This document shows positions 1 through 64,000 of a DNA stretch of 64,000 bases, one piece after another. The notes below the pieces were generated by a model. That model searched no databases and was not told where the DNA came from. It was given only the letters and a program-made list of their open reading frames with translations. Each line of letters begins with the position of its first letter. The stretch's first letter is position 1. Source of the stretch: a virus. The stretch is taken from positions 90,942 through 154,941 of the IMG/VR virus record IMGVR_UViG_3300044634_004833. One strand, 5' to 3'. The translations under genes and the position numbers were made by a program.

Positions 1-2367
1 AAGTTTGCTGCTTCTATTCATAAAATAGAATCACAAGCTGGGCTGGCAAAAAAAGAAATAAAAGGTGGAACTGCAGATCCATATCTGTTGCAAATAAGCA
101 ACGAAGCAGACCAAGTGTGGCCTCCTGCTGGCACAAAAGATAATCCTAGCAACATTTATGTGTTCAAAGCTGGATTTGATCCGCAAAAATGCAGATTGAT
201 GGGCAAAGGACAAGTTTGGTGCATCTCTAGCTCTCATTTCAAAAAATGGACTATGGCATATAGAATAAACAGAGGTCAAGTTCAATACTTTATTTTTGAT
301 TTAAACAAAGACAAAGATGATCCAACACGTTATGTAAATGCAGGTGTTGCAGAATCAGAAGAGGCAGAAGATGAAGATTATGATACATCTACACTCATGG
401 GAGGCGAATGGGTTGATGCCAGAAATCATCCAGATGAAATAGAAGGTTATTCAAGCGTTGAAGAGTATGAAAGGTATTTGGCCAGCAAAGGAGTTCCTGT
501 TGAAAAAGTTTTTGTGCCAGAACCACTAAGTGATGATGAAAAAAAATTAAAAACATATTTAAAACAACAAAACTGGAAGGAAGCCAAAGCTTTAAGCACG
601 GAGCTTTGGGAAGCCTACATATTGTTATCAGATAGACTGCCAGATGAAGCTTACAATACGCTTTCTGAAGAACAAAAAACAACTTTTAGACATGGTAAAT
701 TACAAACTTTAACTACAAAGCAAATAAGCGATGCTGTTGGTGAAAGGAAAAATAATAAGAGGAATTTCAAAGAATGGGTAAAAAGCTTATTATTGTACGA
801 TATGACAGTCGAGGATATGCTGGGACTAGTTCCCGAAAATGAACAATATGAATTTATGGACGAATTTTTAGGATCTGTTCAAGATGGAACTCTTACCAAA
901 TTACTTTCACATGGATTAAGAACTATTAATAATAAACAATTTTCAGATTTGCTTATAAAGCATAGTGAAAAATTTGACAACTCAGCTTATATTGACATGC
1001 TTATTTCTAAAGGAATAACAGAGTTTTCTCCAGAAAATATAAAAGTAATTGAAAATATGCCAGAATATAATTTTGGCAATAGCATGCTTAGTCTTATGCC
1101 TGATAAAGGCGGGGATGAAAATTCTGAGACGATGTTTTGGAGTTTGGTTGAAAACCATGCTGATGTTGTGGCCAAAAAGCTTTCTAAAAACAAAATTTTG
1201 TATTCAAATATTTTGAACCTTTTTGGTGATTATAAAATGTTCACAAAGTTTTTTAATGCAATAAATCCAGAGATTATGAAATATTTGGGTGGCAAGATAG
1301 AATCTTCTCTAGATTGGATGTCTCATTCTGACTTGAAAAATTTGCTTAATAAAAGTAATAGCGATATCGTAAAATTTATTTACGATAATACAAATGAATA
1401 TACTCATAGGAAATTATCTCCATTTTTTGACGAAGGAAATAACGATACAGCTAAATTGTCTCATCTAAAACATGCTAAATATAACTTTGAAAATGGCGAA
1501 TTATTAAATGGGATTTTAAATTCCAAAAACCCTTTGAGTTTTATATCTGACATAGGTGTTGAAAAGTTTAGAAAACTTCTATGGTATCCCGAATTCATTG
1601 TGAAGGCTATTGAAGTTTTGAATAGAACAAGATCAATTTCACAAAATGATATTTATGATTTGATATCCACTGAAACTTTAGACAATTTAGGCTATGAAGA
1701 CATAAAAAATCTTTTGAAAAAACTACATTTTGATCAAATGTCAGAGTCCAAACTTGTAGATTACCTGTTGCAAAGATTAATTGGAATGGAAGTATCTGGA
1801 GGAAAGAAAATAGAGTCTAGCAAAGAGGATAGAATCGCTGAATTATTAAATTCTATTCATAGTCTGGATAATTCTCTATCTGTTTCAAAATTGCAAAAGC
1901 TAAAGAATATGGCTGGCGACAGTGTGTGGAATAATATAAAGCCACAAGCTGTGGCAGAATTTTTGCTTAGATTGCCGGAACTACGTTTAAACGAATCAAC
2001 TATAAATGAAATAGCAAATTTGTTTAATTTGCAATCTTTGGAATCTTTGCCAGTTTCCATTTTGGTGAAACTGCTTGATAAGCTTCCAAATTTAAATTAC
2101 ACCAATGGATTTTACCAAGCTATAAAAAATGATCTTGGTTCGTACATGAGATACATGCCACCCTTTGTTGTGCTTCTTCTTGATAAAGCAAAAGGCAAAA
2201 TAGTTTTATCGCCAGCAGAAATTGCCGATTTGATAAACAAAAAGGAATTTACTGCTGTTGAGACAATAAAAAGGCTGGGCAAGGAACGAATGACCCCGCA
2301 GGTTGTTGCGCTTTTGAAGCCAAAAATCAGGGATTATTATCAAAGCGATATGCTTCCGAGGATGTAG
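1..2367 (+). CDS. 5'-truncated large phage protein with conserved 'KCR.MGKGQ.WCISSS' domain; paralog of 25762..28293
   Basis: Frame +1 is open from base 1 (KFAASIHKIES...), so the TTG at 88 is not the true start. Near-identical block NIYVFK..KCRLMGKGQVWCISSS..QYFIFD..DP.RYVN.GVA..EWVD.RN in the paralog. Confidence 0.8.
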   Translation, partial: KFAASIHKIESQAGLAKKEIKGGTADPYLLQISNEADQVWPPAGTKDNPSNIYVFKAGFDPQKCRLMGKGQVWCISSSHFKKWTMAYRINRGQVQYFIFDLNKDKDDPTRYVNAGVAESEEAEDEDYDTSTLMGGEWVDARNHPDEIEGYSSVEEYERYLASKGVPVEKVFVPEPLSDDEKKLKTYLKQQNWKEAKALSTELWEAYILLSDRLPDEAYNTLSEEQKTTFRHGKLQTLTTKQISDAVGERKNNKRNFKEWVKSLLLYDMTVEDMLGLVPENEQYEFMDEFLGSVQDGTLTKLLSHGLRTINNKQFSDLLIKHSEKFDNSAYIDMLISKGITEFSPENIKVIENMPEYNFGNSMLSLMPDKGGDENSETMFWSLVENHADVVAKKLSKNKILYSNILNLFGDYKMFTKFFNAINPEIMKYLGGKIESSLDWMSHSDLKNLLNKSNSDIVKFIYDNTNEYTHRKLSPFFDEGNNDTAKLSHLKHAKYNFENGELLNGILNSKNPLSFISDIGVEKFRKLLWYPEFIVKAIEVLNRTRSISQNDIYDLISTETLDNLGYEDIKNLLKKLHFDQMSESKLVDYLLQRLIGMEVSGGKKIESSKEDRIAELLNSIHSLDNSLSVSKLQKLKNMAGDSVWNNIKPQAVAEFLLRLPELRLNESTINEIANLFNLQSLESLPVSILVKLLDKLPNLNYTNGFYQAIKNDLGSYMRYMPPFVVLLLDKAKGKIVLSPAEIADLINKKEFTAVETIKRLGKERMTPQVVALLKPKIRDYYQSDMLPRM

Positions 2368-2380
2368 TTTCGTCAACCAC

Positions 2381-2390
2381 CCCCTATAAT
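2381..2390 (+). promoter_or_regulatory. class B promoter motif CCCCTATAAT
   Basis: Recurrent intergenic CCC(C/G)TATAAT upstream of an SD and ATG 2419. Confidence 0.65.
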
Positions 2391-2418
2391 TTAAATAAAA
2401 TCAAGGAGGACAACAATC

Positions 2419-2940
2419 ATGAAATTTAAAATTACGATCTTTTTGACGGCTATGCCTTTTATACTTTTTATTCTGCAAAGTCAGACACAGTTTTCAAAAA
2501 TTAATGATAAAAACATAAAGTTGGAAAATGAAGTAGCAGTATTAAAAAGCGAATTAAATAATCTTCAAGAAACAACGATTGTCAAAATGTTTCAATCCGC
2601 AGAAGAAGCAAAAAAGAAAGCTTTGGATATGCTTGACCAGAATATTCAAATTTATAAAAAAAATGAAGAGTTTAGAATAAAACTATTAAAAGAGTTGGCT
2701 GAAGCTTCTGATACTGCCAACAAATATGTTGAAGCCTATGCCAAAAATATTGATTTGGGAGAATATGGCAAAATGGAACTGATTGCTACTGCTTCTCCAA
2801 AAAAGAGGAAACAATTAGAATCGGCTATTGAAAATACTATTAGGCATACAACAGAAGAACAAAGAGAGAAGGATATTGAATTGAAGAAACATTTGTATGA
2901 AGCTAAAAAAGCATTGCATAATATTAAGAATAATTTTTAG
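2419..2940 (+). CDS. hypothetical protein, N-terminal membrane anchor/signal plus coiled coil
   Basis: SD AAGGAGG; hydrophobic N-terminus; heptad-rich. Confidence 0.75.
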   Translation: MKFKITIFLTAMPFILFILQSQTQFSKINDKNIKLENEVAVLKSELNNLQETTIVKMFQSAEEAKKKALDMLDQNIQIYKKNEEFRIKLLKELAEASDTANKYVEAYAKNIDLGEYGKMELIATASPKKRKQLESAIENTIRHTTEEQREKDIELKKHLYEAKKALHNIKNNF

Positions 2941-3353
2941 TCTTCTTCTTCTCCTTCAAGATCTTCTAATTCCAAATGTGAGTCCTCTATTTCACCACAG
3001 AAAACACCAAATTTACTAGATAGATGCCCAACTACTTCGATAGGAACTCTGCTGAAAAACAATCCTTGGTTTTGATTATTGCATTTATGCTTTTTCAATT
3101 CTTTTTTGCCAATCTTAACAAGATGGTAGTCTTTGTCTAACAATCTATCTAAAATGTTTAAAAATATTATTGGATTGCCATCTACAAATATGGGCTCAAG
3201 ACTTTTATTTTCTTCATCAAAACAACAATATGCATACTTGTCATCAAGGTATTCAAAAGTAATAAATTTTATTTTTTCATCAAGACATTCTAAAATTTGT
3301 TTAAACCAAGATTTTTCATGCTGCACAAGTGGAATAAGTTTTAGTTTTTCCAT
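2937..3353 (-). CDS. hypothetical protein, acidic C-terminus
   Basis: 138 aa ORF; CATAAATA box 5 nt before ATG. Confidence 0.7.
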   Translation of the reverse strand: MEKLKLIPLVQHEKSWFKQILECLDEKIKFITFEYLDDKYAYCCFDEENKSLEPIFVDGNPIIFLNILDRLLDKDYHLVKIGKKELKKHKCNNQNQGLFFSRVPIEVVGHLSSKFGVFCGEIEDSHLELEDLEGEEED

Positions 3354-3358
3354 ACCTC

Positions 3359-3366
3359 TATTTATG
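3359..3366 (-). promoter_or_regulatory. T4-late-like promoter CATAAATA
   Basis: 5 nt before ATG 3353. Confidence 0.6.
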
Positions 3367-3396
3367 GGTTTTGTTAATTTTTATTTATTCAGAAAC

Positions 3397-3404
3397 TATA
3401 AATA
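3397..3404 (+). promoter_or_regulatory. T4-late-like promoter TATAAATA
   Basis: Exact T4 late consensus upstream of helicase ATG 3428. Confidence 0.6.
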
Positions 3405-3427
3405 GAATATACTTTGTGGAGATAGAA

Positions 3428-6298
3428 ATGAAGAATTTAGAGGGTTGCACATTCATCGAATGGCTCAAAATTGATGAAAACATGGTTTTTATGACAGAAG
3501 CAGAAGATACTAATCCAAAAGATACTGATCCAAAAGATACTGATCCAAAAGATACTGATCCAAACGCTAAAGGTGAAATTGCTACCGATCCAAAAGCAGG
3601 ACATACTTTATTTGTTGTTCAAAATAAAAATACGGGCAAAATTTATGCTGCAAGACCATTTTTTCCAATTGGAACAAGTAATATTTCTTTTGGAGAAAAA
3701 ACTATAAACTTCCAAAAAGGTAAGATTTCTTTTGTTCTTAAAATTGAAGAATTTAAAAAAGAATATCAATTTATGGCAGAAAAAAGCGCTCCAAACAAAC
3801 CAATAAAATTCAGTTCAAGGAAAGGTTTTATATATGATGCTGTTAATCCAATTTTTGACGGATTCATATATCCTGCGAGATTTTGCAGGATGGAATTAGT
3901 TCCCGTTATTGACGGTAAGCAGACAGCAGCAAATACTACAAACATTCCTGTTGTAGACACAACTGGATACAATCCTTGCAAAGATAAAGAAGAAGCTCCC
4001 AAACCTGGTACTGCTGGAGCTAGTGCTGCCGTTGCTAAACAACCAGAAAGCAATGATAAAAAATCTGGCGATCAAGCTGATGTAAAAGTACATGTAAATG
4101 AATTAGATGAAGATTGCAAAATGAAGCTTGGAGACCCTGAAAAGAAATTTGTTGATGAAGCTTTTTATAATGTTTTAAAATCTGGCAAGCGTGGAAATAT
4201 TGTTGTTAATGCTTTGGCAGGTTCTGGCAAAACTAGTACACTTGTTTGTCTCTGGGAAAAGTATGGAATGTATAGTGGTCAAAGATGGTTGTATTTAGTT
4301 TTTAATAAAAAAAATCAACTAGAAGCAGCAGAAAGATTTAGATCAGTTGACCAGAAAGAATTAACAAGTGCAAAAGGTGAAAAATATATTGTTAACAATG
4401 ATATTATCATTAAAACTACAAATAAGTTTTTAGGCGATGTATTGAAGCAAACCCCTGGATATCATGTTCCAAGAACTGAAAGAAGTGGCGATGCCTTTTT
4501 AGCTGGGCAAAAGTTTGATGATAAAGGAACCCCTTTGCCACTCAGAAAAAAATATGAACAAATAACAAAGATTGCAGTTGCACAAGATACAGTAGAATTT
4601 GACAATCTTGTAGAAGATTCCAGTTTGCCAAAATATGATGTTGTGAAAAACAAATTGTCATCTAATAGGGTAGACACTAGATATTCTGCTTTGGGCGGCA
4701 AAGGTTTGTCTTTTGTAAAAAGACAAAGGAAAGCTATTATCGAAGCATCGGAAAAACTTGCAAATTTATCAAAACAATTTGGGGCAGATCCATTTGATAA
4801 TAAAAAACTAGAAGAAAAATTAGATAACATTCTTGACAGATATGATATTTCTATAAACCTTAGTAAGGTTATGGAAGGTTGGTATGAAATTCCTAATAAT
4901 CGCTTTTTTTCTACGGAGTATAGGAATTTGTGGTACCACGTTAATTCTTTTATTGAAGATATTTCATTAAAAGAAAAATTAGATATTATTAAGCAGTTGG
5001 CAAAATGGCTATTAATAAAAACTGCTCCAGGCAATAAAGATTTAAATGATGCGCCACTTAAAAATGGTAAAAATATGTCGCAAATGGCAAAAACAAAACT
5101 TGGAGCAAAAATAGATTTCGATAAAGTAAGAGACTTTGACGACGACTACTGGTACTCTGGGATTAATATGGAAAAAATTAATTGGCCTAAGTATAATGTT
5201 GTTCTTGCCGATGAAATTCAAGATTTTAATTCTGTGCAAAAAGAGATGTTGAAAAAATTAGCGGAAAAAGGAGCTACTATTATAGGTGTTGGGGATCCCA
5301 ATCAAGCAATTTATAGATTCCGTGGTGCAGAAGCTAGTAGCTTTGATGATATTGTAGAAACATTGAAAAAAGATAATTTAAGTATCCAAGGAACAGATGA
5401 TATCATTAAAGGAATGCCTACAAATTACAGAAGCAGACAAGCAGTTATTGATTATGTAAATAAGGCAACAAAAGTAAATAACTTGGTTCGTGGCAAGAAG
5501 TACGAGGATGACTATCATGGGGAAGTTACAACTAACAAAAGCGTAAAGGATATGTTGTCTGAAATTCAGGGATATATCAAAAATGGGGAATTAGACAAAA
5601 GTACGGCAGTTATAGCTCGAACAAATGCTCCTTTGGGGGCTCTTATGGTTCCTATGTTAAAAAGAGGTATACCATTTGCAGCTATTGGTACTGATTTCAT
5701 TTCAGAAATTAAAAAAGAAATGCAAACAATATTAGATGATCTTGGTATTGATGAATATTATGATTTAAATTCAATACTTGGCGATTCAGAGGATAATCAA
5801 CCCAATTATGATGATGAAAATTCAGGCGAATACGGCACAAAAGGAGAGAATAGTCAATTAGAAAAATTTTACTTAAATAAAGTTAGACAATATCAAGGCA
5901 TTCCAAGTAAACAAAAAGTACTGAAAGAACTTAGAAAAAATATAGATACAATGGCGCAAGTTATCTATGCTGCTATGGAAGAGGATGACTCAATAAAAAA
6001 TATGAGTGGTGTATATGGCTGGCTTGAAGATAAATTCAAGAAGAATATTGTTGATGTCAAAAAATTGAAAAAATCAGATTTGAAAGATAAAGTAATTTTG
6101 ACAAGCGTTCACAAAAGTAAGGGGTTTGAATTTGGCAGAGTATATCTTTTAGATATTGAAAATTTCCCCCATGCAATGGCAACTAGAGATGAAGACAAAG
6201 AACAAGAAGAAAACGCCAAATATGTTGCCATGACCAGAGCAGAAGAAGAACTTCACATTCTAAAACAAAATCCAGACGAAAAATGGAAAGACATTTAA
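3428..6298 (+). CDS. SF1 UvrD/Rep-family DNA helicase with long N-terminal extension
   Basis: Motifs ALAGSGKTS, LVFNK, LADEIQD, VGDPNQAIYRFRGA, NYRS, IARTN, VHKSKGFEF, YVAMTRA; start set at ATG 3428 (GGAG upstream). Confidence 0.92.
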   Translation: MKNLEGCTFIEWLKIDENMVFMTEAEDTNPKDTDPKDTDPKDTDPNAKGEIATDPKAGHTLFVVQNKNTGKIYAARPFFPIGTSNISFGEKTINFQKGKISFVLKIEEFKKEYQFMAEKSAPNKPIKFSSRKGFIYDAVNPIFDGFIYPARFCRMELVPVIDGKQTAANTTNIPVVDTTGYNPCKDKEEAPKPGTAGASAAVAKQPESNDKKSGDQADVKVHVNELDEDCKMKLGDPEKKFVDEAFYNVLKSGKRGNIVVNALAGSGKTSTLVCLWEKYGMYSGQRWLYLVFNKKNQLEAAERFRSVDQKELTSAKGEKYIVNNDIIIKTTNKFLGDVLKQTPGYHVPRTERSGDAFLAGQKFDDKGTPLPLRKKYEQITKIAVAQDTVEFDNLVEDSSLPKYDVVKNKLSSNRVDTRYSALGGKGLSFVKRQRKAIIEASEKLANLSKQFGADPFDNKKLEEKLDNILDRYDISINLSKVMEGWYEIPNNRFFSTEYRNLWYHVNSFIEDISLKEKLDIIKQLAKWLLIKTAPGNKDLNDAPLKNGKNMSQMAKTKLGAKIDFDKVRDFDDDYWYSGINMEKINWPKYNVVLADEIQDFNSVQKEMLKKLAEKGATIIGVGDPNQAIYRFRGAEASSFDDIVETLKKDNLSIQGTDDIIKGMPTNYRSRQAVIDYVNKATKVNNLVRGKKYEDDYHGEVTTNKSVKDMLSEIQGYIKNGELDKSTAVIARTNAPLGALMVPMLKRGIPFAAIGTDFISEIKKEMQTILDDLGIDEYYDLNSILGDSEDNQPNYDDENSGEYGTKGENSQLEKFYLNKVRQYQGIPSKQKVLKELRKNIDTMAQVIYAAMEEDDSIKNMSGVYGWLEDKFKKNIVDVKKLKKSDLKDKVILTSVHKSKGFEFGRVYLLDIENFPHAMATRDEDKEQEENAKYVAMTRAEEELHILKQNPDEKWKDI
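3506..3565 (+). repeat. 4 x 15 bp in-frame tandem repeat (DT[ND]PK)
   Basis: GATACT(A/G)ATCCAAA(A/C) x4. Confidence 0.95.
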
Positions 6299-7047
6299 AG
6301 TTTGTGTTGGGCGAGGATTTGCTTAACTTGATTTAGTTTTGCAATCCATCCATTATAAACAGAAATCCAATGGTTTTGCCAACCATGTGATCCAGTATTC
6401 TTAGATGCTGGCTTATTTAAATAATATTTGTGTGTAAGTTTATCGTATTCCAAGCCTGATATAATGCTGTCAATATAATTGCTTGATATTTGTTTTTTGG
6501 CTAAGGTTTGTAGATTGCCTTTCATTATTTCTTGAAATTTTGTTTTAAGTATTTTATCTTTATCGAGCTCTTCTAATTGTTCTTTGCTGAATCTATTTGT
6601 TCCCTGTACATTATCATGTAACTTCTTGTCTTCTGCTGCTTGTTCAACTACTTCTTTTGTTTGAATTCTCATTACATCTTGAACTTCATTTGGAAACAAA
6701 GTTTTAAATGCATTGAATGTTTTGTTTTTCTTATCAATTTTTAAAATTTCTTGTTGAATTTTTGTTGCAGTGGCTTGGTCAACTGGTTCTGCATTAGCCT
6801 TTTTCTTTTTTCCTGCTGCTGCTAAAGGCGTTCTTTGTTGAATTGATAAATTTTGATTAGCAGATTGGTTTGTAGGTGTTCCACCACCTAATCCAGAAAT
6901 TGCTGCGCCAGCTAATCCTTTTGCTGCGCCACCTATTGCTGATAATACGTTTCCTATGAATTCATTTACTAAAGACTCTTCTTTAATTTGGCTAATTAGC
7001 TCAGAGTCTTTGGAATTTACATATTTTTCAAAAGATATCTTTTTCAT
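6295..7047 (-). CDS. hypothetical protein with capsid-targeting-like N-terminus
   Basis: MKKISFEKYV; TATAAATA at 7066-7073 on the minus strand. Confidence 0.75.
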   Translation of the reverse strand: MKKISFEKYVNSKDSELISQIKEESLVNEFIGNVLSAIGGAAKGLAGAAISGLGGGTPTNQSANQNLSIQQRTPLAAAGKKKKANAEPVDQATATKIQQEILKIDKKNKTFNAFKTLFPNEVQDVMRIQTKEVVEQAAEDKKLHDNVQGTNRFSKEQLEELDKDKILKTKFQEIMKGNLQTLAKKQISSNYIDSIISGLEYDKLTHKYYLNKPASKNTGSHGWQNHWISVYNGWIAKLNQVKQILAQHKL

Positions 7048-7099
7048 AATTGGTAGTCCTTATTTTATTTATAATTTTTGGTAGTTTTTTTTAAATGCT

Positions 7100-7109
7100 A
7101 CCCTATAAT
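7100..7109 (+). promoter_or_regulatory. class B promoter motif ACCCTATAAT
   Basis: Variant of the recurrent motif. Confidence 0.5.
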
Positions 7110-7169
7110 CTATGCGGTAAGAATGCAGCAAACATGGCTAAGACTACTGGGTAGTTAGGCAAACTAGGG

Positions 7170-7196
7170 CTGCGATAAATTTATCGTGGCCCCTAG
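7170..7196 (+). promoter_or_regulatory. class A motif CTGCGATAA-N14-CTAG within an imperfect palindrome
   Basis: Exact spacing; upstream of ATG 7237. Confidence 0.75.
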
Positions 7197-7236
7197 TATT
7201 TTGTTTCCTAACCCTTTAATTCTGGAGTAAACCAAT

Positions 7237-8211
7237 ATGTCAAACTACATTTTAAAATACGATGATGTTATTAAAAATAAAAATATTAAAAACTGTATGA
7301 GTGCAGATATGAAGTATAGACATGTTATGCCTGTAATAGTTTGCGACAGGGAAGGATGGAAAGCTTTTAACACCGATGAATACTATTTAAAAATTCATAA
7401 GCCTGTTGAAGTAATGAGTATCGAAGAATTGGAGCAGGAAATTAGAGCATGTTATTTACCATCTCTTGAACATAATTCTGATTTCAAGAAAAACTATGGT
7501 GAACTATCTATTGATCTGATTGATTTGATCAAAATGTTTCATTTACGGCGTTCAAAGTGTCAACAAGAATTGTTGGCTAGGAAAAATTATTATAGAAACC
7601 TAGAAGATATTGAATTTGTACTGGAAGATAACGGATTTAAGATGGGTATTAGTAAAGTATTTGAAGATGGCAGAGTTTTTGGAAGGAAATTAATTGATGA
7701 TAGTCATGTAGCTATGTTTTGGCCCGGATATCGCAAATTATTAATTCATGAATTTGATTGGCTGTCCTATAACAAAGCATTAGAAAATCATAAAAAATTG
7801 AATATTAGCCCTGAAGAATTTAAGAATAATTATGAAGATCTTTATTTTCTTGATCATACTTTGGTAGGCAATAGTGATAATCCTAATGGAAGCCTGATTA
7901 TTTTTGAGAAATTATCAGGTGAATGGCATCGTTGTGGACAAGAGTATTCTTTTGAATATAAATATGGCTGGGAAAATGAACTGCCATCATTTCTTGAGGA
8001 TAGTATCAAAAATTTTCATTATCCCAACTGTCAAAAGTGTGGCGACCCCATGTACACAGAAACAGTCCATATAACTAAAATAAATGCCAATGTAACATAT
8101 TGGAAATGTTGTAACAGCAAAAAAAAGAACTGTCGAAAAAAATACGAGTGCGGAAAAGATAACCTTGTAATGAAGTATCCTTTCTTTGACAAGGCTTTAA
8201 CCCCAGCGTAA
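7237..8211 (+). CDS. hypothetical protein with C-terminal zinc ribbon
   Basis: CQKCG...CC..C..C near the C-terminus; SD GGAG. Confidence 0.75.
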   Translation: MSNYILKYDDVIKNKNIKNCMSADMKYRHVMPVIVCDREGWKAFNTDEYYLKIHKPVEVMSIEELEQEIRACYLPSLEHNSDFKKNYGELSIDLIDLIKMFHLRRSKCQQELLARKNYYRNLEDIEFVLEDNGFKMGISKVFEDGRVFGRKLIDDSHVAMFWPGYRKLLIHEFDWLSYNKALENHKKLNISPEEFKNNYEDLYFLDHTLVGNSDNPNGSLIIFEKLSGEWHRCGQEYSFEYKYGWENELPSFLEDSIKNFHYPNCQKCGDPMYTETVHITKINANVTYWKCCNSKKKNCRKKYECGKDNLVMKYPFFDKALTPA

Positions 8212-8222
8212 GGAGACAAAAA

Positions 8223-8642
8223 ATGTCACAATTAAAAGTTTTCACTCTTTCGACGGATATGAATGATGCAGAATTAGATTTGACAATAAAAAAGATGCAT
8301 CATATTAATAAAACAGAAGAAGGCCCATCTGTTTTAACAATTGATGGTTTTTGCAAAGACCCAAGACCACTTTGGCAAATTAAAGAAGTTGTTCAATTTG
8401 CTAAAAAGTTGGTATCCAAAGGAGTTTGTAATGAACTTGTTACCTCTACGAACATCAAAGAGGTAATGCCAGAAGATGTAGATCCTAATATATTGTTGAA
8501 TAGTTTGGGAAGTATGGAAGTTTGGCTTTTGTCTAAGGGATACAAATTAGAGAGTGTTTTGATTACGATTGGACTCATGCAAGAATTTGTAGAAGATTTT
8601 CAGGTACATGCTCCTGAATACAAAAGGATTCTACAAAGTTAA
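8223..8642 (+). CDS. hypothetical protein, CRR6/DUF1817-like
   Basis: IDGFCKDPRPLWQIKEV resembles the GY.DDPREL.EIPEV motif. Confidence 0.5.
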   Translation: MSQLKVFTLSTDMNDAELDLTIKKMHHINKTEEGPSVLTIDGFCKDPRPLWQIKEVVQFAKKLVSKGVCNELVTSTNIKEVMPEDVDPNILLNSLGSMEVWLLSKGYKLESVLITIGLMQEFVEDFQVHAPEYKRILQS

Positions 8643-8665
8643 AGTTTAAAAAATATAATTTTTTT

Positions 8666-8697
8666 AAGAGCCAAGGCGTTCTTGGTTCTTTTTTTTT
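8666..8697 (+). terminator. rho-independent terminator
   Basis: AAGAGCCAAG-gcgtt-CTTGGTTCTT plus T-run. Confidence 0.8.
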
Positions 8698-8701
8698 AAT
8701 G

Positions 8702-8711
8702 CCCCTATAAT
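8702..8711 (+). promoter_or_regulatory. class B promoter motif CCCCTATAAT
   Basis: Directly after the terminator, before GGAGG and ATG 8747. Confidence 0.7.
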
Positions 8712-8746
8712 TTTAGCGGTCACCATATCCATCGGAGGGAAACATA

Positions 8747-8956
8747 ATGATGCCTATCGACCATATTCCTGCTTATGTTCAGTTTTTTGCCCAAAGCCAA
8801 TATGAAGTTGCTTTTTATATTAATAAACCTCGTAGGGTTAGAAGCACACAAATAGTTAGTGCAAACTCTAGTTCTGATGCAAAAGCACTTATTATTGCTC
8901 AGTATGGCAAGGACAATGTAAGCATCATCTCTACCAAAAAGGTAGAAAGGAAGTGA
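8747..8956 (+). CDS. small hypothetical protein
   Basis: SD GGAGG; promoter upstream. Confidence 0.65.
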   Translation: MMPIDHIPAYVQFFAQSQYEVAFYINKPRRVRSTQIVSANSSSDAKALIIAQYGKDNVSIISTKKVERK

Positions 8957-8959
8957 TGT

Positions 8960-10084
8960 GTGAGCATCAAAGACAATGTGGCCAAGAAGAAGGCCAGAGA
9001 AGATAGAATCCGTAAAGCGAAACACGAAGAAAGTCGCAGAAAATGCTATCCCCCTATTGTAATAATAAATGGGGATCAAGTATCTTCGTATTTTCTTAAT
9101 GCAATTACTAAAGCTGTTGATACTATTAATTTTGATAGTATTTCATCATTCCACAAAGATAAAGATCCAAGAGAATACTTGAGAAAAATAACAAGAGCTG
9201 AATCATCAGATGTATATTTTCAAGAAGGAGGTAGCCAATACTTAACTTCTTTGCATTTGTATATTTGGGCTGCATTGATTCAGTCTATTGGTATTGATAA
9301 AGTAAAAGCTTTGATGCCTGAAGAAGGATTTCGTGTAGCTTTTTGCAAAAATACTATATTTGTTATTTGCAAAAAAATATATGCCAATAATTCGATTCAC
9401 AATAGATTTTATACTAACAATAATTATGTGCAGGTAGGCAAAAAAAACTACAAGCTTCATTATTCGAAGCATATGGTTGAAAGGTTGTTTGAACGAGGTA
9501 ATTATATAACCGAAAACCAAGCGGGCGAATGGGCCGAAGCTTTTAGAACAGCGTGGGTTTTTTCTCTATTCTATGATATTGTAGATATAAATCTTTATAA
9601 GATTAGTGCTTCTTTCAACCAAATATTTGTAGATTTCTATGTTTTAGCGTCGGGTATTGAATTCAATTTGGTTGAGCATACAAACACAATAGTTGAATCA
9701 TGGTCTGAGAACATTCTTGTTAATTCAGATGGATTGCTTGTTGCGAAGCGAATAGTTGCCCCTATGGCTATATTTGATGCTGAAGGCGATGGTAAATTTG
9801 ATGATATTGTTTTAAAAACAAGTTTGCTTCCTGGATTTGAAGGAACTTTGGAACATAGCATCATGAACAGAATAACTTTCCCTAGATATGTGAAAAAGGC
9901 ATGTTTAGATGTTTTAGATGATCCACAAAGGAGATATACAAAAGAGTATACTGGAGTTCAGCATATGTTCAACAAACGATGTGCGCCACAATACTATTGG
10001 CTTCAAAACAACAAGACCAAATCGATAGCTTTGAGAAATCTAACCGACAAAGCCGATTCGATTCCAGAAATTAAACACAACTAA
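8960..10084 (+). CDS. hypothetical protein
   Basis: 374 aa ORF, GTG start, coupled to the upstream gene. Confidence 0.75.
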   Translation: MSIKDNVAKKKAREDRIRKAKHEESRRKCYPPIVIINGDQVSSYFLNAITKAVDTINFDSISSFHKDKDPREYLRKITRAESSDVYFQEGGSQYLTSLHLYIWAALIQSIGIDKVKALMPEEGFRVAFCKNTIFVICKKIYANNSIHNRFYTNNNYVQVGKKNYKLHYSKHMVERLFERGNYITENQAGEWAEAFRTAWVFSLFYDIVDINLYKISASFNQIFVDFYVLASGIEFNLVEHTNTIVESWSENILVNSDGLLVAKRIVAPMAIFDAEGDGKFDDIVLKTSLLPGFEGTLEHSIMNRITFPRYVKKACLDVLDDPQRRYTKEYTGVQHMFNKRCAPQYYWLQNNKTKSIALRNLTDKADSIPEIKHN

Positions 10085-10100
10085 TTTTAAAGCTCCGCCC

Positions 10101-10108
10101 CATAAATA
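10101..10108 (+). promoter_or_regulatory. T4-late-like promoter CATAAATA
   Basis: 4 nt before ATG 10113. Confidence 0.6.
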
Positions 10109-10112
10109 TGGC

Positions 10113-11471
10113 ATGGGGGATTTTATGACTATGATACTTGAATTTGCACAATGGTTAGATATAGACGAAGCTCGTCGTTTCAACATGGGTAGTGTTGGCA
10201 GTGCTGCCGAAGGCAGACAAGCCGGTAGAGATGCAAATGAAATAGTTACATGTATATTAAGTAAAAAACTTGGCACAAGAATTAGAGATTATCCTCCCAG
10301 ATCTACTCAAGATTTAGCTGGAATCGATGCAAAATTTTTGGATGGTGAATTTGCAAATCAAAACTTGCAAATTCAAGCAAGAGCATCTCATGCTGCCCAA
10401 GATGACTTTGCAATATCATTAGCCGTTAAAGAAAAAAATGTAGGCAAATTTCTAGGCAGCAAAATTACAGACATAATAAAGCCAAACCCTAATGCAGAAT
10501 ATTTGACAAAATGGCATCAAAAAACAGCCATTCATGCTTTAATGAGCGCTGATGACAATATGATTTATTTGGCCAAATGGGAAGATCTAGAATCGTTAGC
10601 CATGAAGGCATTTGAAAATTGGGAAAACAATCACAACAATATTATAGCCTTAACGATTTCGTTGCCAAAGCCTGCAAATCAAATGGCTGGAGCTTTAGTT
10701 CCACAAGGACATCAAGAAAAGGACCCAGATAAACTACAAGGCTCTATGAGCATTTCTTTAATAGCTAATGTCGATGGTAAAGACATAGAAGCAAATGCTG
10801 ATTTTAACATATCCTCAGATGTAGATTCCACAATTCAAAGTATAAAAAATGGTTTCGAAAATGTTTTAGGTGAAGGCAGTGTAATTTTCGTCAAGAAAGT
10901 ACCCATGCCTTTTAGACTTAGATATATTGTAAAATTTAAAGAAGGTATTGAAATTGATGGAGACCCAGTTTGGAACAGTATTAAATACGAAAATAATGAG
11001 CCAATTAGAGGACTAAGAATTTATTTCGAAGCTCCTCATGGCAAGTCAGGAACATTTAATACGGAAAGAGATACATTCGTTGATCCAGAAACACATATTA
11101 CTGTAAGATTGACTAGATCAACTCAAGGACCAGATTATAACCAGCAAACAGTTTATAATCCTATGGTGTTCATACCAGCCAAAAGCGTACCAACAAAACA
11201 AATTCCAATAACTCAAGAAGATATTGACCAATGTAAAGAAAAACCAGAAGTTGTAATTGATACTAGAAATGATATGGAAAAGGCTGAAGATGAAGCCAAT
11301 GAAAAAGGCCAAGGAACTGTTAAGATAATGTCTTCGAATCCTAAAAATATAAAAAGTAAACAAGAAGAGATTGAAAAATTTGCTAGAAGAAACAATCTAA
11401 ATGTTTCGTGGCCAGATAAAAAAGATGATAAAAATTTAGGGAATACTGCAATTTACACAAAAAAGGCATAA
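10113..11471 (+). CDS. hypothetical protein with capsid-targeting-like N-terminus; possible PD-(D/E)xK-like N-terminal domain
   Basis: LEFAQWLDIDE; DLAGIDAK..LQIQAR is only a weak nuclease-like pattern. Confidence 0.7.
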   Translation: MGDFMTMILEFAQWLDIDEARRFNMGSVGSAAEGRQAGRDANEIVTCILSKKLGTRIRDYPPRSTQDLAGIDAKFLDGEFANQNLQIQARASHAAQDDFAISLAVKEKNVGKFLGSKITDIIKPNPNAEYLTKWHQKTAIHALMSADDNMIYLAKWEDLESLAMKAFENWENNHNNIIALTISLPKPANQMAGALVPQGHQEKDPDKLQGSMSISLIANVDGKDIEANADFNISSDVDSTIQSIKNGFENVLGEGSVIFVKKVPMPFRLRYIVKFKEGIEIDGDPVWNSIKYENNEPIRGLRIYFEAPHGKSGTFNTERDTFVDPETHITVRLTRSTQGPDYNQQTVYNPMVFIPAKSVPTKQIPITQEDIDQCKEKPEVVIDTRNDMEKAEDEANEKGQGTVKIMSSNPKNIKSKQEEIEKFARRNNLNVSWPDKKDDKNLGNTAIYTKKA

Positions 11472-11472
11472 A

Positions 11473-12024
11473 ATGAAAAGTTTTTTAAAGTGGCTTAATG
11501 AAGAAAATGAAGGTTTGTCTTTTTCTTTTGATCCTATGAAAGCACAAAAGAGCAACGAGCCAAAGTTGAATCCAAGAGTAGAAGAAAAACTAAACAACGC
11601 AGTTTTGGCTCTTACTCCAACTATTCCCGGCGTTCCTTTTGGAAATCTAAAAAGAAGCCAATCATCTCAATACTCTGGCATGACTTATGAAACTAATCTT
11701 GATGATATTCTTAAAACATATGTTGATATGATTCATGATCTCAATAAAGATGTTAAGATGAAAACAGGAAAGCAAAGCCTATTATTAAATTATTTGAGTG
11801 CCAATACGCCAGAAGACTATATGAACAAAATTGAAAACAAAGTGGCTGAATTAGGAAAAGGATATCTACAAGCATTTCAAAGAATTCAAAAATATCATCA
11901 ACTATTTGTTGATATCAAAAATAAGTATGGAGATAAAGCCCCTCAAATTAAGGTGACGATCAGAAAGCATCGTCCAGAAGATGAGCCTTTTGTAGAACAA
12001 AAGAAAAATCCCAGTAGCTTTTAA
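11473..12024 (+). CDS. hypothetical protein with capsid-targeting-like N-terminus
   Basis: MKSFLKWLNEE. Confidence 0.75.
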   Translation: MKSFLKWLNEENEGLSFSFDPMKAQKSNEPKLNPRVEEKLNNAVLALTPTIPGVPFGNLKRSQSSQYSGMTYETNLDDILKTYVDMIHDLNKDVKMKTGKQSLLLNYLSANTPEDYMNKIENKVAELGKGYLQAFQRIQKYHQLFVDIKNKYGDKAPQIKVTIRKHRPEDEPFVEQKKNPSSF

Positions 12025-12032
12025 AACAAAAC

Positions 12033-12042
12033 CCCGTATAAT
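12033..12042 (+). promoter_or_regulatory. class B promoter motif CCCGTATAAT
   Basis: Upstream of the exonuclease. Confidence 0.65.
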
Positions 12043-12068
12043 TAATTCAACCTAATGGGGATTGTACT

Positions 12069-12887
12069 ATGCTTAGGCGTTTGTTCACTGATGGCAACGG
12101 TGTTGATATTTCTGGCAAAACCCTTATTGTTTTTGATGTAGAAACTACAGGTCTAAATCCTGAAAATAAACTCACACAGATAACCACCATTTCTGCTGTT
12201 AAATACAATTCAAATGGAGATAGATTTGGGGACTCTTTTGACGAACATGTTGTTTTAAACAACGATGTAAAAGAAAGACTCGCATTTGAAACAATTTTCC
12301 CTGTGCCAGATAATGAAAATATTAGCCAGTGGATTAAGAAGTCTGGCTGGGATTCAAGTCGGGCTACATTAAATGAATTGCAATCAGTGCAAGCATTTAA
12401 AAATTGGGTAGAGAAGCATGAAAATTATTTATTGGTAGGATACAATGTTAATTTTGATATTAATATGATTAATTATCAATTGGCAAAAGAAAATAGACAA
12501 ATTACAAGCAATTGTTATGATGTAATGGAATTGGCAAAAACCACATTCAGAGCTTTAATTAATACTATGGCTCAAACTGGCAATACAGTTGCACAAAAAT
12601 TCATTACAGATATTTCTGTTAATGAAAAACCATCTTATAAGCTTGAATTGATTGGGCCAGCTTTGGGATTTGCCACAGATAAGTCTCATGAATCTTTGGA
12701 TGATTGCAAACAAACTGGAAGAATTTATTTTGAAATGAGAAAGATTATTAAAAAGAATATTAGAATCATGAAGACACCTGCCTTTATGGAAAATTTTAGG
12801 TCTGCTCTCTTATCTTGGAATTATCAGATGTCCAAAAGCAATCGAAAGCAAGTTAATATTGCTGTCCATGTTCCATCCGCAGTTTAG
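12069..12887 (+). CDS. DEDDh 3'-5' exonuclease (DNA pol III epsilon-like)
   Basis: ExoI VFDVETTGL, ExoII GYNVNFD, ExoIII HESLDDC. Confidence 0.9.
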   Translation: MLRRLFTDGNGVDISGKTLIVFDVETTGLNPENKLTQITTISAVKYNSNGDRFGDSFDEHVVLNNDVKERLAFETIFPVPDNENISQWIKKSGWDSSRATLNELQSVQAFKNWVEKHENYLLVGYNVNFDINMINYQLAKENRQITSNCYDVMELAKTTFRALINTMAQTGNTVAQKFITDISVNEKPSYKLELIGPALGFATDKSHESLDDCKQTGRIYFEMRKIIKKNIRIMKTPAFMENFRSALLSWNYQMSKSNRKQVNIAVHVPSAV

Positions 12888-12908
12888 GAGTTGTATTTAA
12901 CTGGCCAG

Positions 12909-12918
12909 CCCCTATAAT
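12909..12918 (+). promoter_or_regulatory. class B promoter motif CCCCTATAAT
   Basis: 22 nt upstream of tRNA-Arg. Confidence 0.7.
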
Positions 12919-12940
12919 TTAATAGTCAACGAAAGTTAAC

Positions 12941-13014
12941 GCTCCCGTAGCTCAACTGGATAGAGCAACAGATTTCTACTCTGTAGGTTGCTGATTCGAC
13001 TTCAGCCGGGAGCA
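12941..13014 (+). tRNA. tRNA-Arg(UCU), CCA not encoded
   Basis: Acceptor GCTCCCG/CGGGAGC; anticodon arm ACAGA-TTTCTAC-TCTGT; T loop TTCGACT. Confidence 0.93.
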
Positions 13015-13042
13015 TTTTGTATTCTTAAAAAAGGAGATTTAA

Positions 13043-13582
13043 ATGGGCAGATTATATGATTTCACAAATTTTGATGGCGTAAATTTGTTGAATGATGTGT
13101 TTGTTGAAACAGGCACATTTCAAGGTGAAACTCTTGCACAAGCTGTTATTGCTGGATTCAAAGAAGTCCATACTATTGATGTAGTCCAAAAATATTGTGA
13201 TAACGCAAAACTTAGATTTAAAGATTATGAAAATCTTCATTGCCATTGCGGAACCAGTCCTGATATTTTGAGTAAAATATTAGATGGAAAAAAATCAACT
13301 ACTTTTTGGCTAGATGCTCATTATCAAAATAATGCCGATTTTGAGACTTGTGAAAAATATGGTCAATGTCCTGTGCTTGAAGAATTAAAAGTAATTTTTT
13401 CAATTGAGTGGCAAGCAAGAATTGTAATTCTAATAGATGACTCACATATGTTTAGGAATCCTGATCAAAATCGTTTCAAAGTAGAAGAGTGGCCAAAGGA
13501 AGACAAAATATTTTCTATTGTGCCAGAAGGATATACAATTAAAGATATTAATGATATTTTGATTATAACAAGAAAAGATTAA
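13043..13582 (+). CDS. class I SAM-dependent methyltransferase-like protein
   Basis: FVETGTFQG, FWLDAH, ILIDD motifs. Confidence 0.75.
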   Translation: MGRLYDFTNFDGVNLLNDVFVETGTFQGETLAQAVIAGFKEVHTIDVVQKYCDNAKLRFKDYENLHCHCGTSPDILSKILDGKKSTTFWLDAHYQNNADFETCEKYGQCPVLEELKVIFSIEWQARIVILIDDSHMFRNPDQNRFKVEEWPKEDKIFSIVPEGYTIKDINDILIITRKD

Positions 13583-13619
13583 TATTGCTGCTTCTATATT
13601 ATAATTGGAGGTAATTACT

Positions 13620-13865
13620 ATGGCTAAAGGTTTAAAGGGTAATAAGATCAAGGCAAAGCGTATTGCCGATGTGCAAAAGGTGCTAAACCAAGTTGCTCAT
13701 CCTGCTGCTGCAGCCAAGTATAATCATATTCGTGTTCAGTTTGAAGATGGCAAAGAAGCTCATCTTCTTTTCACTGATGGCGAAATGGAGAAGGCTTTAG
13801 CTAGAGCAAAGAAGAATCCAGAAGATTGTCCAAATGTTTCTGTTTTCCGTGATATTTTTGATTGA
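13620..13865 (+). CDS. small basic hypothetical protein
   Basis: SD GGAGGT; ATG 13620. Confidence 0.75.
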   Translation: MAKGLKGNKIKAKRIADVQKVLNQVAHPAAAAKYNHIRVQFEDGKEAHLLFTDGEMEKALARAKKNPEDCPNVSVFRDIFD

Positions 13866-13887
13866 TTGATACTTATTTAAATTTACT

Positions 13888-14091
13888 ATGACACCAGAAC
13901 TACTTTTATCAGATAAGTTTGTTGAATTTTCACAAAAAATCTCTGCTCTTCATGAATCGAAGAAAAAGATCAGTACAGAATTAAAGAAGGTTGTTGAAGA
14001 GGGCAAGGCTAATCTCAAGAAGATTGACGATGAAGCCACTGTTTTAACAGCTGAATTTGAAACTTGGCAAAAAGAACAGGTCAAGAAGTAA
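13888..14091 (+). CDS. small coiled-coil hypothetical protein
   Basis: 67 aa; TAATG overlap with the next gene. Confidence 0.65.
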   Translation: MTPELLLSDKFVEFSQKISALHESKKKISTELKKVVEEGKANLKKIDDEATVLTAEFETWQKEQVKK

Positions 14092-14732
14092 TGGTATTGA
14101 ATCCTTTAAAGAGTCATCCATCTATAAAGATGGATGACTTATCTGTTAATTTAAACAAAGGTTGGGCATACCAAGCTTTGCCTGGATATATTGAGTATGA
14201 TAAAGAATACTGGGAAAAATATATTGTATATGAAACAAATGATATTTGCAAGAAGCTAAATGATTTCAGGTGTTCTATAACAGAAAAATATTGTACAAAT
14301 GTATTAGACGTTGGGATAGGAAGTGGAATATTTTTAAAGAATTTAAATATTAATAAAAAAGGTTTTGATGTTAATAAACATGCAGTAGAATGGTTGAAAA
14401 ATAATAATTTATATCATAACCCTTATGAAGAAAAAAATGATTTTGATGGTTTTTGTTTTTGGGATGTTTTAGAGCATTTTGAAAATCCAAATGATATTTT
14501 ATGTAAAATTCCAAAAAATAGTTATGTTATAACTTCTTTGCCAATATTTAACGATATAACAAAAGTTCATTTATCAAAACATTATAGACCAAATGAACAC
14601 TTATGTTATTTTACTTCTGATGGATTAATAAATTTCTTTTCAGAATTGTTATTTGATTGTGTTGAAATAAGAAGCGATGAAATAAAAATCGGCAGGCAAG
14701 ATGTTTTAGCTTTTGTTTTTAAAAAATCTTAA
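14091..14732 (+). CDS. class I SAM-dependent methyltransferase
   Basis: VLDVGIGSG, GFDVN, WDVLEHFENP. Confidence 0.85.
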   Translation: MVLNPLKSHPSIKMDDLSVNLNKGWAYQALPGYIEYDKEYWEKYIVYETNDICKKLNDFRCSITEKYCTNVLDVGIGSGIFLKNLNINKKGFDVNKHAVEWLKNNNLYHNPYEEKNDFDGFCFWDVLEHFENPNDILCKIPKNSYVITSLPIFNDITKVHLSKHYRPNEHLCYFTSDGLINFFSELLFDCVEIRSDEIKIGRQDVLAFVFKKS

Positions 14733-15733
14733 ATTTCAAAAGCAAATGAATCACACAAGTTTGAATAAAATAGATCTGGTTTGTTGCAAAATGGATAGTA
14801 ACATCTTTTATTATCGAATAAATGACCATTTGTCGATTTTATTTTAATATTTTCTTTTGAAAATTTTTGTCCAGCTATAACAGATAAGCATGAATCAACT
14901 CCAATATAACCAGAAGATTTTTTTACTATTTCTATGCTTTCCTCTATATTTGAATCTTTTATGTGCAATATATTTGGATGAGGGTTTTTACAGTTACAAA
15001 AAACACAAACTAAATAAGTGCTTTTAGATTTGCATAAGTTATAAACACAATTTATTTCTTCTTCAGACATTTGTCTATTTTGCAGGTCTCTGTTTGGGTC
15101 TCTATTGCTAACTGTGACCATGCTTACATAAAACTGTGGCAAATTAAATTTTTTAATATCTACATTATTGTTAGACATTAGAGAAGAATATTTTGGTGTT
15201 ATTTCATTCTTATGTATTCTTGGAAAAACTTCGGCAATGCTAAAGTCTACCGTCTTGAAAGTTTTGTTTTTTATATAAGGATTATTTGTTGCAACTAAAT
15301 AGTCTTTTAATTGTGGCCAGTTGTCGAAGTGGTATCTATCTTCTGGAAATTTATTAAACAAATTAATTACATTTAAATTTGGATAGCATAACTTAATAAG
15401 TTTTGTAATTTCATTTGCACCTCTTGTAGCTAAAACAACTTGATTCAAACTTTCTATTTTGTCTGCAAATAAGTGAGATTCTACAGAGATAAAGTCTCCT
15501 ATTCCGCCAGTTATTATAGCATCATATTTTATTGCCCTATCAAACCAATTATTATTTGGTATTTTTGGAGCTTCAAAAATTTTGTTGCTTGTTTTATGAA
15601 CTCTTTGGTTGTCTATTGTTTTTATTTTATCATTACGCCAATTAATATTAGATGTTGGTACGCTGCCTCCTCGTCTTTCGATAGACTTGCGTACTAAATC
15701 TTGTATTTTTATTGTTTTATTGTTTTCCATCAA
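14729..15733 (-). CDS. GT-B glycosyltransferase-like (GT9-like)
   Basis: GGIGD and YIGVDS motifs. Confidence 0.6.
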   Translation of the reverse strand: MMENNKTIKIQDLVRKSIERRGGSVPTSNINWRNDKIKTIDNQRVHKTSNKIFEAPKIPNNNWFDRAIKYDAIITGGIGDFISVESHLFADKIESLNQVVLATRGANEITKLIKLCYPNLNVINLFNKFPEDRYHFDNWPQLKDYLVATNNPYIKNKTFKTVDFSIAEVFPRIHKNEITPKYSSLMSNNNVDIKKFNLPQFYVSMVTVSNRDPNRDLQNRQMSEEEINCVYNLCKSKSTYLVCVFCNCKNPHPNILHIKDSNIEESIEIVKKSSGYIGVDSCLSVIAGQKFSKENIKIKSTNGHLFDNKRCYYPFCNKPDLFYSNLCDSFAFEI

Positions 15734-16044
15734 GAGTTAATATATTTTTGTCTTAGTTCTTCTGCAAGTTCTTCAGCAATTGCTGCATTCACGTTTCTTC
15801 TTGTCAATTCTTTTATTAGATTTTTTTCTATGAACAGCTTATATGCTAAACCTTTTCTTTTGGCACTTTTCTTAATAAAATCTTGTCCTTTTTTGCATTC
15901 CTGTAATATTCTGAAAGCACCTATGCATATTGAAATTATCATAAGAATTGTAAATGGGTCAAAACCAATAGCATCATCAAATTTGTCGTGTACTATTTTT
16001 GATATATCTTTTTCATTCATAGTTGTCTCCATTTTTGTTTCCAT
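15730..16044 (-). CDS. small membrane protein
   Basis: One hydrophobic segment FTILMIISICIGAF. Confidence 0.65.
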   Translation of the reverse strand: METKMETTMNEKDISKIVHDKFDDAIGFDPFTILMIISICIGAFRILQECKKGQDFIKKSAKRKGLAYKLFIEKNLIKELTRRNVNAAIAEELAEELRQKYINS

Positions 16045-16061
16045 ACTATATAGGTTTGTAT

Positions 16062-16096
16062 AAAAAAAAAGAGTCTGGTTGCCCAGACTCTTTTTT
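16062..16096. terminator. bidirectional rho-independent terminator
   Basis: A9-GAGTCTGG-ttgc-CCAGACTC-T6. Confidence 0.85.
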
Positions 16097-16113
16097 GTTT
16101 CGTTAAGTATAAA

Positions 16114-16386
16114 TCATGTGCTTGATACAACGCCAATAACGTCTGTTATGGTTTGAAGTGTGTCGGTGAATTCAGCACCGTCAGCCATTTCTGTAACCTT
16201 AACATCTTGACCAACGCCACCAGCGGCGGTTGTCATATAACCTGTTCTCTGAGCAGAGACAGGGATTGTGGCGGGTTGGCCAGCAGCAGTGTTTGGATTG
16301 GTGATGTAAGTAACGCTTGTGTCCAAGGATCCCTCGTCAGCCAAGTTTCTGGCTTCTGGAGTTAGCCTTAATTGATAAGTTGCCAT
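16114..16386 (-). CDS. small Thr/Ala/Gly-rich protein, likely virion structural
   Basis: SD AGGAG; TATAAATA at 16442-16449 (-); own terminator. Confidence 0.7.
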   Translation of the reverse strand: MATYQLRLTPEARNLADEGSLDTSVTYITNPNTAAGQPATIPVSAQRTGYMTTAAGGVGQDVKVTEMADGAEFTDTLQTITDVIGVVSST

Positions 16387-16510
16387 AATTTTCTCCTATA
16401 AAAAAAGGTCATGCATGCCTCTATTAGGCACAGTTATATATTATTTATATACTTTCTTTTCATTTTATATACAATTTTTTTATACCAATTGGTTGTTTGC
16501 CGTGGGTAGC

Positions 16511-16520
16511 CCCCTACAAT
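16511..16520 (+). promoter_or_regulatory. class B promoter variant CCCCTACAAT
   Basis: Upstream of ATG 16566. Confidence 0.55.
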
Positions 16521-16565
16521 TTGAAGTGTCAGGCCGAAAGTAAAGTTATGAAAGGAAGGCAAATC

Positions 16566-16904
16566 ATGAAAAATGAAAAAGAAGTTTTGTGGGATGAAAT
16601 TGATATTGGCACCCATCCATACAGTGAAATAGGTGTTGCAACTACAGATGCTGATTATCTTACAAAAGCCAAACAGGAAGCAGTCGCTTTTCGTCGCCAA
16701 CTTATTCGTAAGTTTGGCAAGAGGGAAGATGCTGAATTCTTGGTACGCAAAATTAAGCAGCCTGACAACATTTATTACAATGTTGTTTTGACTTATCAGA
16801 TCAACGACTTTGATTCATCTAACTTTGCATTTATTCAAGTGGAAGAATCTATTCCAGACCATTGGGATGATATGGCTAAAAAGGAATTAGCTCAAGTTAA
16901 ATAG
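16566..16904 (+). CDS. hypothetical phage protein
   Basis: SD AAGGAAGG; ATG 16566. Confidence 0.7.
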   Translation: MKNEKEVLWDEIDIGTHPYSEIGVATTDADYLTKAKQEAVAFRRQLIRKFGKREDAEFLVRKIKQPDNIYYNVVLTYQINDFDSSNFAFIQVEESIPDHWDDMAKKELAQVK

Positions 16905-16923
16905 ACAAACCCGCTAAACTACG

Positions 16924-16931
16924 CATATATA
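16924..16931 (+). promoter_or_regulatory. late-like promoter CATATATA
   Basis: 4 nt before ATG 16936. Confidence 0.55.
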
Positions 16932-16935
16932 CAGT

Positions 16936-17670
16936 ATGCGTAGTTTATTTGATTTTTATGAAAGCAAAAAGTCTACTCTTGAGTACCATGAGACTCTTAA
17001 TCCAAAACTATGGATCGGAGAGAAGCTTAAACCTCAAATTAGACAAAAACTTCTTGAAATAGCTAATTTTTGGGCAGAGCATGCTTTAATTCCTGAAGAT
17101 GCAATACAGGATATAACATTGGTAGGCGGAAATGCCAATTTTAATTATACAGATTTGTCAGATGTTGATTTGCACCTCTTAATAGACAAATCAAAAATAG
17201 CAGAATGCGAAGATAAAATACTAGATGAATATCTAAAAGATAAAAAAGCTATATGGGGTCTTACTCATGACCTTCAGATTTATGGCATACCTGTAGAGAT
17301 ATATGCACAGGACATTTCTGAAAAGACAAGCAAAGACCAAGGGGTTTTTTCAGTAAAAAACAACAAATGGGTTAGCAAACCAACATATAAAAGAATTAAT
17401 ATAAACGATCCTATTATTCAAAAAAAAGCAAGATCTATAGAAAATGTTATTAATTATTTTATGCAAAATAAAGTAGATAATCTTCAATTGTTAAATAATT
17501 TTAAAGATAAAGTAAGAAACATGAGAGGCACTGCCATTAAAAGAGGTGGTGAATTTAGTGTTGAAAATTTAGCATTCAAAGAATTAAGAAATAAAGGTCT
17601 GCTTGATAAATTTACTAATTATATTGTAAGCATCGAAGATAAGAAACTTAGTTTGGGGGAAAATGATTAA
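16936..17670 (+). CDS. pol-beta-superfamily nucleotidyltransferase (T4-like phage family)
   Basis: LVGGNANFNY..SDVDLHL (G[GS]..DxD); third acidic residue in PVEIY. Confidence 0.8.
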   Translation: MRSLFDFYESKKSTLEYHETLNPKLWIGEKLKPQIRQKLLEIANFWAEHALIPEDAIQDITLVGGNANFNYTDLSDVDLHLLIDKSKIAECEDKILDEYLKDKKAIWGLTHDLQIYGIPVEIYAQDISEKTSKDQGVFSVKNNKWVSKPTYKRININDPIIQKKARSIENVINYFMQNKVDNLQLLNNFKDKVRNMRGTAIKRGGEFSVENLAFKELRNKGLLDKFTNYIVSIEDKKLSLGEND

Positions 17671-17902
17671 ATTCAATGATTGGATACACACAAGAGAATC
17701 AAGTGCCTCGACCAGAAACAAATGGATGGCTGCTTTAGGTCTTCAGCCAATGTATTCAGCAGATGTGTTTGGACATGCAACTCCAAGACCTTGGGTTGCA
17801 GAAAAACTACTTAAAAATTTAAAGAAGAAAAAGAAGAAGAAGAAGAAGAAATCTAAACACAAAAAGCACAAAACCTTTAAGGAGTTTTTGGAAAACAAAT
17901 AG
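17663..17902 (+). CDS. small poly-Lys protein with targeting-like motifs at both ends
   Basis: MIKFNDWI...K10 run...KTFKEFLENK. Confidence 0.65.
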   Translation: MIKFNDWIHTRESSASTRNKWMAALGLQPMYSADVFGHATPRPWVAEKLLKNLKKKKKKKKKKSKHKKHKTFKEFLENK

Positions 17903-17923
17903 GCATCGTTATAATTATTCATA

Positions 17924-18274
17924 ATGATTTTTAAAGAATGCCGCAACTGCAAAGAACAAAGAATACTAGAAGATTTTCCTCTTTTTTCAACTAAAGAAGC
18001 TGGAAGAAAAAATACCTGCAAAATTTGTACTTATAAACTAAGTGAGATCAGACGGCATCTAAAAATTACAAATCCTCCACCGCCTCCCGGCAACTGTCCG
18101 ATTTGTAATTTCTTTACTGATTCATGGATACTTGATCATTGTCATTTTTCAAATGCTTTTCGTGGATACATATGTAATTCTTGCAACCTTGGTCTTGGTA
18201 GATTTAATGATGATATTGATATTTTGAGAAAAGCAATTGATTACCTTGGCAGGCAGACCACTCCTGTTCCTTAA
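17924..18274 (+). CDS. endonuclease VII-family HNH nuclease
   Basis: CxxC pairs; LDHCH..RGYICNSCNLGLG..D..L.KAIDYL. Confidence 0.9.
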   Translation: MIFKECRNCKEQRILEDFPLFSTKEAGRKNTCKICTYKLSEIRRHLKITNPPPPPGNCPICNFFTDSWILDHCHFSNAFRGYICNSCNLGLGRFNDDIDILRKAIDYLGRQTTPVP

Positions 18275-18277
18275 TCC

Positions 18278-18520
18278 TTAGTCTTTTCTAATGCCTTGTA
18301 CTTTTGGATTGGAATCCATTTTTTTTATTATGTTCAAAGCTTTCCAAGGAGCCTTTTTGGAAAGATTCTTTAACCTAACATGGTCTTTAGCATCAATTGT
18401 ATAAGTATAAAGTCTATCCCCTATGTAAACCATTACACGGCCATCGCTGAACCAGCCAGCATATTTAATTTGTTTTTCATCGGCTTCAAAAAGCCATTGT
18501 TTAAATTGTAATTGACTCAT
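18278..18520 (-). CDS. small protein with capsid-targeting-like N-terminus
   Basis: MSQLQFKQWLFEA; AATATATA 5 nt upstream. Confidence 0.7.
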   Translation of the reverse strand: MSQLQFKQWLFEADEKQIKYAGWFSDGRVMVYIGDRLYTYTIDAKDHVRLKNLSKKAPWKALNIIKKMDSNPKVQGIRKD

Positions 18521-18601
18521 TGTTGTATATATTTGAATTTGCCTATTATTTTTGTTGACTCATTGTCGATTTGTTGGCATGATAATAACAAGGGGAAATA
18601 T

Positions 18602-19630
18602 ATGCTTATTGACAAGCCTTCATTACAATTTAAACAAAACAAACACACAACCTATGTTGGCGATTCTTTGCAATTTTTAAAAGCACTTCCAGAAGACCCT
18701 ATTTTCAATCTTATCTTCACCTCCCCTCCGTACAATCTTGGCAAGACCTATGAAGATAAAGTTGAAATTGGAGAATATTTAAAGCTAATAATTCCTATTT
18801 TAGAAGAATCATTTAAAAGACTTGCTCCAGATGGCTCGTTGATTCTTCAGGTAGGCAATTATATTACATCTGGAAAGACTAGAGTTCCACTTGACTACAT
18901 ATTCTTTCCATGCTTAAGCCAATTAGGATTTATATTTCAACAAAGAATCATATGGCATTATCGACATGGCCTTCATGGTAAAAATAGATTTGATGGAAGA
19001 CATGAAGCTGCTATGTGGTTCACCAAGAACGAAGACTATAAGTTCAATATTGATCCTGTAAGAGTTCCACAACTTTATCCCAATTACAAGAACAAAGGTG
19101 TTAAAACAGCAAACCCTATGGGTAAGAACCCTAGTGATACTTGGGAAATGGAAGCCCCAGAACTTATGACGGCAGATTTCATTGATAACATTCCTAATGT
19201 TAAGAAGAACCATTGTGAAAAAGTTGATCTTGTAAACCCTGTTTCAGCAGATGAAACCCATCCTTGCCAGTTCCCTGTAGGTCTGGCAGAACGATTCATT
19301 TTGTCAATGACAGACAAAGGCGACGTTGTTTTCGACCCATTTGCAGGAGTTGGATCCTGTGGGGTTGCAGCAGTTATGAACGAAAGAATTTATCTTGGTT
19401 GCGACTTAATTGAACGATATGGACTAACTGCCGACCAAAGAATAGAAGATCATCTTCAAGGAAAGAGGAAGTACAGGCCTCATAACGCTAAGATTCCCGA
19501 TCCTGCCAATAGTAGTTGTGGCCCTAATCCCAAACCCAAGAAATCAGACCATAAACAAGCGCAAAAGCCAACCTCTGCCTCGTTTGATTGGTCAAGCATC
19601 CAAATAAATTTGAACGATTTAGTCAAGTAG
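18602..19630 (+). CDS. beta-class N4-C/N6-A DNA methyltransferase (M.BglII-like)
   Basis: TSPPYN before DPFAGVGS; WHYRHGLH..RFDGRHE; HPCQFP. Confidence 0.92.
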   Translation: MLIDKPSLQFKQNKHTTYVGDSLQFLKALPEDPIFNLIFTSPPYNLGKTYEDKVEIGEYLKLIIPILEESFKRLAPDGSLILQVGNYITSGKTRVPLDYIFFPCLSQLGFIFQQRIIWHYRHGLHGKNRFDGRHEAAMWFTKNEDYKFNIDPVRVPQLYPNYKNKGVKTANPMGKNPSDTWEMEAPELMTADFIDNIPNVKKNHCEKVDLVNPVSADETHPCQFPVGLAERFILSMTDKGDVVFDPFAGVGSCGVAAVMNERIYLGCDLIERYGLTADQRIEDHLQGKRKYRPHNAKIPDPANSSCGPNPKPKKSDHKQAQKPTSASFDWSSIQINLNDLVK

Positions 19631-19684
19631 GTTGTTTTTTTTGTAGTCCTCCCTAAAACTATATTGTGGGCAGGGAAAGACCCC

Positions 19685-19711
19685 CTGCGATAAGTTTTTC
19701 AAATACTCTAG
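19685..19711 (+). promoter_or_regulatory. class A motif CTGCGATAA-N14-CTAG
   Basis: Exact spacing; upstream of MTase 2. Confidence 0.75.
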
Positions 19712-19754
19712 TGGCCGGGAAGCCATTAACTAAAGTATGGAAGGAGGTGCAGCG

Positions 19755-20675
19755 ATGCATTGTTTGCGTTTTCAACAAGGACATGGTGGTCGTTTCAGTG
19801 ATCAGAGCTTGAGCAAGAAAAGCCCATCCTATATTGTTGATAAAGACTATGCGATTTGGCAGGATGACTGCCGTAAACTTTTGAAAGAATTGCCTCGTAC
19901 TAAATCAATCAACATGGTGTGGAGTTCTCCTCCATATAATGTTGGCAAGTGCTATGAGAACAATAAATCAATTAATGAATATCTAGACTTTCATAAAGAA
20001 GTGATTGATGAAATCATTCCTCGTATGGATGATGATGGAATTGTTTGCTGGCAAGTTGGTTTCTATGTGAATAATAAAACTGGCGAAATTGTGCCGCTTG
20101 AATATTTCTTCTATGACATGTTCAAGAAACATGGTTTGATTATGAAGAATCGAATCATTTGGCATTATCGACATGGTTTGACTTACGATAGTCGATTCGC
20201 TGGCAGACATGAAACAATTATGGTCATGACTAAAGGTAATCATAATTTTAATGTTGATCCTGTGCGTATGCCACAGATTTATAAGAATAAGAAGAAGAAT
20301 GGAAAGTTGACCTGCAATCCTCTTGGTAAAAACCCTGGAGATGTTTGGGATAACATTCCTAATGTTAAGGCTAGTCACCCAGAGAAGATTGATCTGTATA
20401 ATGGTCATACCAAGACCAAAGAGAAACATCCTTGCCAAACTCCAGTTGGTCTGGTTGAAAGGTGCTTGTTGAGCATGACTAAACCAAAAGACCTTATCTT
20501 GGACCCATTTGCAGGTACTGGAAGTATTGGTGTTGCTGCTGCAATTCATGGACGGCGATTCTGGGGCTGTGAAATTTCAGCCAAATACGCTATCGCTGCC
20601 CAAGGTCGAATCAACCAAGCGTTGAGAGGGGAAGCTATGTGGCGACCCCATAACAAACCTATAAAATCTGTTTAA
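19755..20675 (+). CDS. second beta-class N4-C/N6-A DNA methyltransferase, paralog of 18602..19630
   Basis: SSPPYN, WHYRHGL..RFAGRHE, HPCQTP, DPFAGTGS; SD AAGGAGGT before ATG 19755. Confidence 0.92.
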   Translation: MHCLRFQQGHGGRFSDQSLSKKSPSYIVDKDYAIWQDDCRKLLKELPRTKSINMVWSSPPYNVGKCYENNKSINEYLDFHKEVIDEIIPRMDDDGIVCWQVGFYVNNKTGEIVPLEYFFYDMFKKHGLIMKNRIIWHYRHGLTYDSRFAGRHETIMVMTKGNHNFNVDPVRMPQIYKNKKKNGKLTCNPLGKNPGDVWDNIPNVKASHPEKIDLYNGHTKTKEKHPCQTPVGLVERCLLSMTKPKDLILDPFAGTGSIGVAAAIHGRRFWGCEISAKYAIAAQGRINQALRGEAMWRPHNKPIKSV

Positions 20676-20721
20676 AAGTTAGTTTTGGTTTTTTCATTCA
20701 TTTAAGAAAGGATGGTGCGTT

Positions 20722-22482
20722 ATGTCTACTACTCACGAGTTGGATGATCCTATTATTTTGAGAGACACTTTTAATATTGTTGATGCTGCTACAAGGATGC
20801 GGGCTATTAAGGATGCTTTGAATGATTCTTCTAAACGAGCACAAGCTATGCCCGTTGGAAACGAAGATATTATCATAGATGGCAATCAGTATAGTTGGGA
20901 GCCAACTATGCTTGATTTTGATAATTTATTATTTGATGTTGCAAACTTCCGTACTCCGATTGCTTGCCAAGAATTTGGTATAGATGATCCTTATAGTAAA
21001 TGGGATAGCGATCAAATTGAAGACCAATTGATTGCGATGAAAGCATTATACGAATGTGAATACAAGGAAGAAGGTCAACGAGTTCTTTTTGACAATTTGA
21101 AATCTCACAAAAAACTTATTCGCCCATTAGTCGTGGACGGAATGGGCGTTGTTCGTGAAGGCAACAAAAGACTTTTTGCAATTTTGGAGCTTCATAAAAG
21201 AGGTGTTTGGCATCGCAAACAAATCGAAGTTGTAGTCCTGCATGAAAAAATACATGTAGTAGGCGGTGGCACAGAGTTGCAACCTGTTACTGACAAAACT
21301 CTAATTCAGAAAGTAAAAGAGCATTATAGCAAGCATGATGATGGCAAGAGAGATCATCATGACTTCGAAAAAGCAGAACAAACCTATCTCCGCTACAACA
21401 AGGTTAATCCTTTTGATTCCACTCCTCTTCCTGCGGAGTTGGCAAACAAATCTAAAGAAAATAGGAAAATTATTAAAGAAGAATTTTTGCTAGGCGAAGC
21501 CATCTCTAAATTTAGGGATAAAACTGCCAGTTTGAGAGATGCTGGTGGCAAATTGATTTTGCCTGTGCGAACTAGTGGTCACATGCAAATAGTTCAATTA
21601 ATGAAAGATATTGTTGACGTTATTAAAGCAATTAAACGACAATATGCAAACAATCCTCTTCTAAACCAGTTTATTGATTATGCATATCAAGAAACAATCA
21701 GCTATATTATCATGTTTCATGACGTAAATCATCCAGATCATGATCGAACTAGGCAAGATTGTTACAGAGCTACTCATGGAGAAGTATGCCACAAATACTT
21801 CCTGCACTGTTTTGATAATGTTTGGGTTGAATCGATACCAAATTTTTTAATGCTGAAGTCGCAAGCAGTTGCCCCATCGCAACCTGCAACGCCCACACAG
21901 AATATTCAAGCACCCCCACAGAATATTCAAGCACCCCCACAGAATATTCAGCCAGTTTCTTCGCCTCCTTCTGGGCCTTCAGGGGCACAAGGCAGATTGC
22001 AAAGGGGTGGCGGTACTACGCCTCCTCCAGTTGCAACCATGTCTGATTATGATTCTATGAAGTTTGATAGAGATTATGTAAAGCAGGTTAAGGCAGATAA
22101 GGATAGGAATGGCGATGACATTTGTGAAAAAATCCATGATAGTGTTGGCAAAGTAACAGAAAACATAGAGTCTTTGTTGATAACTAAGATTTCAGGAAAG
22201 ACTCAACTTGTATTATCTCCTGAAAACACTGGCAAGATAGTCAAATTGTTGATGAACAATATTTGTGATAGCGCAGGTGTCATATTTGAGATTGAAAAGC
22301 TAGCACCTCCGATGGTGCAAAACAAATTTGTGGTAGATATTTTTTCTAAAGTTGTCGAACATGGATTGCGTTTGATTTATAGAGTAATGCAATCTAATGG
22401 ACAAGCAACTAATGATGTTGAAAAAATAATTGAGCGACAGACATTGGATGCAGTTCGAAATCATTTGTTTGGCAAGAAGTAA
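20722..22482 (+). CDS. ParB/Srx-like N-terminal domain protein
   Basis: NFR...RPLVVD..VVREGNKRLFA matches the ParB GxxR box; Pro/Gln-rich linker. Confidence 0.65.
   Translation: MSTTHELDDPIILRDTFNIVDAATRMRAIKDALNDSSKRAQAMPVGNEDIIIDGNQYSWEPTMLDFDNLLFDVANFRTPIACQEFGIDDPYSKWDSDQIEDQLIAMKALYECEYKEEGQRVLFDNLKSHKKLIRPLVVDGMGVVREGNKRLFAILELHKRGVWHRKQIEVVVLHEKIHVVGGGTELQPVTDKTLIQKVKEHYSKHDDGKRDHHDFEKAEQTYLRYNKVNPFDSTPLPAELANKSKENRKIIKEEFLLGEAISKFRDKTASLRDAGGKLILPVRTSGHMQIVQLMKDIVDVIKAIKRQYANNPLLNQFIDYAYQETISYIIMFHDVNHPDHDRTRQDCYRATHGEVCHKYFLHCFDNVWVESIPNFLMLKSQAVAPSQPATPTQNIQAPPQNIQAPPQNIQPVSSPPSGPSGAQGRLQRGGGTTPPPVATMSDYDSMKFDRDYVKQVKADKDRNGDDICEKIHDSVGKVTENIESLLITKISGKTQLVLSPENTGKIVKLLMNNICDSAGVIFEIEKLAPPMVQNKFVVDIFSKVVEHGLRLIYRVMQSNGQATNDVEKIIERQTLDAVRNHLFGKK
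21892..21952 (+). repeat. 3 x 21 bp in-frame repeat (P[PT]QNIQA)
   Basis: Core CACAGAATATTCA x3 at 21-bp period. Confidence 0.9.
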
Positions 22483-22495
22483 TAGGAGTAAAATC

Positions 22496-24436
22496 ATGGA
22501 TAAGGTTAAGATACAACTTTCTGTAAATAAGTCTTTTGTAGAAGTTTATTGTATTGGGAATGGAGAGTCCTACAAAGAGATAATGAAATTTGTAGGAATT
22601 CAAACTCAGGCAATGCCATATATTGGCAAGTCTGTAATCTCCACCAAATTATCAGAAGATCAATATAGAATAGTCTTTGAAAGAGAAGCATTCGTAAAGT
22701 TATGGATAAGTTTTAAAAATTGGTATGCCATTCATTCAGGATTGCATTTTCGTAATTATGGCGCTCATTTTGCAGACATGGAGATGACTGAAGAAGACGA
22801 AGATATAATTGATAGCATAGTTGCAGGAAATAATTATTCTGATGTTAAATTAGAAAACTATACTTCAAGGAAAGATGCCGAAAACGAGATAATAAAACAG
22901 GATTTGATTAAGTTTGGAGTTTCACTATCTGATGAAACAAATCTTGAGGAAGATCAGTATGCTAGTGTTAAACAACACTTAAATGGCAGTATTTTTAATT
23001 GCAGTTTGGCTGGCTGTGGAAAAACTATAGTTTCATTATCATCGTATGTCCTTGAGACAAACTGGCAAGTTCCTTTGGTCGTATTCGGCTCAAAAAGCGC
23101 AATAGATTCATGGCAAGTTCAAGAATTGCCTAAGTGGGTTCCAGAAATAGCGAAAAATCATACAGTTAGAATTACATCTAAGAACATGCACATGTTTGAT
23201 ATGCTTGTGCGTAATAAAAAAGTAGTTTTAATAAACTATGATATTATTCATAGGATTTTTAATAAGCTATCACATTATTTTAAAGATGTTCATCCATATT
23301 GTATTTTGGATGAAGCACACCGTTTGAAAAATATAGCATCTAGGAAGACTGGCGCTATGTTGCGCTTGGTCGGATCGGCTTACAAAGTTAGAATTGTTAC
23401 TGCAACTCCGAATCCCAATGATATTGCTGGCGGGCCTCAAAAAGATTTAATTACTTTGTTGATGCTTGCACATCCTAATGCTCATATTTCGCAATTTCAA
23501 GATGAAGAGTATTCTAAGAATGAATTCAGTAGGTTGACAACATACTCAAACAACTTACCAGATGAAGTTGTTATGCCTACTTATTTTGCAGAAATGAGTG
23601 CTTTGCATAAAGATTTCTATCTTAGGCATATTGCCAGCAAGAATAACATTAGACGTATTCAGGGCTATCTTAGAAGCCAAGACCTCATTCGTGCAAGCCG
23701 AGCGCTTGCACATATAATGATGTACATAGCCTTTCCTTCTAGTCCAACGATATTGGCTAGACTAGAAAGAGATGATGATATTGATTCTGCAGAGATAGAA
23801 AGTCTTAGAAATTCCGGTCATGGAAGCAAGATTAATGCAACAGTAAACATTGCCAAAGATATTCTTGATGAAGGCAAAAAAGTAATTATATGGACTTCAT
23901 GGAATGATACTGCAAATTATTTGCAAAGTTTCTTTAGAGCAGAGAATGCAGTAATTTATAATGGTTCTGTAAGGGACAAAACTGTCCCATTGAAGGAGTT
24001 TCATGAGAATCCCAACTGTAGATTGTTTGTTGGGAATATAGGTTGTGGAGAAGCTATTAGTTTGCACAGGGTTGCACAACACGCCATATTTAATGACTAT
24101 AATTATAATTACTGCCATTACGTTCAAAGTCGTAATAGGCATCGTCGTAGGAATATGCCAGTAGGAACAGTTCCTACTACATATTTTATTCAAGCCACCT
24201 ACAATGGCAATCCAGAGTGGACAGTTGACCACAACATATCTGAAAGGATTGGCTTGAAGCATCGGAATAGCACAGATTTATTTAGCAGAATGGCACCTGT
24301 TGACTATTCAAAACCAAAGGACGATGCTCAAAAACTTGCAGGAACAGACAACAAAAATGATATTAGGACTAATATTGAAGGAGCTTTGCGTACCATGATG
24401 GATTTACATGAAGGCATGGACAACAATGACTCTTGA
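22496..24436 (+). CDS. SNF2-family helicase/ATPase
   Basis: AGCGKT, ILDEAHRLKN, TATP, KVIIW, GEAISL, QSRNRHRR; SD AGGAG before ATG 22496. Confidence 0.88.
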   Translation: MDKVKIQLSVNKSFVEVYCIGNGESYKEIMKFVGIQTQAMPYIGKSVISTKLSEDQYRIVFEREAFVKLWISFKNWYAIHSGLHFRNYGAHFADMEMTEEDEDIIDSIVAGNNYSDVKLENYTSRKDAENEIIKQDLIKFGVSLSDETNLEEDQYASVKQHLNGSIFNCSLAGCGKTIVSLSSYVLETNWQVPLVVFGSKSAIDSWQVQELPKWVPEIAKNHTVRITSKNMHMFDMLVRNKKVVLINYDIIHRIFNKLSHYFKDVHPYCILDEAHRLKNIASRKTGAMLRLVGSAYKVRIVTATPNPNDIAGGPQKDLITLLMLAHPNAHISQFQDEEYSKNEFSRLTTYSNNLPDEVVMPTYFAEMSALHKDFYLRHIASKNNIRRIQGYLRSQDLIRASRALAHIMMYIAFPSSPTILARLERDDDIDSAEIESLRNSGHGSKINATVNIAKDILDEGKKVIIWTSWNDTANYLQSFFRAENAVIYNGSVRDKTVPLKEFHENPNCRLFVGNIGCGEAISLHRVAQHAIFNDYNYNYCHYVQSRNRHRRRNMPVGTVPTTYFIQATYNGNPEWTVDHNISERIGLKHRNSTDLFSRMAPVDYSKPKDDAQKLAGTDNKNDIRTNIEGALRTMMDLHEGMDNNDS

Positions 24437-25370
24437 TCTAAATACAAGCACATTTAACAAGCTGTGCGATATTTGGAACATATTGTCTAAAAACAAAGGA
24501 ATAGATGTAGACTATCTTTCACATCTCTGCAAATCTATTAGATATAACGCAGGTTATGTTTTAGATTTTGGAATCAAAAATGAATTATTTTTTATAGATG
24601 AAAATAATTTAGTTTCTTTGACAAAGGAACAAACTATTTTTCAATTTAGATTGCAATTTATTATAAATTATATTAAAAATAATATTGACATTTTGCCATA
24701 CAAGAAGTCATTGCTTCGAGGAAGAATCGCTTTCATAAATGAAATAGGAATTTACAACAATGTTTATCAGATTATGAACGATGCAGGATTAATCAAAGAA
24801 AGCTCTCATGATGCTGCTGTGTTTTGGAAATTTATAGATGCTATTGCTAGAAATAAATTGAATTTACTTAAAGGGGACTATGGATTAATTGGCGAAGAGC
24901 TGTCTATTGAATTAGAGAACTCTTATTTAGATGCTGTAAGCTTGACAGTCAATGGACCCAAAAGAAAATGCAAATGGATATCTATAGACCGTCCTCATGC
25001 AGGATACGATATAAGAAGTTATTACATAGATTCTAAAAACCGTTATGTCAAAAAACGTATTGAAGTAAAAACTTCAAGGGATATAATAAAAGGAAGGATG
25101 TTTATAACTTGGAATGAATGGCGCAAAATGCGTTATGAAACAAGTTGTGGCAAGCTTCCAATCAAATATGTTATTCACCTTTGGGATATACATGATTTGA
25201 AGCATCCAAGACGAGCTATTTTGTGTTATGATGACATAGCTCCTTGTGTGCCAAGATTAAGAAATGGGGGCAGGATTGAGTCATTTAACATCGATGTTCG
25301 TAGGTTCTACGATAACCACAGATTCCACTATATTTCCAATCAAATTACCACAACTTTATCACAGCCATAG
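24426..25370 (+). CDS. DUF3883 (NO VEIN C-terminal) PD-(D/E)xK nuclease protein
   Basis: GLIGEE..E, AGYDIRS, IEVKTS, FITWNEW. Confidence 0.85.
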   Translation: MTLDLNTSTFNKLCDIWNILSKNKGIDVDYLSHLCKSIRYNAGYVLDFGIKNELFFIDENNLVSLTKEQTIFQFRLQFIINYIKNNIDILPYKKSLLRGRIAFINEIGIYNNVYQIMNDAGLIKESSHDAAVFWKFIDAIARNKLNLLKGDYGLIGEELSIELENSYLDAVSLTVNGPKRKCKWISIDRPHAGYDIRSYYIDSKNRYVKKRIEVKTSRDIIKGRMFITWNEWRKMRYETSCGKLPIKYVIHLWDIHDLKHPRRAILCYDDIAPCVPRLRNGGRIESFNIDVRRFYDNHRFHYISNQITTTLSQP

Positions 25371-25776
25371 GTTTGCAGAGAACACAAACCAAGCATTTGT
25401 AAATAATGATTTTGCAAATTTATTTTTATTTTTGCCTAAGCCAGATATAGCAATTAAAACAAAAGACTTCAGAAAAACAGTTTCCGAATTATTTGTTAAA
25501 AATCAATATAAACAAGTTGATAGATCTTGTTTTTTCATAAAAAATAATATTGGCATAATATTTCAAACTGGCAACAAAATGAATGCTGCAACTGATTTGC
25601 TATACCTTCAAAACGAATATGTTCTACAAAATATTTATGGAGCAATTTATTGCACCCCTTCGAAAAAATGGAGAGATATTTGGTCGGAAGGAGTTATAGA
25701 AGCTGATAATGTAATTGGCTTGTTAAATGATTGCAAAGCAGTAATAACTTTGCCCGTCACACTATTCGAATTTTAA
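25294..25776 (+). CDS. BglII/BstYI-like restriction endonuclease fold, catalytic motif degenerate; start uncertain
   Basis: HSHRFAE and FIKNNIGIIFQTGN...DLLYLQ...IYGAI resemble DF.K..vgvEvQFG...Dl.k. Confidence 0.5.
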   Translation: MFVGSTITTDSTIFPIKLPQLYHSHRFAENTNQAFVNNDFANLFLFLPKPDIAIKTKDFRKTVSELFVKNQYKQVDRSCFFIKNNIGIIFQTGNKMNAATDLLYLQNEYVLQNIYGAIYCTPSKKWRDIWSEGVIEADNVIGLLNDCKAVITLPVTLFEF

Positions 25777-28293
25777 ATCGTTTTTAACTCTTTTCACAGT
25801 TGCTCCAGCCCAATTTATGTCTGGCGCTAACTCTTGGACTTTTGCTGGATCAATTTTTGCGACAGTATTTGAGCCTAGAGCATTGAATACTTTTTTCAAA
25901 TTAGTTGATATAGCAGTTTGATCTCCTGATTTTTCTGCTTCTGTTTCCATTTGTTTAAGAAATTTAGCAACAAGCTCGTTGATTACATTTTCATCCTTTG
26001 TTGCCCACCACTCAGGACTTATAGCAAAAATTTCATTCCAATGCCTACCTGTAAGCTGCATTACCAAATCTTCATCAGTAATATTGTTCATGTTTTCCCA
26101 GCCAATGTATTTATCAAGATATTTTTCACTAATTGAATTATTAAGATAAAAACGATAGGTTTGCAACAAAGACCTGACTTCTGAAGAATTAAGAACTTTA
26201 TTTTTCACTAAAGCATCAGTCAATTCTTTTCTTTTTTCTGCTTCTGAATAAATAAAGAACCTCGTAAAATTAATATCAGGATAATATTTGGCGAAATTGG
26301 TCATAAACCAAATTTGGAATTCGTATCTGTTTTTTATGCTCAATAAGTTGCTGACTTCCCACTCATCAAATTTCTTAAATTTTTCAGCACCTATAATTTT
26401 TGTTAATTCATTTAAGTTTTTATTTGGAGCATGAATTAGCATGAATGCAATATCACTATTTGATAATTTTTCTATATTATCAGTAATTTGATTTGTATCA
26501 GAATTTAAGTTGTCTGAATTTATGATTGCTTGAATAAATTTCAAATAAACGTCAGGATCATTTCCATTTTCCTGTAATAAATTTAAAGCTTCAAGTATTT
26601 TTATTAATACAGGACCTCTTTGTTCTGTTAATACTTTTAGTTTTTTAGGATCTTTTATCCATGTATCTAATTCTTCCTGAAAAGCATGTATATTTTGTAT
26701 AATTCCAAGTTTTTTAAATGTTTCTGGGTCTAATTTTTCGTATAACTTATTAATAAGAACCCCTCCATGTATTACCATATTAATTATTTTATCATTTAAA
26801 TAAGTGCTTCCTAAATTTTTAAAAACATCAGGATCATTTTTTAGTTTATCAAACAATTCATCGCCTATGATTTCAAATCGTTCATTCATATCTTCTGGTG
26901 TTCTAGATCGCTTAATAAATTGAATTGCATCAGATAGATTTACTTTTCTTTTTATATTTTTAATCATATTCCATATTTCTTCTTTTTTATTATATTCTCC
27001 CATTGATATTATGAAGCTTTCTATAAAATTATCATAATTCCATCCTATATCAGAATATGATAAATGGGTCAAATAATCTTTCAAATGTTTTTCATTTTTT
27101 GAAAGGAATAAAGCTTTCGACTTTGAATTAATTTTTTTGCCAATAATAAAAATGGCTTTCTCAGCATCAGATAGTTCGTCAAATTTATTGTCAGCAAGAT
27201 TGTCTGTTAATTTTAGGAAATAGTACATTCTTTTGCAAATTCCATCAATTAAATCTTTTTCTTGTTCACAATCTTTTTTTACAGCATTTAAATTTTGTTG
27301 TTCAATTTGATCTTTTACAGATGTTTCAAATTTACTCAACGGCTCTGCTTTGAATTCAGAAACATTAACACCCATAGATTTAAGATAATCCAAATATTCT
27401 GGTAAATTTTGGTAGCCGTTTACTGAAAAAGAAATATTATCTTTTGTTGCGCCTCTAGCATTTCTTCTGTCTACCCATTCAGAATATTCACCGGCAGTAG
27501 CAACTCCCGGGTTCACATATCTTGCTGGGTCGTTTGAGCTTTTGTTAAAATCAAATATAAAGTATTGAGTTTGTCCGTATTCATGTCTATAGTTAAAGTA
27601 ATATTTTACACTTTCTGAACTACTAATGCACCATCTTTGGCCTTTGCCCATAATCCTACATTTAAATGGATCATCTCCTTTAAAAACCCATATGTTTTTG
27701 CCTTTTGAAACTAAATCAGCATTATTTTGTAGTTCTAAAAAAGCTGGATTTTGCAGTCCTTTTTCTGTTTTAAAATCTCCGTCATTATTTGGTTGGTGTT
27801 GTATACCATGTAATATTGAAATAAATTGATTCATATCATTGTAATTTGATATAATCTGATCCTCAAATCGTATTTCAGGCTTGTTTTTGAAAAGTAACTC
27901 AATTTGATTGTTAGATATAAAACTTCTTAACAGAACCATCATTTCATCAATTGCTTGTTGAAATAATACGCTATTGTTTTCTTTTTCTGCGAAGTAAACA
28001 GCCGTTTTATATTCTGGTATGGTTATTTGTTTGTTTTTCAAATTATCATAAAGAACTTTTAAAACAGGTAACTTTGGCTCTTCTATTTCAATTTCTTTTT
28101 TCTTAATGAACTTGCTTTGAAGAATTGAAAAGGCTGATTTTTTATCGTGTGGAGTTGGGGCGGCTTCAAGCTCTGCAATAGCTTTCTCGACTTCTTCTTT
28201 GTTTGCTGGCCACTTAGCTTGCAAAAGTATATTTTTTACATTTGGATCAAGAGTTTCCCATAGCTTGATCCATTTTTTGAAGGTTATATTCAT
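25762..28293 (-). CDS. large protein with capsid-targeting-like N-terminus and 'WCISSS' domain
   Basis: MNITFKKWIKLWE; paralog of 1..2367. Confidence 0.85.
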   Translation of the reverse strand: MNITFKKWIKLWETLDPNVKNILLQAKWPANKEEVEKAIAELEAAPTPHDKKSAFSILQSKFIKKKEIEIEEPKLPVLKVLYDNLKNKQITIPEYKTAVYFAEKENNSVLFQQAIDEMMVLLRSFISNNQIELLFKNKPEIRFEDQIISNYNDMNQFISILHGIQHQPNNDGDFKTEKGLQNPAFLELQNNADLVSKGKNIWVFKGDDPFKCRIMGKGQRWCISSSESVKYYFNYRHEYGQTQYFIFDFNKSSNDPARYVNPGVATAGEYSEWVDRRNARGATKDNISFSVNGYQNLPEYLDYLKSMGVNVSEFKAEPLSKFETSVKDQIEQQNLNAVKKDCEQEKDLIDGICKRMYYFLKLTDNLADNKFDELSDAEKAIFIIGKKINSKSKALFLSKNEKHLKDYLTHLSYSDIGWNYDNFIESFIISMGEYNKKEEIWNMIKNIKRKVNLSDAIQFIKRSRTPEDMNERFEIIGDELFDKLKNDPDVFKNLGSTYLNDKIINMVIHGGVLINKLYEKLDPETFKKLGIIQNIHAFQEELDTWIKDPKKLKVLTEQRGPVLIKILEALNLLQENGNDPDVYLKFIQAIINSDNLNSDTNQITDNIEKLSNSDIAFMLIHAPNKNLNELTKIIGAEKFKKFDEWEVSNLLSIKNRYEFQIWFMTNFAKYYPDINFTRFFIYSEAEKRKELTDALVKNKVLNSSEVRSLLQTYRFYLNNSISEKYLDKYIGWENMNNITDEDLVMQLTGRHWNEIFAISPEWWATKDENVINELVAKFLKQMETEAEKSGDQTAISTNLKKVFNALGSNTVAKIDPAKVQELAPDINWAGATVKRVKNDLKFE

Positions 28294-28364
28294 GAGATAA
28301 TCTATTTATTTAGCAACTATCTTAAAATTAATCTATTCTAAATAAATAATACAGGAGAAATACT

Positions 28365-31300
28365 ATGGACTACAAATTTGAATTGCCAAAACAAGCACCT
28401 AATGTTGATTTGGATCCTATTAAAATTAATGGTAAATCATTACAAATTACTGGATACATAGAAACTGTAGATCCATTTGGAAATGTAAAAATATCAGTGC
28501 CCAAAGACGGCCAAAGATTTAACGATACACCACAGAATTTGGCGGATGTAATGGGAGCAATAAATCCCACTCCAACACATTATATTCTTTATAATGGTAC
28601 TCAAGGTTTGACAGATTATCAGCTTCAATTAGGAACAGAACAATCTTATGCATATGATCCTGTAATTACATATACAACAGATGGGGATTATAAAGTAAAA
28701 GTTATAACATGTGCAGATGCAGAAGGAATTAATAAAATAATATATAATAGTTCATTAGTACCAGAAAAGTGTTTGTTTGATGCTCTGTCAGATGTAGTAG
28801 ATTTAGGATACAAATTAAGACTTATGAGTCCAGATTATGCTTCTGCAGGAGCAACAACCGAACTTATATGTGAATATTTTCTTTTTAGAGGATATTCTTT
28901 TTCTGTTAAAAGTACAGTTGACGTATGGATTACCACTAGTCAGTTTGCCAGTTCTTGGATTTATCCTGGCCCCAACCCAAATAAACCTACAAGATTTTTA
29001 AACAAACCAAGTGTTTTGCCACAAGGCGCAACAACTACTACTACCACAACAACTACTTCTACCACTACTACTACAACATCGGCTCCAATTTCAACCTCAA
29101 CTACAACGACAGCGGCTCCGGGTGCTGGTGGCAGACTGCCTCTTCCCGGCAATTCTTTGTCTTATAACGGTGTCACTCTTACAGGCTCTGGTTCAGGTAG
29201 TAATTATGCAGCACCATTTACCTATTGTTCAGTATCCATGCCTGCTAATTCTATGATTCTTGGAAATGCTGGAAGTGGTACTTATACGCTTACATTCTCT
29301 TTGCCTGTAAACAATATTCAAATTTTAGGATCAGGTCAAAATTTTGGAGAAACCTTTACATTTTCAGTCAATAATGGCACATTAACCACAAGTCTAATGC
29401 CAGGAATTGGTTGCAATGCCACTTTAACTGGAAATACTGTAGGTAATTCCAGCGTTGGTTCTTTTGGAGCAACGCTAGCATCAACATCAGATTACACATC
29501 TTTGTCTATAACATTCCCCGGCGGTGGCGGCGGCACATTGTTCTCAGTTATAGAAAGCTCTGTTGTTTCTGGAGCAACCACAACTACACCTGTTCCAACA
29601 ACCACAACAACTACTACACCTGCGCCTACTACAACTACACCTGTTCCAACAACCACTACCACTCCAGCACCTGCAGTTTCTACTGGATTGCCATTAATTG
29701 GAACCTCTTCTGTTATAAATGGTGTTACATTAACGGCATCTGGCGTTGGAACTTCTTATTCAAGCCCTTGGTCAAGCTGCTCTCCTCCTATCTCAATTAC
29801 TGCACCTTGCTTGTTCTTGGGAAGAGCCATTGGAACATATACTGTTTCATTTGATTCATTACAGAATGATATAGTAATTTTTGCAAACGCTAGTGACACA
29901 GGAGAAAGCTTTGACTTTGGAGTAGACTCAGGAACACTAAGCATTAGTGTTGTTCAAAGCTGCGGAGTAACAGTATCTGGAACAACAGTTTCTAGCGTTG
30001 GAGCAAATGTTGGATGGGTCATAAGGCTCACAAGCACAACTCCATACTCTCAAATAACAATATATTCTGGTGCTGTAACATCTGGAAGCCTTTTTGGAAT
30101 TTATGCAAGCTCAATAGTTCCAGGTGCAGTAGTAACAACTACAACGCCAATTCCAACAACTACTACAACCACAACTACTACAACCACTCCCGAACCAACA
30201 ACAACCACCACTACTACTACACCTGCTCCAACGACCACTACAACCACAACTACTACAACTACAACCACTACAACTACAACCACTACAACAACTACAACTA
30301 CGCCCGCACCAGACCAAGCATATTCATTGTTTGGATGGGGAGAAGGTAACCTAGGAAATAATCGTTCTGCTGGAGCCCAATCGCCAACTCAAACAGTTTC
30401 TGGCGGAACAAATTGGGGAACACCTCCAAAATGCTCTTATGCACAACACTATGCCATATTGAAGAAGGATGCAACACTCTGGGCATGGGGCACTAATAGT
30501 GCAGGAGAACTTGGTAATAACACAACAACAAATAGAAGTTCTCCTATTCAAATTGCTGCCCCCGCAGGAGTTACATGGAATGCTGTAAATATGGGATATC
30601 AAACCACATTTGTTATAGACACAACCGGCGCATTGTGGGGATGGGGCAAAAATAACTTTGGGCAGTTGGGCATTAGCACTACAATAAATGTAAGCTCTCC
30701 TGTTCAGATCAGCGCCGATACAACATGGAGTTCTATTGTAGCAGGCAATTTTGCTACTTATGCAATTAAGAAAAATGGAACTTTATGGGCATTTGGATAC
30801 AATGTACAAGGACAAATCGGAGATGGAACAATAGTAAACAAAAGCAGCCCAGTTCAAATTGGCTCTGACACCACATGGTCACAAATAACTGCTGGTCAAG
30901 GACACGCATTATCAATTAAATCAGATGGAACTTTGTGGGCATGGGGAGCAGGGTCTAACGGTTCCCTTGGAAATGGTACAATAACACATAGAAGTAGCCC
31001 CATTCAAATAGGAACTGATAATACATGGTCTTTAATACAATCAACTGGATTTGGCGGAGCAGCTTTGAAAACAGATGGAAGCCTATGGTGCTGGGGCGGA
31101 AATACAAATGGCGCTCTAGGAGATGGAACAACAGTTCACAGAAGTAGCCCAATTCAAATAGGATCTGATACAAATTGGACAGATATCGCTGGAGGACAGT
31201 ATTCTGTAGTTGCACTAAAATCAGACAAATCCTTATGGCATTGGGGCTATGGTGGAGCAATGGGCATAGGTGTAAACTCTGCCAGAAGCTCTCCAGTTCA

Positions 31301-32621
31301 GACATTAAAAGCAGATACCTTATGGATTTCAATAGGCAGCAGCTTAAGAAACTTCTTCTGCATTAGAGGTGTTACAACAACAACGACAACTACAACACCA
31401 GCACCTACAACTACAACACCAGCACCTACAACTACAACACCAGCACCTACAACGACAACGACAACACCAGCACCTACAACGACAACACCAGCACCTACAA
31501 CGACAACACCAGCACCTACAACTACAACACCAGCACCTACAACTACAACACCAGCACCTACAACCACTCCTGCTCCAGCAGGAGGAAGTGGATTGTGGGC
31601 ATGGGGATTCAACTCTTATGGAATGCTTGGAGATGGGACAGTTGAAAGCAGAAGTAGCCCAGTGCAAATGTTGACATCATCATTTAATGATATTGCAGAT
31701 GGCGGATACGCTCAACATGGTGCTGCTGTAAAAGCAGATGGAACTCTTTGGATATGGGGCAACAATAGCTACGGACAGCTAGGGGATGGAACAACTGTGG
31801 CTAAAAGTTCGCCTACTCAAGTTGGAACTGAAAATACTTGGGATGAAGTAGTCAAGGGACTCAACACCGCTGCTTCTAAAACAGATGGAAGTTTATGGGG
31901 CTGGGGAGGAAACGCATATGGACAACTTGGCATAGGAACAAAAATAAATGTTAGCTCTCCTGTTCAAATTATGGGCGCATCATCTGGATATTATGATATT
32001 ACAATATCTGCTGCAAATGCAGCCGTAATAAAGAAAGATGGGACTTTATGGGCATGGGGACCTAACAATGATGGAATTTTGGGCACTAATGATAAAATAC
32101 ACAGATCGTCTCCAGTACAAATAGGTTCTGATACAACATGGAGAAATGTTACTTTTACAGCCTACTCTATGTGTGCAATTAAGTCTGATGGCACTTTATG
32201 GAGCTGTGGAAACGGATACAGCGGAGTAACAGGTTTAAATAATACTTTAAACTATAGCTCCCCAACTCAAATAGGAACAGATAATACATGGAGCTATGTT
32301 TTTGCAACCTACTTATTAGTACACGCAATAAAGAACGATGGTTCTCTATGGGTTTGGGGACAAGGAGGAGCATCAGAATCTGGAATTACTCGTAGCAGTC
32401 CAACTCAGGTAATAACAGGAAAATCATTCAGCAAAGTTGTTTCTGGTATGGCTACCTCTGCTGGATTGACTACTGATGGAAAACTATGGGCATGGGGACA
32501 AAATGCATATGGCTCAATGGGAGAGGCCGCATCTAGTGCCAGTCCAGTAATGTTATTCTCCGATACCACATGGTCTGATATTTCAGCAATCGCTGCTGGA
32601 TTCCACGCCACAAAAGCATAG
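28365..32621 (+). CDS. putative virion fibre/adhesin: two RCC1 beta-propellers, two beta-rich repeats, mucin-like Thr/Pro linkers
   Basis: Repeated LW.WG.N..GQLG...SSP.QIG.D..W; duplicated LPL.G....NGVTLT.SG domain; poly-Thr tracts. Confidence 0.85.
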   Translation: MDYKFELPKQAPNVDLDPIKINGKSLQITGYIETVDPFGNVKISVPKDGQRFNDTPQNLADVMGAINPTPTHYILYNGTQGLTDYQLQLGTEQSYAYDPVITYTTDGDYKVKVITCADAEGINKIIYNSSLVPEKCLFDALSDVVDLGYKLRLMSPDYASAGATTELICEYFLFRGYSFSVKSTVDVWITTSQFASSWIYPGPNPNKPTRFLNKPSVLPQGATTTTTTTTTSTTTTTTSAPISTSTTTTAAPGAGGRLPLPGNSLSYNGVTLTGSGSGSNYAAPFTYCSVSMPANSMILGNAGSGTYTLTFSLPVNNIQILGSGQNFGETFTFSVNNGTLTTSLMPGIGCNATLTGNTVGNSSVGSFGATLASTSDYTSLSITFPGGGGGTLFSVIESSVVSGATTTTPVPTTTTTTTPAPTTTTPVPTTTTTPAPAVSTGLPLIGTSSVINGVTLTASGVGTSYSSPWSSCSPPISITAPCLFLGRAIGTYTVSFDSLQNDIVIFANASDTGESFDFGVDSGTLSISVVQSCGVTVSGTTVSSVGANVGWVIRLTSTTPYSQITIYSGAVTSGSLFGIYASSIVPGAVVTTTTPIPTTTTTTTTTTTPEPTTTTTTTTPAPTTTTTTTTTTTTTTTTTTTTTTTTPAPDQAYSLFGWGEGNLGNNRSAGAQSPTQTVSGGTNWGTPPKCSYAQHYAILKKDATLWAWGTNSAGELGNNTTTNRSSPIQIAAPAGVTWNAVNMGYQTTFVIDTTGALWGWGKNNFGQLGISTTINVSSPVQISADTTWSSIVAGNFATYAIKKNGTLWAFGYNVQGQIGDGTIVNKSSPVQIGSDTTWSQITAGQGHALSIKSDGTLWAWGAGSNGSLGNGTITHRSSPIQIGTDNTWSLIQSTGFGGAALKTDGSLWCWGGNTNGALGDGTTVHRSSPIQIGSDTNWTDIAGGQYSVVALKSDKSLWHWGYGGAMGIGVNSARSSPVQTLKADTLWISIGSSLRNFFCIRGVTTTTTTTTPAPTTTTPAPTTTTPAPTTTTTTPAPTTTTPAPTTTTPAPTTTTPAPTTTTPAPTTTPAPAGGSGLWAWGFNSYGMLGDGTVESRSSPVQMLTSSFNDIADGGYAQHGAAVKADGTLWIWGNNSYGQLGDGTTVAKSSPTQVGTENTWDEVVKGLNTAASKTDGSLWGWGGNAYGQLGIGTKINVSSPVQIMGASSGYYDITISAANAAVIKKDGTLWAWGPNNDGILGTNDKIHRSSPVQIGSDTTWRNVTFTAYSMCAIKSDGTLWSCGNGYSGVTGLNNTLNYSSPTQIGTDNTWSYVFATYLLVHAIKNDGSLWVWGQGGASESGITRSSPTQVITGKSFSKVVSGMATSAGLTTDGKLWAWGQNAYGSMGEAASSASPVMLFSDTTWSDISAIAAGFHATKA
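31372..31578 (+). repeat. 21 bp tandem repeat encoding PAPTTTT
   Basis: CCAGCACCTACAAC(T/G)ACAACA, about 8-9 copies. Confidence 0.92.
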
Positions 32622-32628
32622 CCTTTAG

Positions 32629-32657
32629 CTCCCGCATGAAATTCATGCGGGAGTTTT
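32629..32657 (+). terminator. rho-independent terminator
   Basis: CTCCCGCATGAA-a-TTCATGCGGGAG-TTTT. Confidence 0.8.
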
Positions 32658-32678
32658 AGTTACAATTTTTTTGATTTG

Positions 32679-32688
32679 CCCCTATCAT
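32679..32688 (+). promoter_or_regulatory. class B promoter variant CCCCTATCAT
   Basis: Before SD AGGAG and ATG 32708. Confidence 0.55.
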
Positions 32689-32707
32689 TTGGGCAGGAGA
32701 TCAAAAC

Positions 32708-33304
32708 ATGCTTAGAACTACGATTCTTTCTTTTTTAGTGTTTTTAATTATGGTTAGCGATCCAACCATTGCGAAAGCTGGTTGAGGCGCACCAAGCTTG
32801 CCCCGGTCGGGGTATATGCCAATTCAAATCACACAAACTCAATTAGAAATACTTGAAATAGATAGAAAAGCAAGAGCTATTGCTCATACTATGTACGCTG
32901 AAAACAATGAAGAACAAATAGAACTATCTGTCAAAAGCTCCGATAAAATACATCGTATTGCTGCCGTTTTTTATTATCAACAAAAAATGGACCCTAATCC
33001 ATGTTTGCTTAATCTTCTTGCAGATCAAGATCCATTAGTTGTTGAAGCAGCACATATCGCATGTATTATTATTGCAAACAATAAAAAACACAAAGATTTT
33101 AACAAGTATCCCAAAGGACATTTAATCGACTTTGGACCTTGGTTAAATAGACTCAACAACCAAAGCGAAGGCACAGGAGCCAGACAAGAAGCTATTGATA
33201 TGTGGCAATCCCACTTTGATAAAATACTTAAAAACAAAAAAGAAATTGAAGATAAGCCAAAAGAAGAAAAGAAAAGTGTAGAAGAAATTCTTAGAATTAA
33301 ATGA
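32708..33304 (+). CDS. candidate selenoprotein: signal peptide, in-frame TGA at codon 26, HEAT-like domain
   Basis: ATG 32708 is in frame with ORF 32798..33304; TGA at 32783-85; LLADQDPLVVEAA..DFGP..RQEAIDMW. Confidence 0.65.
32786..32820 (+). promoter_or_regulatory. putative bacterial SECIS element
   Basis: TGCCCC-GGTC-GGGGTA hairpin, apical loop 20 nt after TGA; lower stem GGCG/TGCC. Confidence 0.6.
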
Positions 33305-33307
33305 AGA

Positions 33308-33345
33308 CAAAAAAGTACCCCGGTGTTAACCGGGGTACTTTTTTG
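33308..33345. terminator. bidirectional terminator between convergent genes
   Basis: CAAAAAAGTACCCCGGT-gtta-ACCGGGGTACTTTTTTG. Confidence 0.9.
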
Positions 33346-33351
33346 TTGCGA

Positions 33352-34071
33352 TCAAGGACCTGTTTTAATTACTCCCTTTGTTGATTCTAAGCCATCTATG
33401 TTTAAATCCATAAATAAATTATCTTTAGAAAATTTAGCAACTTTAATTTGCTTTTGGCCATTTACATATGAAACATAACTTGTAAGTTGTATGGAATTTC
33501 CATTTTGATCCAAACTTGTATCTAATCCCATAGGCATTCCCTCATAGCCTCTTCCATTAGCTATTTGGCTTGAACTAAGACCAGCTTGTGTTTTTAAACC
33601 ACCAGCCTTGGGAACACACATTCCTGGCATTTTCTGACCTACAAATGTGCCAACAAATGGTTCTATTGAAGTCCCGCCAGGAATCTGATCGTTAGCACCA
33701 GCATCTTGTGTAACATCAACTGTGGTAGGAGGAAGACATAAACAATCACCACAATTTGCATCACAATTCCAATCAGATCCACTCCATGTGCATGTGCATG
33801 TGCCTTTGCAAGGAGGAGAATTAGTTAAATAAGGATAAGGAGGAGGTGGTGTAGTAATAACTCCCGGTGTTGTAGGTGGCGTAGTTGTTACCATAGGTGG
33901 CGTAGTTGTCACCATAGGAGGTGTTGTTGTCACCATAGGTGTTGTTGTTGGAGCCATAGGTGTTGTTGTTGGAGCCGCCGTTGTTCCAAGAGGAGGCGAA
34001 GTTGTTGGAGCATCTGTTGTGCCTCCACCTGGACCTACTGTTGTTACTGCTTGCCCGTGAACATAACTCAT
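33352..34071 (-). CDS. Thr/Pro-rich protein with Cys-rich module, likely virion-associated
   Basis: TTTP(P)MV repeats; CKGTCTCTW..CDANCGDCLC; CATATATA upstream. Confidence 0.75.
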   Translation of the reverse strand: MSYVHGQAVTTVGPGGGTTDAPTTSPPLGTTAAPTTTPMAPTTTPMVTTTPPMVTTTPPMVTTTPPTTPGVITTPPPPYPYLTNSPPCKGTCTCTWSGSDWNCDANCGDCLCLPPTTVDVTQDAGANDQIPGGTSIEPFVGTFVGQKMPGMCVPKAGGLKTQAGLSSSQIANGRGYEGMPMGLDTSLDQNGNSIQLTSYVSYVNGQKQIKVAKFSKDNLFMDLNIDGLESTKGVIKTGP

Positions 34072-34147
34072 ATTTTCCCCTTTATATTTTTAAAAACTAT
34101 AAAATATATATGCATTATTTTTTTAATTGACAAACTCTAATAATCCT

Positions 34148-34774
34148 ATGGTTAACCATGAATATAAATTTGTGTATATTCACCCGCCCAAAAATGCGGG
34201 AACAAGCATAGAACAGCTTTTCAATTTCCCTAGACCTATGCAACCTCATGATCTAGCAGACACATATAAAAAGAAATATCCAGATTATTATTATTGGATT
34301 ACTATAAGAAATAGTTGGGATAGACTTGTATCAATGTATTATTATAATGAAGGAATATCTAACAGACTTACATTTAAAGAATTTTGTATGGAAATTGTAC
34401 ATCCTGATGGTAAAAGCGGCATTCCAAACTCTCCCGGCTGGTCACACTACCTTGGCGCTCATGGACAAATGTACTATTGCTATTATCAAGATACAGGTAT
34501 TTATTGTATAGATTTTTATGTTAATACATGGTGCATGAAAGAACAATTACCAATTCTATTTGATAGATTAAATATAAACAAAAACATTCTTAATAACGTT
34601 CCCTATATTAATACAACAAAGCACAAAGACTACAGAGAAGAATACGATGAAGAATCTAAAGAAGCTTGTTATTTAAGATACCAAAGAGAAATAGATCATT
34701 TCGGTTTTGATTTTGACGATCCTAAAAAAACCAAACCATTCGTTGGAATAGACTTGTCTGGCATGAAAGTTTAG
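34148..34774 (+). CDS. sulfotransferase family 2 protein
   Basis: 5'-PSB motif IHPPKNAGTS; 3'-PB motif RNSWDRLVSMY. Confidence 0.85.
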   Translation: MVNHEYKFVYIHPPKNAGTSIEQLFNFPRPMQPHDLADTYKKKYPDYYYWITIRNSWDRLVSMYYYNEGISNRLTFKEFCMEIVHPDGKSGIPNSPGWSHYLGAHGQMYYCYYQDTGIYCIDFYVNTWCMKEQLPILFDRLNINKNILNNVPYINTTKHKDYREEYDEESKEACYLRYQREIDHFGFDFDDPKKTKPFVGIDLSGMKV

Positions 34775-34803
34775 TTATACTGAGCTCAATTAGGAGACCA
34801 GCC

Positions 34804-35142
34804 ATGAACAAAGCTATATTTAATTTACAAGAATGCACGATACGAATTGAAAAAGGATTAATTATTATACAATCAACAAAGCCTCTCTCACACGTCCCAG
34901 AAGAATTTTATCCCTTTGATATTATTGAAGATAAAAACATTGATGATTTAATCAGACAAATTGTCGGAAAAGAACCACAAGGCACTCTTAAAGATCTACC
35001 TAAGTTAACAACCGATGATAAATTTTGGTTTATGTCAGATGAAGAACTATTAAAAGTGTTTGAAGAAGATATTCAATATAAAAAATATTATAAACAACCT
35101 ACAAAATTTCCAAACTTTAGTGTTATTGCGCCAAAAGACTAA
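34804..35142 (+). CDS. hypothetical protein
   Basis: SD AGGAG. Confidence 0.65.
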   Translation: MNKAIFNLQECTIRIEKGLIIIQSTKPLSHVPEEFYPFDIIEDKNIDDLIRQIVGKEPQGTLKDLPKLTTDDKFWFMSDEELLKVFEEDIQYKKYYKQPTKFPNFSVIAPKD

Positions 35143-37202
35143 AAGCCACGCAAAGCTTTTTGCTTGAGTTTGTTGAATTCATTCGGCAAATCTTTTCTCA
35201 AAATTTGCACGAATTTTTCCAACGATTTAAATGCTGCCATAGAATCAAAACCTTCTCGATCAGTCTGAGGATGCAAATCAAACTGTAATTCTAATTCAAT
35301 TTTTATTTCAGGTAACCTAGCTTTTGGATTTTTACTATAATCCTCATAATATTTTTTAATTAGAGGGCTATTAGTTTTTAGTTCAGCTATGTCAAGGTTT
35401 ACATCAAACTTCATGTTTGGAAATTGTGTTGCATCATTCCTTGCTAATTCAAGTTTTTCTTCAACTAAGATAGTCATTTCGCTTTTAAGTGTCTCTCCAG
35501 AATTATCAAACTTTATATTTCTGTAAAATAAGTCTTCTTGAGTACCAAAAATATTAGATGGAACAGAAAATCCGCCTTGTTTATTTACTAAACCATATAA
35601 ATCACCAACTAAAATTGGTGGAACTTCTACTTTGAAAGCATCATTATAAGCAGAACCATAGCCAGAACGCCCTGCATTTCTAGTAGAACGACTATGTCTT
35701 ACTTTAATGTCCGCAGATTTCTGAATAATACTTTTTGATTCTATTATATCAGCACTTTCCAAAGCTTTTAATAAGATGTCTGGAACCTTTTCAATATCTC
35801 TGTCAAAAATATCCATTGCATCAAAAAATCGTTCAGCTTCCTGCAAGTCAGCAGTTTGATCATCTGGCCTACCTTTTCTAAAAGATAATTTGAAACAAAG
35901 AGATTCATGCTCAATTGTTAATGCAAATCTCTCTCTCATAGGAGACAAATTATTCATGCTTCTATAATCTAAAAGATTATTTAATATTTGATCTAATTCA
36001 TCCATTTTATCAACCAAATAATTATTAGGCACATTCTCAGACAAAATGGGGAAATCACTTGCTGGTATTAGTAATTTAATTGAATTTAGTGGAAAACAAT
36101 GCTGATAATTAACAGTAAGTTTTTCCACAAATTCATTTGGCAATTCAGTAGAAGGCACTATTATGAGTTGTAATTTGTAGCTAAGATTATGATCTTCCCA
36201 GTTTCCCCTTATTCTGTTTGCTAATTCTTGTTGCGACATAGTACTGATAGCAACATCTGACTGATCATTTGTTTCATCTGTATCCTCACCCCTAACTTTA
36301 CCTACAAGGTCAAAAGAAGGAATATTAAAATATTTGGAAAGTATGTTTTCACTACTAGAGTCTGAAACTCCTCCATGTAATGTAACTTTACTCAAATTTT
36401 TATCAAAATCACCAACATCATGATTATTTTCTGTAGCCCAAGACCTCATAACATTATAATACTTGTCATTCACATGAGAACCACTCTTCTCTCTTAAATA
36501 TACTTTTGTTTCTGGAACTAATATCTTTTTGTCATTTACAGTAAAACTACGCAGACGAATTCTTTCTATTGGCTTAATTCCTCTTACTCCACGACATTTG
36601 TCCTCAAAAATTTCATCTGCATCTAAATCCACTCCTTCTAAATCGTCTGTATTAACCAAATATGAAACAATTCCACCAGTCCTAGCTTCAGATTGTGCAG
36701 ATTTCCAATAACCTCTATTGGGGGAATGACAACTTGATGAATCTTCAAAATCAGACATCCTTACAATGTCTATTGGCTTTCTACTTATTACGACACTCTC
36801 TGGCAATTTATCAGGCTTTGGAACCTCTTGCCCTGTTTCAAATATTCTCAGTAATTGTTTGTAGTCTTGGTTATTAGGGCTTTTGTTTATCAAATTCTGC
36901 AAAAATCTACCTAGTTTAATAACTTGGTCTTTTTCACCTTGTTGTGTTACTGTTTTTTGAGTGACTTTCTTGTTGGCCCAATCAATCTTAACATTATCCT
37001 GATTTTCAATTTGCTTCAGTATGTCCTTGTCTTTACCATATGGTATGACAATTCTATCTTTATTGCCAAATATATGATTGAAACGCAGGTTTTCTGGGTA
37101 TTCTTTTAAACCTTTTTCAAAGTTTTTCCAATTGTCAGCTTCTCTCGCATCAATTTCACTCAATAAAAACCATTCTCTGAATGTTAAATTATCTTTTTGC
37201 AT
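35139..37202 (-). CDS. large protein with capsid-targeting-like N-terminus
   Basis: LTFREWFLLSE; ISRKPIDIVRMSD..SC block. Confidence 0.8.
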   Translation of the reverse strand: MQKDNLTFREWFLLSEIDAREADNWKNFEKGLKEYPENLRFNHIFGNKDRIVIPYGKDKDILKQIENQDNVKIDWANKKVTQKTVTQQGEKDQVIKLGRFLQNLINKSPNNQDYKQLLRIFETGQEVPKPDKLPESVVISRKPIDIVRMSDFEDSSSCHSPNRGYWKSAQSEARTGGIVSYLVNTDDLEGVDLDADEIFEDKCRGVRGIKPIERIRLRSFTVNDKKILVPETKVYLREKSGSHVNDKYYNVMRSWATENNHDVGDFDKNLSKVTLHGGVSDSSSENILSKYFNIPSFDLVGKVRGEDTDETNDQSDVAISTMSQQELANRIRGNWEDHNLSYKLQLIIVPSTELPNEFVEKLTVNYQHCFPLNSIKLLIPASDFPILSENVPNNYLVDKMDELDQILNNLLDYRSMNNLSPMRERFALTIEHESLCFKLSFRKGRPDDQTADLQEAERFFDAMDIFDRDIEKVPDILLKALESADIIESKSIIQKSADIKVRHSRSTRNAGRSGYGSAYNDAFKVEVPPILVGDLYGLVNKQGGFSVPSNIFGTQEDLFYRNIKFDNSGETLKSEMTILVEEKLELARNDATQFPNMKFDVNLDIAELKTNSPLIKKYYEDYSKNPKARLPEIKIELELQFDLHPQTDREGFDSMAAFKSLEKFVQILRKDLPNEFNKLKQKALRGF

Positions 37203-37222
37203 ATAAATTATATACTAATTTA

Positions 37223-37230
37223 CATAAATA
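37223..37230 (+). promoter_or_regulatory. T4-late-like promoter CATAAATA
   Basis: 4 nt before ATG 37235. Confidence 0.6.
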
Positions 37231-37234
37231 ATAC

Positions 37235-37573
37235 ATGCAAACTTTTAACGAATGGGTTAAGACTAAAAAAGAATCTTTCGAACCCGAACATTGGTTGGCC
37301 GACACAGGAGCAGAAGCTAAGCCAAGAGGAGATTCCCACCCAGCTAAAGGTGGTTGGCTAAAACCTAAAATACAAGTATTAGACGATACACTCATTATTA
37401 AAAAACCAAAGTTTGCTAAAGCAGATATTGCTAAAATGGCAGAAGAATGGACTAAGAAGTTAAAAGATATAGGACATATAGTAGAATTAGAAAATAAACC
37501 AGACGAATCAATACTAAAATTCTATAACAATGAAAAAGCCCAAAGAGCTTTCCATTTTATTAATAAACTTTAA
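37235..37573 (+). CDS. small protein with capsid-targeting-like N-terminus
   Basis: MQTFNEWVKTKKES. Confidence 0.75.
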   Translation: MQTFNEWVKTKKESFEPEHWLADTGAEAKPRGDSHPAKGGWLKPKIQVLDDTLIIKKPKFAKADIAKMAEEWTKKLKDIGHIVELENKPDESILKFYNNEKAQRAFHFINKL

Positions 37574-37574
37574 T

Positions 37575-38780
37575 CTATTTAACTGATCCCATATATCTAT
37601 TTGCTGTCTCTTTGCCAATTTTATTTATGAAATCTATTGTTTGGTTTAAAAACTCTTTTGATACTTGTTTTTTTACGTCTGAGTCACTTATCATTTTCCT
37701 CACATTAGCCTTATCAATAGCCTTCTTTTTTGCATTGAACTTACTTTGGTTTATATCAAGCCCCGCAGTGCCTGCTGCAAATACAATTCCACTTGCTACA
37801 GAAGTACCAACTGCAACAAATGATCCGGTTAAAAGTAAAATTCCGAATCCGGAAACCATTGACACGCCTCCTCCTATTACTGCTGCAAGCATCCATCTAT
37901 CAAAATTTGCCTTATTTTTTATTAGTTCCGGCATTTTGCCACTTGTTTTCAACTTGTTTGCTTGAGCTTTCACAGCCTGCTCTATAGCTTCTTTAGTCCC
38001 TCTGCTTTTAAATTTTTCTGCTGCTTTGTTCAACAAATCCTTATATTCATTAGGAGGAAGATCACTTATTCTCTCCACCTCTGCTTGCAATTTAGCACTA
38101 TTTTTATATGCTTCTCCAAGCTTTGAATTTTGAATTATTTTTATAAACTGACTTAAATCTAAACTACCATCTGCACTACCATCTGCTAATCTTTCCACTT
38201 TTTTGTACTGAGGAACTTTCATTACAATATCTTTGTATCCAGAATTTATAGCAAACCACGTCTTTGCACTTTTTAAAGCAGGGTCTTTTTCAATTAAAAA
38301 TGTATGAATCCAATCTTCCCAAATCTTTTTAGCAACCATATACATTTGTTGAGCATATGCTCCTAAAGAATATCTTTGATCAGCTTCATTAAAATTCATA
38401 GGAGGAGGAGATGGAGCTTTATTAGCTTTAGAAATAAGTTTATTCATCCAATTATTATATCTATTTTTTAATTCTTCATGATATTTTTCTAAAGTAATTG
38501 CAGCTCTATTAAACGCATCGCTATCCTTATTTTTATATGCATTTAAAGTTTTGCCTATCATTCTTGTAATTTTTAGGTCTAATTCTTTTAAGAAATTATC
38601 GCCAGCCTTAGTTAATATTTCTTTATCTACTTCTGGAGTAGTTTCCAAATCAAAATCATCCAGATCAGAACTAGGACCGGGGGTTTTTGTAGGTTGAAAG
38701 GGACTACCAGGCTTTGGACCACCAGGCCTTGGACTACCTTTGCCAGTATTTTCATTTAACCATTTGCTAAATTCTAACAT
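37575..38780 (-). CDS. membrane protein with capsid-targeting-like N-terminus
   Basis: MLEFSKWLNE; Gly-rich hydrophobic hairpin near the C-terminus. Confidence 0.8.
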   Translation of the reverse strand: MLEFSKWLNENTGKGSPRPGGPKPGSPFQPTKTPGPSSDLDDFDLETTPEVDKEILTKAGDNFLKELDLKITRMIGKTLNAYKNKDSDAFNRAAITLEKYHEELKNRYNNWMNKLISKANKAPSPPPMNFNEADQRYSLGAYAQQMYMVAKKIWEDWIHTFLIEKDPALKSAKTWFAINSGYKDIVMKVPQYKKVERLADGSADGSLDLSQFIKIIQNSKLGEAYKNSAKLQAEVERISDLPPNEYKDLLNKAAEKFKSRGTKEAIEQAVKAQANKLKTSGKMPELIKNKANFDRWMLAAVIGGGVSMVSGFGILLLTGSFVAVGTSVASGIVFAAGTAGLDINQSKFNAKKKAIDKANVRKMISDSDVKKQVSKEFLNQTIDFINKIGKETANRYMGSVK

Positions 38781-38797
38781 ATGAAGTATTTAGGTCT

Positions 38798-38824
38798 CTG
38801 CGATGAAAAATTGAGTTTTCTTAG
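38798..38824 (+). promoter_or_regulatory. class A variant CTGCGATGA-N14-TTAG
   Basis: Exact spacing. Confidence 0.6.
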
Positions 38825-38866
38825 CCCCCACAAAGTTGTTTTTTGGCAAGCATATATAAATAAATT

Positions 38867-39670
38867 ATGCAAAAAATAATTTCTCTTTATCATGCAACAA
38901 CCAAACAATCTGCCGAATCTATATTAAAAACAAAGACTCTTAAGGCAGACAAAGAAAGACATGTATATGTTTCCAATTCTCCTACTATAACAAATGATTA
39001 TGGAGATGGCACACTACTCAAAGTATATGTTGATCCCAGAAAATTGGAGCTTGATGATGAGTTCCCCACGGGGAGAAGGGATTACAGACTTCCTTCCCCC
39101 TATAGACCAGAAAAAATAGAACTTGTTTTTTCATACAAAGAATGCTTTAATATTATTAGCCTAGGAGAAAAACCCATGAAAAGTTTCAACGAATATGTAA
39201 TTCTTAAAGAGAGTCGTGCGACTGTTGACATAAATGAGATTGCCAAAGATTTAAAATTTGTTCGTACTACGAAAAAGAAGCTAATGTACAAATATGTAGA
39301 TTCAGATCAGAATATGCCTCCTTTGTCTTATACTGTTGCTAAAAACCAGACTCTTCATACACCTCTAGATCAAAGCACTAGACAAGTAAAAGAAGGTGAT
39401 ATATTAATGAGTGGCCCCAAAGGAGAGGTATATAGTCCTTCTGCTAAAAAGTTCGCCACAGATTATGTCGGAGAGATCGGTAGTACAGTTCACCCAGAAC
39501 AATCAGAAAGGATAGTTGCCCAATATAATGGTGAGCCAATCACCTTTGTGCCAAGTTGGGGAGGAACTATGATTGCCGACCCAGGTGATTACATAGTAAA
39601 AGAAGGTGAAGGCAAATATTATAGAATCGAAAAAGAAGTTTTTGATATAACTTACAATCAAATTAATTAA
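38867..39670 (+). CDS. ADP-ribosyltransferase-like domain fused to a PGDYG-like domain (internal start 39176)
   Basis: LYHAT..A.SI, VYVS, YG; C-terminal GPKGEVY, DPGDYIV; internal AGGAG plus MKSFNEYV. Confidence 0.65.
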   Translation: MQKIISLYHATTKQSAESILKTKTLKADKERHVYVSNSPTITNDYGDGTLLKVYVDPRKLELDDEFPTGRRDYRLPSPYRPEKIELVFSYKECFNIISLGEKPMKSFNEYVILKESRATVDINEIAKDLKFVRTTKKKLMYKYVDSDQNMPPLSYTVAKNQTLHTPLDQSTRQVKEGDILMSGPKGEVYSPSAKKFATDYVGEIGSTVHPEQSERIVAQYNGEPITFVPSWGGTMIADPGDYIVKEGEGKYYRIEKEVFDITYNQIN

Positions 39671-40594
39671 ATGGTTTTTTATTACACATATTGGGAGTTT
39701 GAATATCTATATGGAAAAAATAGGTTTAGCCATCATGTGTTATTATTGTCGGCAACACTATTAATTCATGCTTATCCAAATTCAACTATTAATATTTTAG
39801 TATATGATTTTATTCCAAAATCTTTAGATATATTAAAATCTTTGCCACAAGTAAATATAATTTTATTAAAATGCTATGTTGATAAAAAACAAGAAGAAAA
39901 TCAATTATTAAATATAAATCTTACTAATGATAAAACTTTCACATTTCTATTGTCTAAGCCAATTGATGTTTTTAATTTGGCAAAAGAAAAAAATGAAATT
40001 TTTATATTACTTGATGTAGATTTTTTTGTTTTTAATAAATTTCAAAATTTAGATATTAACAAGATAGGATTTTTATTTTACAACAACAATTTAGATTCAA
40101 ATGTAAATACTGGTTTAATAGTTTCTGGAACACAATCTTTTGAATGTAAATACTTTTTCGATTTATATGAAAGTTTCCTAAAATTATTTGATAATCAAAA
40201 TCATTTAATTAAAGAAAAATTGGTATCTTTTGCTTATCCCCACCCATCAGCACAAGAAGAAATAATCATTTCAAGCATAGTTAAAAAATTTACAGAACTT
40301 AAAAACGTTGTTTTCTACGACATAACATCAAATAATCATCAATTGTATTGTTGTAACATTTATTTAAATTATCAAAATAATATTCATACAATGAATATGG
40401 ATAAAAAAAGAATATGTTCGGTTATGTGTCAATTAGAACATGTAAAGAAAGTTTTAAATAGAAAAGATTTTTATATAATAAAAAAAGAACTAATAGAATA
40501 CTCATACGAACAAGAGTTTAGTCAAGAAGAAAAAAGACTTATAAAAAACATAAATGATTCTATGCCTGTCAAAGATAAAAGAATCTTTCTATGA
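39671..40594 (+). CDS. GT-A glycosyltransferase-like protein
   Basis: LLDVD (DxD), VNTGLI, QEE; very AT-rich. Confidence 0.55.
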   Translation: MVFYYTYWEFEYLYGKNRFSHHVLLLSATLLIHAYPNSTINILVYDFIPKSLDILKSLPQVNIILLKCYVDKKQEENQLLNINLTNDKTFTFLLSKPIDVFNLAKEKNEIFILLDVDFFVFNKFQNLDINKIGFLFYNNNLDSNVNTGLIVSGTQSFECKYFFDLYESFLKLFDNQNHLIKEKLVSFAYPHPSAQEEIIISSIVKKFTELKNVVFYDITSNNHQLYCCNIYLNYQNNIHTMNMDKKRICSVMCQLEHVKKVLNRKDFYIIKKELIEYSYEQEFSQEEKRLIKNINDSMPVKDKRIFL

Positions 40595-40999
40595 TTCGCA
40601 TTCCCATTTGCTATATTTTTTCCCTCTGGAATTCCTTAGCATCTTTGGCTTGCACTTGCCAATATTGCAAGCATTAGCTTTGTTCCACCCATTTACACAA
40701 AGCTTAGCACAAGATGATACTCTTTCACTTGACTTGACATCAATACACTTGCCAATTAAATTAGAACGAGTTAATGGGTCTAAACCACTACTAGTCATTT
40801 TCTTTTCAAAAGAATCATAGCCAACATCGAAAGCACTTTTCATATACCCAGGAAGTGCTCTTCCCATATTAACAACATTGTCCAACGAAGATTGCATTCC
40901 CAATTCGTCAGCACCAGGTAGGCCAGTATACATAGATGCAACATTCCCAACTATATTTGCCAAACTTTCATTTTTATCCAACCATTCTTTAAAATTCAT
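40589..40999 (-). CDS. protein with capsid-targeting-like N-terminus and Cys-rich C-terminus
   Basis: MNFKEWLDKNES; TATATATA 4 nt upstream. Confidence 0.75.
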   Translation of the reverse strand: MNFKEWLDKNESLANIVGNVASMYTGLPGADELGMQSSLDNVVNMGRALPGYMKSAFDVGYDSFEKKMTSSGLDPLTRSNLIGKCIDVKSSERVSSCAKLCVNGWNKANACNIGKCKPKMLRNSRGKKYSKWECES

Positions 41000-41034
41000 A
41001 CTTTATATATAAATAAATATAAAAAAAGGAAATT

Positions 41035-41946
41035 ATGCCCACCATCCACCCAGATAAATTCTATAGCAGTGACTATGAGTCATACACCATCATCGCTATG
41101 CCATCCAAAAATCTACTATTTTCACAAGCATATCCAAAAACACACGAAGAAATGCTAGAATACGACCTATCACAAGATGATATGGAAAAACTCTATAACC
41201 AAGATCTATCACATGACTATGCTTATAGAGATGATGATGATCATAATTATGATCATGGCAAATCAAGCAGTTCTTACAACTCCTCTGGCATCAGGCAAAG
41301 CATCTATGATAGATACTACTTCCAAACACACGCCGATGGATACCTAGGTAGAGCTAGAATAACTAATAACGACCTAGAATTCTCCCTCTGGGCCTCCAAA
41401 GATAAATCCATGTATGCCCCAAGTAAAATACAACAAATAGCTAAACAATTGGCTGAATACTTCCACGTTCAAAACCTTACATTCCATGTCCCACAAGAAA
41501 TATTCGATGTAAGTACACCTAGAATATATAAACAAAAAGTTGTACACTTCCGATACAATCCAGATAAAGATACAATCAAAAAAGTACCCGCCCCTGCCGA
41601 ATCAAAACCAAAACCAATAGCAAATCCAATCTTTAATATAAAGAAATATGAAATAAACGGAGAAAAATACTCTTTAAATGACCTAGGCAATAGACGCAAA
41701 GAATTACACCTTAAAGGCGCTAGAAATATCGACCCAGTACTCTGCGCCATAGATGAAAAGAAATACCCAGAACTCAAAGGCTATAAGCCAATGAACTGCC
41801 CCAAAGAACAACTACCCACCCCAAAACTCAACCCTTGGACCGTAAAACGATCACCAGAAGACTGGAAAGGAATCCCCATAAATAGATTGACCTCAGAAAA
41901 TCTAAGCTTTATAAATTATGTTAATAGAAGGGATACTGAAGTGTAA
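41035..41946 (+). CDS. hypothetical protein, paralog of 46318..47184
   Basis: Shared C-terminal domain RR..LH..G...D.VLCAID.KKYPEL.G..P.NC. Confidence 0.8.
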   Translation: MPTIHPDKFYSSDYESYTIIAMPSKNLLFSQAYPKTHEEMLEYDLSQDDMEKLYNQDLSHDYAYRDDDDHNYDHGKSSSSYNSSGIRQSIYDRYYFQTHADGYLGRARITNNDLEFSLWASKDKSMYAPSKIQQIAKQLAEYFHVQNLTFHVPQEIFDVSTPRIYKQKVVHFRYNPDKDTIKKVPAPAESKPKPIANPIFNIKKYEINGEKYSLNDLGNRRKELHLKGARNIDPVLCAIDEKKYPELKGYKPMNCPKEQLPTPKLNPWTVKRSPEDWKGIPINRLTSENLSFINYVNRRDTEV

Positions 41947-42081
41947 TCTGCACTTCATAAATACTAATTATGATCTTTGAGTCAAGAAAACCCCCCCTTT
42001 AATACACACAATCAAAAAAATATTTTAATAAATAATTATTAAGTAAAATACATATATGCGGCATAACAAGTGAGGACAAAT

Positions 42082-42462
42082 ATGAAAAGTTTTATGCAGG
42101 TAATGATGGAGATGAATAGCGGCCTTGTTTCAATTAATGATGCAAAAGCTAAAAGATTGGTAACACACTACATGAATCCGATACCCAAGCTCAAGGCACA
42201 GGAAAAAAGCCTTGGACTTACTCCAAAAGAAATGGATGCTTTAGGCCAAATTGAAAGAGCTTCTCAAAAAGTAGGCATGAATTTGCGGAGTAGCTTAGTA
42301 AACATTCAAGATGTATATACCTATTTAAATTTATTAGGTGATTTGCAAAAAACTGATTTAAAGAAAATTGCAAATTATATTGATAATATTCGCCTGAGTG
42401 TAGAGGATGATTTAATGCCACATATTAAAGAAGCAAACCCCAGAGCCGATATGGGCAATTAA
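42082..42462 (+). CDS. protein with capsid-targeting-like N-terminus
   Basis: MKSFMQVMME; GAGG SD. Confidence 0.7.
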   Translation: MKSFMQVMMEMNSGLVSINDAKAKRLVTHYMNPIPKLKAQEKSLGLTPKEMDALGQIERASQKVGMNLRSSLVNIQDVYTYLNLLGDLQKTDLKKIANYIDNIRLSVEDDLMPHIKEANPRADMGN

Positions 42463-43020
42463 TCATCTGTCTAATTTTGGCATGTACTCCGGTGGAACTA
42501 TTGGTGGCAACACAAGCTTTTCATAATTTTCAACTCCCAATAATTCCTTTAATTGAGATAACTTTATCCTTTTACTATACAAATAAATGTATGGTCTTTT
42601 CATGTCATCCATAAGATTATACATTTTTATCCTTCTGGTGATTTCCGCATGCTTTATTGCATATGCTTCTCTTTGCCAATCCCAGCCAAAAATAACCTCA
42701 TTTTGTTTAAGGTACTTCCAAGCATAAATTATAAAATCTACATAACGAACATTGTCTTCTTGACAATACCGCCAAACATCATCCGTGGTAGGTAAATTTT
42801 GATGAGGTGATAATTCAGATTTTGCATCCCTAATATATTTTGGTAATTGTCTAAAAGGTATTTTCCGGCACTCATGAACCCAATAATACCCACTATCCTC
42901 TATAGAAACAAAAATAATTTCCTTAATAGGCTCGGTCACATTTGTTGTAAACCAAGAAATTAACATACTCAAAACAAGCTTATTGTTAAACTTGACTAGC
43001 CAGCCAAATAACATATTCAC
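42463..43020 (-). CDS. hypothetical protein
   Basis: 185 aa ORF fills the gap; start uncertain. Confidence 0.65.
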   Translation of the reverse strand: MNMLFGWLVKFNNKLVLSMLISWFTTNVTEPIKEIIFVSIEDSGYYWVHECRKIPFRQLPKYIRDAKSELSPHQNLPTTDDVWRYCQEDNVRYVDFIIYAWKYLKQNEVIFGWDWQREAYAIKHAEITRRIKMYNLMDDMKRPYIYLYSKRIKLSQLKELLGVENYEKLVLPPIVPPEYMPKLDR

Positions 43021-43040
43021 CTTTAATATTTAAGTTAAAC

Positions 43041-43048
43041 CATAAATA
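43041..43048 (+). promoter_or_regulatory. T4-late-like promoter CATAAATA
   Basis: 5 nt before ATG 43054. Confidence 0.6.
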
Positions 43049-43053
43049 AAATT

Positions 43054-44244
43054 ATGAAAAACTTTATAGAATTCTTGGCGGAAAAAGACCCTGCTCTATT
43101 ACAAGAATATATATATTTAGCTAGCCTATCAGAAAACTCATGGCATAAATACTTGCTTCCCTTAATGCTAGGAGCGCAGGCAACTGCTCAAGCAGGAACT
43201 CCTACAGAACTAAAACAAAGACAAGATTATAATCAAAGTCTTAAAGATCCACGAAATTCCAGAAACGAAAAAGAATTACATAGCCGAATGTTTACCCAAG
43301 GAATAACAGTCGATGACTTAGTTGGTCGCAAATTTAGTTGGTCAAAAACTGATAGAAATAAAGATACAATGACCAAACTAGACCGCCTAGATCTTCCTGA
43401 CGCTATGAGAAAAGGCATCCCAAGTGAACATGAAGAAGAATACAAACAAGAAGATATCTTGTTCAAAAAAGTAATAAATCCTTACGATTACATAAGATCG
43501 ACACAGCATGATAAAGAAAAATTTGACAGAGATTACCAGAAACTAAATACGGATAATCCTAATGACAAAGGATTTTCCACCTTTAAACATAAATTCAACA
43601 ACCAAGTATTAATGTATGTGGTGAAGGCAAATGCCCTTAGTAGAGTTGAACCTGGTGCATCTGGATATCATACTGTTACAATCAACCCAGATACTGGAAA
43701 AAAAATTGAGATGATAGTTCTGCCAGATACCGCCTTTAAGACATTGCCTTCTGGAAACTCCTTGGGCGAATTAACAGATGATGGAACGGCACTTTTAGCA
43801 CATGAGTTAAGACACGGCACACAACGAAGTGAAAATGTGCCAGTCGGCAAATATCAGACCGATAACTCAAACTATCATCATTATATGCACGACCCTATGG
43901 AAATTGGGGTCAGATTAGCGGCTACCAAGAATTTAATGTCTCCTGATACAATCTTGCGCTTGACTAAAAATTATCCTAAACACCAAGAAATTGCAAAAAA
44001 TATATTACAAAAAGCCAGCGAAAGCGAAAAAGAATTGATGAAGATGATTATGAATCCCGAAGGTGAAAACGCAAATACCTTGCATTTCATTAGAGATAGA
44101 TTAAAAGTTATTAATAAAGATGTAGATTCTCTCTTCCAATTTTACGATACGCTCAAGGGTGCTGAAAAAGCAAATTTTATGAAACAACTAATCGATAATT
44201 ATGATAATGTTGTAAAAAATAATACCAAAACATCCACTACTTAA
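43054..44244 (+). CDS. zincin-like metallopeptidase with capsid-targeting-like N-terminus
   Basis: MKNFIEFLAE; LAHELRHGTQ...Y...PME. Confidence 0.7.
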   Translation: MKNFIEFLAEKDPALLQEYIYLASLSENSWHKYLLPLMLGAQATAQAGTPTELKQRQDYNQSLKDPRNSRNEKELHSRMFTQGITVDDLVGRKFSWSKTDRNKDTMTKLDRLDLPDAMRKGIPSEHEEEYKQEDILFKKVINPYDYIRSTQHDKEKFDRDYQKLNTDNPNDKGFSTFKHKFNNQVLMYVVKANALSRVEPGASGYHTVTINPDTGKKIEMIVLPDTAFKTLPSGNSLGELTDDGTALLAHELRHGTQRSENVPVGKYQTDNSNYHHYMHDPMEIGVRLAATKNLMSPDTILRLTKNYPKHQEIAKNILQKASESEKELMKMIMNPEGENANTLHFIRDRLKVINKDVDSLFQFYDTLKGAEKANFMKQLIDNYDNVVKNNTKTSTT

Positions 44245-44279
44245 AACTAAAGAGTTCGAGGTTTTATTGCCTCAAGGAT

Positions 44280-44287
44280 CATAAATA
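44280..44287 (+). promoter_or_regulatory. T4-late-like promoter CATAAATA
   Basis: 5 nt before ATG 44293. Confidence 0.6.
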
Positions 44288-44292
44288 AAAAT

Positions 44293-45696
44293 ATGAAATT
44301 CAAATTATGGCTCATTGAAGCCGAATACAAAGATGTAAGAAATACTTACAAAGACTTGATGGATTACTTAGAAAAAACATCAGAAGAAGTATTCGTAAAC
44401 TTTAGCGATAGACCCAAAGGCTTGTTTGTTGCCAGCAAAAAAACCTCACACTATGACCCAATTGGGATTTACGGATTCGGCAAAGAATACATGCAAAGAA
44501 AAGATAATTCTAACCAAGGCTTCTGGAGCATGCCTTACATCACAGTATTTAAACTGAAGCCAGATGCTAATGTACTTGACTTAAGCACCATTACAGTTAA
44601 TACCGCCAAAGAAATGCTCCAAAAAATGGACATAGAAGATTATATCGATAAACCATACCACAGAAAACCAGCCAATAACTCCGGTGGAGCACTCCTATGG
44701 AATACTATGGAAAAATACATAGCCACCAATAGGTTACATAAAAATACCGCATGGAATACACTATTCAAAAAAATAGATGTAGATGCCGTTAGAGATACAA
44801 ATTCCATTATACACCACAATGAACCAGACCAAATCATAGTCCTAAACCCATCCAAAGCAGCAATCGTCAAAACAATAGAAAAACCACTCAATACTTGGCA
44901 GCAAAAAATACAAAAACAAATCTACGATTTGTTAACTGAATTGGGAAATAAATATCTTAAAGACTTCAAGATTACAAGCACCAGAAGAGGCTCAGCCGAT
45001 ATAACTAAAAATTATCCCAATTACGAACTTGCTGCCAAACCCGATATTTCAATGCTAGCCATTTCAAATAACCCAGAACTACCCTTGATCATTGAAATCT
45101 ATTACACCGCTTATAACGGCAAATTAACAGGACATATAAGCCGAAAAGCCCCTCTCGACCGCCTGTTCAGAACCGAAATAAAACCAGATCAATTGTCAAG
45201 TGACCAAATTAATGTTGTCGATGTAGATTTCCCCAACATGAAATCACAAATGATAGAAGCCCTTGATAAAATTATACAAGAATTTACTCCATCGCAAATG
45301 GGCGAAACTAAAAATATACACCAAAATATAATCGACCAACTAAACTTTGCTAACTTCAAAACAAAATATGAAAATGGAGATTATAACTCCATAGCACAAT
45401 TCAAAACAGGAAATTTCCCCGCCGCTCTTAAAGTCATCACCAGCCCTAGCGAAAATGGCGTAACCACTAACCTAAACTTATCCTACACCGCTAGAGATAT
45501 AAACTGGGGTAAAAATAGAAGATACAAAATTCCTTTCGAATCAATAACAATTAATTCCGATGAGGATGCCAAAGATATAAAGTCCAAATTTAAAACCAAA
45601 ATTAATACAATGATTGATAATATTCGTAATCATGAATTATCATATATGTATGACAATGACCTACATGCACTAAAAAATATGGAAAAATTATTGTAG
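44293..45696 (+). CDS. protein with capsid-targeting-like N-terminus; possible ART-like N-terminal domain
   Basis: MKFKLWLIEAE; DPIGIYGF...IHHNEPDQ. Confidence 0.65.
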   Translation: MKFKLWLIEAEYKDVRNTYKDLMDYLEKTSEEVFVNFSDRPKGLFVASKKTSHYDPIGIYGFGKEYMQRKDNSNQGFWSMPYITVFKLKPDANVLDLSTITVNTAKEMLQKMDIEDYIDKPYHRKPANNSGGALLWNTMEKYIATNRLHKNTAWNTLFKKIDVDAVRDTNSIIHHNEPDQIIVLNPSKAAIVKTIEKPLNTWQQKIQKQIYDLLTELGNKYLKDFKITSTRRGSADITKNYPNYELAAKPDISMLAISNNPELPLIIEIYYTAYNGKLTGHISRKAPLDRLFRTEIKPDQLSSDQINVVDVDFPNMKSQMIEALDKIIQEFTPSQMGETKNIHQNIIDQLNFANFKTKYENGDYNSIAQFKTGNFPAALKVITSPSENGVTTNLNLSYTARDINWGKNRRYKIPFESITINSDEDAKDIKSKFKTKINTMIDNIRNHELSYMYDNDLHALKNMEKLL

Positions 45697-45727
45697 GTGC
45701 CAGAACACGAGAAAAATAAGGACAAAT

Positions 45728-46273
45728 ATGAATAATTTTACCGAATGGCTTCAAATAAACGAAAACACAAATTGGGGACACGGTGGATGGAAAATTCATT
45801 TGCGAACAGGAACAGATAATAAAATTAGAGATCGAGCTTATCAAATAGTTCAAGAAATTATTAAAAATAATAAAAAAAATTGGCCTTCTAAAAAACTTGG
45901 TGGCGGCGAAGCCGATGAAAAAGATATTACCATTTATTGCGGACCTAAATCAGAAGCTAATCAAGCAGCTAAAGCAATATCAGAGCACCCCGAATTATCC
46001 AAATTACTTTCAAAACCAAGTGAAGAGATGTTGCGAGATGATGTAGAAATATTACCCGGCACAAATGTGTATGGAAGATTTAATGCTTCACTTTTAATGG
46101 CAATGACAAAAGGTGTTGAATTTCACCAATATGGATGCAAAGGTCATTCAATGCTAAATTCTTTTGTAACAAGATCTATGACAGATAAAGAAAACTTTGA
46201 TAGAACAAAAGCTTGCCAAGATTCCTACAGGCTTCTTAAAAACTTATTCGGCAAAGATTTTACAGACAATTAA
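45728..46273 (+). CDS. stand-alone phosphothreonine-lyase-like domain (OspF / LanL-LanKC N-terminal lyase family)
   Basis: GWKIH, K, KDITIY, D, YGRF in the order of the lyase motifs; N-terminal MNNFTEWLQINE. Confidence 0.65.
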   Translation: MNNFTEWLQINENTNWGHGGWKIHLRTGTDNKIRDRAYQIVQEIIKNNKKNWPSKKLGGGEADEKDITIYCGPKSEANQAAKAISEHPELSKLLSKPSEEMLRDDVEILPGTNVYGRFNASLLMAMTKGVEFHQYGCKGHSMLNSFVTRSMTDKENFDRTKACQDSYRLLKNLFGKDFTDN

Positions 46274-46317
46274 TCACCATAAATTGGAAATAAATTCTAA
46301 AAACACAAAGGTAGAAA

Positions 46318-47184
46318 ATGACACCAGATGATATTTTTAATAACGAAAAAATAATAAACCAAAAAACTTTTATATATTTCCCAGCAAAAAATAAACTAAT
46401 AACCAAATCTTTTGATACTCATGGTATGATGTATAACAATATGCAACATGAAATGGGATCTAAAATAAATGGGTTTGACGGATTAACTAAAAAAGACATT
46501 TTTGCATCCTATATCGAAAAACATAAGAAATTACCACCATCATTCGCTGGCATCAGATTCGTTATGCAAAGTTATGGAGATGTTCTACTAGGAAGAGTAG
46601 GACTAGAAAAAGAAAATATATCAAACGCAATAGCCGCACTATGGCCAACAAAGAAAAAAGAATACATGTCAAATACAATTTATGAAAATATCATAAAAGA
46701 AATTCTTGAACTAAATAACTTTAACGATGTCCAAAATGTAAAACTGTTCGCTTCAAAAGAACTATATGATGCCAGTAATCTTAGAGAATATGAAAAAAAT
46801 GAATTAATATACAAAACACAACCAAATCTAGAACTAATATCAAAAACAAAATTCTCAAAAGAAGAAGAAATAAAAAAAACCTATGTCATAGACGGAGAAA
46901 TATACACACATGATGAATTAGTCGAAAGAAGAGCAAAATTACACCTCCTAGGAATGGCACATGTCGATAAAGTTCTATGCGCCATAGATCAAAAAAAATA
47001 CCCAGAACTATTCGGCTTCATTCCCACTAACTGCGAAAGAAAACCAGAAATGAAACCCCTGCCATTCTCCGAACCTAGAGGTAAAGATGATTGGAAAGGA
47101 AACCCACTCTGGAGAAGAACCTCAGAAAACTTCTCCCAATATGTCGAATCACAAGATCTAAATCACTATTTAAATAATATATGA
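46318..47184 (+). CDS. hypothetical protein, paralog of 41035..41946
   Basis: Shared C-terminal domain. Confidence 0.8.
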   Translation: MTPDDIFNNEKIINQKTFIYFPAKNKLITKSFDTHGMMYNNMQHEMGSKINGFDGLTKKDIFASYIEKHKKLPPSFAGIRFVMQSYGDVLLGRVGLEKENISNAIAALWPTKKKEYMSNTIYENIIKEILELNNFNDVQNVKLFASKELYDASNLREYEKNELIYKTQPNLELISKTKFSKEEEIKKTYVIDGEIYTHDELVERRAKLHLLGMAHVDKVLCAIDQKKYPELFGFIPTNCERKPEMKPLPFSEPRGKDDWKGNPLWRRTSENFSQYVESQDLNHYLNNI

Positions 47185-48005
47185 AACAATACTACTTACA
47201 TAAGTCTGGCGGATTAGGAGATTGCATCTGGGCATACTTCAAACTATATCACCACCTTTTAACAGAACTTAAAAAAAATGAACCAAATTCACATGTAACC
47301 TATGTCGCTTGCTCAAATAACACCCAAATCCAAGAATTTTATAAAACAAATAAACTAATAGACCAAGCTTTTTATTACCCAATGTCAGATTACCACCACC
47401 AAACATGGAAAAAACATACAGAAAATAAAATATCCCTGCTAGATGCAATACAAGTTCCAGAACAACCACCAGCTAATCAATTCTGGCTCACTCCTGAAGA
47501 ACAACAGTTTGCACATAATGTACTTAATATGGGCAAATTCGTCGCACTACACCCTTTCGGTGGTACACACGAAAGAACTATGAATAGGAATGACTTCTCC
47601 ATCAACCAACTAATAACGTCTATTATAAATTTAAATTATAATTGCATAGTATTAGGAGGTAATGATGATCAAAGAAAATGTAACTTGCAAAAAATAAACT
47701 TCAACCACCCAAAATGCATCAATATAATCGATAAATTCTCATGCAGATTACACTCATTCTTCACAGCACATGCTAACGCTTTCATAGGAGTAAGTAGCTG
47801 CTACTCTGTAATAGCATCCCTATTCAAAGTCAAAGGACTTATTTATTACCCCACCTCACTTAAATGGTGGCAACAAGGAACACCACCACAAATAGGTATA
47901 GATGGATTCTCCCAAGCTTTCAGAGATAGCGGATTCTGGGCAGAATTCTTCGAACAACCATCCACTACAACAACACAACTAATAACAAACTTTCTAAATA
48001 CTTAA
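47181..48005 (+). CDS. GT9-like glycosyltransferase
   Basis: GGLGD, LHPFGG, VLGG, FIGVSS. Confidence 0.65.
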   Translation: MKQYYLHKSGGLGDCIWAYFKLYHHLLTELKKNEPNSHVTYVACSNNTQIQEFYKTNKLIDQAFYYPMSDYHHQTWKKHTENKISLLDAIQVPEQPPANQFWLTPEEQQFAHNVLNMGKFVALHPFGGTHERTMNRNDFSINQLITSIINLNYNCIVLGGNDDQRKCNLQKINFNHPKCINIIDKFSCRLHSFFTAHANAFIGVSSCYSVIASLFKVKGLIYYPTSLKWWQQGTPPQIGIDGFSQAFRDSGFWAEFFEQPSTTTTQLITNFLNT

Positions 48006-48049
48006 TATATAACTTTGAATAAATTCCCTTGCCAAGATAAAATACCCAA

Positions 48050-48634
48050 ATGATAACATTCAAAGAATTCATGGAACTAAATCCACCCCTAAACCTAATA
48101 CTAGAAGACCTAGAACCACAAGAGTCTACCATAGTACAAAAACTAAAAACCATTGCCACAGATATTATAAATAATATAAAAACTTCCCTAAAAATACCAG
48201 ATCAAAAAACCCTAGACACCCAAGTACCCAAACTACTCAATAAACTCAAAAACAAATATAGCAAATACGCAAATGAAGACTATGATCTCTCCCTACTCTC
48301 AGGATTCAACTTCTTTAACCAAATAGATCACCTAAAAGAATTCTGGTCAAGTGTAGGAAAAGCTATACTAAAAGCTATAGTAGCTATAATCAAATGGCTA
48401 TTCACTAGCCTAGCTAACCTAATCAAAGCATCACTCAACATGATCAAAGATTCTTTCTCAGAAGAAGGATTCTTCAAACTATGTGTCGTATGGGTGGCCC
48501 CAGCCATCTTAGCCTCCCCAGTTCTAGGTCTACAAACTATCTACGGAATAAACAACCTCATAGGACTAACACCATTCATCGCTTGGGTCATATGGCATGT
48601 ATTCGTCGCTCCAGCATTAGATAAATTGGATTGA
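48050..48634 (+). CDS. membrane protein with capsid-targeting-like N-terminus
   Basis: MITFKEFME; C-terminal hydrophobic helices. Confidence 0.75.
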   Translation: MITFKEFMELNPPLNLILEDLEPQESTIVQKLKTIATDIINNIKTSLKIPDQKTLDTQVPKLLNKLKNKYSKYANEDYDLSLLSGFNFFNQIDHLKEFWSSVGKAILKAIVAIIKWLFTSLANLIKASLNMIKDSFSEEGFFKLCVVWVAPAILASPVLGLQTIYGINNLIGLTPFIAWVIWHVFVAPALDKLD

Positions 48635-48654
48635 TTACTCAGTACATTTTATAT

Positions 48655-48688
48655 AAACCCGGGACTTTAATACAGTCCCGGGTTTTTT
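48655..48688 (+). terminator. rho-independent terminator
   Basis: AAACCCGGGACT-ttaatac-AGTCCCGGGTTTTTT. Confidence 0.88.
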
Positions 48689-48785
48689 ATTTCATTTTAT
48701 TCCATATGATTTTCATGGCGTATTATAAAATACGCTAGCCGTGAATATGCTTAAAAGTTGTTATTATTAAAAATTGGAATTCAAC

Positions 48786-49592
48786 ATGAATATTAAAATA
48801 ACCCATCCAGACATAGCAGCTCAAGCTCATAATTGGGATCCCACTATTGTTAGTGCTGGTAGCAATCAAAAAAAAGAGTGGATTTGCATCAAAGGACATA
48901 TTTGGAAAACTACAGTTAATTCTAGAACTTCTGGCACAGGATGTCCTTATTGTTTTGGTTTAAAACCAATTGTAGGAGAAACAGATTTAAATACAACTCA
49001 CCCAGATATAGCAGCACAAGCTTATAATTGGAGCCCAAAAACTATTAGTTATGGAAGCGATAAGGAAAAAATGCAATGGAAATGCAATGAAAATCATATT
49101 TGGATGGCAACTGTTAATAGTAGAACAAATATGAAATCCGGCTGTCCATATTGTGCATATGATGGATTTAAACTAAATCTAATATCATTTGTCTATCTGA
49201 TTTGGAAACTAGGTAAATATAAAATAGGAATATATAATATAAATAGTGGAAGAATTGAAATACACAATCGAAAAGGATGGACTCTTATAGAAGAGTTTAA
49301 GACTAATGATGGTTATACAGCCAAACAAATAGAAAAGACAATAATACAGCAATTAGATAATAATAAAATACTAAGAGGCAAAAAAGCTTTTAGAAAAAAA
49401 TTTTATGGTTGGACAGAATCATGGCAAGAAGTAGATCTACAAGTAATTAATATGATAGATCTATTTAAAAAATTAAATATGGTTCATCTAATACCTCAAG
49501 AGGTATTAATTCAATTGCAACCAAATACTTCGAAGCTTTCTTCTATATCAATGGGGCGAAGCCTTGAGGGGCAAGCGGGATCGGGGCTGTAG
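48786..49592 (+). CDS. putative homing endonuclease: two DUF4379-like zinc ribbons plus a GIY-YIG-like domain
   Basis: HPDIA..W..W.C..H.W...R..GCPYC x2; VYLI..YKIGI..R..E. Confidence 0.75.
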   Translation: MNIKITHPDIAAQAHNWDPTIVSAGSNQKKEWICIKGHIWKTTVNSRTSGTGCPYCFGLKPIVGETDLNTTHPDIAAQAYNWSPKTISYGSDKEKMQWKCNENHIWMATVNSRTNMKSGCPYCAYDGFKLNLISFVYLIWKLGKYKIGIYNINSGRIEIHNRKGWTLIEEFKTNDGYTAKQIEKTIIQQLDNNKILRGKKAFRKKFYGWTESWQEVDLQVINMIDLFKKLNMVHLIPQEVLIQLQPNTSKLSSISMGRSLEGQAGSGL

Positions 49593-49701
49593 ATAGGGGA
49601 GGCTTTACATATCTACACGCTACATGACATGATGTGTGATATTAAAGTGATATCATTTTGAGATCAATATAATAAATGACTGTGGATTAGGAGACCCTTT
49701 C

Positions 49702-49785
49702 CATATCCACACCCATATCCACACCCATATCCACAGGCATGTATACACGCATATCTACACGCATATCTACACGCATATCTACACT
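49702..49785 (+). repeat. 7 x 12 bp tandem repeat CATATC(C/T)ACAC(C/G), putative origin iterons
   Basis: Units at 49702, 49714, 49726, 49738 (degenerate), 49750, 49762, 49774; extra copy at 49608. Confidence 0.9.
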
Positions 49786-49860
49786 TAGAATTTTTATATC
49801 AATGTGATATCATATAGATATAGAGTTTGTTGTAACAGTTTAGTATGAGTTATATGAGTA

Positions 49861-49894
49861 GGGGGGTCTGGCCCGTTTCCTTCCCAGACCCCCC
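49861..49894. other. GC-rich hairpin (terminator or origin structure)
   Basis: GGGGGGTCTGG...CCAGACCCCCC. Confidence 0.7.
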
Positions 49895-49910
49895 AAATTA
49901 TTTCAAGCCC

Positions 49911-50365
49911 TTATTTCTCCCGAGCATCCGACCTTTTTTGATTAATTTGAATTACCTGTTTGGGCTTATTTTGAACTTTTTCAATTTTCCATGTGATGAC
50001 TAAAATTCCATTTTCCAAGGAAGCGGTGGGGGGTAGACTGAGCAAACGAAGGATGATTGTCGTAGTTCACGGGCGTAGAACTGGGCAGATTCTGGGGCGT
50101 GTAAGTCGTGATGCATACGGCCCTTTATCGTGAGGGTGTTATCTTCGTTGTACGAGAGTTCTAGATCTTCGGAGGTACAGCCCGGTACAGCGAGGACTAG
50201 TTTGATTTCTTTGTCATCTAAGTAGTAATTAAGTTTTGGATAGCCGGTATTAGATTTAGCTGAGTTGAGTAGAGAATATCTTTGTCCGAAAAAATCGTTG
50301 AAGAATTTGTCAAAAGCGGCTTCCAATGGGAATAGAAATTCATCACGATGTGGTAAAATGTTCAT
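49911..50365 (-). pseudogene. frameshifted Hsp20 small heat-shock protein
   Basis: YPKLN..LAVPG..L.I.G..RE...SF in one frame; ASLENGILVITW..KPKQVIQI continues in another frame to TAA 49911. Confidence 0.8.
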
Positions 50366-50520
50366 AAAAACCTCACTAATGTTTTAATAGACCCCTCTAA
50401 TTTTATTAGAGCGTTTCAAAAGTAATCGAATATGTTATACGGTTGTCGTGAGATTTTTTGCAAGCGAAAATTTTGTCGTCCACAGGGGGAGCCAGCCCAT
50501 TTTATCTGGTTTATTGGAAC

Positions 50521-50640
50521 CGTGTACTTTTCAATGGGCTGGTGTACTTTTTGATGGAGCCGTGTACTTTTCAATTGAACCGTGTACTTTCGAATGGGCC
50601 GGTGTACTTAAATGGGGCCGGTGATGGAGCTGTGTACTTA
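50521..50640 (+). repeat. 20 bp-period repeat with core GTGTACTT
   Basis: Cores at 50522, 50542, 50562, 50582, 50602, 50632. Confidence 0.9.
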
Positions 50641-50962
50641 GTTCGGCCAGGGCGGGAGTCTCTGCCTCCCGAATATAGCTTTTTGTAGTCTAATGTTTTA
50701 ATAGGTGCTTCGACTTTTATTAGATTATATAAATTTTAATAGATTTTAGAACAACTGTGCCACTAAATTTATAATTTATATAATTTATGATGGCTATCAC
50801 AAATGTTATTTGTTATATTTAATGTAATGGCCTACAAAGGGAATTGGAGTAGGTCAATTCTAATTGGTGTGGGTACGAATCGGGAGGTTTTGGGTGTGGA
50901 GATGGCCCAAATGCGGTAGCGTTGCCTTATTATTATATGTGTGCGTAAGGGCGTGGGTGTGC

Positions 50963-50989
50963 CTGCGATAAAAAATGGAGAAGTATTAG
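50963..50989 (+). promoter_or_regulatory. class A motif
   Basis: CTGCGATAA-N14-TTAG. Confidence 0.75.
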
Positions 50990-51124
50990 GGGGCACCAGA
51001 AAAGGAGGCGGTGAAAATCTAGGATATGCAATGTTAATCTCACGCAAGGTGAGCGTTGTGAATTAAACCCGTGAATCCCCACCCGTCCTAGCGAAGGGGT
51101 TTTTACAACAATAAGGAGGGTTAT

Positions 51125-51334
51125 ATGACTAAGGGTTCTCGTGACTTGTTTCTTGCTGACATTCAGGCAGCGATTAAAGAGCATTACATACTTACTGAAA
51201 GGGAAGCTGAGTGTGTCTTGCATTCACTAAGAATTGATGTGCATGCAATTGATACATTGTTGAAATTCAAAAGATTGAGTCAAGACAAGGTTGACTTAAT
51301 TCTCTCTAAATCTAGAGAGGCTGGGTTGGTTTAG
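51125..51334 (+). CDS. small hypothetical early protein
   Basis: SD TAAGGAGG. Confidence 0.75.
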   Translation: MTKGSRDLFLADIQAAIKEHYILTEREAECVLHSLRIDVHAIDTLLKFKRLSQDKVDLILSKSREAGLV

Positions 51335-51335
51335 G

Positions 51336-51362
51336 CTGCGATAAAAAATGGAGTGTCGTTAG
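51336..51362 (+). promoter_or_regulatory. class A motif
   Basis: CTGCGATAA-N14-TTAG, 1 nt after a stop. Confidence 0.75.
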
Positions 51363-51470
51363 GGATCGCAAAATCGAGATGTGGTTGATGAAGAATGATA
51401 TCAATATTTTCTTGTGGTGTTTAGAGTTTGTGAAAAGGCTAAGAGTAGACAAAAAAAGGAGGGCTTAAAA

Positions 51471-51644
51471 ATGAAAGAAGAGCATATGAAAGTTATAGAA
51501 GAACTTCGGGATCTGGGATATGCGGTGTGCATATTTACTCCAGAGGAGTTGAGTGGAGCAAAGCCTCATAAGGTAGAGGATGAGCTTGTTTCTGCTGGGT
51601 GGGACATTATTGATACTTTGGCTACAGAAGAGGAGGTTATATGA
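51471..51644 (+). CDS. small acidic hypothetical protein
   Basis: SD AAGGAGG; ATG 51471. Confidence 0.75.
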   Translation: MKEEHMKVIEELRDLGYAVCIFTPEELSGAKPHKVEDELVSAGWDIIDTLATEEEVI

Positions 51645-51853
51645 TTGATCCTATTGTTGTTAAGTTGGATATAGACTGGGCTTCTTTGAGGGAACAAAAG
51701 GCTGAGTTAATTAAGTATGCTTGGAAAGATGCTGATAGCAATAAATTGCTTGAAGGGATCATCAGCATTATAGATGCTATTCAGGATCAAGCTGTGGATG
51801 AAAATGGTTTGAGTGAAATGTTGGTCTTTGGTGAGAATTTTGGGAAGTCTTGA
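51641..51853 (+). CDS. small hypothetical protein
   Basis: ATGA overlap; GGAGG. Confidence 0.75.
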   Translation: MIDPIVVKLDIDWASLREQKAELIKYAWKDADSNKLLEGIISIIDAIQDQAVDENGLSEMLVFGENFGKS

Positions 51854-51901
51854 AAATTACGATAATTTTATAGCGTATGACCAATTAAGGAGGGCTTAAA
51901 A

Positions 51902-52324
51902 ATGGCTACCAGAGGTACTTATCAGTTCATTGATGATTCTACTAAGACTACCATTTATGTTCATTGGGACAATTATTTGGAAGGGGCAGCAAATTACTTT
52001 TATAATATGCTGACCAATCCTAGTAAAGGTAATTTGGCGACTCAATTTATTAGAGCAGTTAGTCATGCTGAAATAACAAGGTCTCATGCTCGTCATGGAG
52101 ATACTGAATTTCAATATAATATAAAAGGTTCTGATGGTGGTGCAGAACTTGTAGTCAATAGTCCATGCACTAATACAGTTGTGTATAGTGGTGTACTTTT
52201 TGATTTTATCAACGATCATAGTAAGTTAATTGAAAATTACAAGCCTATAAGAAAGTATGTCAATGAGTGGGGTTCTATTCAGTATATGACTGTCGATATG
52301 GCTGAGAGAATGAAACTATGCTAA
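51902..52324 (+). CDS. phage protein with M.TR...YxHWD motif
   Basis: MATRG..IYVHWDNYLEG; SD AAGGAGG. Confidence 0.75.
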   Translation: MATRGTYQFIDDSTKTTIYVHWDNYLEGAANYFYNMLTNPSKGNLATQFIRAVSHAEITRSHARHGDTEFQYNIKGSDGGAELVVNSPCTNTVVYSGVLFDFINDHSKLIENYKPIRKYVNEWGSIQYMTVDMAERMKLC

Positions 52325-52596
52325 AAGTATTTTTATATCAAGAGGGCAGTTTATTTTCAGAAGGAAGTACAGGTAGCAAAGTATTTCCTTCTGATGAAAA
52401 AATTTATAAGTTTAAAAAAAAGCCATTTTCAAGTATGTGGACAGATGAAGTACTTCCTATGTTATGGCATAGTTTTTGGTTTAACAATGAATTTGGAAGT
52501 TCTTACCTTTTTGCAAGAAGTAACGATAGTTGGGAATGGGCTTTAGAGAATATGGTATTTGGCCCTAATTGGAGAGAGCAGAGAGAGAAGTATTAG
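52318..52596 (+). CDS. hypothetical protein
   Basis: Overlaps the upstream stop. Confidence 0.6.
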   Translation: MLKVFLYQEGSLFSEGSTGSKVFPSDEKIYKFKKKPFSSMWTDEVLPMLWHSFWFNNEFGSSYLFARSNDSWEWALENMVFGPNWREQREKY

Positions 52597-52599
52597 GGG

Positions 52600-52626
52600 C
52601 TGCGATAAAAATAAGTTACTTTCTAG
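52600..52626 (+). promoter_or_regulatory. class A motif
   Basis: CTGCGATAA-N14-CTAG. Confidence 0.8.
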
Positions 52627-52659
52627 TGCCCGTAAGAATTAAAGTAAAGGAGGTGAATT

Positions 52660-53379
52660 ATGCCTAATTGGTGTGCTAATGATTTGACTATCTCTGGAAA
52701 AACAACTGATATTAACGCTATGGTTGAATTATTTGATGTAGATGCTAATGGGGTTGTTATATTTAGTTTTGAAAAGATATATCCTACTCCAGATGAATTG
52801 AAGAATGATGATTTATGGTCATCTGGTACGAGTGCAGATACAATAGCAAAGCAATATAAAAGAAACGATCCTTTGACTGATATAGATGGAGTTTCATTGT
52901 TAGGTAGAGACTGTGTGTTATCAGAAGGGGTAAAAGAGTTTCTGGATGACAGTAGGTATATTGATTGGGTTAATTCATATGTTCTTTTAAAAGAAGAAGA
53001 TGACGAAGATAAGATTATGAGTTTTGCTCAAGATTTTGTTAAAATGGTAAACAGACTGGAAGCTTATGGTTTTACTGGTTGGTATGGTTGGAGGGTTGCC
53101 AATTGGGGAACTAAATGGGATGTTGCTCCAGATGATGCATCAATCAATATTGTTGAATATAAGGGTAATAGAAACAAATCAAAATTTTCTTCAACATTTG
53201 ATACAGCTTGGTCACCTCCTATTGGTGTATTGCATAAGTTATCAGAAAGGTTTCCAGAATTGGAAATTAAGGTAGCATTTTTTGAAGGTGGTTGTTGTTT
53301 TAAGGGTACTGCTAAGTTTAAGGGTGGAGAACTGATAAGTTCTACAGAGGGTTCGTATCGTGGCCCTAGAGGGGGTTAA
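52660..53379 (+). CDS. DUF1281/YubB ferredoxin-like domain protein
   Basis: MPNWCAN, W..NWGTKWD, FDTAWSPP. Confidence 0.85.
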   Translation: MPNWCANDLTISGKTTDINAMVELFDVDANGVVIFSFEKIYPTPDELKNDDLWSSGTSADTIAKQYKRNDPLTDIDGVSLLGRDCVLSEGVKEFLDDSRYIDWVNSYVLLKEEDDEDKIMSFAQDFVKMVNRLEAYGFTGWYGWRVANWGTKWDVAPDDASINIVEYKGNRNKSKFSSTFDTAWSPPIGVLHKLSERFPELEIKVAFFEGGCCFKGTAKFKGGELISSTEGSYRGPRGG

Positions 53380-53393
53380 TAATAAAATTTGAA

Positions 53394-53556
53394 CCTTTGA
53401 CCAAAGATATATCGTCAACTACCCCCAGCTAAAGCAGGGAGCTTGTCATTCCAAGTTTCGTGCTGACTTTTAGTCCAGTTCCGGCTTTCAGCCGGAACAC
53501 ACGGAATCTGAAATCAGATTCAACGGACGACATTAGGCTGATTGATGCAGCCCTAT
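53394..53556 (-). ncRNA. putative TnpB-type omega RNA (about 140 nt scaffold plus 3' guide)
   Basis: TTGAAC-N16-TATAAT promoter (53589-53562); several hairpins; ends ...GGGGGTAGTTGAC then flank. Confidence 0.55.
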
Positions 53557-53640
53557 GTTTAATTATAGTGTTGTTTTGTTTAAGTTCAAGAGCCAATTCC
53601 TCCCCCGACTAAAGTCAGGGGGGATTCCTTGGCTCGAAGA
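53414..53640 (-). mobile_element. non-autonomous IS200/IS605-family mini-element (no tnpA or tnpB)
   Basis: Terminal GTCAAC plus hairpin CCCCCAGC-TAAA-GCAGGGAG; second hairpin CCCCCGAC-TAAA-GTCAGGGGG; far boundary approximate. Confidence 0.75.
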
Positions 53641-53658
53641 TCTTGAAAAAGGGGATGC

Positions 53659-53685
53659 CTGAGATAAAAAGTGAGGTATGTCTAG
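53659..53685 (+). promoter_or_regulatory. class A variant CTGAGATAA-N14-CTAG
   Basis: Exact spacing. Confidence 0.7.
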
Positions 53686-53709
53686 TAGGAAAAGAAAAGG
53701 AGGTGCTTT

Positions 53710-53931
53710 GTGGATTTGGAATCTTTGAGGGAAAAGGTTGCCAACGAATTGTGGGAAGGTGCAGATCTACCTGAGCCTTTAAATAAGGAGGGTGAGCGCA
53801 CCCAATGGGTTAAGTATAAAAAGCAAACCAATGTGTGGGTGCGATGTTTTCGGGGAAAGACTCGGAATGAAATTTTCCGAATTAAGTGGAAGTCAAAATC
53901 TATTGAATTTGTTTCAGCAGGTTTGATGTGA
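53710..53931 (+). CDS. small hypothetical protein
   Basis: SD AAGGAGGT; GTG start. Confidence 0.7.
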   Translation: MDLESLREKVANELWEGADLPEPLNKEGERTQWVKYKKQTNVWVRCFRGKTRNEIFRIKWKSKSIEFVSAGLM

Positions 53932-54137
53932 GACACATTCATAGGATACACATAGGGGTTTCCAATTCTATGTTAGATATGCCAGCTGACTGCGAGAAAG
54001 AAGGCTGGCGTATGGTTTGGGATTGGCAGGGGGAGAGATGGAGCTTCTCTGAATCCAATTGTTGTTCATTTAGAAATGACTTGAGACATAATAGGTTACT
54101 AGGTCAAGATTACAACGAAGGATTTTTTTATAGCTGA
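53928..54137 (+). CDS. small hypothetical protein
   Basis: GTGA overlap with the upstream stop. Confidence 0.5.
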   Translation: MRHIHRIHIGVSNSMLDMPADCEKEGWRMVWDWQGERWSFSESNCCSFRNDLRHNRLLGQDYNEGFFYS

Positions 54138-54150
54138 AAGGAGGTGTAAC

Positions 54151-54750
54151 ATGATTGAACTTAGTGATGTTATTCCTGCCGTATTAAAGACATACAAAAA
54201 AGAGCAGCGTGTATTTATTAATATTCGACCTAATGATAATAAGGTATATGTTAATAGAGAAGGAAGTTCTATACTAAAAGATAGTCAATTTATCAAGTCG
54301 GTTACAAAGTTAATGGGATTGTTTACAAATGAAGAGTTAGTTGAATCTGCTAAAACTTTAGCTAGGTGTTCATTTGGCAATTTGGCAAAAGATTTTGAAG
54401 ATAGGGATTTTTTTATAGATATAGAAGATGGTATTTGTAATGATGAATTAACAAAAATTAGTTGGTTTATTCAGTTGTGTAGTTTGTCATTTGCTTATGA
54501 TTTTTGTATAGCAGATATAGACTTTAGTGAATCTATTTCTGATATTGAAAATCCACATATAAAAGTAACTATTGTTTCAAATCAATCTAAAAACCAATTT
54601 GATGTTGTATATGATATTGATGAAGATGAAGGTGAATGTGAAGAATGTGGGTATCTAGAGTGTGAGTGCTGTGCAGATTGTGAGTGTGCAGATTGTGAGT
54701 GTTATGATGATGATGATTTTGATGATGATGATGATGATGATGAAGAGTGA
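54151..54750 (+). CDS. hypothetical protein with Cys-rich, highly acidic C-terminal tail
   Basis: SD AAGGAGGT; ECEECGYLECECCADCECADCECYDDDDFD7EE. Confidence 0.8.
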   Translation: MIELSDVIPAVLKTYKKEQRVFINIRPNDNKVYVNREGSSILKDSQFIKSVTKLMGLFTNEELVESAKTLARCSFGNLAKDFEDRDFFIDIEDGICNDELTKISWFIQLCSLSFAYDFCIADIDFSESISDIENPHIKVTIVSNQSKNQFDVVYDIDEDEGECEECGYLECECCADCECADCECYDDDDFDDDDDDDEE

Positions 54751-54777
54751 CTGCGATAAAATCTTGGGGTTGTCTAG
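54751..54777 (+). promoter_or_regulatory. class A motif
   Basis: CTGCGATAA-N14-CTAG abutting the TGA stop. Confidence 0.8.
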
Positions 54778-54804
54778 TATTCAATTAAGAAAGGAAGTGT
54801 TGAT

Positions 54805-55179
54805 ATGAGTAGTAGCTTCTATATCTGCATTCATCTACATGAGATGTATATGATTAAAGGTTCTATGGTTTATATGTTAGAGAACGATCTTACTATGCTT
54901 AAAGAACAAGCCCAACTTTTGGCTAGAAGTTGTGAGTGGTTTGACAAGAAGTGTAGCAATAATGATATAATCAATGGTTGGAAAGCAAATGGCGATGATC
55001 TTGATGAGTGGATTATTGCATTATGGTTTGCTATGGATGTAGATCCAAATTTGAATGAAAATCATAAGGAAACATTGCGTAGATTGGCATGGTGGCTGGA
55101 TGATGTAGTTGCTTCAGAATTACCGCTAGAGACTGTGCATAGTTCTCCGATGGTTGTAAAAGCGAGGGAAGTGGGCTAA
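54805..55179 (+). CDS. hypothetical protein
   Basis: SD AAGGAAG. Confidence 0.7.
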   Translation: MSSSFYICIHLHEMYMIKGSMVYMLENDLTMLKEQAQLLARSCEWFDKKCSNNDIINGWKANGDDLDEWIIALWFAMDVDPNLNENHKETLRRLAWWLDDVVASELPLETVHSSPMVVKAREVG

Positions 55180-55192
55180 TTTTATTAGCTGG

Positions 55193-55202
55193 CCCGTATA
55201 AT
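55193..55202 (+). promoter_or_regulatory. class B promoter motif CCCGTATAAT
   Basis: Upstream of 55226. Confidence 0.65.
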
Positions 55203-55225
55203 TTATTTTCAGGAGGGAAGCAATT

Positions 55226-55816
55226 ATGCAAAGTAATGATAAATTAGCCAAGTGGAAGGCCCGTCTTAGTTATTTCAAGGATGAGATGGGTTTTGGCCCT
55301 TTGAAGCAATATCGCAACGAGGAGGGCAATCTTCATAGGGATGATGGCCCTGCGTGGATTTCCCCTACTAGAGTGATTTGGTATCAGAATGGGCGCAAGC
55401 ATGGTCTTGATGCTGATATTCATGGTAGTATTCATTACTACTTTGAGAATATTAGGATACCTCCACACTTCTATACAAAGCCTGATTCTTTGACTGTAGA
55501 AGAAGTATTAGGCCATCCCAATGCAGAGTGCCGATATGTAGGCATGAAATGTATTGGTATGGATAAAGTAATGAATCATAAGAGGACAAAGGTGATTCAC
55601 AAGGATAATAGCAAGGGTCAGGTTTTGTTTATGATTGGTGGTATATTTGATGAGCCTGTAGCTTATGTAAAGGTTGTTAATAGTACACAAGAGCCAGATG
55701 GTAGTTATAAAGACTATTATCTATGTGTTCCACCTACTTGTAAAACTTGTTCTGAAGCTGTCAGTTGGACTTTTGGCTTAACTGCTGATAGCTATCGTCC
55801 AGAGCAGGAGACATAG
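55226..55816 (+). CDS. DUF6745-like domain protein
   Basis: LHRDDGPA; KVVNST.EPDGS.K.Y.L.VPP...AV.WTFGL...Y.P..ET. Confidence 0.8.
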   Translation: MQSNDKLAKWKARLSYFKDEMGFGPLKQYRNEEGNLHRDDGPAWISPTRVIWYQNGRKHGLDADIHGSIHYYFENIRIPPHFYTKPDSLTVEEVLGHPNAECRYVGMKCIGMDKVMNHKRTKVIHKDNSKGQVLFMIGGIFDEPVAYVKVVNSTQEPDGSYKDYYLCVPPTCKTCSEAVSWTFGLTADSYRPEQET

Positions 55817-55817
55817 G

Positions 55818-55844
55818 CTGCGATAAAAAATTGAAAAGTTCTAG
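55818..55844 (+). promoter_or_regulatory. class A motif
   Basis: CTGCGATAA-N14-CTAG. Confidence 0.8.
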
Positions 55845-55876
55845 TGCTTGTACTGAGGGGCAAAGGAGGGACAAAG

Positions 55877-56290
55877 ATGTTGGAACAGGCACTAGAACAT
55901 TTGAAGCAGGATGAGTTTAGGGAAGCAATGATGCTTCTTTTGTCTAATCCTGATAAGTTTTCTTCTGAAGATAGGAAGAAGATTTCTAAGTATTGTTTAT
56001 CATCATGTCCAGATATGGCAGATGAAATCTTTACATTGTGTAAGGTTAAGTCTGATACTGAAATGATGAAGCAAGCATTTCAGCATATCAAGCTTAGTAA
56101 TAACAATACTCTTATCTACGCTATTGAATTGGGCCTTGATGCTGTAGCTGAAAGGCTAGTATCAGAGGGCAAGGTCAATAACTTAGATGCTGCCATTTAT
56201 AAATGTTTGCTTTTGCAGAATGGTGTTCTAGCTGGCAAGCTATTGGATATTAAAGCAAAAAGGCAAGCTGAGAAGAACCAGCAATCCTGA
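55877..56290 (+). CDS. helical (ankyrin-like) hypothetical protein
   Basis: SD AAGGAGG; LIYAIELG..VAERLV. Confidence 0.7.
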   Translation: MLEQALEHLKQDEFREAMMLLLSNPDKFSSEDRKKISKYCLSSCPDMADEIFTLCKVKSDTEMMKQAFQHIKLSNNNTLIYAIELGLDAVAERLVSEGKVNNLDAAIYKCLLLQNGVLAGKLLDIKAKRQAEKNQQS

Positions 56291-56292
56291 GC

Positions 56293-56319
56293 CTGCGATA
56301 AAAATAAGTTATTCTCTAG
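56293..56319 (+). promoter_or_regulatory. class A motif
   Basis: CTGCGATAA-N14-CTAG. Confidence 0.8.
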
Positions 56320-56349
56320 TGGGCAACATTACTCTAGGAGGGACAACAA

Positions 56350-57519
56350 ATGACTCATGCTGAAAAATTAGAACAGATTGAAAAATTCAATGAGCTTGCT
56401 CAGAATGGTGAGTGGGAGCAAGCGATAGATATGGTTATATCAGACTTTGATATAAGTTTGTTTAACCTTTCTTCCCGCAAGAAGTTTGTCCAGTATTGCA
56501 AAGATAATGTTACTGAAGATAACGATATTTCTAATAAAAATAAGGTTGTAATTTTCAAGTCTATTGAATCTTTGAGGGTTGTTACAGATAAGTTATTAGG
56601 TGTGCCGATTGCTGAAGAGAAGATAAATTCTCTCCATTCATTTATCCGTATGGGATATGGAATTACTGATTTTAGCAGGGATAAAATAGACTTTTTTTCT
56701 AGCATAGATTTTGCTAAGAATGAGTATTCTTATAACAAATTTGTTGGTGTATTCTTCAATAAAATGAATTTTTCGCATCCTGAGATAAATTGGTATATTA
56801 CTAAGATTATGGATAGTGCTGGTAGGCATAGGTATAACATTAGTTTGGAGAACTCTAAGAAGTTGTTAGACATAGGTTTTTCTGAAAGTTATCCATTTAA
56901 TATGGAAGGATTGTTTTCTATTGATAAATCTCTTATCAATAGAACTACTAAAATAGTTCTTGATAAAAAGAATACAGATTTGGCCAATTACTTATTTACT
57001 GCTTGCTGTGAGAGAAACAATAGAGAATATATTGTTTCTTTGCTTGATAATGGATTTAAGTCTATTACCAATGGAATTCAGATTGCAATAAATAGTAATC
57101 ATTTTGGTCTTGCTACGCTTATATTGAAGTATAAGCCTAGAAAGTTCAGCCTTAGCATGGTTCAATGGCTTATGGACAGATACCACAATCTTGCTAGGAG
57201 GTATTCAGATCGCATTCTTACTATTGTGGATAAATATGCAAAATATGATGTATCTACTAGTAAAAGTTATGCTGAAGAAGCAACTAAGCATGCTAAGCTT
57301 AGTGTTGATGTTATCAATTGCATTCAATATTCACTTGATAGAAAGCCAGATGAAAGTTGTTTGAGCTATATCAAAACAGTTGCTAATGATGCCTCTCATT
57401 ATTTGGATAAGATTAAAAACATTGGTTTAGAGATTGAATCCTATAATATTCCAGCGTTTAGGTGTTTTGATAATGACTTGCGACAAATGGATTCTTATCA
57501 ATCTAATGTTGCTCGTTAG
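56350..57519 (+). CDS. hypothetical protein with ankyrin-like segment
   Basis: SD AGGAGG; AC..NN.E.IVSLLDNG...AI..NH..LA..IL. Confidence 0.75.
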   Translation: MTHAEKLEQIEKFNELAQNGEWEQAIDMVISDFDISLFNLSSRKKFVQYCKDNVTEDNDISNKNKVVIFKSIESLRVVTDKLLGVPIAEEKINSLHSFIRMGYGITDFSRDKIDFFSSIDFAKNEYSYNKFVGVFFNKMNFSHPEINWYITKIMDSAGRHRYNISLENSKKLLDIGFSESYPFNMEGLFSIDKSLINRTTKIVLDKKNTDLANYLFTACCERNNREYIVSLLDNGFKSITNGIQIAINSNHFGLATLILKYKPRKFSLSMVQWLMDRYHNLARRYSDRILTIVDKYAKYDVSTSKSYAEEATKHAKLSVDVINCIQYSLDRKPDESCLSYIKTVANDASHYLDKIKNIGLEIESYNIPAFRCFDNDLRQMDSYQSNVAR

Positions 57520-57520
57520 A

Positions 57521-57547
57521 CTGCGATAAAAAATGGCTATTGGTTAG
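57521..57547 (+). promoter_or_regulatory. class A motif
   Basis: CTGCGATAA-N14-TTAG. Confidence 0.75.
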
Positions 57548-57588
57548 TAGTCATGCTCATCAAGGTGGTCTTGGTGAGAAAAGTAACC

Positions 57589-57615
57589 CTGCGATAAGTT
57601 ATCGCAGTTTGCTAG
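57589..57615 (+). promoter_or_regulatory. class A motif containing a perfect inverted repeat CTGCGATAA-G-TTATCGCAG
   Basis: Exact spacing to CTAG. Confidence 0.8.
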
Positions 57616-57663
57616 TGTGTGCCGGTGGTGTTTATTACTTTGTTGTTAAGGAGGGTTAATACT

Positions 57664-58767
57664 ATGGCTCGTACCAAATCTGCTTCTACTGTGTGGCTTG
57701 AGAATGTTTTGACTTCTAATCCTGATCTGCGTTTTGCAGAGGCAGTTGGCCATCCTGACTATGCCAGCAATGGCTTCAACTTCGATGCTGCGTATTTCAA
57801 CGCAATTAAGTGTCGATATAAGAAGTCCCTTACTGGGGCTGGTGTTGGTACTGGTGGGTCTGTTGCTGTTGTTTCTCCGTCTCAGACTTCCGTAACTGAT
57901 CGACAGAATTATGATTATGACTCTGATACAACAGAGATGATTCCATCTGTCGATCCGCACTATGTGCTGACTGGAGAGAACATTTCCTTCTTTGAATTGG
58001 TTCAGAAAATGTCTGATTCAAAGAATGTGAATGTGCGTCTGGTTGGGCCAGCTGGTTGTGGTAAGACTAGCTTTGCCAGCCAATATGCTGCAAAGTATAA
58101 CTTGCCTCTTATGGTTGTCAACTGTGCGAATGTGCGTGAACCAAGAGATTGGTTCGGCTATCGCAAGTTGGATCAAGATAAGAATCTTGTCTGGCATGAA
58201 AGTCTCTTTGTTAGGATGCTAGAGACTCCTAATGCTGTTATCGTGCTGGACGAAACGAATCGTTGTCCTATGCACACACTTAACACTTTGTATCCTCTGC
58301 TTGACCATCGTAGGTCTAGCTATCTTGAGGAGGCTAATCGTACTCTAACTGTTGCAGAAGGCGTTACCTTTTGGGCAGCTATGAACGAGGGCAATCAGTT
58401 TACTGGTACTACTCAGCTAGACGAGGCTTTTGCTGATCGTACTGGTCTGGTGCATGAGTGTAAGTTTCTTTCTCTAGAGGACGAGACACTTGTGTTGCAC
58501 AATCGTACTGGTCTTGATAAAGCAAACTCGTTAAAGCTAGTGGAGATTGCCGATCAAGTGCGTAAGAAAGCACTTATGGATAGTGGTGATAGCTTTAGCA
58601 AGCCTATCTCTACTCGTATGCTTGAGGAGGCTGCTGCTGCGTTTGTGATTGGGGGGCCTAATACTATGGTCTATACTCTGCTTAATCACTTTAGTTCAAG
58701 TGGTGGCACTACTAGCGAGCGTCATAACTTGAAGACTCTACTGACTGGTAAGTTTGGCCAGCTGTAA
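57664..58767 (+). CDS. MoxR/CbbQ/NirQ-type AAA+ ATPase (phage CobS-like)
   Basis: GPAGCGKTS, VLDETNR, AAMNEG, LDEAFADR, ISTR. Confidence 0.9.
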   Translation: MARTKSASTVWLENVLTSNPDLRFAEAVGHPDYASNGFNFDAAYFNAIKCRYKKSLTGAGVGTGGSVAVVSPSQTSVTDRQNYDYDSDTTEMIPSVDPHYVLTGENISFFELVQKMSDSKNVNVRLVGPAGCGKTSFASQYAAKYNLPLMVVNCANVREPRDWFGYRKLDQDKNLVWHESLFVRMLETPNAVIVLDETNRCPMHTLNTLYPLLDHRRSSYLEEANRTLTVAEGVTFWAAMNEGNQFTGTTQLDEAFADRTGLVHECKFLSLEDETLVLHNRTGLDKANSLKLVEIADQVRKKALMDSGDSFSKPISTRMLEEAAAAFVIGGPNTMVYTLLNHFSSSGGTTSERHNLKTLLTGKFGQL

Positions 58768-58788
58768 GGTTTTAGTTGTTTTTTCTGC

Positions 58789-58823
58789 CCCCTACCCATA
58801 TAACTTATGGGTAGGGGTTTTTT
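58789..58823 (+). terminator. rho-independent terminator
   Basis: CCCCTACCCATA-taact-TATGGGTAGGGG-T6. Confidence 0.88.
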
Positions 58824-58840
58824 CGTTGACGAAAACAACC

Positions 58841-58867
58841 CTGCGATAAAAAATAGATTATCTCTAG
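58841..58867 (+). promoter_or_regulatory. class A motif
   Basis: CTGCGATAA-N14-CTAG. Confidence 0.8.
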
Positions 58868-58906
58868 TGTGTGTGGTGGTAAGGTAACTTAAAGGAGGGC
58901 CAAAAA

Positions 58907-60991
58907 ATGAGCAATAATGATGATGGCTTGTTTGACTTTGACAATGAGGATTTGGATTTGGAGAAAGATTTGCGTGGCCCTTCTAAGTTTGATGCTTCAA
59001 GTATTCCAGATGACCACCCATATCTTCCACAGAATCAAAATAAGGCTCCGAAGACTTACGATGTTACCAACTGGCATGAAGGTCAGTTTGGTCAACGCAC
59101 TAGCTGGTACACTTCCTTCACTCCGATGAAGTCTACTTCAGAGTATCTCCGTAGTAGCAGCTATGGTAGCTATGGATATTATGATAACTATTCTTCTTAC
59201 AAGAAGAAAACTGATACTGAAGTTATTTTGCAAGAGCAATTGCATGAAGTTCTGAAAGAGCTTAACAAGACTATCAATCTTACCAGTAACTCTAATACTG
59301 GCAAAGAGGAAGTTCTTAATGTTAAGTATTCTAATGGCATGGTTGTTAATGATCTAATGTCTAACACTTTGTTTGTTTCTCCTAATGTTATGCTGGAGAA
59401 TGAAGAAAAATTAAAGAGTGGCGACACTTATTATGACTCTCTTGATGGTCTTAATGGTCAAGCTATGTTGTGTGCCTTTATGAAAAAGGGCATTCATGCT
59501 GATGCTAACATTCAGTACAAAGAGAGTGCGTCTTGGGCTACTCGTAATATCTTTATGTCAGATATTCAATCTACTGCTGCTGGTGAAGTGTTTAGCAAGT
59601 GGCCTGGCTTTATGAGCTATATCACACAACAGATGACTGTATTTGGTGTGCGTAAAGATGTAGTTCTCAATCGCTTTCGTCAGGAAGTTATTCTTCTTGA
59701 TGATCTAGTTGAGTGCCTTTGCTATAATCGTCTTGCACCAGATAAGATTGACTATAGTATGTTCGACGAAGAAATTGTTAAGAAGATGCTGCTTGCAGAT
59801 AAAGACTTCAACGATATGATGGATATTGATTGTGAGTCTGCTTTAAGATTCCAGAAAGCAATTCGCATCTATGAGAATGTTCGTGATATTCTCAATCTTA
59901 ATTCGATGGATTTGAATGCTAGGTTTAATGCTTCTGGTATGAGTGTTCCAGCAAAACCTACAGATGATAGTGTTGACGAATCACTTTCTGGCAAGAAAGA
60001 GATTAAAGATGAGCCTTCTGAATTGAAGCGAGACTTTACTGGCGACAATAGTTACAACAATCATAAAGAGATTGAAGGTGATATTGTCTCTGGTATTCTT
60101 GACCACAATAAGAAGATGAAAGAAAGACTGAAGGAGTTGGAAGATAAGTTGGCTAGTGATCTCAGTCAGATGGAGATTCTGAATGATGTTACTTACAAAA
60201 TGATGATTCCTCCAGTCAATAAGGAACAGATTGCTGATTATGATAACTATGTCCGTAGCAATCGTAAAGCTATCGACAGTATCAAAAATGGTATGATGTT
60301 CCATAACAATCATCCTAATGTCTTCAGTTATGGTTTGACTGATGGCGATATTGATGAACATGCTCTCTATAAGATTCACTTTGGAGAATGTCAGCGTATC
60401 TTTGAGCGCAAAGATATAATTGGTGATAAGAGCTATCATGTTACTTTGGTTATTGACCAATCTGGTAGCATGGGTGGAGGAAAGATTACTGAAGCTGCAA
60501 AGCTATGTATCTTGTTCTCTGAGGCTTTAAAGTATCTCAAAGCTACAGAAGTGTCTATCTATGGTTTTGAGACGCATGATATTCGCACTTGGGTCTATAA
60601 GGATAAGATTTATGATAAGACTAAGGCTTTGATTCATGCTAAAGAAGATGGTGGTACTGCAATGGGATACCATTTGGGTTCTATTGGTGATAAGGTACTC
60701 ACTCAGTATGGGGAGTTTGATAACAAGTTTATGTTTGTTATCTGTGATGGTGGCCCTACTCATGCACCTGAAGGTATGCACCCAAAACAGCATACTGCTA
60801 AGGTTATTCAGAAGTTGCGACAGAAAGGTATCAAAGTATATGGGATTGGTATCCTGAATGCTTTTGATGATTCTACTGGCAATGATATATTCGGTGAAGG
60901 AAACTTTACTGTAATCAATGATATTGCTGGTAGTCTTCCTGTCCTTTGCAATAGGATGCGTAAGTATCTGCAAAAGACTTCTAAGGCGTGA
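58907..60991 (+). CDS. VWA-domain protein (CobT-like MoxR partner)
   Basis: MIDAS motif IDQSGSM, GGT, ICDGGP, YGIGI. Confidence 0.88.
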   Translation: MSNNDDGLFDFDNEDLDLEKDLRGPSKFDASSIPDDHPYLPQNQNKAPKTYDVTNWHEGQFGQRTSWYTSFTPMKSTSEYLRSSSYGSYGYYDNYSSYKKKTDTEVILQEQLHEVLKELNKTINLTSNSNTGKEEVLNVKYSNGMVVNDLMSNTLFVSPNVMLENEEKLKSGDTYYDSLDGLNGQAMLCAFMKKGIHADANIQYKESASWATRNIFMSDIQSTAAGEVFSKWPGFMSYITQQMTVFGVRKDVVLNRFRQEVILLDDLVECLCYNRLAPDKIDYSMFDEEIVKKMLLADKDFNDMMDIDCESALRFQKAIRIYENVRDILNLNSMDLNARFNASGMSVPAKPTDDSVDESLSGKKEIKDEPSELKRDFTGDNSYNNHKEIEGDIVSGILDHNKKMKERLKELEDKLASDLSQMEILNDVTYKMMIPPVNKEQIADYDNYVRSNRKAIDSIKNGMMFHNNHPNVFSYGLTDGDIDEHALYKIHFGECQRIFERKDIIGDKSYHVTLVIDQSGSMGGGKITEAAKLCILFSEALKYLKATEVSIYGFETHDIRTWVYKDKIYDKTKALIHAKEDGGTAMGYHLGSIGDKVLTQYGEFDNKFMFVICDGGPTHAPEGMHPKQHTAKVIQKLRQKGIKVYGIGILNAFDDSTGNDIFGEGNFTVINDIAGSLPVLCNRMRKYLQKTSKA

Positions 60992-60997
60992 TAGCAA

Positions 60998-61031
60998 AAG
61001 GGGGCTGAGATAAAAACTCAGCCCCCCTTAG
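60998..61031 (+). promoter_or_regulatory. hairpin (terminator-like) overlapping class A variant CTGAGATAA-N14-TTAG (61005)
   Basis: GGGGGCTGAG-ataaaaa-CTCAGCCCCC. Confidence 0.7.
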
Positions 61032-61055
61032 TTGTCAAAAGAAAAGAGGTGTGCA

Positions 61056-61490
61056 ATGGTAAGTAAAGAATTCATTCTGGCAGGGAGAGCAATCTTCTCT
61101 ATTACTATACCAGAGGGTTTTGCTAAGAAGAATAAGATTGCCACCTCTTTCATCTACAGAGTAGCTAAGAAGCCAGACGCTTCTGTTTACTTTGTCAGTA
61201 TCATGGATGCTGCTAACAATGATTATCAATACATTGGTATGTTAAGTGCAGATACTGGTGAGGTCAACCTTACCCGCAGTTCGCATATCAACACCGAAAG
61301 TTTGGTCTATAAGCTAATCAATAGAATCCTACAAAATATTTGGGGTGGAACTAGCGATAAGATTATAGAGTCAGGATTCCAAGTTGAACACTTGGGCAAG
61401 TGTGGAAGGTGCGGATGCAAATTACTAACCAAAGAATCGATGGTTAGAGGCATCGGTCCAGAATGTCTAGCTATGTTAGGATTGAGCTAG
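61056..61490 (+). CDS. DUF6011-like zinc-finger protein
   Basis: CGRCG.KL...S..RGIGPEC. Confidence 0.8.
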   Translation: MVSKEFILAGRAIFSITIPEGFAKKNKIATSFIYRVAKKPDASVYFVSIMDAANNDYQYIGMLSADTGEVNLTRSSHINTESLVYKLINRILQNIWGGTSDKIIESGFQVEHLGKCGRCGCKLLTKESMVRGIGPECLAMLGLS

Positions 61491-61558
61491 CATTAAATAT
61501 AAACTATAAAGGTTCCCAGCCTCTTAATGGGACCGTGTACTTAATAAGGGGGTGCCCA

Positions 61559-62098
61559 ATGCAACCCGGGAATACTCACAAGGTCCTGATCAATAATAAA
61601 TGGCAAGGGGCAATCATAGTCAGGGAGAGACCAGATATCTATGAAGTAAGACTGAGTGATTCTAATTCAGTCATAGGCATTCGAAAATCGTTTCTAAAGG
61701 CCTTTCGACCCCTGCCCAAGGGACTTGGATCAGATAGCCCCCTGATCGCCCGTTTTAGGGCCATAAATTATGATGAGCTGCTTAGACTGGTGCTGCAGGC
61801 AAGCAAGTTCTTAGACCCCGGGGAAGTGCTCAAAATAAACCAAGATGGTTCGATATCTGATGGTTCCGGAGCTGTAACAATCAAAGTTGGGACAATGGAT
61901 CAGGTTACTGATGAATTCATTGAAGAGGTCCCAGCATGGGTTATTACTCTTAATGACCCATATGTTGGCACCAGCGTCGTAGCCACTTGTGTGGAGGCCC
62001 TTCCTGCTGCAGAGGCTTTTACTAAAGCTTGGTATCACAGAAAAGCTACTCTTTACTTCGATACTTTGAGACTAAGTACTTTTAGGATATTAGTCTGA
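61559..62098 (+). CDS. hypothetical protein
   Basis: AAGGGGGT SD; ATG 61559. Confidence 0.65.
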   Translation: MQPGNTHKVLINNKWQGAIIVRERPDIYEVRLSDSNSVIGIRKSFLKAFRPLPKGLGSDSPLIARFRAINYDELLRLVLQASKFLDPGEVLKINQDGSISDGSGAVTIKVGTMDQVTDEFIEEVPAWVITLNDPYVGTSVVATCVEALPAAEAFTKAWYHRKATLYFDTLRLSTFRILV

Positions 62099-62125
62099 CT
62101 GCGATAAAAAATAAGTTATTCCTAG
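62099..62125 (+). promoter_or_regulatory. class A motif
   Basis: CTGCGATAA-N14-CTAG abutting the TGA stop. Confidence 0.8.
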
Positions 62126-62155
62126 GGAGTATAACAAACGAAAAGGAGGTGTCGA

Positions 62156-62707
62156 ATGGAAACAACACTTAACGACAGGTTCGCAGTTGGTAAGGATGTT
62201 ATTGTTATGGCTACTAAAGCTGTTGGCAAAGTAGTAAAGCATGAAGGGGGCGAAGGGGAACTTCGTCAGACTAGAGTTTCTTTTGGGAGTTATGAAAAGG
62301 TCTACGATCAGTATTATCTGGCACCATATAAGAAAATCAGATCTGATGCTCTGGATACCTTTTGTTTGCTAGTTGACAATCTGGTTGAATCTATTAATAA
62401 TGTTTGCACTAAATTCAATCTGCCTAAAGTGCAATATAGTGATGGTCGAATTTTTGATAGTGTTTATGGACTGAGTTTAACTCCTACTGTATCATATCGT
62501 CATAGTATTAGTGGGTTTATTGAATATTGCTGTTGGGAGATGTCTATCAGCAGTACTATGTCTAAGGATCATGGATGGGATGGCACTATTCATGTTTTTG
62601 AAGAAATGAATGAAGTTATGACTAGCATTTATAATGCTACTAAGGTATATGTTGCGGAGTTAGCTAAGATCGCTGTTAATCATGCAGTTAATAAAGAATT
62701 TGAATAA
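62156..62707 (+). CDS. hypothetical protein
   Basis: SD AAGGAGGT. Confidence 0.75.
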   Translation: METTLNDRFAVGKDVIVMATKAVGKVVKHEGGEGELRQTRVSFGSYEKVYDQYYLAPYKKIRSDALDTFCLLVDNLVESINNVCTKFNLPKVQYSDGRIFDSVYGLSLTPTVSYRHSISGFIEYCCWEMSISSTMSKDHGWDGTIHVFEEMNEVMTSIYNATKVYVAELAKIAVNHAVNKEFE

Positions 62708-62717
62708 TGATTTAAAG

Positions 62718-62799
62718 AGCCACCGATTGGACTTGAACCAACAATGAGAAAACTCGCCGGTTTACAAAACCGGTCCCTTACCATTCGGGGCACGGTGGC
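62718..62799 (-). tRNA. tRNA-Thr(UGU) with long variable arm, CCA not encoded
   Basis: Acceptor GCCACCG/CGGTGGC; anticodon arm CCGGT-TTTGTAA-ACCGG; variable CGAGTTTTCTCATT; T arm GTTGG-TTCAAGT-CCAAT. Confidence 0.85.
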
Positions 62800-62821
62800 G
62801 TGATACTTTATTATAGTTCGC

Positions 62822-62848
62822 CTGCGATAAAAATCCAATACATCTTAG
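62822..62848 (+). promoter_or_regulatory. class A motif
   Basis: CTGCGATAA-N14-TTAG. Confidence 0.78.
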
Positions 62849-62868
62849 TTTGCAAAGGAGGGCCAACA

Positions 62869-63303
62869 ATGCAAACGATTCTTCATACTTTTCAATTCTG
62901 CGAACATAACTTTCATTATGTGCAAGCCCCTTGTCCTACATCCCACGCCGTCACCCATGAGGTGGTTGGCGTGACGAAGGATGATTCAGAGTTCCTCTAT
63001 TCCAATGAGGAACTACTTCATGCTGTTTTTGAATATGGCAGGATAATCTGGTTATCTAAGAAGGACGAACTAAAAGAAGAAAGTGTGCCAAGTATGACGC
63101 TTGATGAGGCTCAAAAGTTAGGCGAAGGCATGGAAGTTAATTATCAAGGCTATTCTTGTCTGATAAGGAAAGTCATGTTCTTCGGTGGGAACCATCCTTA
63201 CTGGATATTGGCCCCAGAGATGGGAATGCCGAAACAAATGCGTGTGAAGGTGGGAGGAGGCCCTATTAGCTATGCTGCTTGCCAGCCTGTTGGGCTGCGA
63301 TAA
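62869..63303 (+). CDS. hypothetical protein
   Basis: SD AAGGAGG; ATG 62869. Confidence 0.7.
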   Translation: MQTILHTFQFCEHNFHYVQAPCPTSHAVTHEVVGVTKDDSEFLYSNEELLHAVFEYGRIIWLSKKDELKEESVPSMTLDEAQKLGEGMEVNYQGYSCLIRKVMFFGGNHPYWILAPEMGMPKQMRVKVGGGPISYAACQPVGLR

Positions 63304-63340
63304 ATTTTCGAAGAATACTGTGGATTGGGAAAAAATGATT

Positions 63341-63350
63341 GCCGTATAAT
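63341..63350 (+). promoter_or_regulatory. class B promoter variant GCCGTATAAT
   Basis: Upstream of 63425. Confidence 0.55.
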
Positions 63351-63424
63351 TCCCTGTGCGGAGGTGGTCTCTGCACTAAGTTTAATCTGTGTTTGATTTT
63401 AAGTGTATAAAGGAGTATTAGCAC

Positions 63425-63934
63425 ATGAACCCTAAATTTGCCACCAACAATCGCTACGAAGATAATCCCCAGTTCAACATTGGTCTACTTGGCAAATTTG
63501 TTTGTCTAAGTTGCAACAAGAAGATGCTTTCTGACATTAAGGATATTATTTCCAATGATGGAGAAAGCAGCAAGGATTTTACTAACTTCTTGGATGATGC
63601 TGTAAGAATGATGGCTTGCGAAGGCACTACTTCGGAAACGGAAGAGTATCAGATTGCTCGGTTCGATGGTGTTTACACCATTCACATGACCCAGGAATTT
63701 GCAAAGGATGTTTCTTATTGTTTGTACGATATTCTAAGATCTCAAACTAGCAATCATCCTAGGGCCAATGTGGTGTTTGCTCTTAGCAAACGGTTGAACC
63801 TAGCTGCTGAAGGTGATTTCAAGGCACTTCAGACAACTGCTGCCGGTAGGCAGATGCCTCCTCCGATGCCTTACCCGATGTTTGGCTACTATCCTCCACA
63901 GCCCCGTGGCGGGAGGTTTAGTTATGGCCGGTAA
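63425..63934 (+). CDS. hypothetical protein with Pro-rich C-terminus
   Basis: SD AAGGAG. Confidence 0.75.
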   Translation: MNPKFATNNRYEDNPQFNIGLLGKFVCLSCNKKMLSDIKDIISNDGESSKDFTNFLDDAVRMMACEGTTSETEEYQIARFDGVYTIHMTQEFAKDVSYCLYDILRSQTSNHPRANVVFALSKRLNLAAEGDFKALQTTAAGRQMPPPMPYPMFGYYPPQPRGGRFSYGR

Positions 63935-64000
63935 ATTGATTAGGCTTCATAAGGTTAAGATTCGCAAACCTTTGGAAGTTTCTAATGGGAAGATGGTTTT

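Follow-up and report, generated by a model that had tools for sequence, protein, structure and literature searches.

A repeated bipartite element in an uncultured huge phage, CTGCGATAA-N14-YTAG, is probably a promoter of the sigma-70-family type that is read by the host core RNA polymerase (RNAP) together with a phage sigma factor, most likely the fast-evolving protein g89. The window (the whole 64,000-nucleotide stretch analyzed here) is the terminal part of a 155-kb genome fragment with a CheckV completeness estimate of 31%; the phage encodes a split DnaE-type polymerase and is of the ~0.5-Mb class. The initial annotation had taken the element to be the promoter of a sigma factor or RNAP that is phage-encoded or alternative, and this reading holds up well against the invariant spacing, the sigma-70-family geometry, the common orientation of the copies, and conservation that is confined to the two blocks. 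It also fits the copies behind terminators, the lack of enrichment of sigma-70 sites, the lack of clustering in bacterial genomes, and the sigma genes of the phage. From these comparisons we infer the RNA start at the motif, the identity of the sigma that reads it, its timing, and its part in recombination.

Copies, Consensus, and Spacing of the Motif

The window holds 13 exact copies, and none turned up in 100 dinucleotide-preserving shuffles. Sixteen exact copies had been listed initially; three of these carry one mismatch each, at 53659 and 61005 (both CTGAGATAA) and at 38798 (CTGCGATGA), with N14-YTAG intact in every case. All the exact and one-mismatch copies lie on the plus strand, as had been stated. 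Two degenerate copies were also proposed. The one at 63295–63303 (plus strand) has a perfect first block, whose TAA terminates the gene before it, but CTGT replaces YTAG; the same form is conserved in a close relative, where a 430-bp insertion has its right boundary at the element. Nothing supports the other, at 51857 (TTACGATAA ... ACCA).

The copies, including one at genome position 69950 outside the window, are intergenic and on the coding strand, 20–63 nt upstream of SD-led starts. The initial annotation had placed them shortly before an SD, and in the window starts led by AGGAGG-type SDs do follow 20–48 nt past the TAG; in the relative G001 this distance is mostly 19–54 nt. It had also noted that many copies begin 0–3 nt past a stop codon, which is the case for six array copies (gaps of 3, 0, 1, 2, 1, and 0 nt).

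Two exact copies are dispersed. The copy at 7170–7196 is 40 nt upstream of a gene for a 324-aa protein of unassigned function (7237–8211), and its G001 ortholog (109865) shows compensating +T/−C indels in the spacer that retain N14. The copy at 19685–19711, 43 nt upstream of a DNA methyltransferase gene (19755–20675; PF01555, E 4.6e-48) that is the first gene of a multi-gene operon, is identical to its G001 ortholog at 96248, spacer included. The one-mismatch copy at 38798–38824 is found 42 nt upstream of a 267-aa gene (38867–39670), with a TATAAATA-type site between the two; the syntenic G001 copy at 77696 has a perfect first block and a different spacer.

Within the array the unit recurs every ~0.9 kb in one orientation. 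A 1.7-kb segment is replaced in the relative, and its left breakpoint falls within the first copy (50963–50989); the copy at 51336–51362 lies within this segment, and the copy at 52600–52626, which is 3 nt past a stop codon and 33 nt upstream of an Api92-like (DUF1281_C) gene, forms its right edge. The one-mismatch copy at 53659–53685, whose ortholog also reads CTGAGATAA, is 24 nt upstream of a 73-aa ORF (53710–53931). It is followed by copies at 54751–54777 (0 nt past a stop codon, 27 nt upstream of a 124-aa gene), 55818–55844 (1 nt past the stop of a DUF6745 gene, 32 nt upstream of a 137-aa gene), and 56293–56319 (2 nt past a stop, 30 nt upstream of a 389-aa gene). Tandem copies at 57521–57547 and 57589–57615 precede a gene for a MoxR/CobS-like AAA_5 ATPase (57664–58767), the second at a distance of 48 nt and with a perfect palindrome, CTGCGATAAGTTATCGCAG, made up of first block and spacer. 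The copy at 58841–58867 stands directly past a terminator and 39 nt upstream of a VWA/CobT-like gene (58907–60991). A one-mismatch copy combined with a hairpin occupies 61000–61031, the copy itself (61005–61031) having its first block inside the 10-bp stem. The last exact copies are at 62099–62125 (0 nt past a stop, 30 nt upstream of a 183-aa gene) and 62822–62848 (20 nt upstream of a 144-aa gene). A tRNA-Thr gene on the minus strand precedes the latter copy.

Across 68 sites in two phages, the extended consensus reads S-n-CTGCGATAAAAAwT-N9-YTAGT-nn-G-Y-R. All 68 sites have exactly 18 bp between CTGCGA and TAGTnn, within the 16–19-bp range of sigma-70-family spacers. T and A are invariant at positions 25 and 26 of the −10-like block, and the position equivalent to −7 is a T in just 29 of the 68; the −10 elements of sigma-70-family promoters conserve A(−11) and T(−7). 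Pyrimidine–purine steps are conserved at positions 32/33 (93% pyrimidine and 94% purine over the same sites) and 35/36. In 12 orthologous pairs from this phage and its close relative, identity is 97% in block 1 and 97% in block 2, 64% in the spacer, and 56–68% in the flanks; no pair needs a gap, and the spacing is constant. CTGCGA(TAA) would act as the −35-like element and TAGTnn, 18 bp on, as the −10-like element, with transcription probably starting 6–9 nt further at either of the two conserved pyrimidine–purine steps.

A promoter for a phage RNAP that works without sigma, whether single-subunit (T7/N4-like) or multisubunit (phiKZ/AR9-like), is extremely improbable. The terminal TA-G can be read as −2, −1, and +1 of a T7-like promoter, and ~69% of the genome lies off this contig. 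However, conservation in T7-type promoters runs unbroken from −17 to +1, and here positions −12 to −4 are free; a search of the contig for PF00940, with an uninformative control, gave no match; and the bipartite geometry and three sigma-like genes point to the host core RNAP.

The motif is unlike every phage sigma promoter consensus known to us. It matches no Rfam family, a literature search on the first block found no relevant paper, and the array shows no enrichment of sigma-70-consensus sites (49 versus 45.6 in shuffles). G001 carries 55 copies on a single strand, 51 of them within 45.5 kb, while the motif is absent from the ~3.5-Mb remainder of its chimeric bin except for one weak match. 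A scan of bacterial genomes from 185,579 species returned only scattered single matches, in all phyla, and no genome with clustering.

These distributions bear on the quite unlikely case that the phage exploits a host alternative sigma (ECF or group 3). The CGATAA core resembles the −10 of sigma-28/FliA promoters (GCCGATAA), which counts in favor of such a reader. Yet no conserved element is present at the place of the sigma-28 −35, upstream of CTGCGATAA; the partner block is instead 14 nt downstream. Both the scattered matches in bacterial genomes and the one weak match in the relative's bin speak against a host sigma. In addition, sister lineages with 56–72% protein identity have clearly different motifs, which would be unexpected if the sequence were dictated by the host.

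Terminator Modules and Gene Replacement

Many units consist of a terminator hairpin, the motif, an SD, and a small ORF. The intrinsic terminator at 58789–58817 (plus strand; a 12-bp stem followed by TTTTTT; dG −26.3, z −5.5) is 3' of the AAA_5 gene, is conserved in the relative, and ends 23 nt before the 58841 copy. The hairpin at 61000 has the arms GGGGGCTGAG and CTCAGCCCCC, and the relative keeps it through changes in both arms. In G001, 16 of 51 copies stand directly behind hairpins of −24 to −39 kcal/mol that end 3–8 nt upstream of the motif; strong hairpins are found on about a third of the copies only. Where a copy lies directly behind a strong terminator, transcription has to restart.

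The initial annotation had further suggested PeSL-like shuffling of cassettes, which is supported in part. Hairpin–promoter modules do exist, an identical 27-bp unit, spacer included, stands upstream of unrelated ORFs (G001 26803 and 27531), and, of eight boundaries of replacements or indels that set this phage apart from its close relative L021, four are within 20 nt of a copy (13 kb compared). However, hardly any intergenic gap is free of a copy, and the association with breakpoints is therefore inseparable from breakpoints at gene boundaries. That the repeats are mainly recombination substrates, either PeSL-like mobile cassettes or a site-specific site, with promoter activity secondary or absent, seems quite improbable. 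Such a role would suit the modules, the shared unit, the boundaries, and the gene content of the array, which varies from lineage to lineage. Selection nevertheless acts on two blocks and their spacing and not on total homology length, dispersed copies precede conserved sigma and methyltransferase genes with no sign of mobility, and neither an associated recombinase nor an attC-like inverted-repeat architecture was found. As a 27-bp promoter, often joined to a hairpin and repeated in one orientation, the motif would still provide short homologies for gene replacement between related phages.

Sigma-Like Proteins and Candidate Readers

Three classes of upstream motif are enriched on the contig, TTGTTT-N16-17-TATAAT, CTGCGATAA-N14-YTAG, and TATAAATA, and the phage group encodes three sigma-like proteins. 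g84 is RpoD-like, with PF04542 and PF04545 above cut-off, and the gp55-like late sigma in the relative matches phrog_234. The third is g89, a protein of 274 aa encoded at 70040–70864 of the contig, 21 kb upstream of the window. The search for sigma or RNAP genes to which the initial annotation had pointed gave sigma-like genes, one with the motif upstream, but no T7-like RNAP on the fragment.

The structural model of g89 (pLDDT 80) has a sigma-2-like domain, a disordered linker, a four-helix C-terminal domain, and an extra N-terminal helical region, and nearly all of its best ~40 matches by structure are to full-length sigma chains. Its region 2 matches sigma profiles, but g89 does not reach the curated cut-off of any sigma model in Pfam or NCBIfam and has no PHROG match. 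Assignment as an ECF sigma was rejected by the family cut-off (TIGR02937, 28.4 versus 42.9 bits) and the extra N-terminal region. No anti-sigma partner was identified.

The copy at 69950 is 63 nt upstream of the g89 gene. The motif precedes this gene in the present phage, G001, and L010, with diverged spacer and leader, and is upstream of it in every lineage with a TGCGA-type motif; in all five lineages examined, a sigma-70-like promoter and then a motif copy precede the gene. The L026 gene has TTGCGACAA-N15-TTAG upstream. Upstream of the L027 homolog is TGCGATAATCAAGTCGTAGTTCGTTAC, the variant that recurs throughout the L024 array, and the treatment of L024 (array) and L027 (sigma locus) as one lineage rests only on this common 26-nt motif. 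A motif upstream of g89 shows membership of the regulon, not that g89 reads the motif.

Between this phage and L027, identity is 68% for g84, 56% for g88, and just 30% for g89. Across five lineages g84 is invariant in regions 2.4 and 4.2, and the C-terminal helix of g89 is variable. By elimination and by its co-divergence with the motif, the divergent sigma g89 is the most likely candidate reader. Given that the contig is only ~31% of the genome, other factors may be encoded off-contig. Lineages with just 30% identity between their g89 proteins still have the TGCGATA core of the first block in common. The most distant group (L029, L038, L039, and L167) has GGCGAAAM as its repeated element near g89, upstream of an ordinary TTGACA-N17 promoter, an arrangement that does not fit simple covariation of sigma and motif.

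An activator-dependent promoter of the sigma-appropriation kind, in which a phage protein would bind CTGCGATAA at about −30 and the host primary sigma or g84 would read a weak TAG.. −10, is unlikely. The first block is indeed centered near −30 and starts with TGC like the MotA box (PMC4122927). The second is short and changes little among lineages (YTAG, TTAG, TTAY), which fits a conserved reader such as g84 with its invariant region 2.4, and a 124-aa ORF (contig 34365–34739) has a faint MotCF match. This match, however, reaches 15.8 bits against a cut-off of 25, a level at which control genomes also match; TAGTnn lacks the T(−7) that a sigma-70-type region 2 normally requires; and g89 is itself a full-length sigma-like protein tied to the motif. 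A T4 middle promoter, where MotA binds a TGCTT box (PMC4122927), was rejected: MotCF is below cut-off, the box reads TGCGATAA instead of TGCTT, and the −10 departs from TAnnnT.

A Proposed Circuit and Related Systems

With g89 as the reader, a small amount of the protein would be made from the ordinary sigma-70-like promoter and would raise expression of its own gene via the motif. It would then turn on the array of ~50 single-gene units (13 kb of it in the window) and a few dispersed genes, including the DNA-methyltransferase operon, and ~50 accessory genes could thus run as separate, exchangeable units. The initial annotation had called the array early; the motif class is more likely to be delayed-early or middle if a phage sigma is needed.

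Phage sigma cascades with a private promoter consensus include gp28 and gp33/34 of Bacillus phage SPO1 and gp55 of T4 with TATAAATA. The proposed system is like these in that phage sigma-family proteins would redirect the host core RNAP to non-host promoters, and several promoter classes occur per genome, with a gp55-like late sigma and TATAAATA-type sites here too. It differs in its consensus and in a candidate sigma that has no PHROG match and is below cut-off in Pfam and NCBIfam. The g89 gene is preceded by a motif copy, as is usual for ECF sigma genes. Like autoregulated ECF sigmas, g89 combines sigma-2, a linker, and a sigma-4-like domain with a presumed target promoter before its own gene, and specificity diverges between paralogous or orthologous groups; unlike them, it is 274 aa long, has an additional helical region at the N terminus, and falls below the ECF superfamily cut-off. 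ECF promoters also typically carry an AAC/CGT signature, which is absent from this motif. Sigma factors are known to be encoded by huge uncultured phages, and we know of no report on their promoters and regulons.

The PeSL and PmSL elements of T4-type phages place a terminator stem-loop and a promoter between small ORFans (Arbiol et al. 2010, PMC2839356; Comeau et al. 2014, PMC4122927). The promoter part of a PeSL is a host sigma-70 early promoter, TTGACA-N17-TATAAT or a variant of it, and that of a PmSL relies on the MotA box (PMC2839356; PMC4122927). The present units are similarly composite modules in a hyperplastic region and differ in sequence by lineage; as with PeSLs, some gene replacements between close relatives have their borders near a copy, though gene boundaries alone may account for this. 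A subset has the stem-loop directly upstream, as at 58789–58817 and 61000–61026 in the window and at 16 of 51 copies in the relative. In contrast to PeSLs, the promoter part is CTGCGA-N18-TAGTnn and not host sigma-70, whose sites are not enriched, the signal is tied to a phage sigma, and the phage is not recognizably T4-type.

The result is a testable pairing of a 27-bp promoter with a candidate sigma family that Pfam and PHROGs do not recognize, a ~55-site regulon, and natural variants of specificity among sister lineages. Its confirmation would permit annotation of temporal gene classes in these phages from sequence alone, extend PeSL-style promoter–terminator cassettes beyond T4-type phages and host-type promoters, and offer a source of orthogonal sigma/promoter pairs. 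More tentatively, and on the doubtful side, private sigma/promoter pairs that co-diverge rapidly among sister lineages might insulate a ~45-kb arsenal of ~50 ORFans, each with its own promoter, from host regulation and co-infecting relatives, with the terminator–promoter modules as the units of shuffling. In a bolder extension of this reading, the sigma would be delivered with the virion and the array would be truly immediate-early. The putative pair motifs across sister lineages are CTGCGATAA-N14-YTAG, TGCGATARTC..GTTCGTTA, and CTGTAGGTGGTTGTTT-N8-TAGGTTAAGG.

The motif array and its relatives

The 27-bp two-part motif CTGCGATAA-N14-YTAG occurs in 13 exact copies in the window, against 0 expected. 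The initial annotation described this array accurately: it is real, and every copy lies on the + strand. Copies at 53659, 61005 and 38798 each differ from it at one position of the first block, and an extra copy lies outside the window at contig 69950. The close packing of motif and genes also holds, with six array copies beginning 0–3 nt after the previous stop codon and SD-led start codons following 20–48 nt past the TAG. Two degenerate copies had been proposed as well. The one at 51857 is not credible, while at 63295 the first block is present and the second is missing, a half-copy form that is conserved in a relative.

The window is the final 64 kb of its source IMG/VR record (154,941 bp, 33% GC). 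That record lacks terminal repeats and has a CheckV completeness estimate of 31%, which makes it a piece of a phage genome of about 0.5 Mb. Its genes include a split DnaE polymerase, PrkA, SpoVR, helicases and RCC1-repeat giants, with a TnpB-like ORF at the contig start, from position 5. The array region is a run of small plus-strand genes, the majority without a family; those with an assignment encode an Api92-like protein, a DUF6745 protein and a MoxR/CobS-like ATPase paired with a VWA/CobT-like protein. One 199-aa array protein (54151–54750) has a C-terminal aspartate run (…DDDDDDDEE) that is highly variable among close relatives. GC content is 36–41% over 50000–64000 and typically 28–35% elsewhere in the window, with an exception near 30–34 kb, and GC skew across the array is strongly positive, reaching +0.36.

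The GenBank phages searched held no close DNA relative, protein-pattern and motif scans of IMG/VR gave no useful match, and tblastn with the VWA protein found distant Stenotrophomonas phages only. A literature search with the motif string returned only primers. Relatives were retrieved by exact-protein look-ups, on contigs that come from freshwater metagenomes. The most informative is the 271-kb contig 1 of NCBI assembly GCA_964453335.1 (G001), whose AAA_5 protein is 96% identical to that of this phage and whose DNA is about 80–84% identical. It carries 55 motif copies on a single strand, 51 of them at 16.4–61.9 kb (about one per 0.9 kb) and four dispersed and syntenic with those of this phage. 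The array in the window is therefore the first 13 kb of an array of about 45 kb that continues past the contig end. The rest of the G001 bin (about 3.5 Mb) has one weak motif match, and a scan of 185,579 species genomes gave only scattered single matches across all phyla, plus the G001 contig. The bin is labelled an uncultured Acidimicrobiaceae MAG yet is chimeric: contig 2 has 72% GC, and contigs 1 and 5 have 33–42% GC and a phage-like appearance. The label is thus uninformative on the host, and Acidimicrobiaceae was rejected in that role.

Probable promoter character of the motif

Across 12 orthologous pairs of copies, both blocks are 97% identical, compared with 64% for the spacer and 56–68% for the flanks. 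None of the 12 pairs needs a gap between the blocks, and at 7170 the N14 distance is preserved by a paired +T/-C indel. The consensus of 68 sites, S-n-CTGCGATAAAAAwT-N9-YTAGT-nn-G-Y-R, can be read as CTGCGA-18 bp-TAGTnn, which is the geometry of a sigma-70-family promoter, with pyrimidine–purine steps at the expected start-site positions. Sites matching the sigma-70 consensus itself occur in the array at background level. A strong intrinsic terminator lies 23 nt upstream of the 58841 copy, and in G001 16 of the 51 array copies sit directly behind hairpins of -24 to -39 kcal/mol, many belonging to one sequence family (GATAGCAC..CCAAAGCY..GTGCTATC). With terminators and hairpins directly before the copies, the genes downstream need a fresh transcription start there.

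Two other kinds of element were considered. An RNA element was ruled out since there is no Rfam match at the motif and its blocks are unable to pair with each other. An integron attC-like site was ruled out by the absence of inverted-repeat architecture. The promoter interpretation put forward in the initial annotation is supported and extended by the two-block conservation, fixed spacing, sigma-70-family geometry and upstream terminators. On this comparative sequence evidence the motif is very probably a promoter.

About one-third of the promoters have a small palindrome in the spacer (ATAAGTTAT/ATAACTTAT) at two differing offsets. These are found at 52612–52620, 56305–56313, 57594–57607 and 62112–62120, and at many G001 sites; in the 57589 copy the palindrome is lengthened into the perfect palindrome CTGCGATAAGTTATCGCAG. 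They may be operators for a dimeric regulator on a promoter sub-class.

Candidate factors reading the motif

Three motif classes are enriched in the upstream regions of the contig. Class A is sigma-70-like, TTGTTT/TTGTAT-N16–17-(CCC)TATAAT (e.g., window 2380–2420 and 13000–13045; contig 63130–63160). Class B is the CTGCGATAA-N14-YTAG motif, and class C is the T4-late-like TATAAATA, located 4–28 nt upstream of start codons (e.g., 28340–28365 and 3400–3428). A phage-encoded or alternative sigma had been proposed to act at the motif, and the phage group does encode three sigma-like proteins. The 302-aa g84 is RpoD-like at regions 2 and 4, and it shows no variation in regions 2.4 and 4.2 among five lineages in which overall identity falls to 52%. 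A 181-aa protein found in G001 only (G001:C1:240721–241266) matches the T4 gp55-type "late sigma" family and, by analogy, would suit class C.

The third protein, g89 (274 aa; N terminus MYKTFTLEE), is encoded at contig 70040–70864, 21 kb before the window, and has a weak match to sigma region 2. In its structural model (pLDDT 80), a disordered linker joins a sigma-2-like domain to a C-terminal domain of four helices, and nearly all of the top structural matches are full-length sigma chains. Aligned by hhalign, the g89 and g84 families share a weak region-2 alignment only.

In this phage, G001 and the related locus L010, the region ahead of the g89 gene contains a class-A-like promoter followed by the motif, with the spacer and leader diverged among the three. 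The motif at this position shows membership of g89 in the regulon and nothing more. Upstream of the g89 homolog of locus L027 is TGCGATAATCAAGTCGTAGTTCGTTAC, the variant that recurs through the L024 array. The AAA_5 proteins of L024 and this phage are 72% identical; L024 and L027 are paired by the shared motif alone. Between this phage and L027, identity is 68% for g84, 56% for the neighboring 234-aa g88 and 30% for g89. Locus L026 has TTGCGACAA-N15-TTAG. The array motif of a third lineage, L025, is CTGTAGGTGGTTGTTT-N8-TAGGTTAAGG, with CTG and TAG in unchanged register; a metagenome scan for this type gave no match.

The TGCGATA core is common to lineages with very different g89 proteins. A third co-varying motif was expected near the most distant g89 homologs and is absent there; the repeated element is GGCGAAAM, which lies ahead of ordinary TTGACA-N17 promoters. 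This arrangement is a poor fit to simple co-variation and is not counted as support. A scan with the g84 alignment reached only distant phages (23–37% identity), none with a g89 homolog, so they are of no use for co-variation. A MotA-like activator may act at the motif promoters, the sole lead being a sub-threshold MotCF match. That the motif is read through some phage-encoded factor is fairly likely. By elimination and co-divergence, g89 is the best candidate, with chances that we put at about even. If the class depends on a phage sigma, it would be delayed-early or middle, unless that protein enters with the DNA.

In distant relatives, a small basic ORF of 43–49 aa is conserved in the interval that separates the g89-like sigma gene from the minus-strand gene for the 234-aa protein (L026 413–544, L027 3256–3405, L029 1707–1838, L039 9768–9902). 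It is absent from this phage and might be a regulator or anti-sigma candidate.

Gene replacement and the surroundings of the array

Comparison with the related locus L021 places some replacement and insertion boundaries at or near motif copies, in partial agreement with the cassette-shuffling idea in the initial annotation. Between the copies at 50963 and 52600, a stretch of 1.7 kb has been swapped for other sequence; a second replacement stops 16 nt upstream of the 53659 copy, and a 430-bp insertion ends exactly at the 63295 half-copy. In G001, unrelated ORFs are headed by identical 27-bp units. Paralogous gene families behind repeated promoters were rejected, as the array proteins include no paralogs. 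The G001 units and L021 boundaries are compatible with recombination at the repeats, but the association of breakpoints with the motif is confounded because the repeats occupy most intergenic gaps.

The PeSLs (promoter-early stem-loops) of T4-type phages are composites of terminator stem-loop and promoter motifs that lie between ORFans in hyperplastic regions (PMC2839356; PMC4122927). The motif units here resemble such composites; however, their promoter part is not a sigma-70 early promoter and this phage is not T4-type. The motif unit therefore works like a PeSL without being a member of the PeSL family. The finding relates to two known kinds of system: promoter classes specific to a phage sigma, and regulatory cassettes of the PeSL type.

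Other features lie within or beside the array. A tRNA-Thr gene occupies the opposite strand at 62717–62799 (-), within the plus-strand array. At the same spot L021 has about 100 bp of extra DNA (15079–15181) that, by its appearance, may be a second tRNA. A faint match to HEARO, the IscB/IS605-type guide RNA (53414–53542; E 0.043, far under the gathering score), falls inside a 240-bp segment without homology in a close relative.

Between a minus-strand 121-aa gene (50000–50365) and the first array promoter, the region 49600–50960 is rich in repeats and also holds an AT-rich stretch. It contains tandem 11-nt repeats CCATATCCACA / GCATATCTACA (about 49700–49790), TGATATCA palindromes (about 49640 and 49805) and seven repeats with a GTGTACTT core at intervals of about 20 nt (50510–50640). 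The region could act as an origin of replication or bind a regulator. Comparable repeats in relatives include a ATAGGTGTGTAC type at L024 750–1480, and ATATCCAC runs lie upstream of some promoters in G001 and L025.

What the first reader, a model, noticed from the sequence alone, without database searches (positions are those of the whole stretch)
53394..53640. ORF-less IS200/IS605 mini-element that may express a stand-alone TnpB guide RNA
Seen: about 225 bp bounded by two TAAA-loop hairpins. On the minus strand a TTGAAC-N16-TATAAT promoter fires into AGGGCTGCATCAATCAGCCTAATGTCG, which resembles the RA..NQP.V 3' end of tnpB genes. Hairpins GAATCTGA/TCAGATTC and GTTCCGGC/GCCGGAAC follow, and the unit ends GGGGGTAGTTGAC with flank GATATATCTTTGGTCAAAGG as the would-be guide. 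Known: TnpB omega RNAs overlap the tnpB 3' end and right end and take their guide from the flank. Inference: a minimal guide-RNA cassette using TnpB/TnpA in trans, able to target element-free sibling phages (homing) or co-opted for regulation.
Basis: partly seen in the sequence, partly recalled or inferred. Interest (0 to 1): 0.75.

Follow-up and report, generated by a model that had tools for sequence, protein, structure and literature searches.

The report
Gene-less TnpB guide-RNA mini-transposon in phage
A 229-base jumping element in a large freshwater phage has lost its nuclease gene but keeps both transposon ends, a promoter and most of the guide-RNA scaffold of the TnpB nuclease encoded 143 kb away on the same contig; sister phages still carry the uninterrupted site its guide would direct TnpB to cut, and elements of this kind are already described.

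Summary
Window 53414-53642 (minus strand) is a 229-bp ORF-less IS200/IS605-family mini-element of the PATE type.

- **Cognate element:** its left end (98% over 53 nt) and right end (93% over 41 nt) match an intact tnpB-only element at the start of the same 155-kb phage contig. That element encodes a 367-aa TnpB with intact RuvC motifs.
- **Boundaries:** sister phages 95-97% identical in the flanks carry the empty site. This fixes the borders to the base: insertion 3' of TTCAA, no duplication. The empty allele reads TAM plus a 20/20 match to the flank-derived guide.
- **RNA:** the element has a TTGAAC-N16-TATAAT promoter followed by three helices shared with six tnpB-linked copies and three other ORF-less copies. 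94% of pair cells are kept and 7 pairs show compensatory changes. The apex of the long-range helix is expanded.
- **Caveats:** the element lacks one 5' helix of the native scaffold. No TnpA was found, and expression could not be tested.
- **Rfam:** a weak HEARO hit on the opposite strand reflects a shared transposon right end, not an IscB RNA.

ORF-less omega-RNA elements acting in trans are already published, and this scan has noted similar cases in other phages. This is a new member of a known kind.

The parts
53414..53642 (-). Whole ORF-less IS200/IS605-family mini-element (PATE), 229 bp
   Evidence: Absent as one block from the empty alleles L028, L029 and L031, whose flanks are otherwise 95-97% identical. 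The 3-nt junction ambiguity (GAT) is resolved by seven other right-end junctions and four other left-end junctions.
53643..53647 (-). Target motif / TAM TTCAA, immediately 5' of the left end
   Evidence: The same pentamer flanks the left end at two other, independent insertion sites of the tnpB element (L016/L019, L018); a fourth site has TTCAC (L044).
53590..53642 (-). Left end: terminus GATCTTC plus a 46-nt imperfect hairpin (53590-53635)
   Evidence: 98% identical over 53 nt to the left end upstream of the full-length tnpB in L016, L018 and L019. Contigs L012 and L014 break inside it, as expected of a repeat.
53562..53589 (-). Sigma-70-like promoter TTGAAC-N16-TATAAT; predicted start near 53554-53556
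   Evidence: 10 of 12. It sits where the full-length element has its own TTGAAA / TATAAT promoter between left-end hairpin and tnpB start. Function is inferred.
53535..53553 (-). Stem-loop A (6 bp, loop CATCAAT), a remnant of the last codons of tnpB
   Evidence: Aligns with the tnpB 3' end. Three of its six pairs show compensatory changes across the family.
53524..53532 (-). 5' strand of long-range helix B
   Evidence: Pairs with 53444-53453. Kept in 96.7% of cells but almost invariant, so there is no covariation evidence.
53454..53523 (-). Apical expansion of helix B: three perfect hairpins inside a short closing stem; tnpB-linked copies have a single hairpin here
   Evidence: Its 3' part (…ACGAAAC before helix B) is shared with the ORF-less elements L043 and L045.
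53444..53453 (-). 3' strand of helix B
   Evidence: Invariant in all ten family members, including a TnpB only 77% identical and two GC-rich ORF-less elements.
53421..53442 (-). Right-end hairpin (helix C)
   Evidence: Four of nine pairs covary. It may be constrained as a DNA hairpin for TnpA as well as an RNA helix.
53414..53421 (-). Right-end terminus TAGTTGAC
   Evidence: Identical terminus in L040, L041, L042, L043, L044, L045 and L020, each followed by unrelated flank.
53394..53413 (-). Right-end flank, the 20-nt guide portion of a read-through omega RNA
   Evidence: In the empty alleles this sequence directly follows TTCAA. It has no other match with up to 4 mismatches in the 155-kb record.

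Best explanation
Window 53414-53642 is a non-autonomous, protein-less derivative of a tnpB-only IS200/IS605-family (IS1341-type) element that lives in this lineage of large freshwater phages. Read on the minus strand it consists of: the left end with its hairpin; a sigma-70-like promoter; about 135 nt of TnpB omega-RNA scaffold (stem-loop A, long-range helix B with an expanded apex, right-end hairpin C); and the right-end terminus. Transcription running out of the right end would add the flank as a guide. The proposed mechanism has three steps. (1) The RNA is made from the internal promoter. (2) It is bound in trans by the 367-aa TnpB encoded 143 kb away on the same contig, whose own element has near-identical ends, the same TAM and the same conserved scaffold blocks. 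(3) The complex cuts any copy of this intergenic site that lacks the element (TTCAA followed by the 20-nt guide match), whether that copy is a donor joint left by excision or the genome of a co-infecting sister phage. Repair from the filled copy then restores or spreads the element, so it behaves as a guide-only hitch-hiker on TnpB. Shown: identity as a mini-element; exact borders; TAM; homology and conserved structure of the scaffold; a cognate intact tnpB in the same genome; natural targetable alleles. Inferred: transcription; TnpB loading despite the missing 5' helix; cleavage; homing; and the original insertion by an unidentified Y1 TnpA.
For: Homology to the resident tnpB 3' end and right end on the minus strand. 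Left end 98% identical to the left end of the full-length element. TnpB carries OrfB_IS605 and Cas12f1-like_TNB domains, aligns with solved TnpB/Cas12f structures, and keeps the DLG, LED and HAD motifs. Empty alleles give base-exact borders without duplication. TTCAA lies at three independent left junctions. Structure: 94.2% of pair cells kept against 28-50% when partners are slid, 7 pairs with double changes, 0-1 of 500 shuffles reaching the observed value on four of five measures but 298 of 500 on 'further pair types'. MFE folds of all copies are congruent. The family model scores the mini at 84 bits, E 4e-19. The promoter sits so that the RNA starts at stem-loop A. Smaller relatives of about 50 and 150 bp keep only the ends and one omega remnant has decayed stems (L039). 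Transposon ends alone therefore do not require the scaffold, yet here it is intact. The element family is mobile: TnpBs of 77-100% identity sit at six different right-end flanks. Published precedent: PATEs that encode omega RNAs (PMC10055086) and stand-alone omega RNAs working in trans (PMC10691335).
Against: There is no expression data. The match between guide and empty site follows automatically from how the element inserts, so it is not independent evidence that the RNA is used. The tnpB-linked copies have a further 13-bp helix just 5' of stem-loop A, with three compensatory pairs and unusually high nucleotide identity inside the coding region. The mini-element lacks this helix, so its scaffold may be incomplete for this TnpB. 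Its apical insert is found in no tnpB-linked copy, so its true partner could be another TnpB lineage. The variant of stem-loop A it carries also occurs in tnpB-linked copies (L020, L040) and may simply be inherited. All six filled assemblies are 100% identical, which gives no read-out of selection. The promoter match alone is at chance level. No TnpA was found.
Confidence: 0.62

Rival explanations
1. It is an inert relic. The stretch is a genuine ORF-less IS605-family mini-element, but its RNA is not made or cannot load TnpB. It persists only as neutral or selfish DNA, possibly moved by a TnpA, and the scaffold has not yet had time to decay.
For: It lacks the 5' helix present in all tnpB-linked copies. 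Other ORF-less derivatives in this phage group have no scaffold or a decayed one. All filled copies are identical. The promoter match is not significant alone. There is no expression data.
Against: All three shared helices and the three private hairpins are perfectly or almost perfectly paired, whereas L039 shows what decay looks like. The interior has diverged from the resident element while the functional blocks stayed 93-100% identical. The near-consensus promoter is placed exactly at the first helix. The related ORF-less elements L043 and L045 keep a structured interior with 9 compensatory pairs.
Confidence: 0.3
2. It is an IscB-type (HEARO) omega RNA on the plus strand, transcribed by read-through from the upstream DUF1281_C gene, with its guide at the 5' end.
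For: An Rfam HEARO hit on the plus strand at 53414-53542, 26.4 bits, E 0.002. Local genes are on the plus strand, so read-through into the right end is likely.
Against: The score is far below the family threshold of 83 bits, and 91 model positions are missing. The right ends of tnpB-linked copies give the same weak hit (13.5 and 21.4 bits), so the hit follows the transposon end. IscB scaffolds are known to derive from the transposon right end read on the other strand (PMC10055086). No IscB RRXRR domain was found in the 155 kb. The homology to a tnpB 3' end and the promoter are on the minus strand.
Confidence: 0.03
3. It is a domesticated guide RNA used for regulation (TldR-like) or for attacking a host or rival target rather than for homing.
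For: Its own promoter and its position 16 nt upstream of a repeated promoter-like motif at 53659.
Against: The resident TnpB keeps its catalytic motifs. The guide has no second match with up to 4 mismatches in 155 kb. The guide is simply the insertion flank.
Confidence: 0.03

Closest known systems
PATE-like, protein-less IS200/IS605 elements that encode omega RNAs (Geobacillus stearothermophilus; Meers et al. 2023, PMC10055086)
   Same: Both transposon ends are kept, there is no ORF, an omega-RNA scaffold abuts the right end, TnpB (and TnpA) must come from other copies, and the TAM lies at the left junction.
   Different: This one sits in a large lytic-type phage genome rather than a bacterial chromosome. 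It has its own near-consensus promoter directly behind the left-end hairpin. The scaffold is shortened at the 5' side and expanded at the apex of one helix. No TnpA is seen in the sequenced part.
Stand-alone omega RNAs of OMEGA systems, reported to work in trans with compatible effectors (Altae-Tran et al. 2021, as summarised in PMC10691335)
   Same: A mobilised omega-RNA locus without effector or transposase, in the same genome as an effector-bearing locus with matching ends.
   Different: Trans activity is not shown here. The natural empty target alleles are documented in sister phages.
IS1341-type (tnpB-only) IS605-family elements and the ISDra2 TnpB/omega-RNA paradigm (homing on the donor joint)
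   Same: The parent element on this contig is tnpB-only. Its omega RNA overlaps the tnpB 3' end and right end, the guide comes from the right flank, and a 5-nt TAM lies 5' of the target.
   Different: The finding itself has no tnpB. TAM TTCAA is inferred from junctions, not assayed.
HEARO RNA (Rfam RF02033), the IscB omega RNA
   Same: The first roughly 45 positions of the model (terminus, C-rich/G-rich hairpin with a UAAA-type loop, next small hairpin) match the complement of this right end.
   Different: Opposite strand, 26 bits against an 83-bit threshold, most of the model missing, and no IscB. The resemblance is to a shared kind of transposon end.
Homing endonuclease genes and marker exclusion in T4-like phages (by analogy only)
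   Same: The predicted outcome is that a sister phage lacking the element is cut at the empty site and repaired from the filled copy.
   Different: Specificity would come from an RNA guide, and the nuclease is encoded elsewhere. This is untested.

Membership tests
IS200/IS605-family ORF-less derivative (PATE) | Left and right ends with subterminal imperfect hairpins matching those of a protein-coding family member | tested here: met
   Left end 98% over 53 nt and right end 93% over 41 nt to the tnpB element of the same phage and its relatives.
IS200/IS605-family ORF-less derivative (PATE) | Insertion 3' of a short conserved target motif, without target-site duplication and without terminal inverted repeats | tested here: met
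   Filled and empty alleles compared. TTCAA lies at three independent left junctions and TTCAC at a fourth.
IS200/IS605-family ORF-less derivative (PATE) | No protein-coding gene inside | tested here: met
   Only TTG/GTG-started frames of 50-55 aa lie inside the 229 bp, one of them the frame of the tnpB remnant. The TnpB search finds nothing here.
IS200/IS605-family ORF-less derivative (PATE) | A Y1 (HUH) TnpA able to mobilise it | tested here: inconclusive
   PF01797 is absent from this 155-kb record and three related records. However, the records are 3-31% complete and the host is unknown.
TnpB omega RNA (reRNA) | Same strand as tnpB, overlapping its 3' end and the right end | tested here: met
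   It aligns on the minus strand with the last 12 or so codons plus the 43-nt 3' region of tnpB at G000:C1:1051-1151.
TnpB omega RNA (reRNA) | Conserved secondary structure supported by covariation | tested here: met
   Three helices, 94.2% of cells paired, 7 covarying pairs, slid controls 28-50%. Caveats: helix B is invariant, helix C doubles as a DNA hairpin, and there are only ten related sequences.
TnpB omega RNA (reRNA) | Complete scaffold as in effector-linked copies | tested here: not met
   A 13-bp helix 5' of stem-loop A, present and partly covarying in six tnpB-linked copies, is missing. Whether it is needed is unknown.
TnpB omega RNA (reRNA) | Guide taken from the right flank; target preceded by the TAM in the empty site | tested here: met
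   The empty alleles L028, L029 and L031 read TTCAA plus 20 of 20. This holds by construction for any insertion of this family.
TnpB omega RNA (reRNA) | Transcribed and bound by TnpB; directs DNA cleavage | not testable with these tools
HEARO / IscB omega RNA (RF02033) | Score at or above the Rfam gathering threshold | tested here: not met
   26.4 bits against 83.
HEARO / IscB omega RNA (RF02033) | Adjacent or co-resident IscB/IsrB gene | tested here: not met
   There is no RRXRR (PF14239) match in the 155-kb record, though the record is incomplete.

The most novel reading that the evidence does not exclude
Guide-only elements may be a long-lived lineage of their own rather than short-lived deletion products. 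They would be hyperparasites of TnpB that keep only the ends, a promoter and a remodelled scaffold. The window's element shares its scaffold-core variant with two roughly 330-bp ORF-less elements from GC-rich contigs (L043, L045), and those two conserve about 250 nt of structured RNA with compensatory changes. In phages such elements would act as RNA-guided gene drives and exclusion weapons against sister phages that lack them.
Probability: 0.3. Interest if true: 0.6.

Novelty: new member of a known kind. Interest (0 to 1): 0.35.

Why it matters
This is a compact natural test system for RNA-guided homing between phages. One contig holds the nuclease gene and a separate 229-bp guide cassette, and public assemblies hold near-identical sister phages with the uncut target. 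It also shows how far an omega-RNA scaffold can be remodelled in nature: the 5' helix is lost and a helix apex is expanded by about 40 nt. If the RNA is active, that is useful for designing minimal TnpB guides. The principle of ORF-less omega-RNA elements acting in trans is already published, so the value lies in the phage setting and the clean filled/empty allele pair, not in a new mechanism.

Tried and rejected
- **Rfam, whole window at gathering threshold:** only two tRNAs.
- **HEARO hit on the plus strand:** rejected as an IscB RNA.
- **INPHARED phage records:** no DNA match.
- **IMG/VR:** no relatives of the flanking 239-aa and 199-aa proteins. Neither the filled nor the empty junction was found. 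L009 was a chance 18-mer match in a coding region.
- **Species-representative genomes:** no right-end pattern and no close TnpB relative, so no host lead.
- **TnpA (PF01797):** not found in this or three related records.
- **Second TnpB-like gene (406 aa, G000:C1:58031-59251):** only about 30% identical with different ends, so not the likely partner.
- **Off-target search for the guide:** nothing.
- **Family RNA model:** no further copy in this record.
- **Terminator after the guide:** none convincing was found.

Full report
**Setting.** The window is bases 90942-154941 of a 154,941-bp IMG/VR virus record (CheckV completeness 31%, 33% GC), so it comes from a large phage of which about a third is in hand. 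Contigs carrying identical genes come from lake and other freshwater-type metagenomes.

**Observation.**
- The region folds far better than shuffled sequence: z -6.8 on the plus strand and z -4.3 for the proposed 162-nt minus-strand RNA.
- The C-run/G-run hairpins with a four-base loop occur only three times in the whole record: the two in the finding and one next to a tnpB gene.
- The promoter TTGAAC-N16-TATAAT (53589-53562, minus) scores 10 of 12. Sites at the scan's threshold are as frequent as in shuffles, so only its position carries weight.

**What it is.** A DNA search of the record found a second copy of the 40 nt next to the right-hand hairpin at the very start of the contig.
- That copy lies directly behind a 367-aa ORF (G000:C1:5-1108) with Pfam OrfB_IS605 and Cas12f1-like_TNB domains. 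The ORF aligns with solved TnpB/Cas12f structures and keeps the three RuvC acidic motifs.
- On the window's minus strand, 53553-53414 aligns with the last 12 or so codons of this tnpB plus its 43-nt 3' region. Two blocks are nearly identical and the middle differs.
- The record starts at the tnpB start codon, so its left end had to be read from other assemblies carrying the identical protein (L016, L017) and from IMG/VR relatives (L018, L019).
- There, a 46-nt imperfect hairpin and its 7-nt terminus precede a TTGAAA / TATAAT promoter and the ATG. The same left end, 98% identical over 53 nt, forms window 53642-53590.
- The finding is therefore a derivative of this tnpB-only element with both ends and without the gene.
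- Several assemblies break exactly inside this left end: L012 and L014 break there, and G000, L041 and L042 start at the tnpB ATG. That is what a repeat does to assemblers.

**Borders, target motif and guide.** A look-up of the exact downstream 73-aa protein returned sister phages in which the gap between the DUF1281_C gene and that gene is 101 nt instead of 331 nt.
- Alignment shows one clean 229-bp block missing in L028, L029 and L031. Their flanks are 95-97% identical to the window's.
- A 3-nt junction ambiguity is resolved by other copies. All right ends stop at TAGTTGAC (terminal A in two) before unrelated flanks. All left ends begin GAT... after TTCAA (three independent sites) or TTCAC (one site).
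- On the element's top strand the empty site reads TTCAA followed by the 20 nt at 53413-53394. That is a 5' TAM plus a perfect target for a guide read out of the right end.
It also follows automatically from the insertion chemistry, so it is not independent evidence that the RNA works.
- Two other alleles are not targetable. L032 has a different deletion. L024-L027 and L030 carry a 126-aa gene there. The insertion site spans the junction left by loss of that gene.
- All filled assemblies (six samples) are 100% identical to the window.

**RNA structure.** MFE folds of the window copy, six tnpB-linked copies and the ORF-less L043/L045 agree on three helices:
- stem-loop A, with loop CATCAAT;
- a long-range helix B;
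- the right-end hairpin C.

On a ten-sequence alignment, 94.2% of pair cells are standard pairs against 28-50% when partners are slid. Seven pairs show double changes (three in A, four in C). Shuffles reach the observed value in 0-1 of 500 runs for four of the five measures; the fifth, 'further standard pair types', was reached in 298 of 500.

Helix B never covaries, but its 3' strand is invariant even in a TnpB only 77% identical and in GC-rich relatives. In tnpB-linked copies helix B is capped by one hairpin. In the window it is capped by a 70-nt insert of three perfectly paired hairpins. The 3' part of that insert resembles L043/L045 rather than the resident element. A covariance model of the family scores the window copy at 84 bits and finds no third copy in the record.

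**A caveat from the native RNA.** The six tnpB-linked copies have a further 13-bp helix immediately 5' of stem-loop A.
- It shows three compensatory pairs.
- It lies in a stretch of coding sequence whose nucleotide identity (up to 100% in 20-nt windows) exceeds what 77-93% protein identity would predict.
- The mini-element lacks this helix, and its predicted transcript starts right at stem-loop A.
- From general knowledge of ISDra2-type omega RNAs, 5' parts are often dispensable. That was not tested for this family.

**Family context.**
- TnpBs of 77-100% identity sit at six different right-end flanks, so the family has moved recently.
- Besides the window's element, the same ends occur on roughly 50-bp single-hairpin elements (L036, L037, part of L039).
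- They also occur on a roughly 150-bp element without scaffold (L008:1196-1345).
- They occur on a remnant with decayed stems (L039).
- They occur on two roughly 330-bp ORF-less elements with a long, conserved, structured interior and nine compensatory pairs (L043, L045).
- Ends alone therefore suffice for persistence, which makes the intact scaffold plus promoter in the window more likely to be kept for a reason.

**The Rfam hit.** The only Rfam signal is HEARO, the IscB omega RNA, on the opposite strand: 26.4 bits against a threshold of 83, with 91 model positions skipped.
- The right ends of tnpB-linked copies give the same weak hit.
- Meers et al. state that IscB scaffolds derive from the transposon right end with the guide on the 5' side (PMC10055086).
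- The hit thus reflects a shared type of transposon end read on the other strand.
- No IscB domain is present in the record.

**Mechanism proposed.**
1. The internal promoter makes an RNA of about 135 nt that runs into the flank.
2. The resident TnpB binds it in trans.
3. The complex cuts TTCAA-plus-target sites, meaning donor joints after excision or element-free sister phages during co-infection.
4. Recombinational repair from the filled copy restores or spreads the element.

This is the published TnpB homing model applied to a guide-only passenger. I put 0.62 on a working guide cassette, 0.30 on an inert relic, and a few percent each on an IscB-type plus-strand RNA and on regulatory co-option. 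For the last of these, TnpB looks catalytically intact and the guide has no other target.

**Novelty.** PATEs that encode omega RNAs needing TnpB in trans are described (PMC10055086). Stand-alone omega RNAs were reported to function in trans (PMC10691335). This scan has also noted comparable gene-less omega-RNA elements in other phage genomes, which I did not re-test. The case is a clean new member of a known kind. Its particular points are the phage setting, the filled/empty allele pair and the remodelled scaffold.

**Limits.**
- No TnpA was found.
- The host is unknown.
- Covariation rests on ten related sequences.

Noticed in passing
G000:C1:5-1108 (outside the window; L002:5-1108): An intact tnpB-only IS605-family element sits at the very start of the record. 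Its promoter's -10 box ends only 6 nt before the ATG, so the tnpB mRNA may be leaderless or nearly so (L016:2040-2095).
   Followed up: partly
G000:C1:58031-59251 (outside the window; L006:691-1911): A second TnpB-like gene (406 aa, Cas12f1-like_TNB domain) is only about 30% identical to the first, and its ends do not match the finding.
   Followed up: partly
window 41972-42000 (+): A degenerate left-end fragment (GATCTTTGAGTCAAG... followed by a C-run) has no matching 3' arm. It is probably a dead remnant of the same element family.
   Followed up: partly
L043:3265-3590 (-) and L045:3064-3395 (-): Two roughly 330-bp ORF-less elements from GC-rich contigs share the window's right-end terminus and scaffold core. 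They conserve about 250 nt of structured interior with 9 compensatory pairs, which may mark a guide-only lineage with a full-length scaffold.
   Followed up: partly
L036:1501-1551 (+), L037:1495-1545 (-), L039 (-) about 1404-1450, L008:1196-1345 (-): Micro-elements of about 50 bp (left-end start, one hairpin, right-end-like terminus) and a roughly 150-bp PATE without scaffold occur in sister phages. They are inserted after TTAA or TTAC rather than TTCAA.
   Followed up: partly
window 53380-53413 with 53643-53660; L024:2081-2461: The insertion site spans the scar of a lost 126-aa gene of unknown family. That gene is present in a more distant lineage (L024-L027, L030) and was removed by a different deletion in L032.
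   Followed up: partly
window 53659-53690 (+): A copy of the repeated CTG(C/A)GATAA-N14-CTAG motif that precedes many genes of this array lies 16 nt beyond the left end. The element was inserted between a stop codon and this motif without disturbing either.
   Followed up: no
L002:1105-1467 (-): A 120-aa minus-strand ORF reads through the right end of the tnpB element, so its last 15 or so codons are transposon-derived. The insertion probably replaced the original C-terminus.
   Followed up: no
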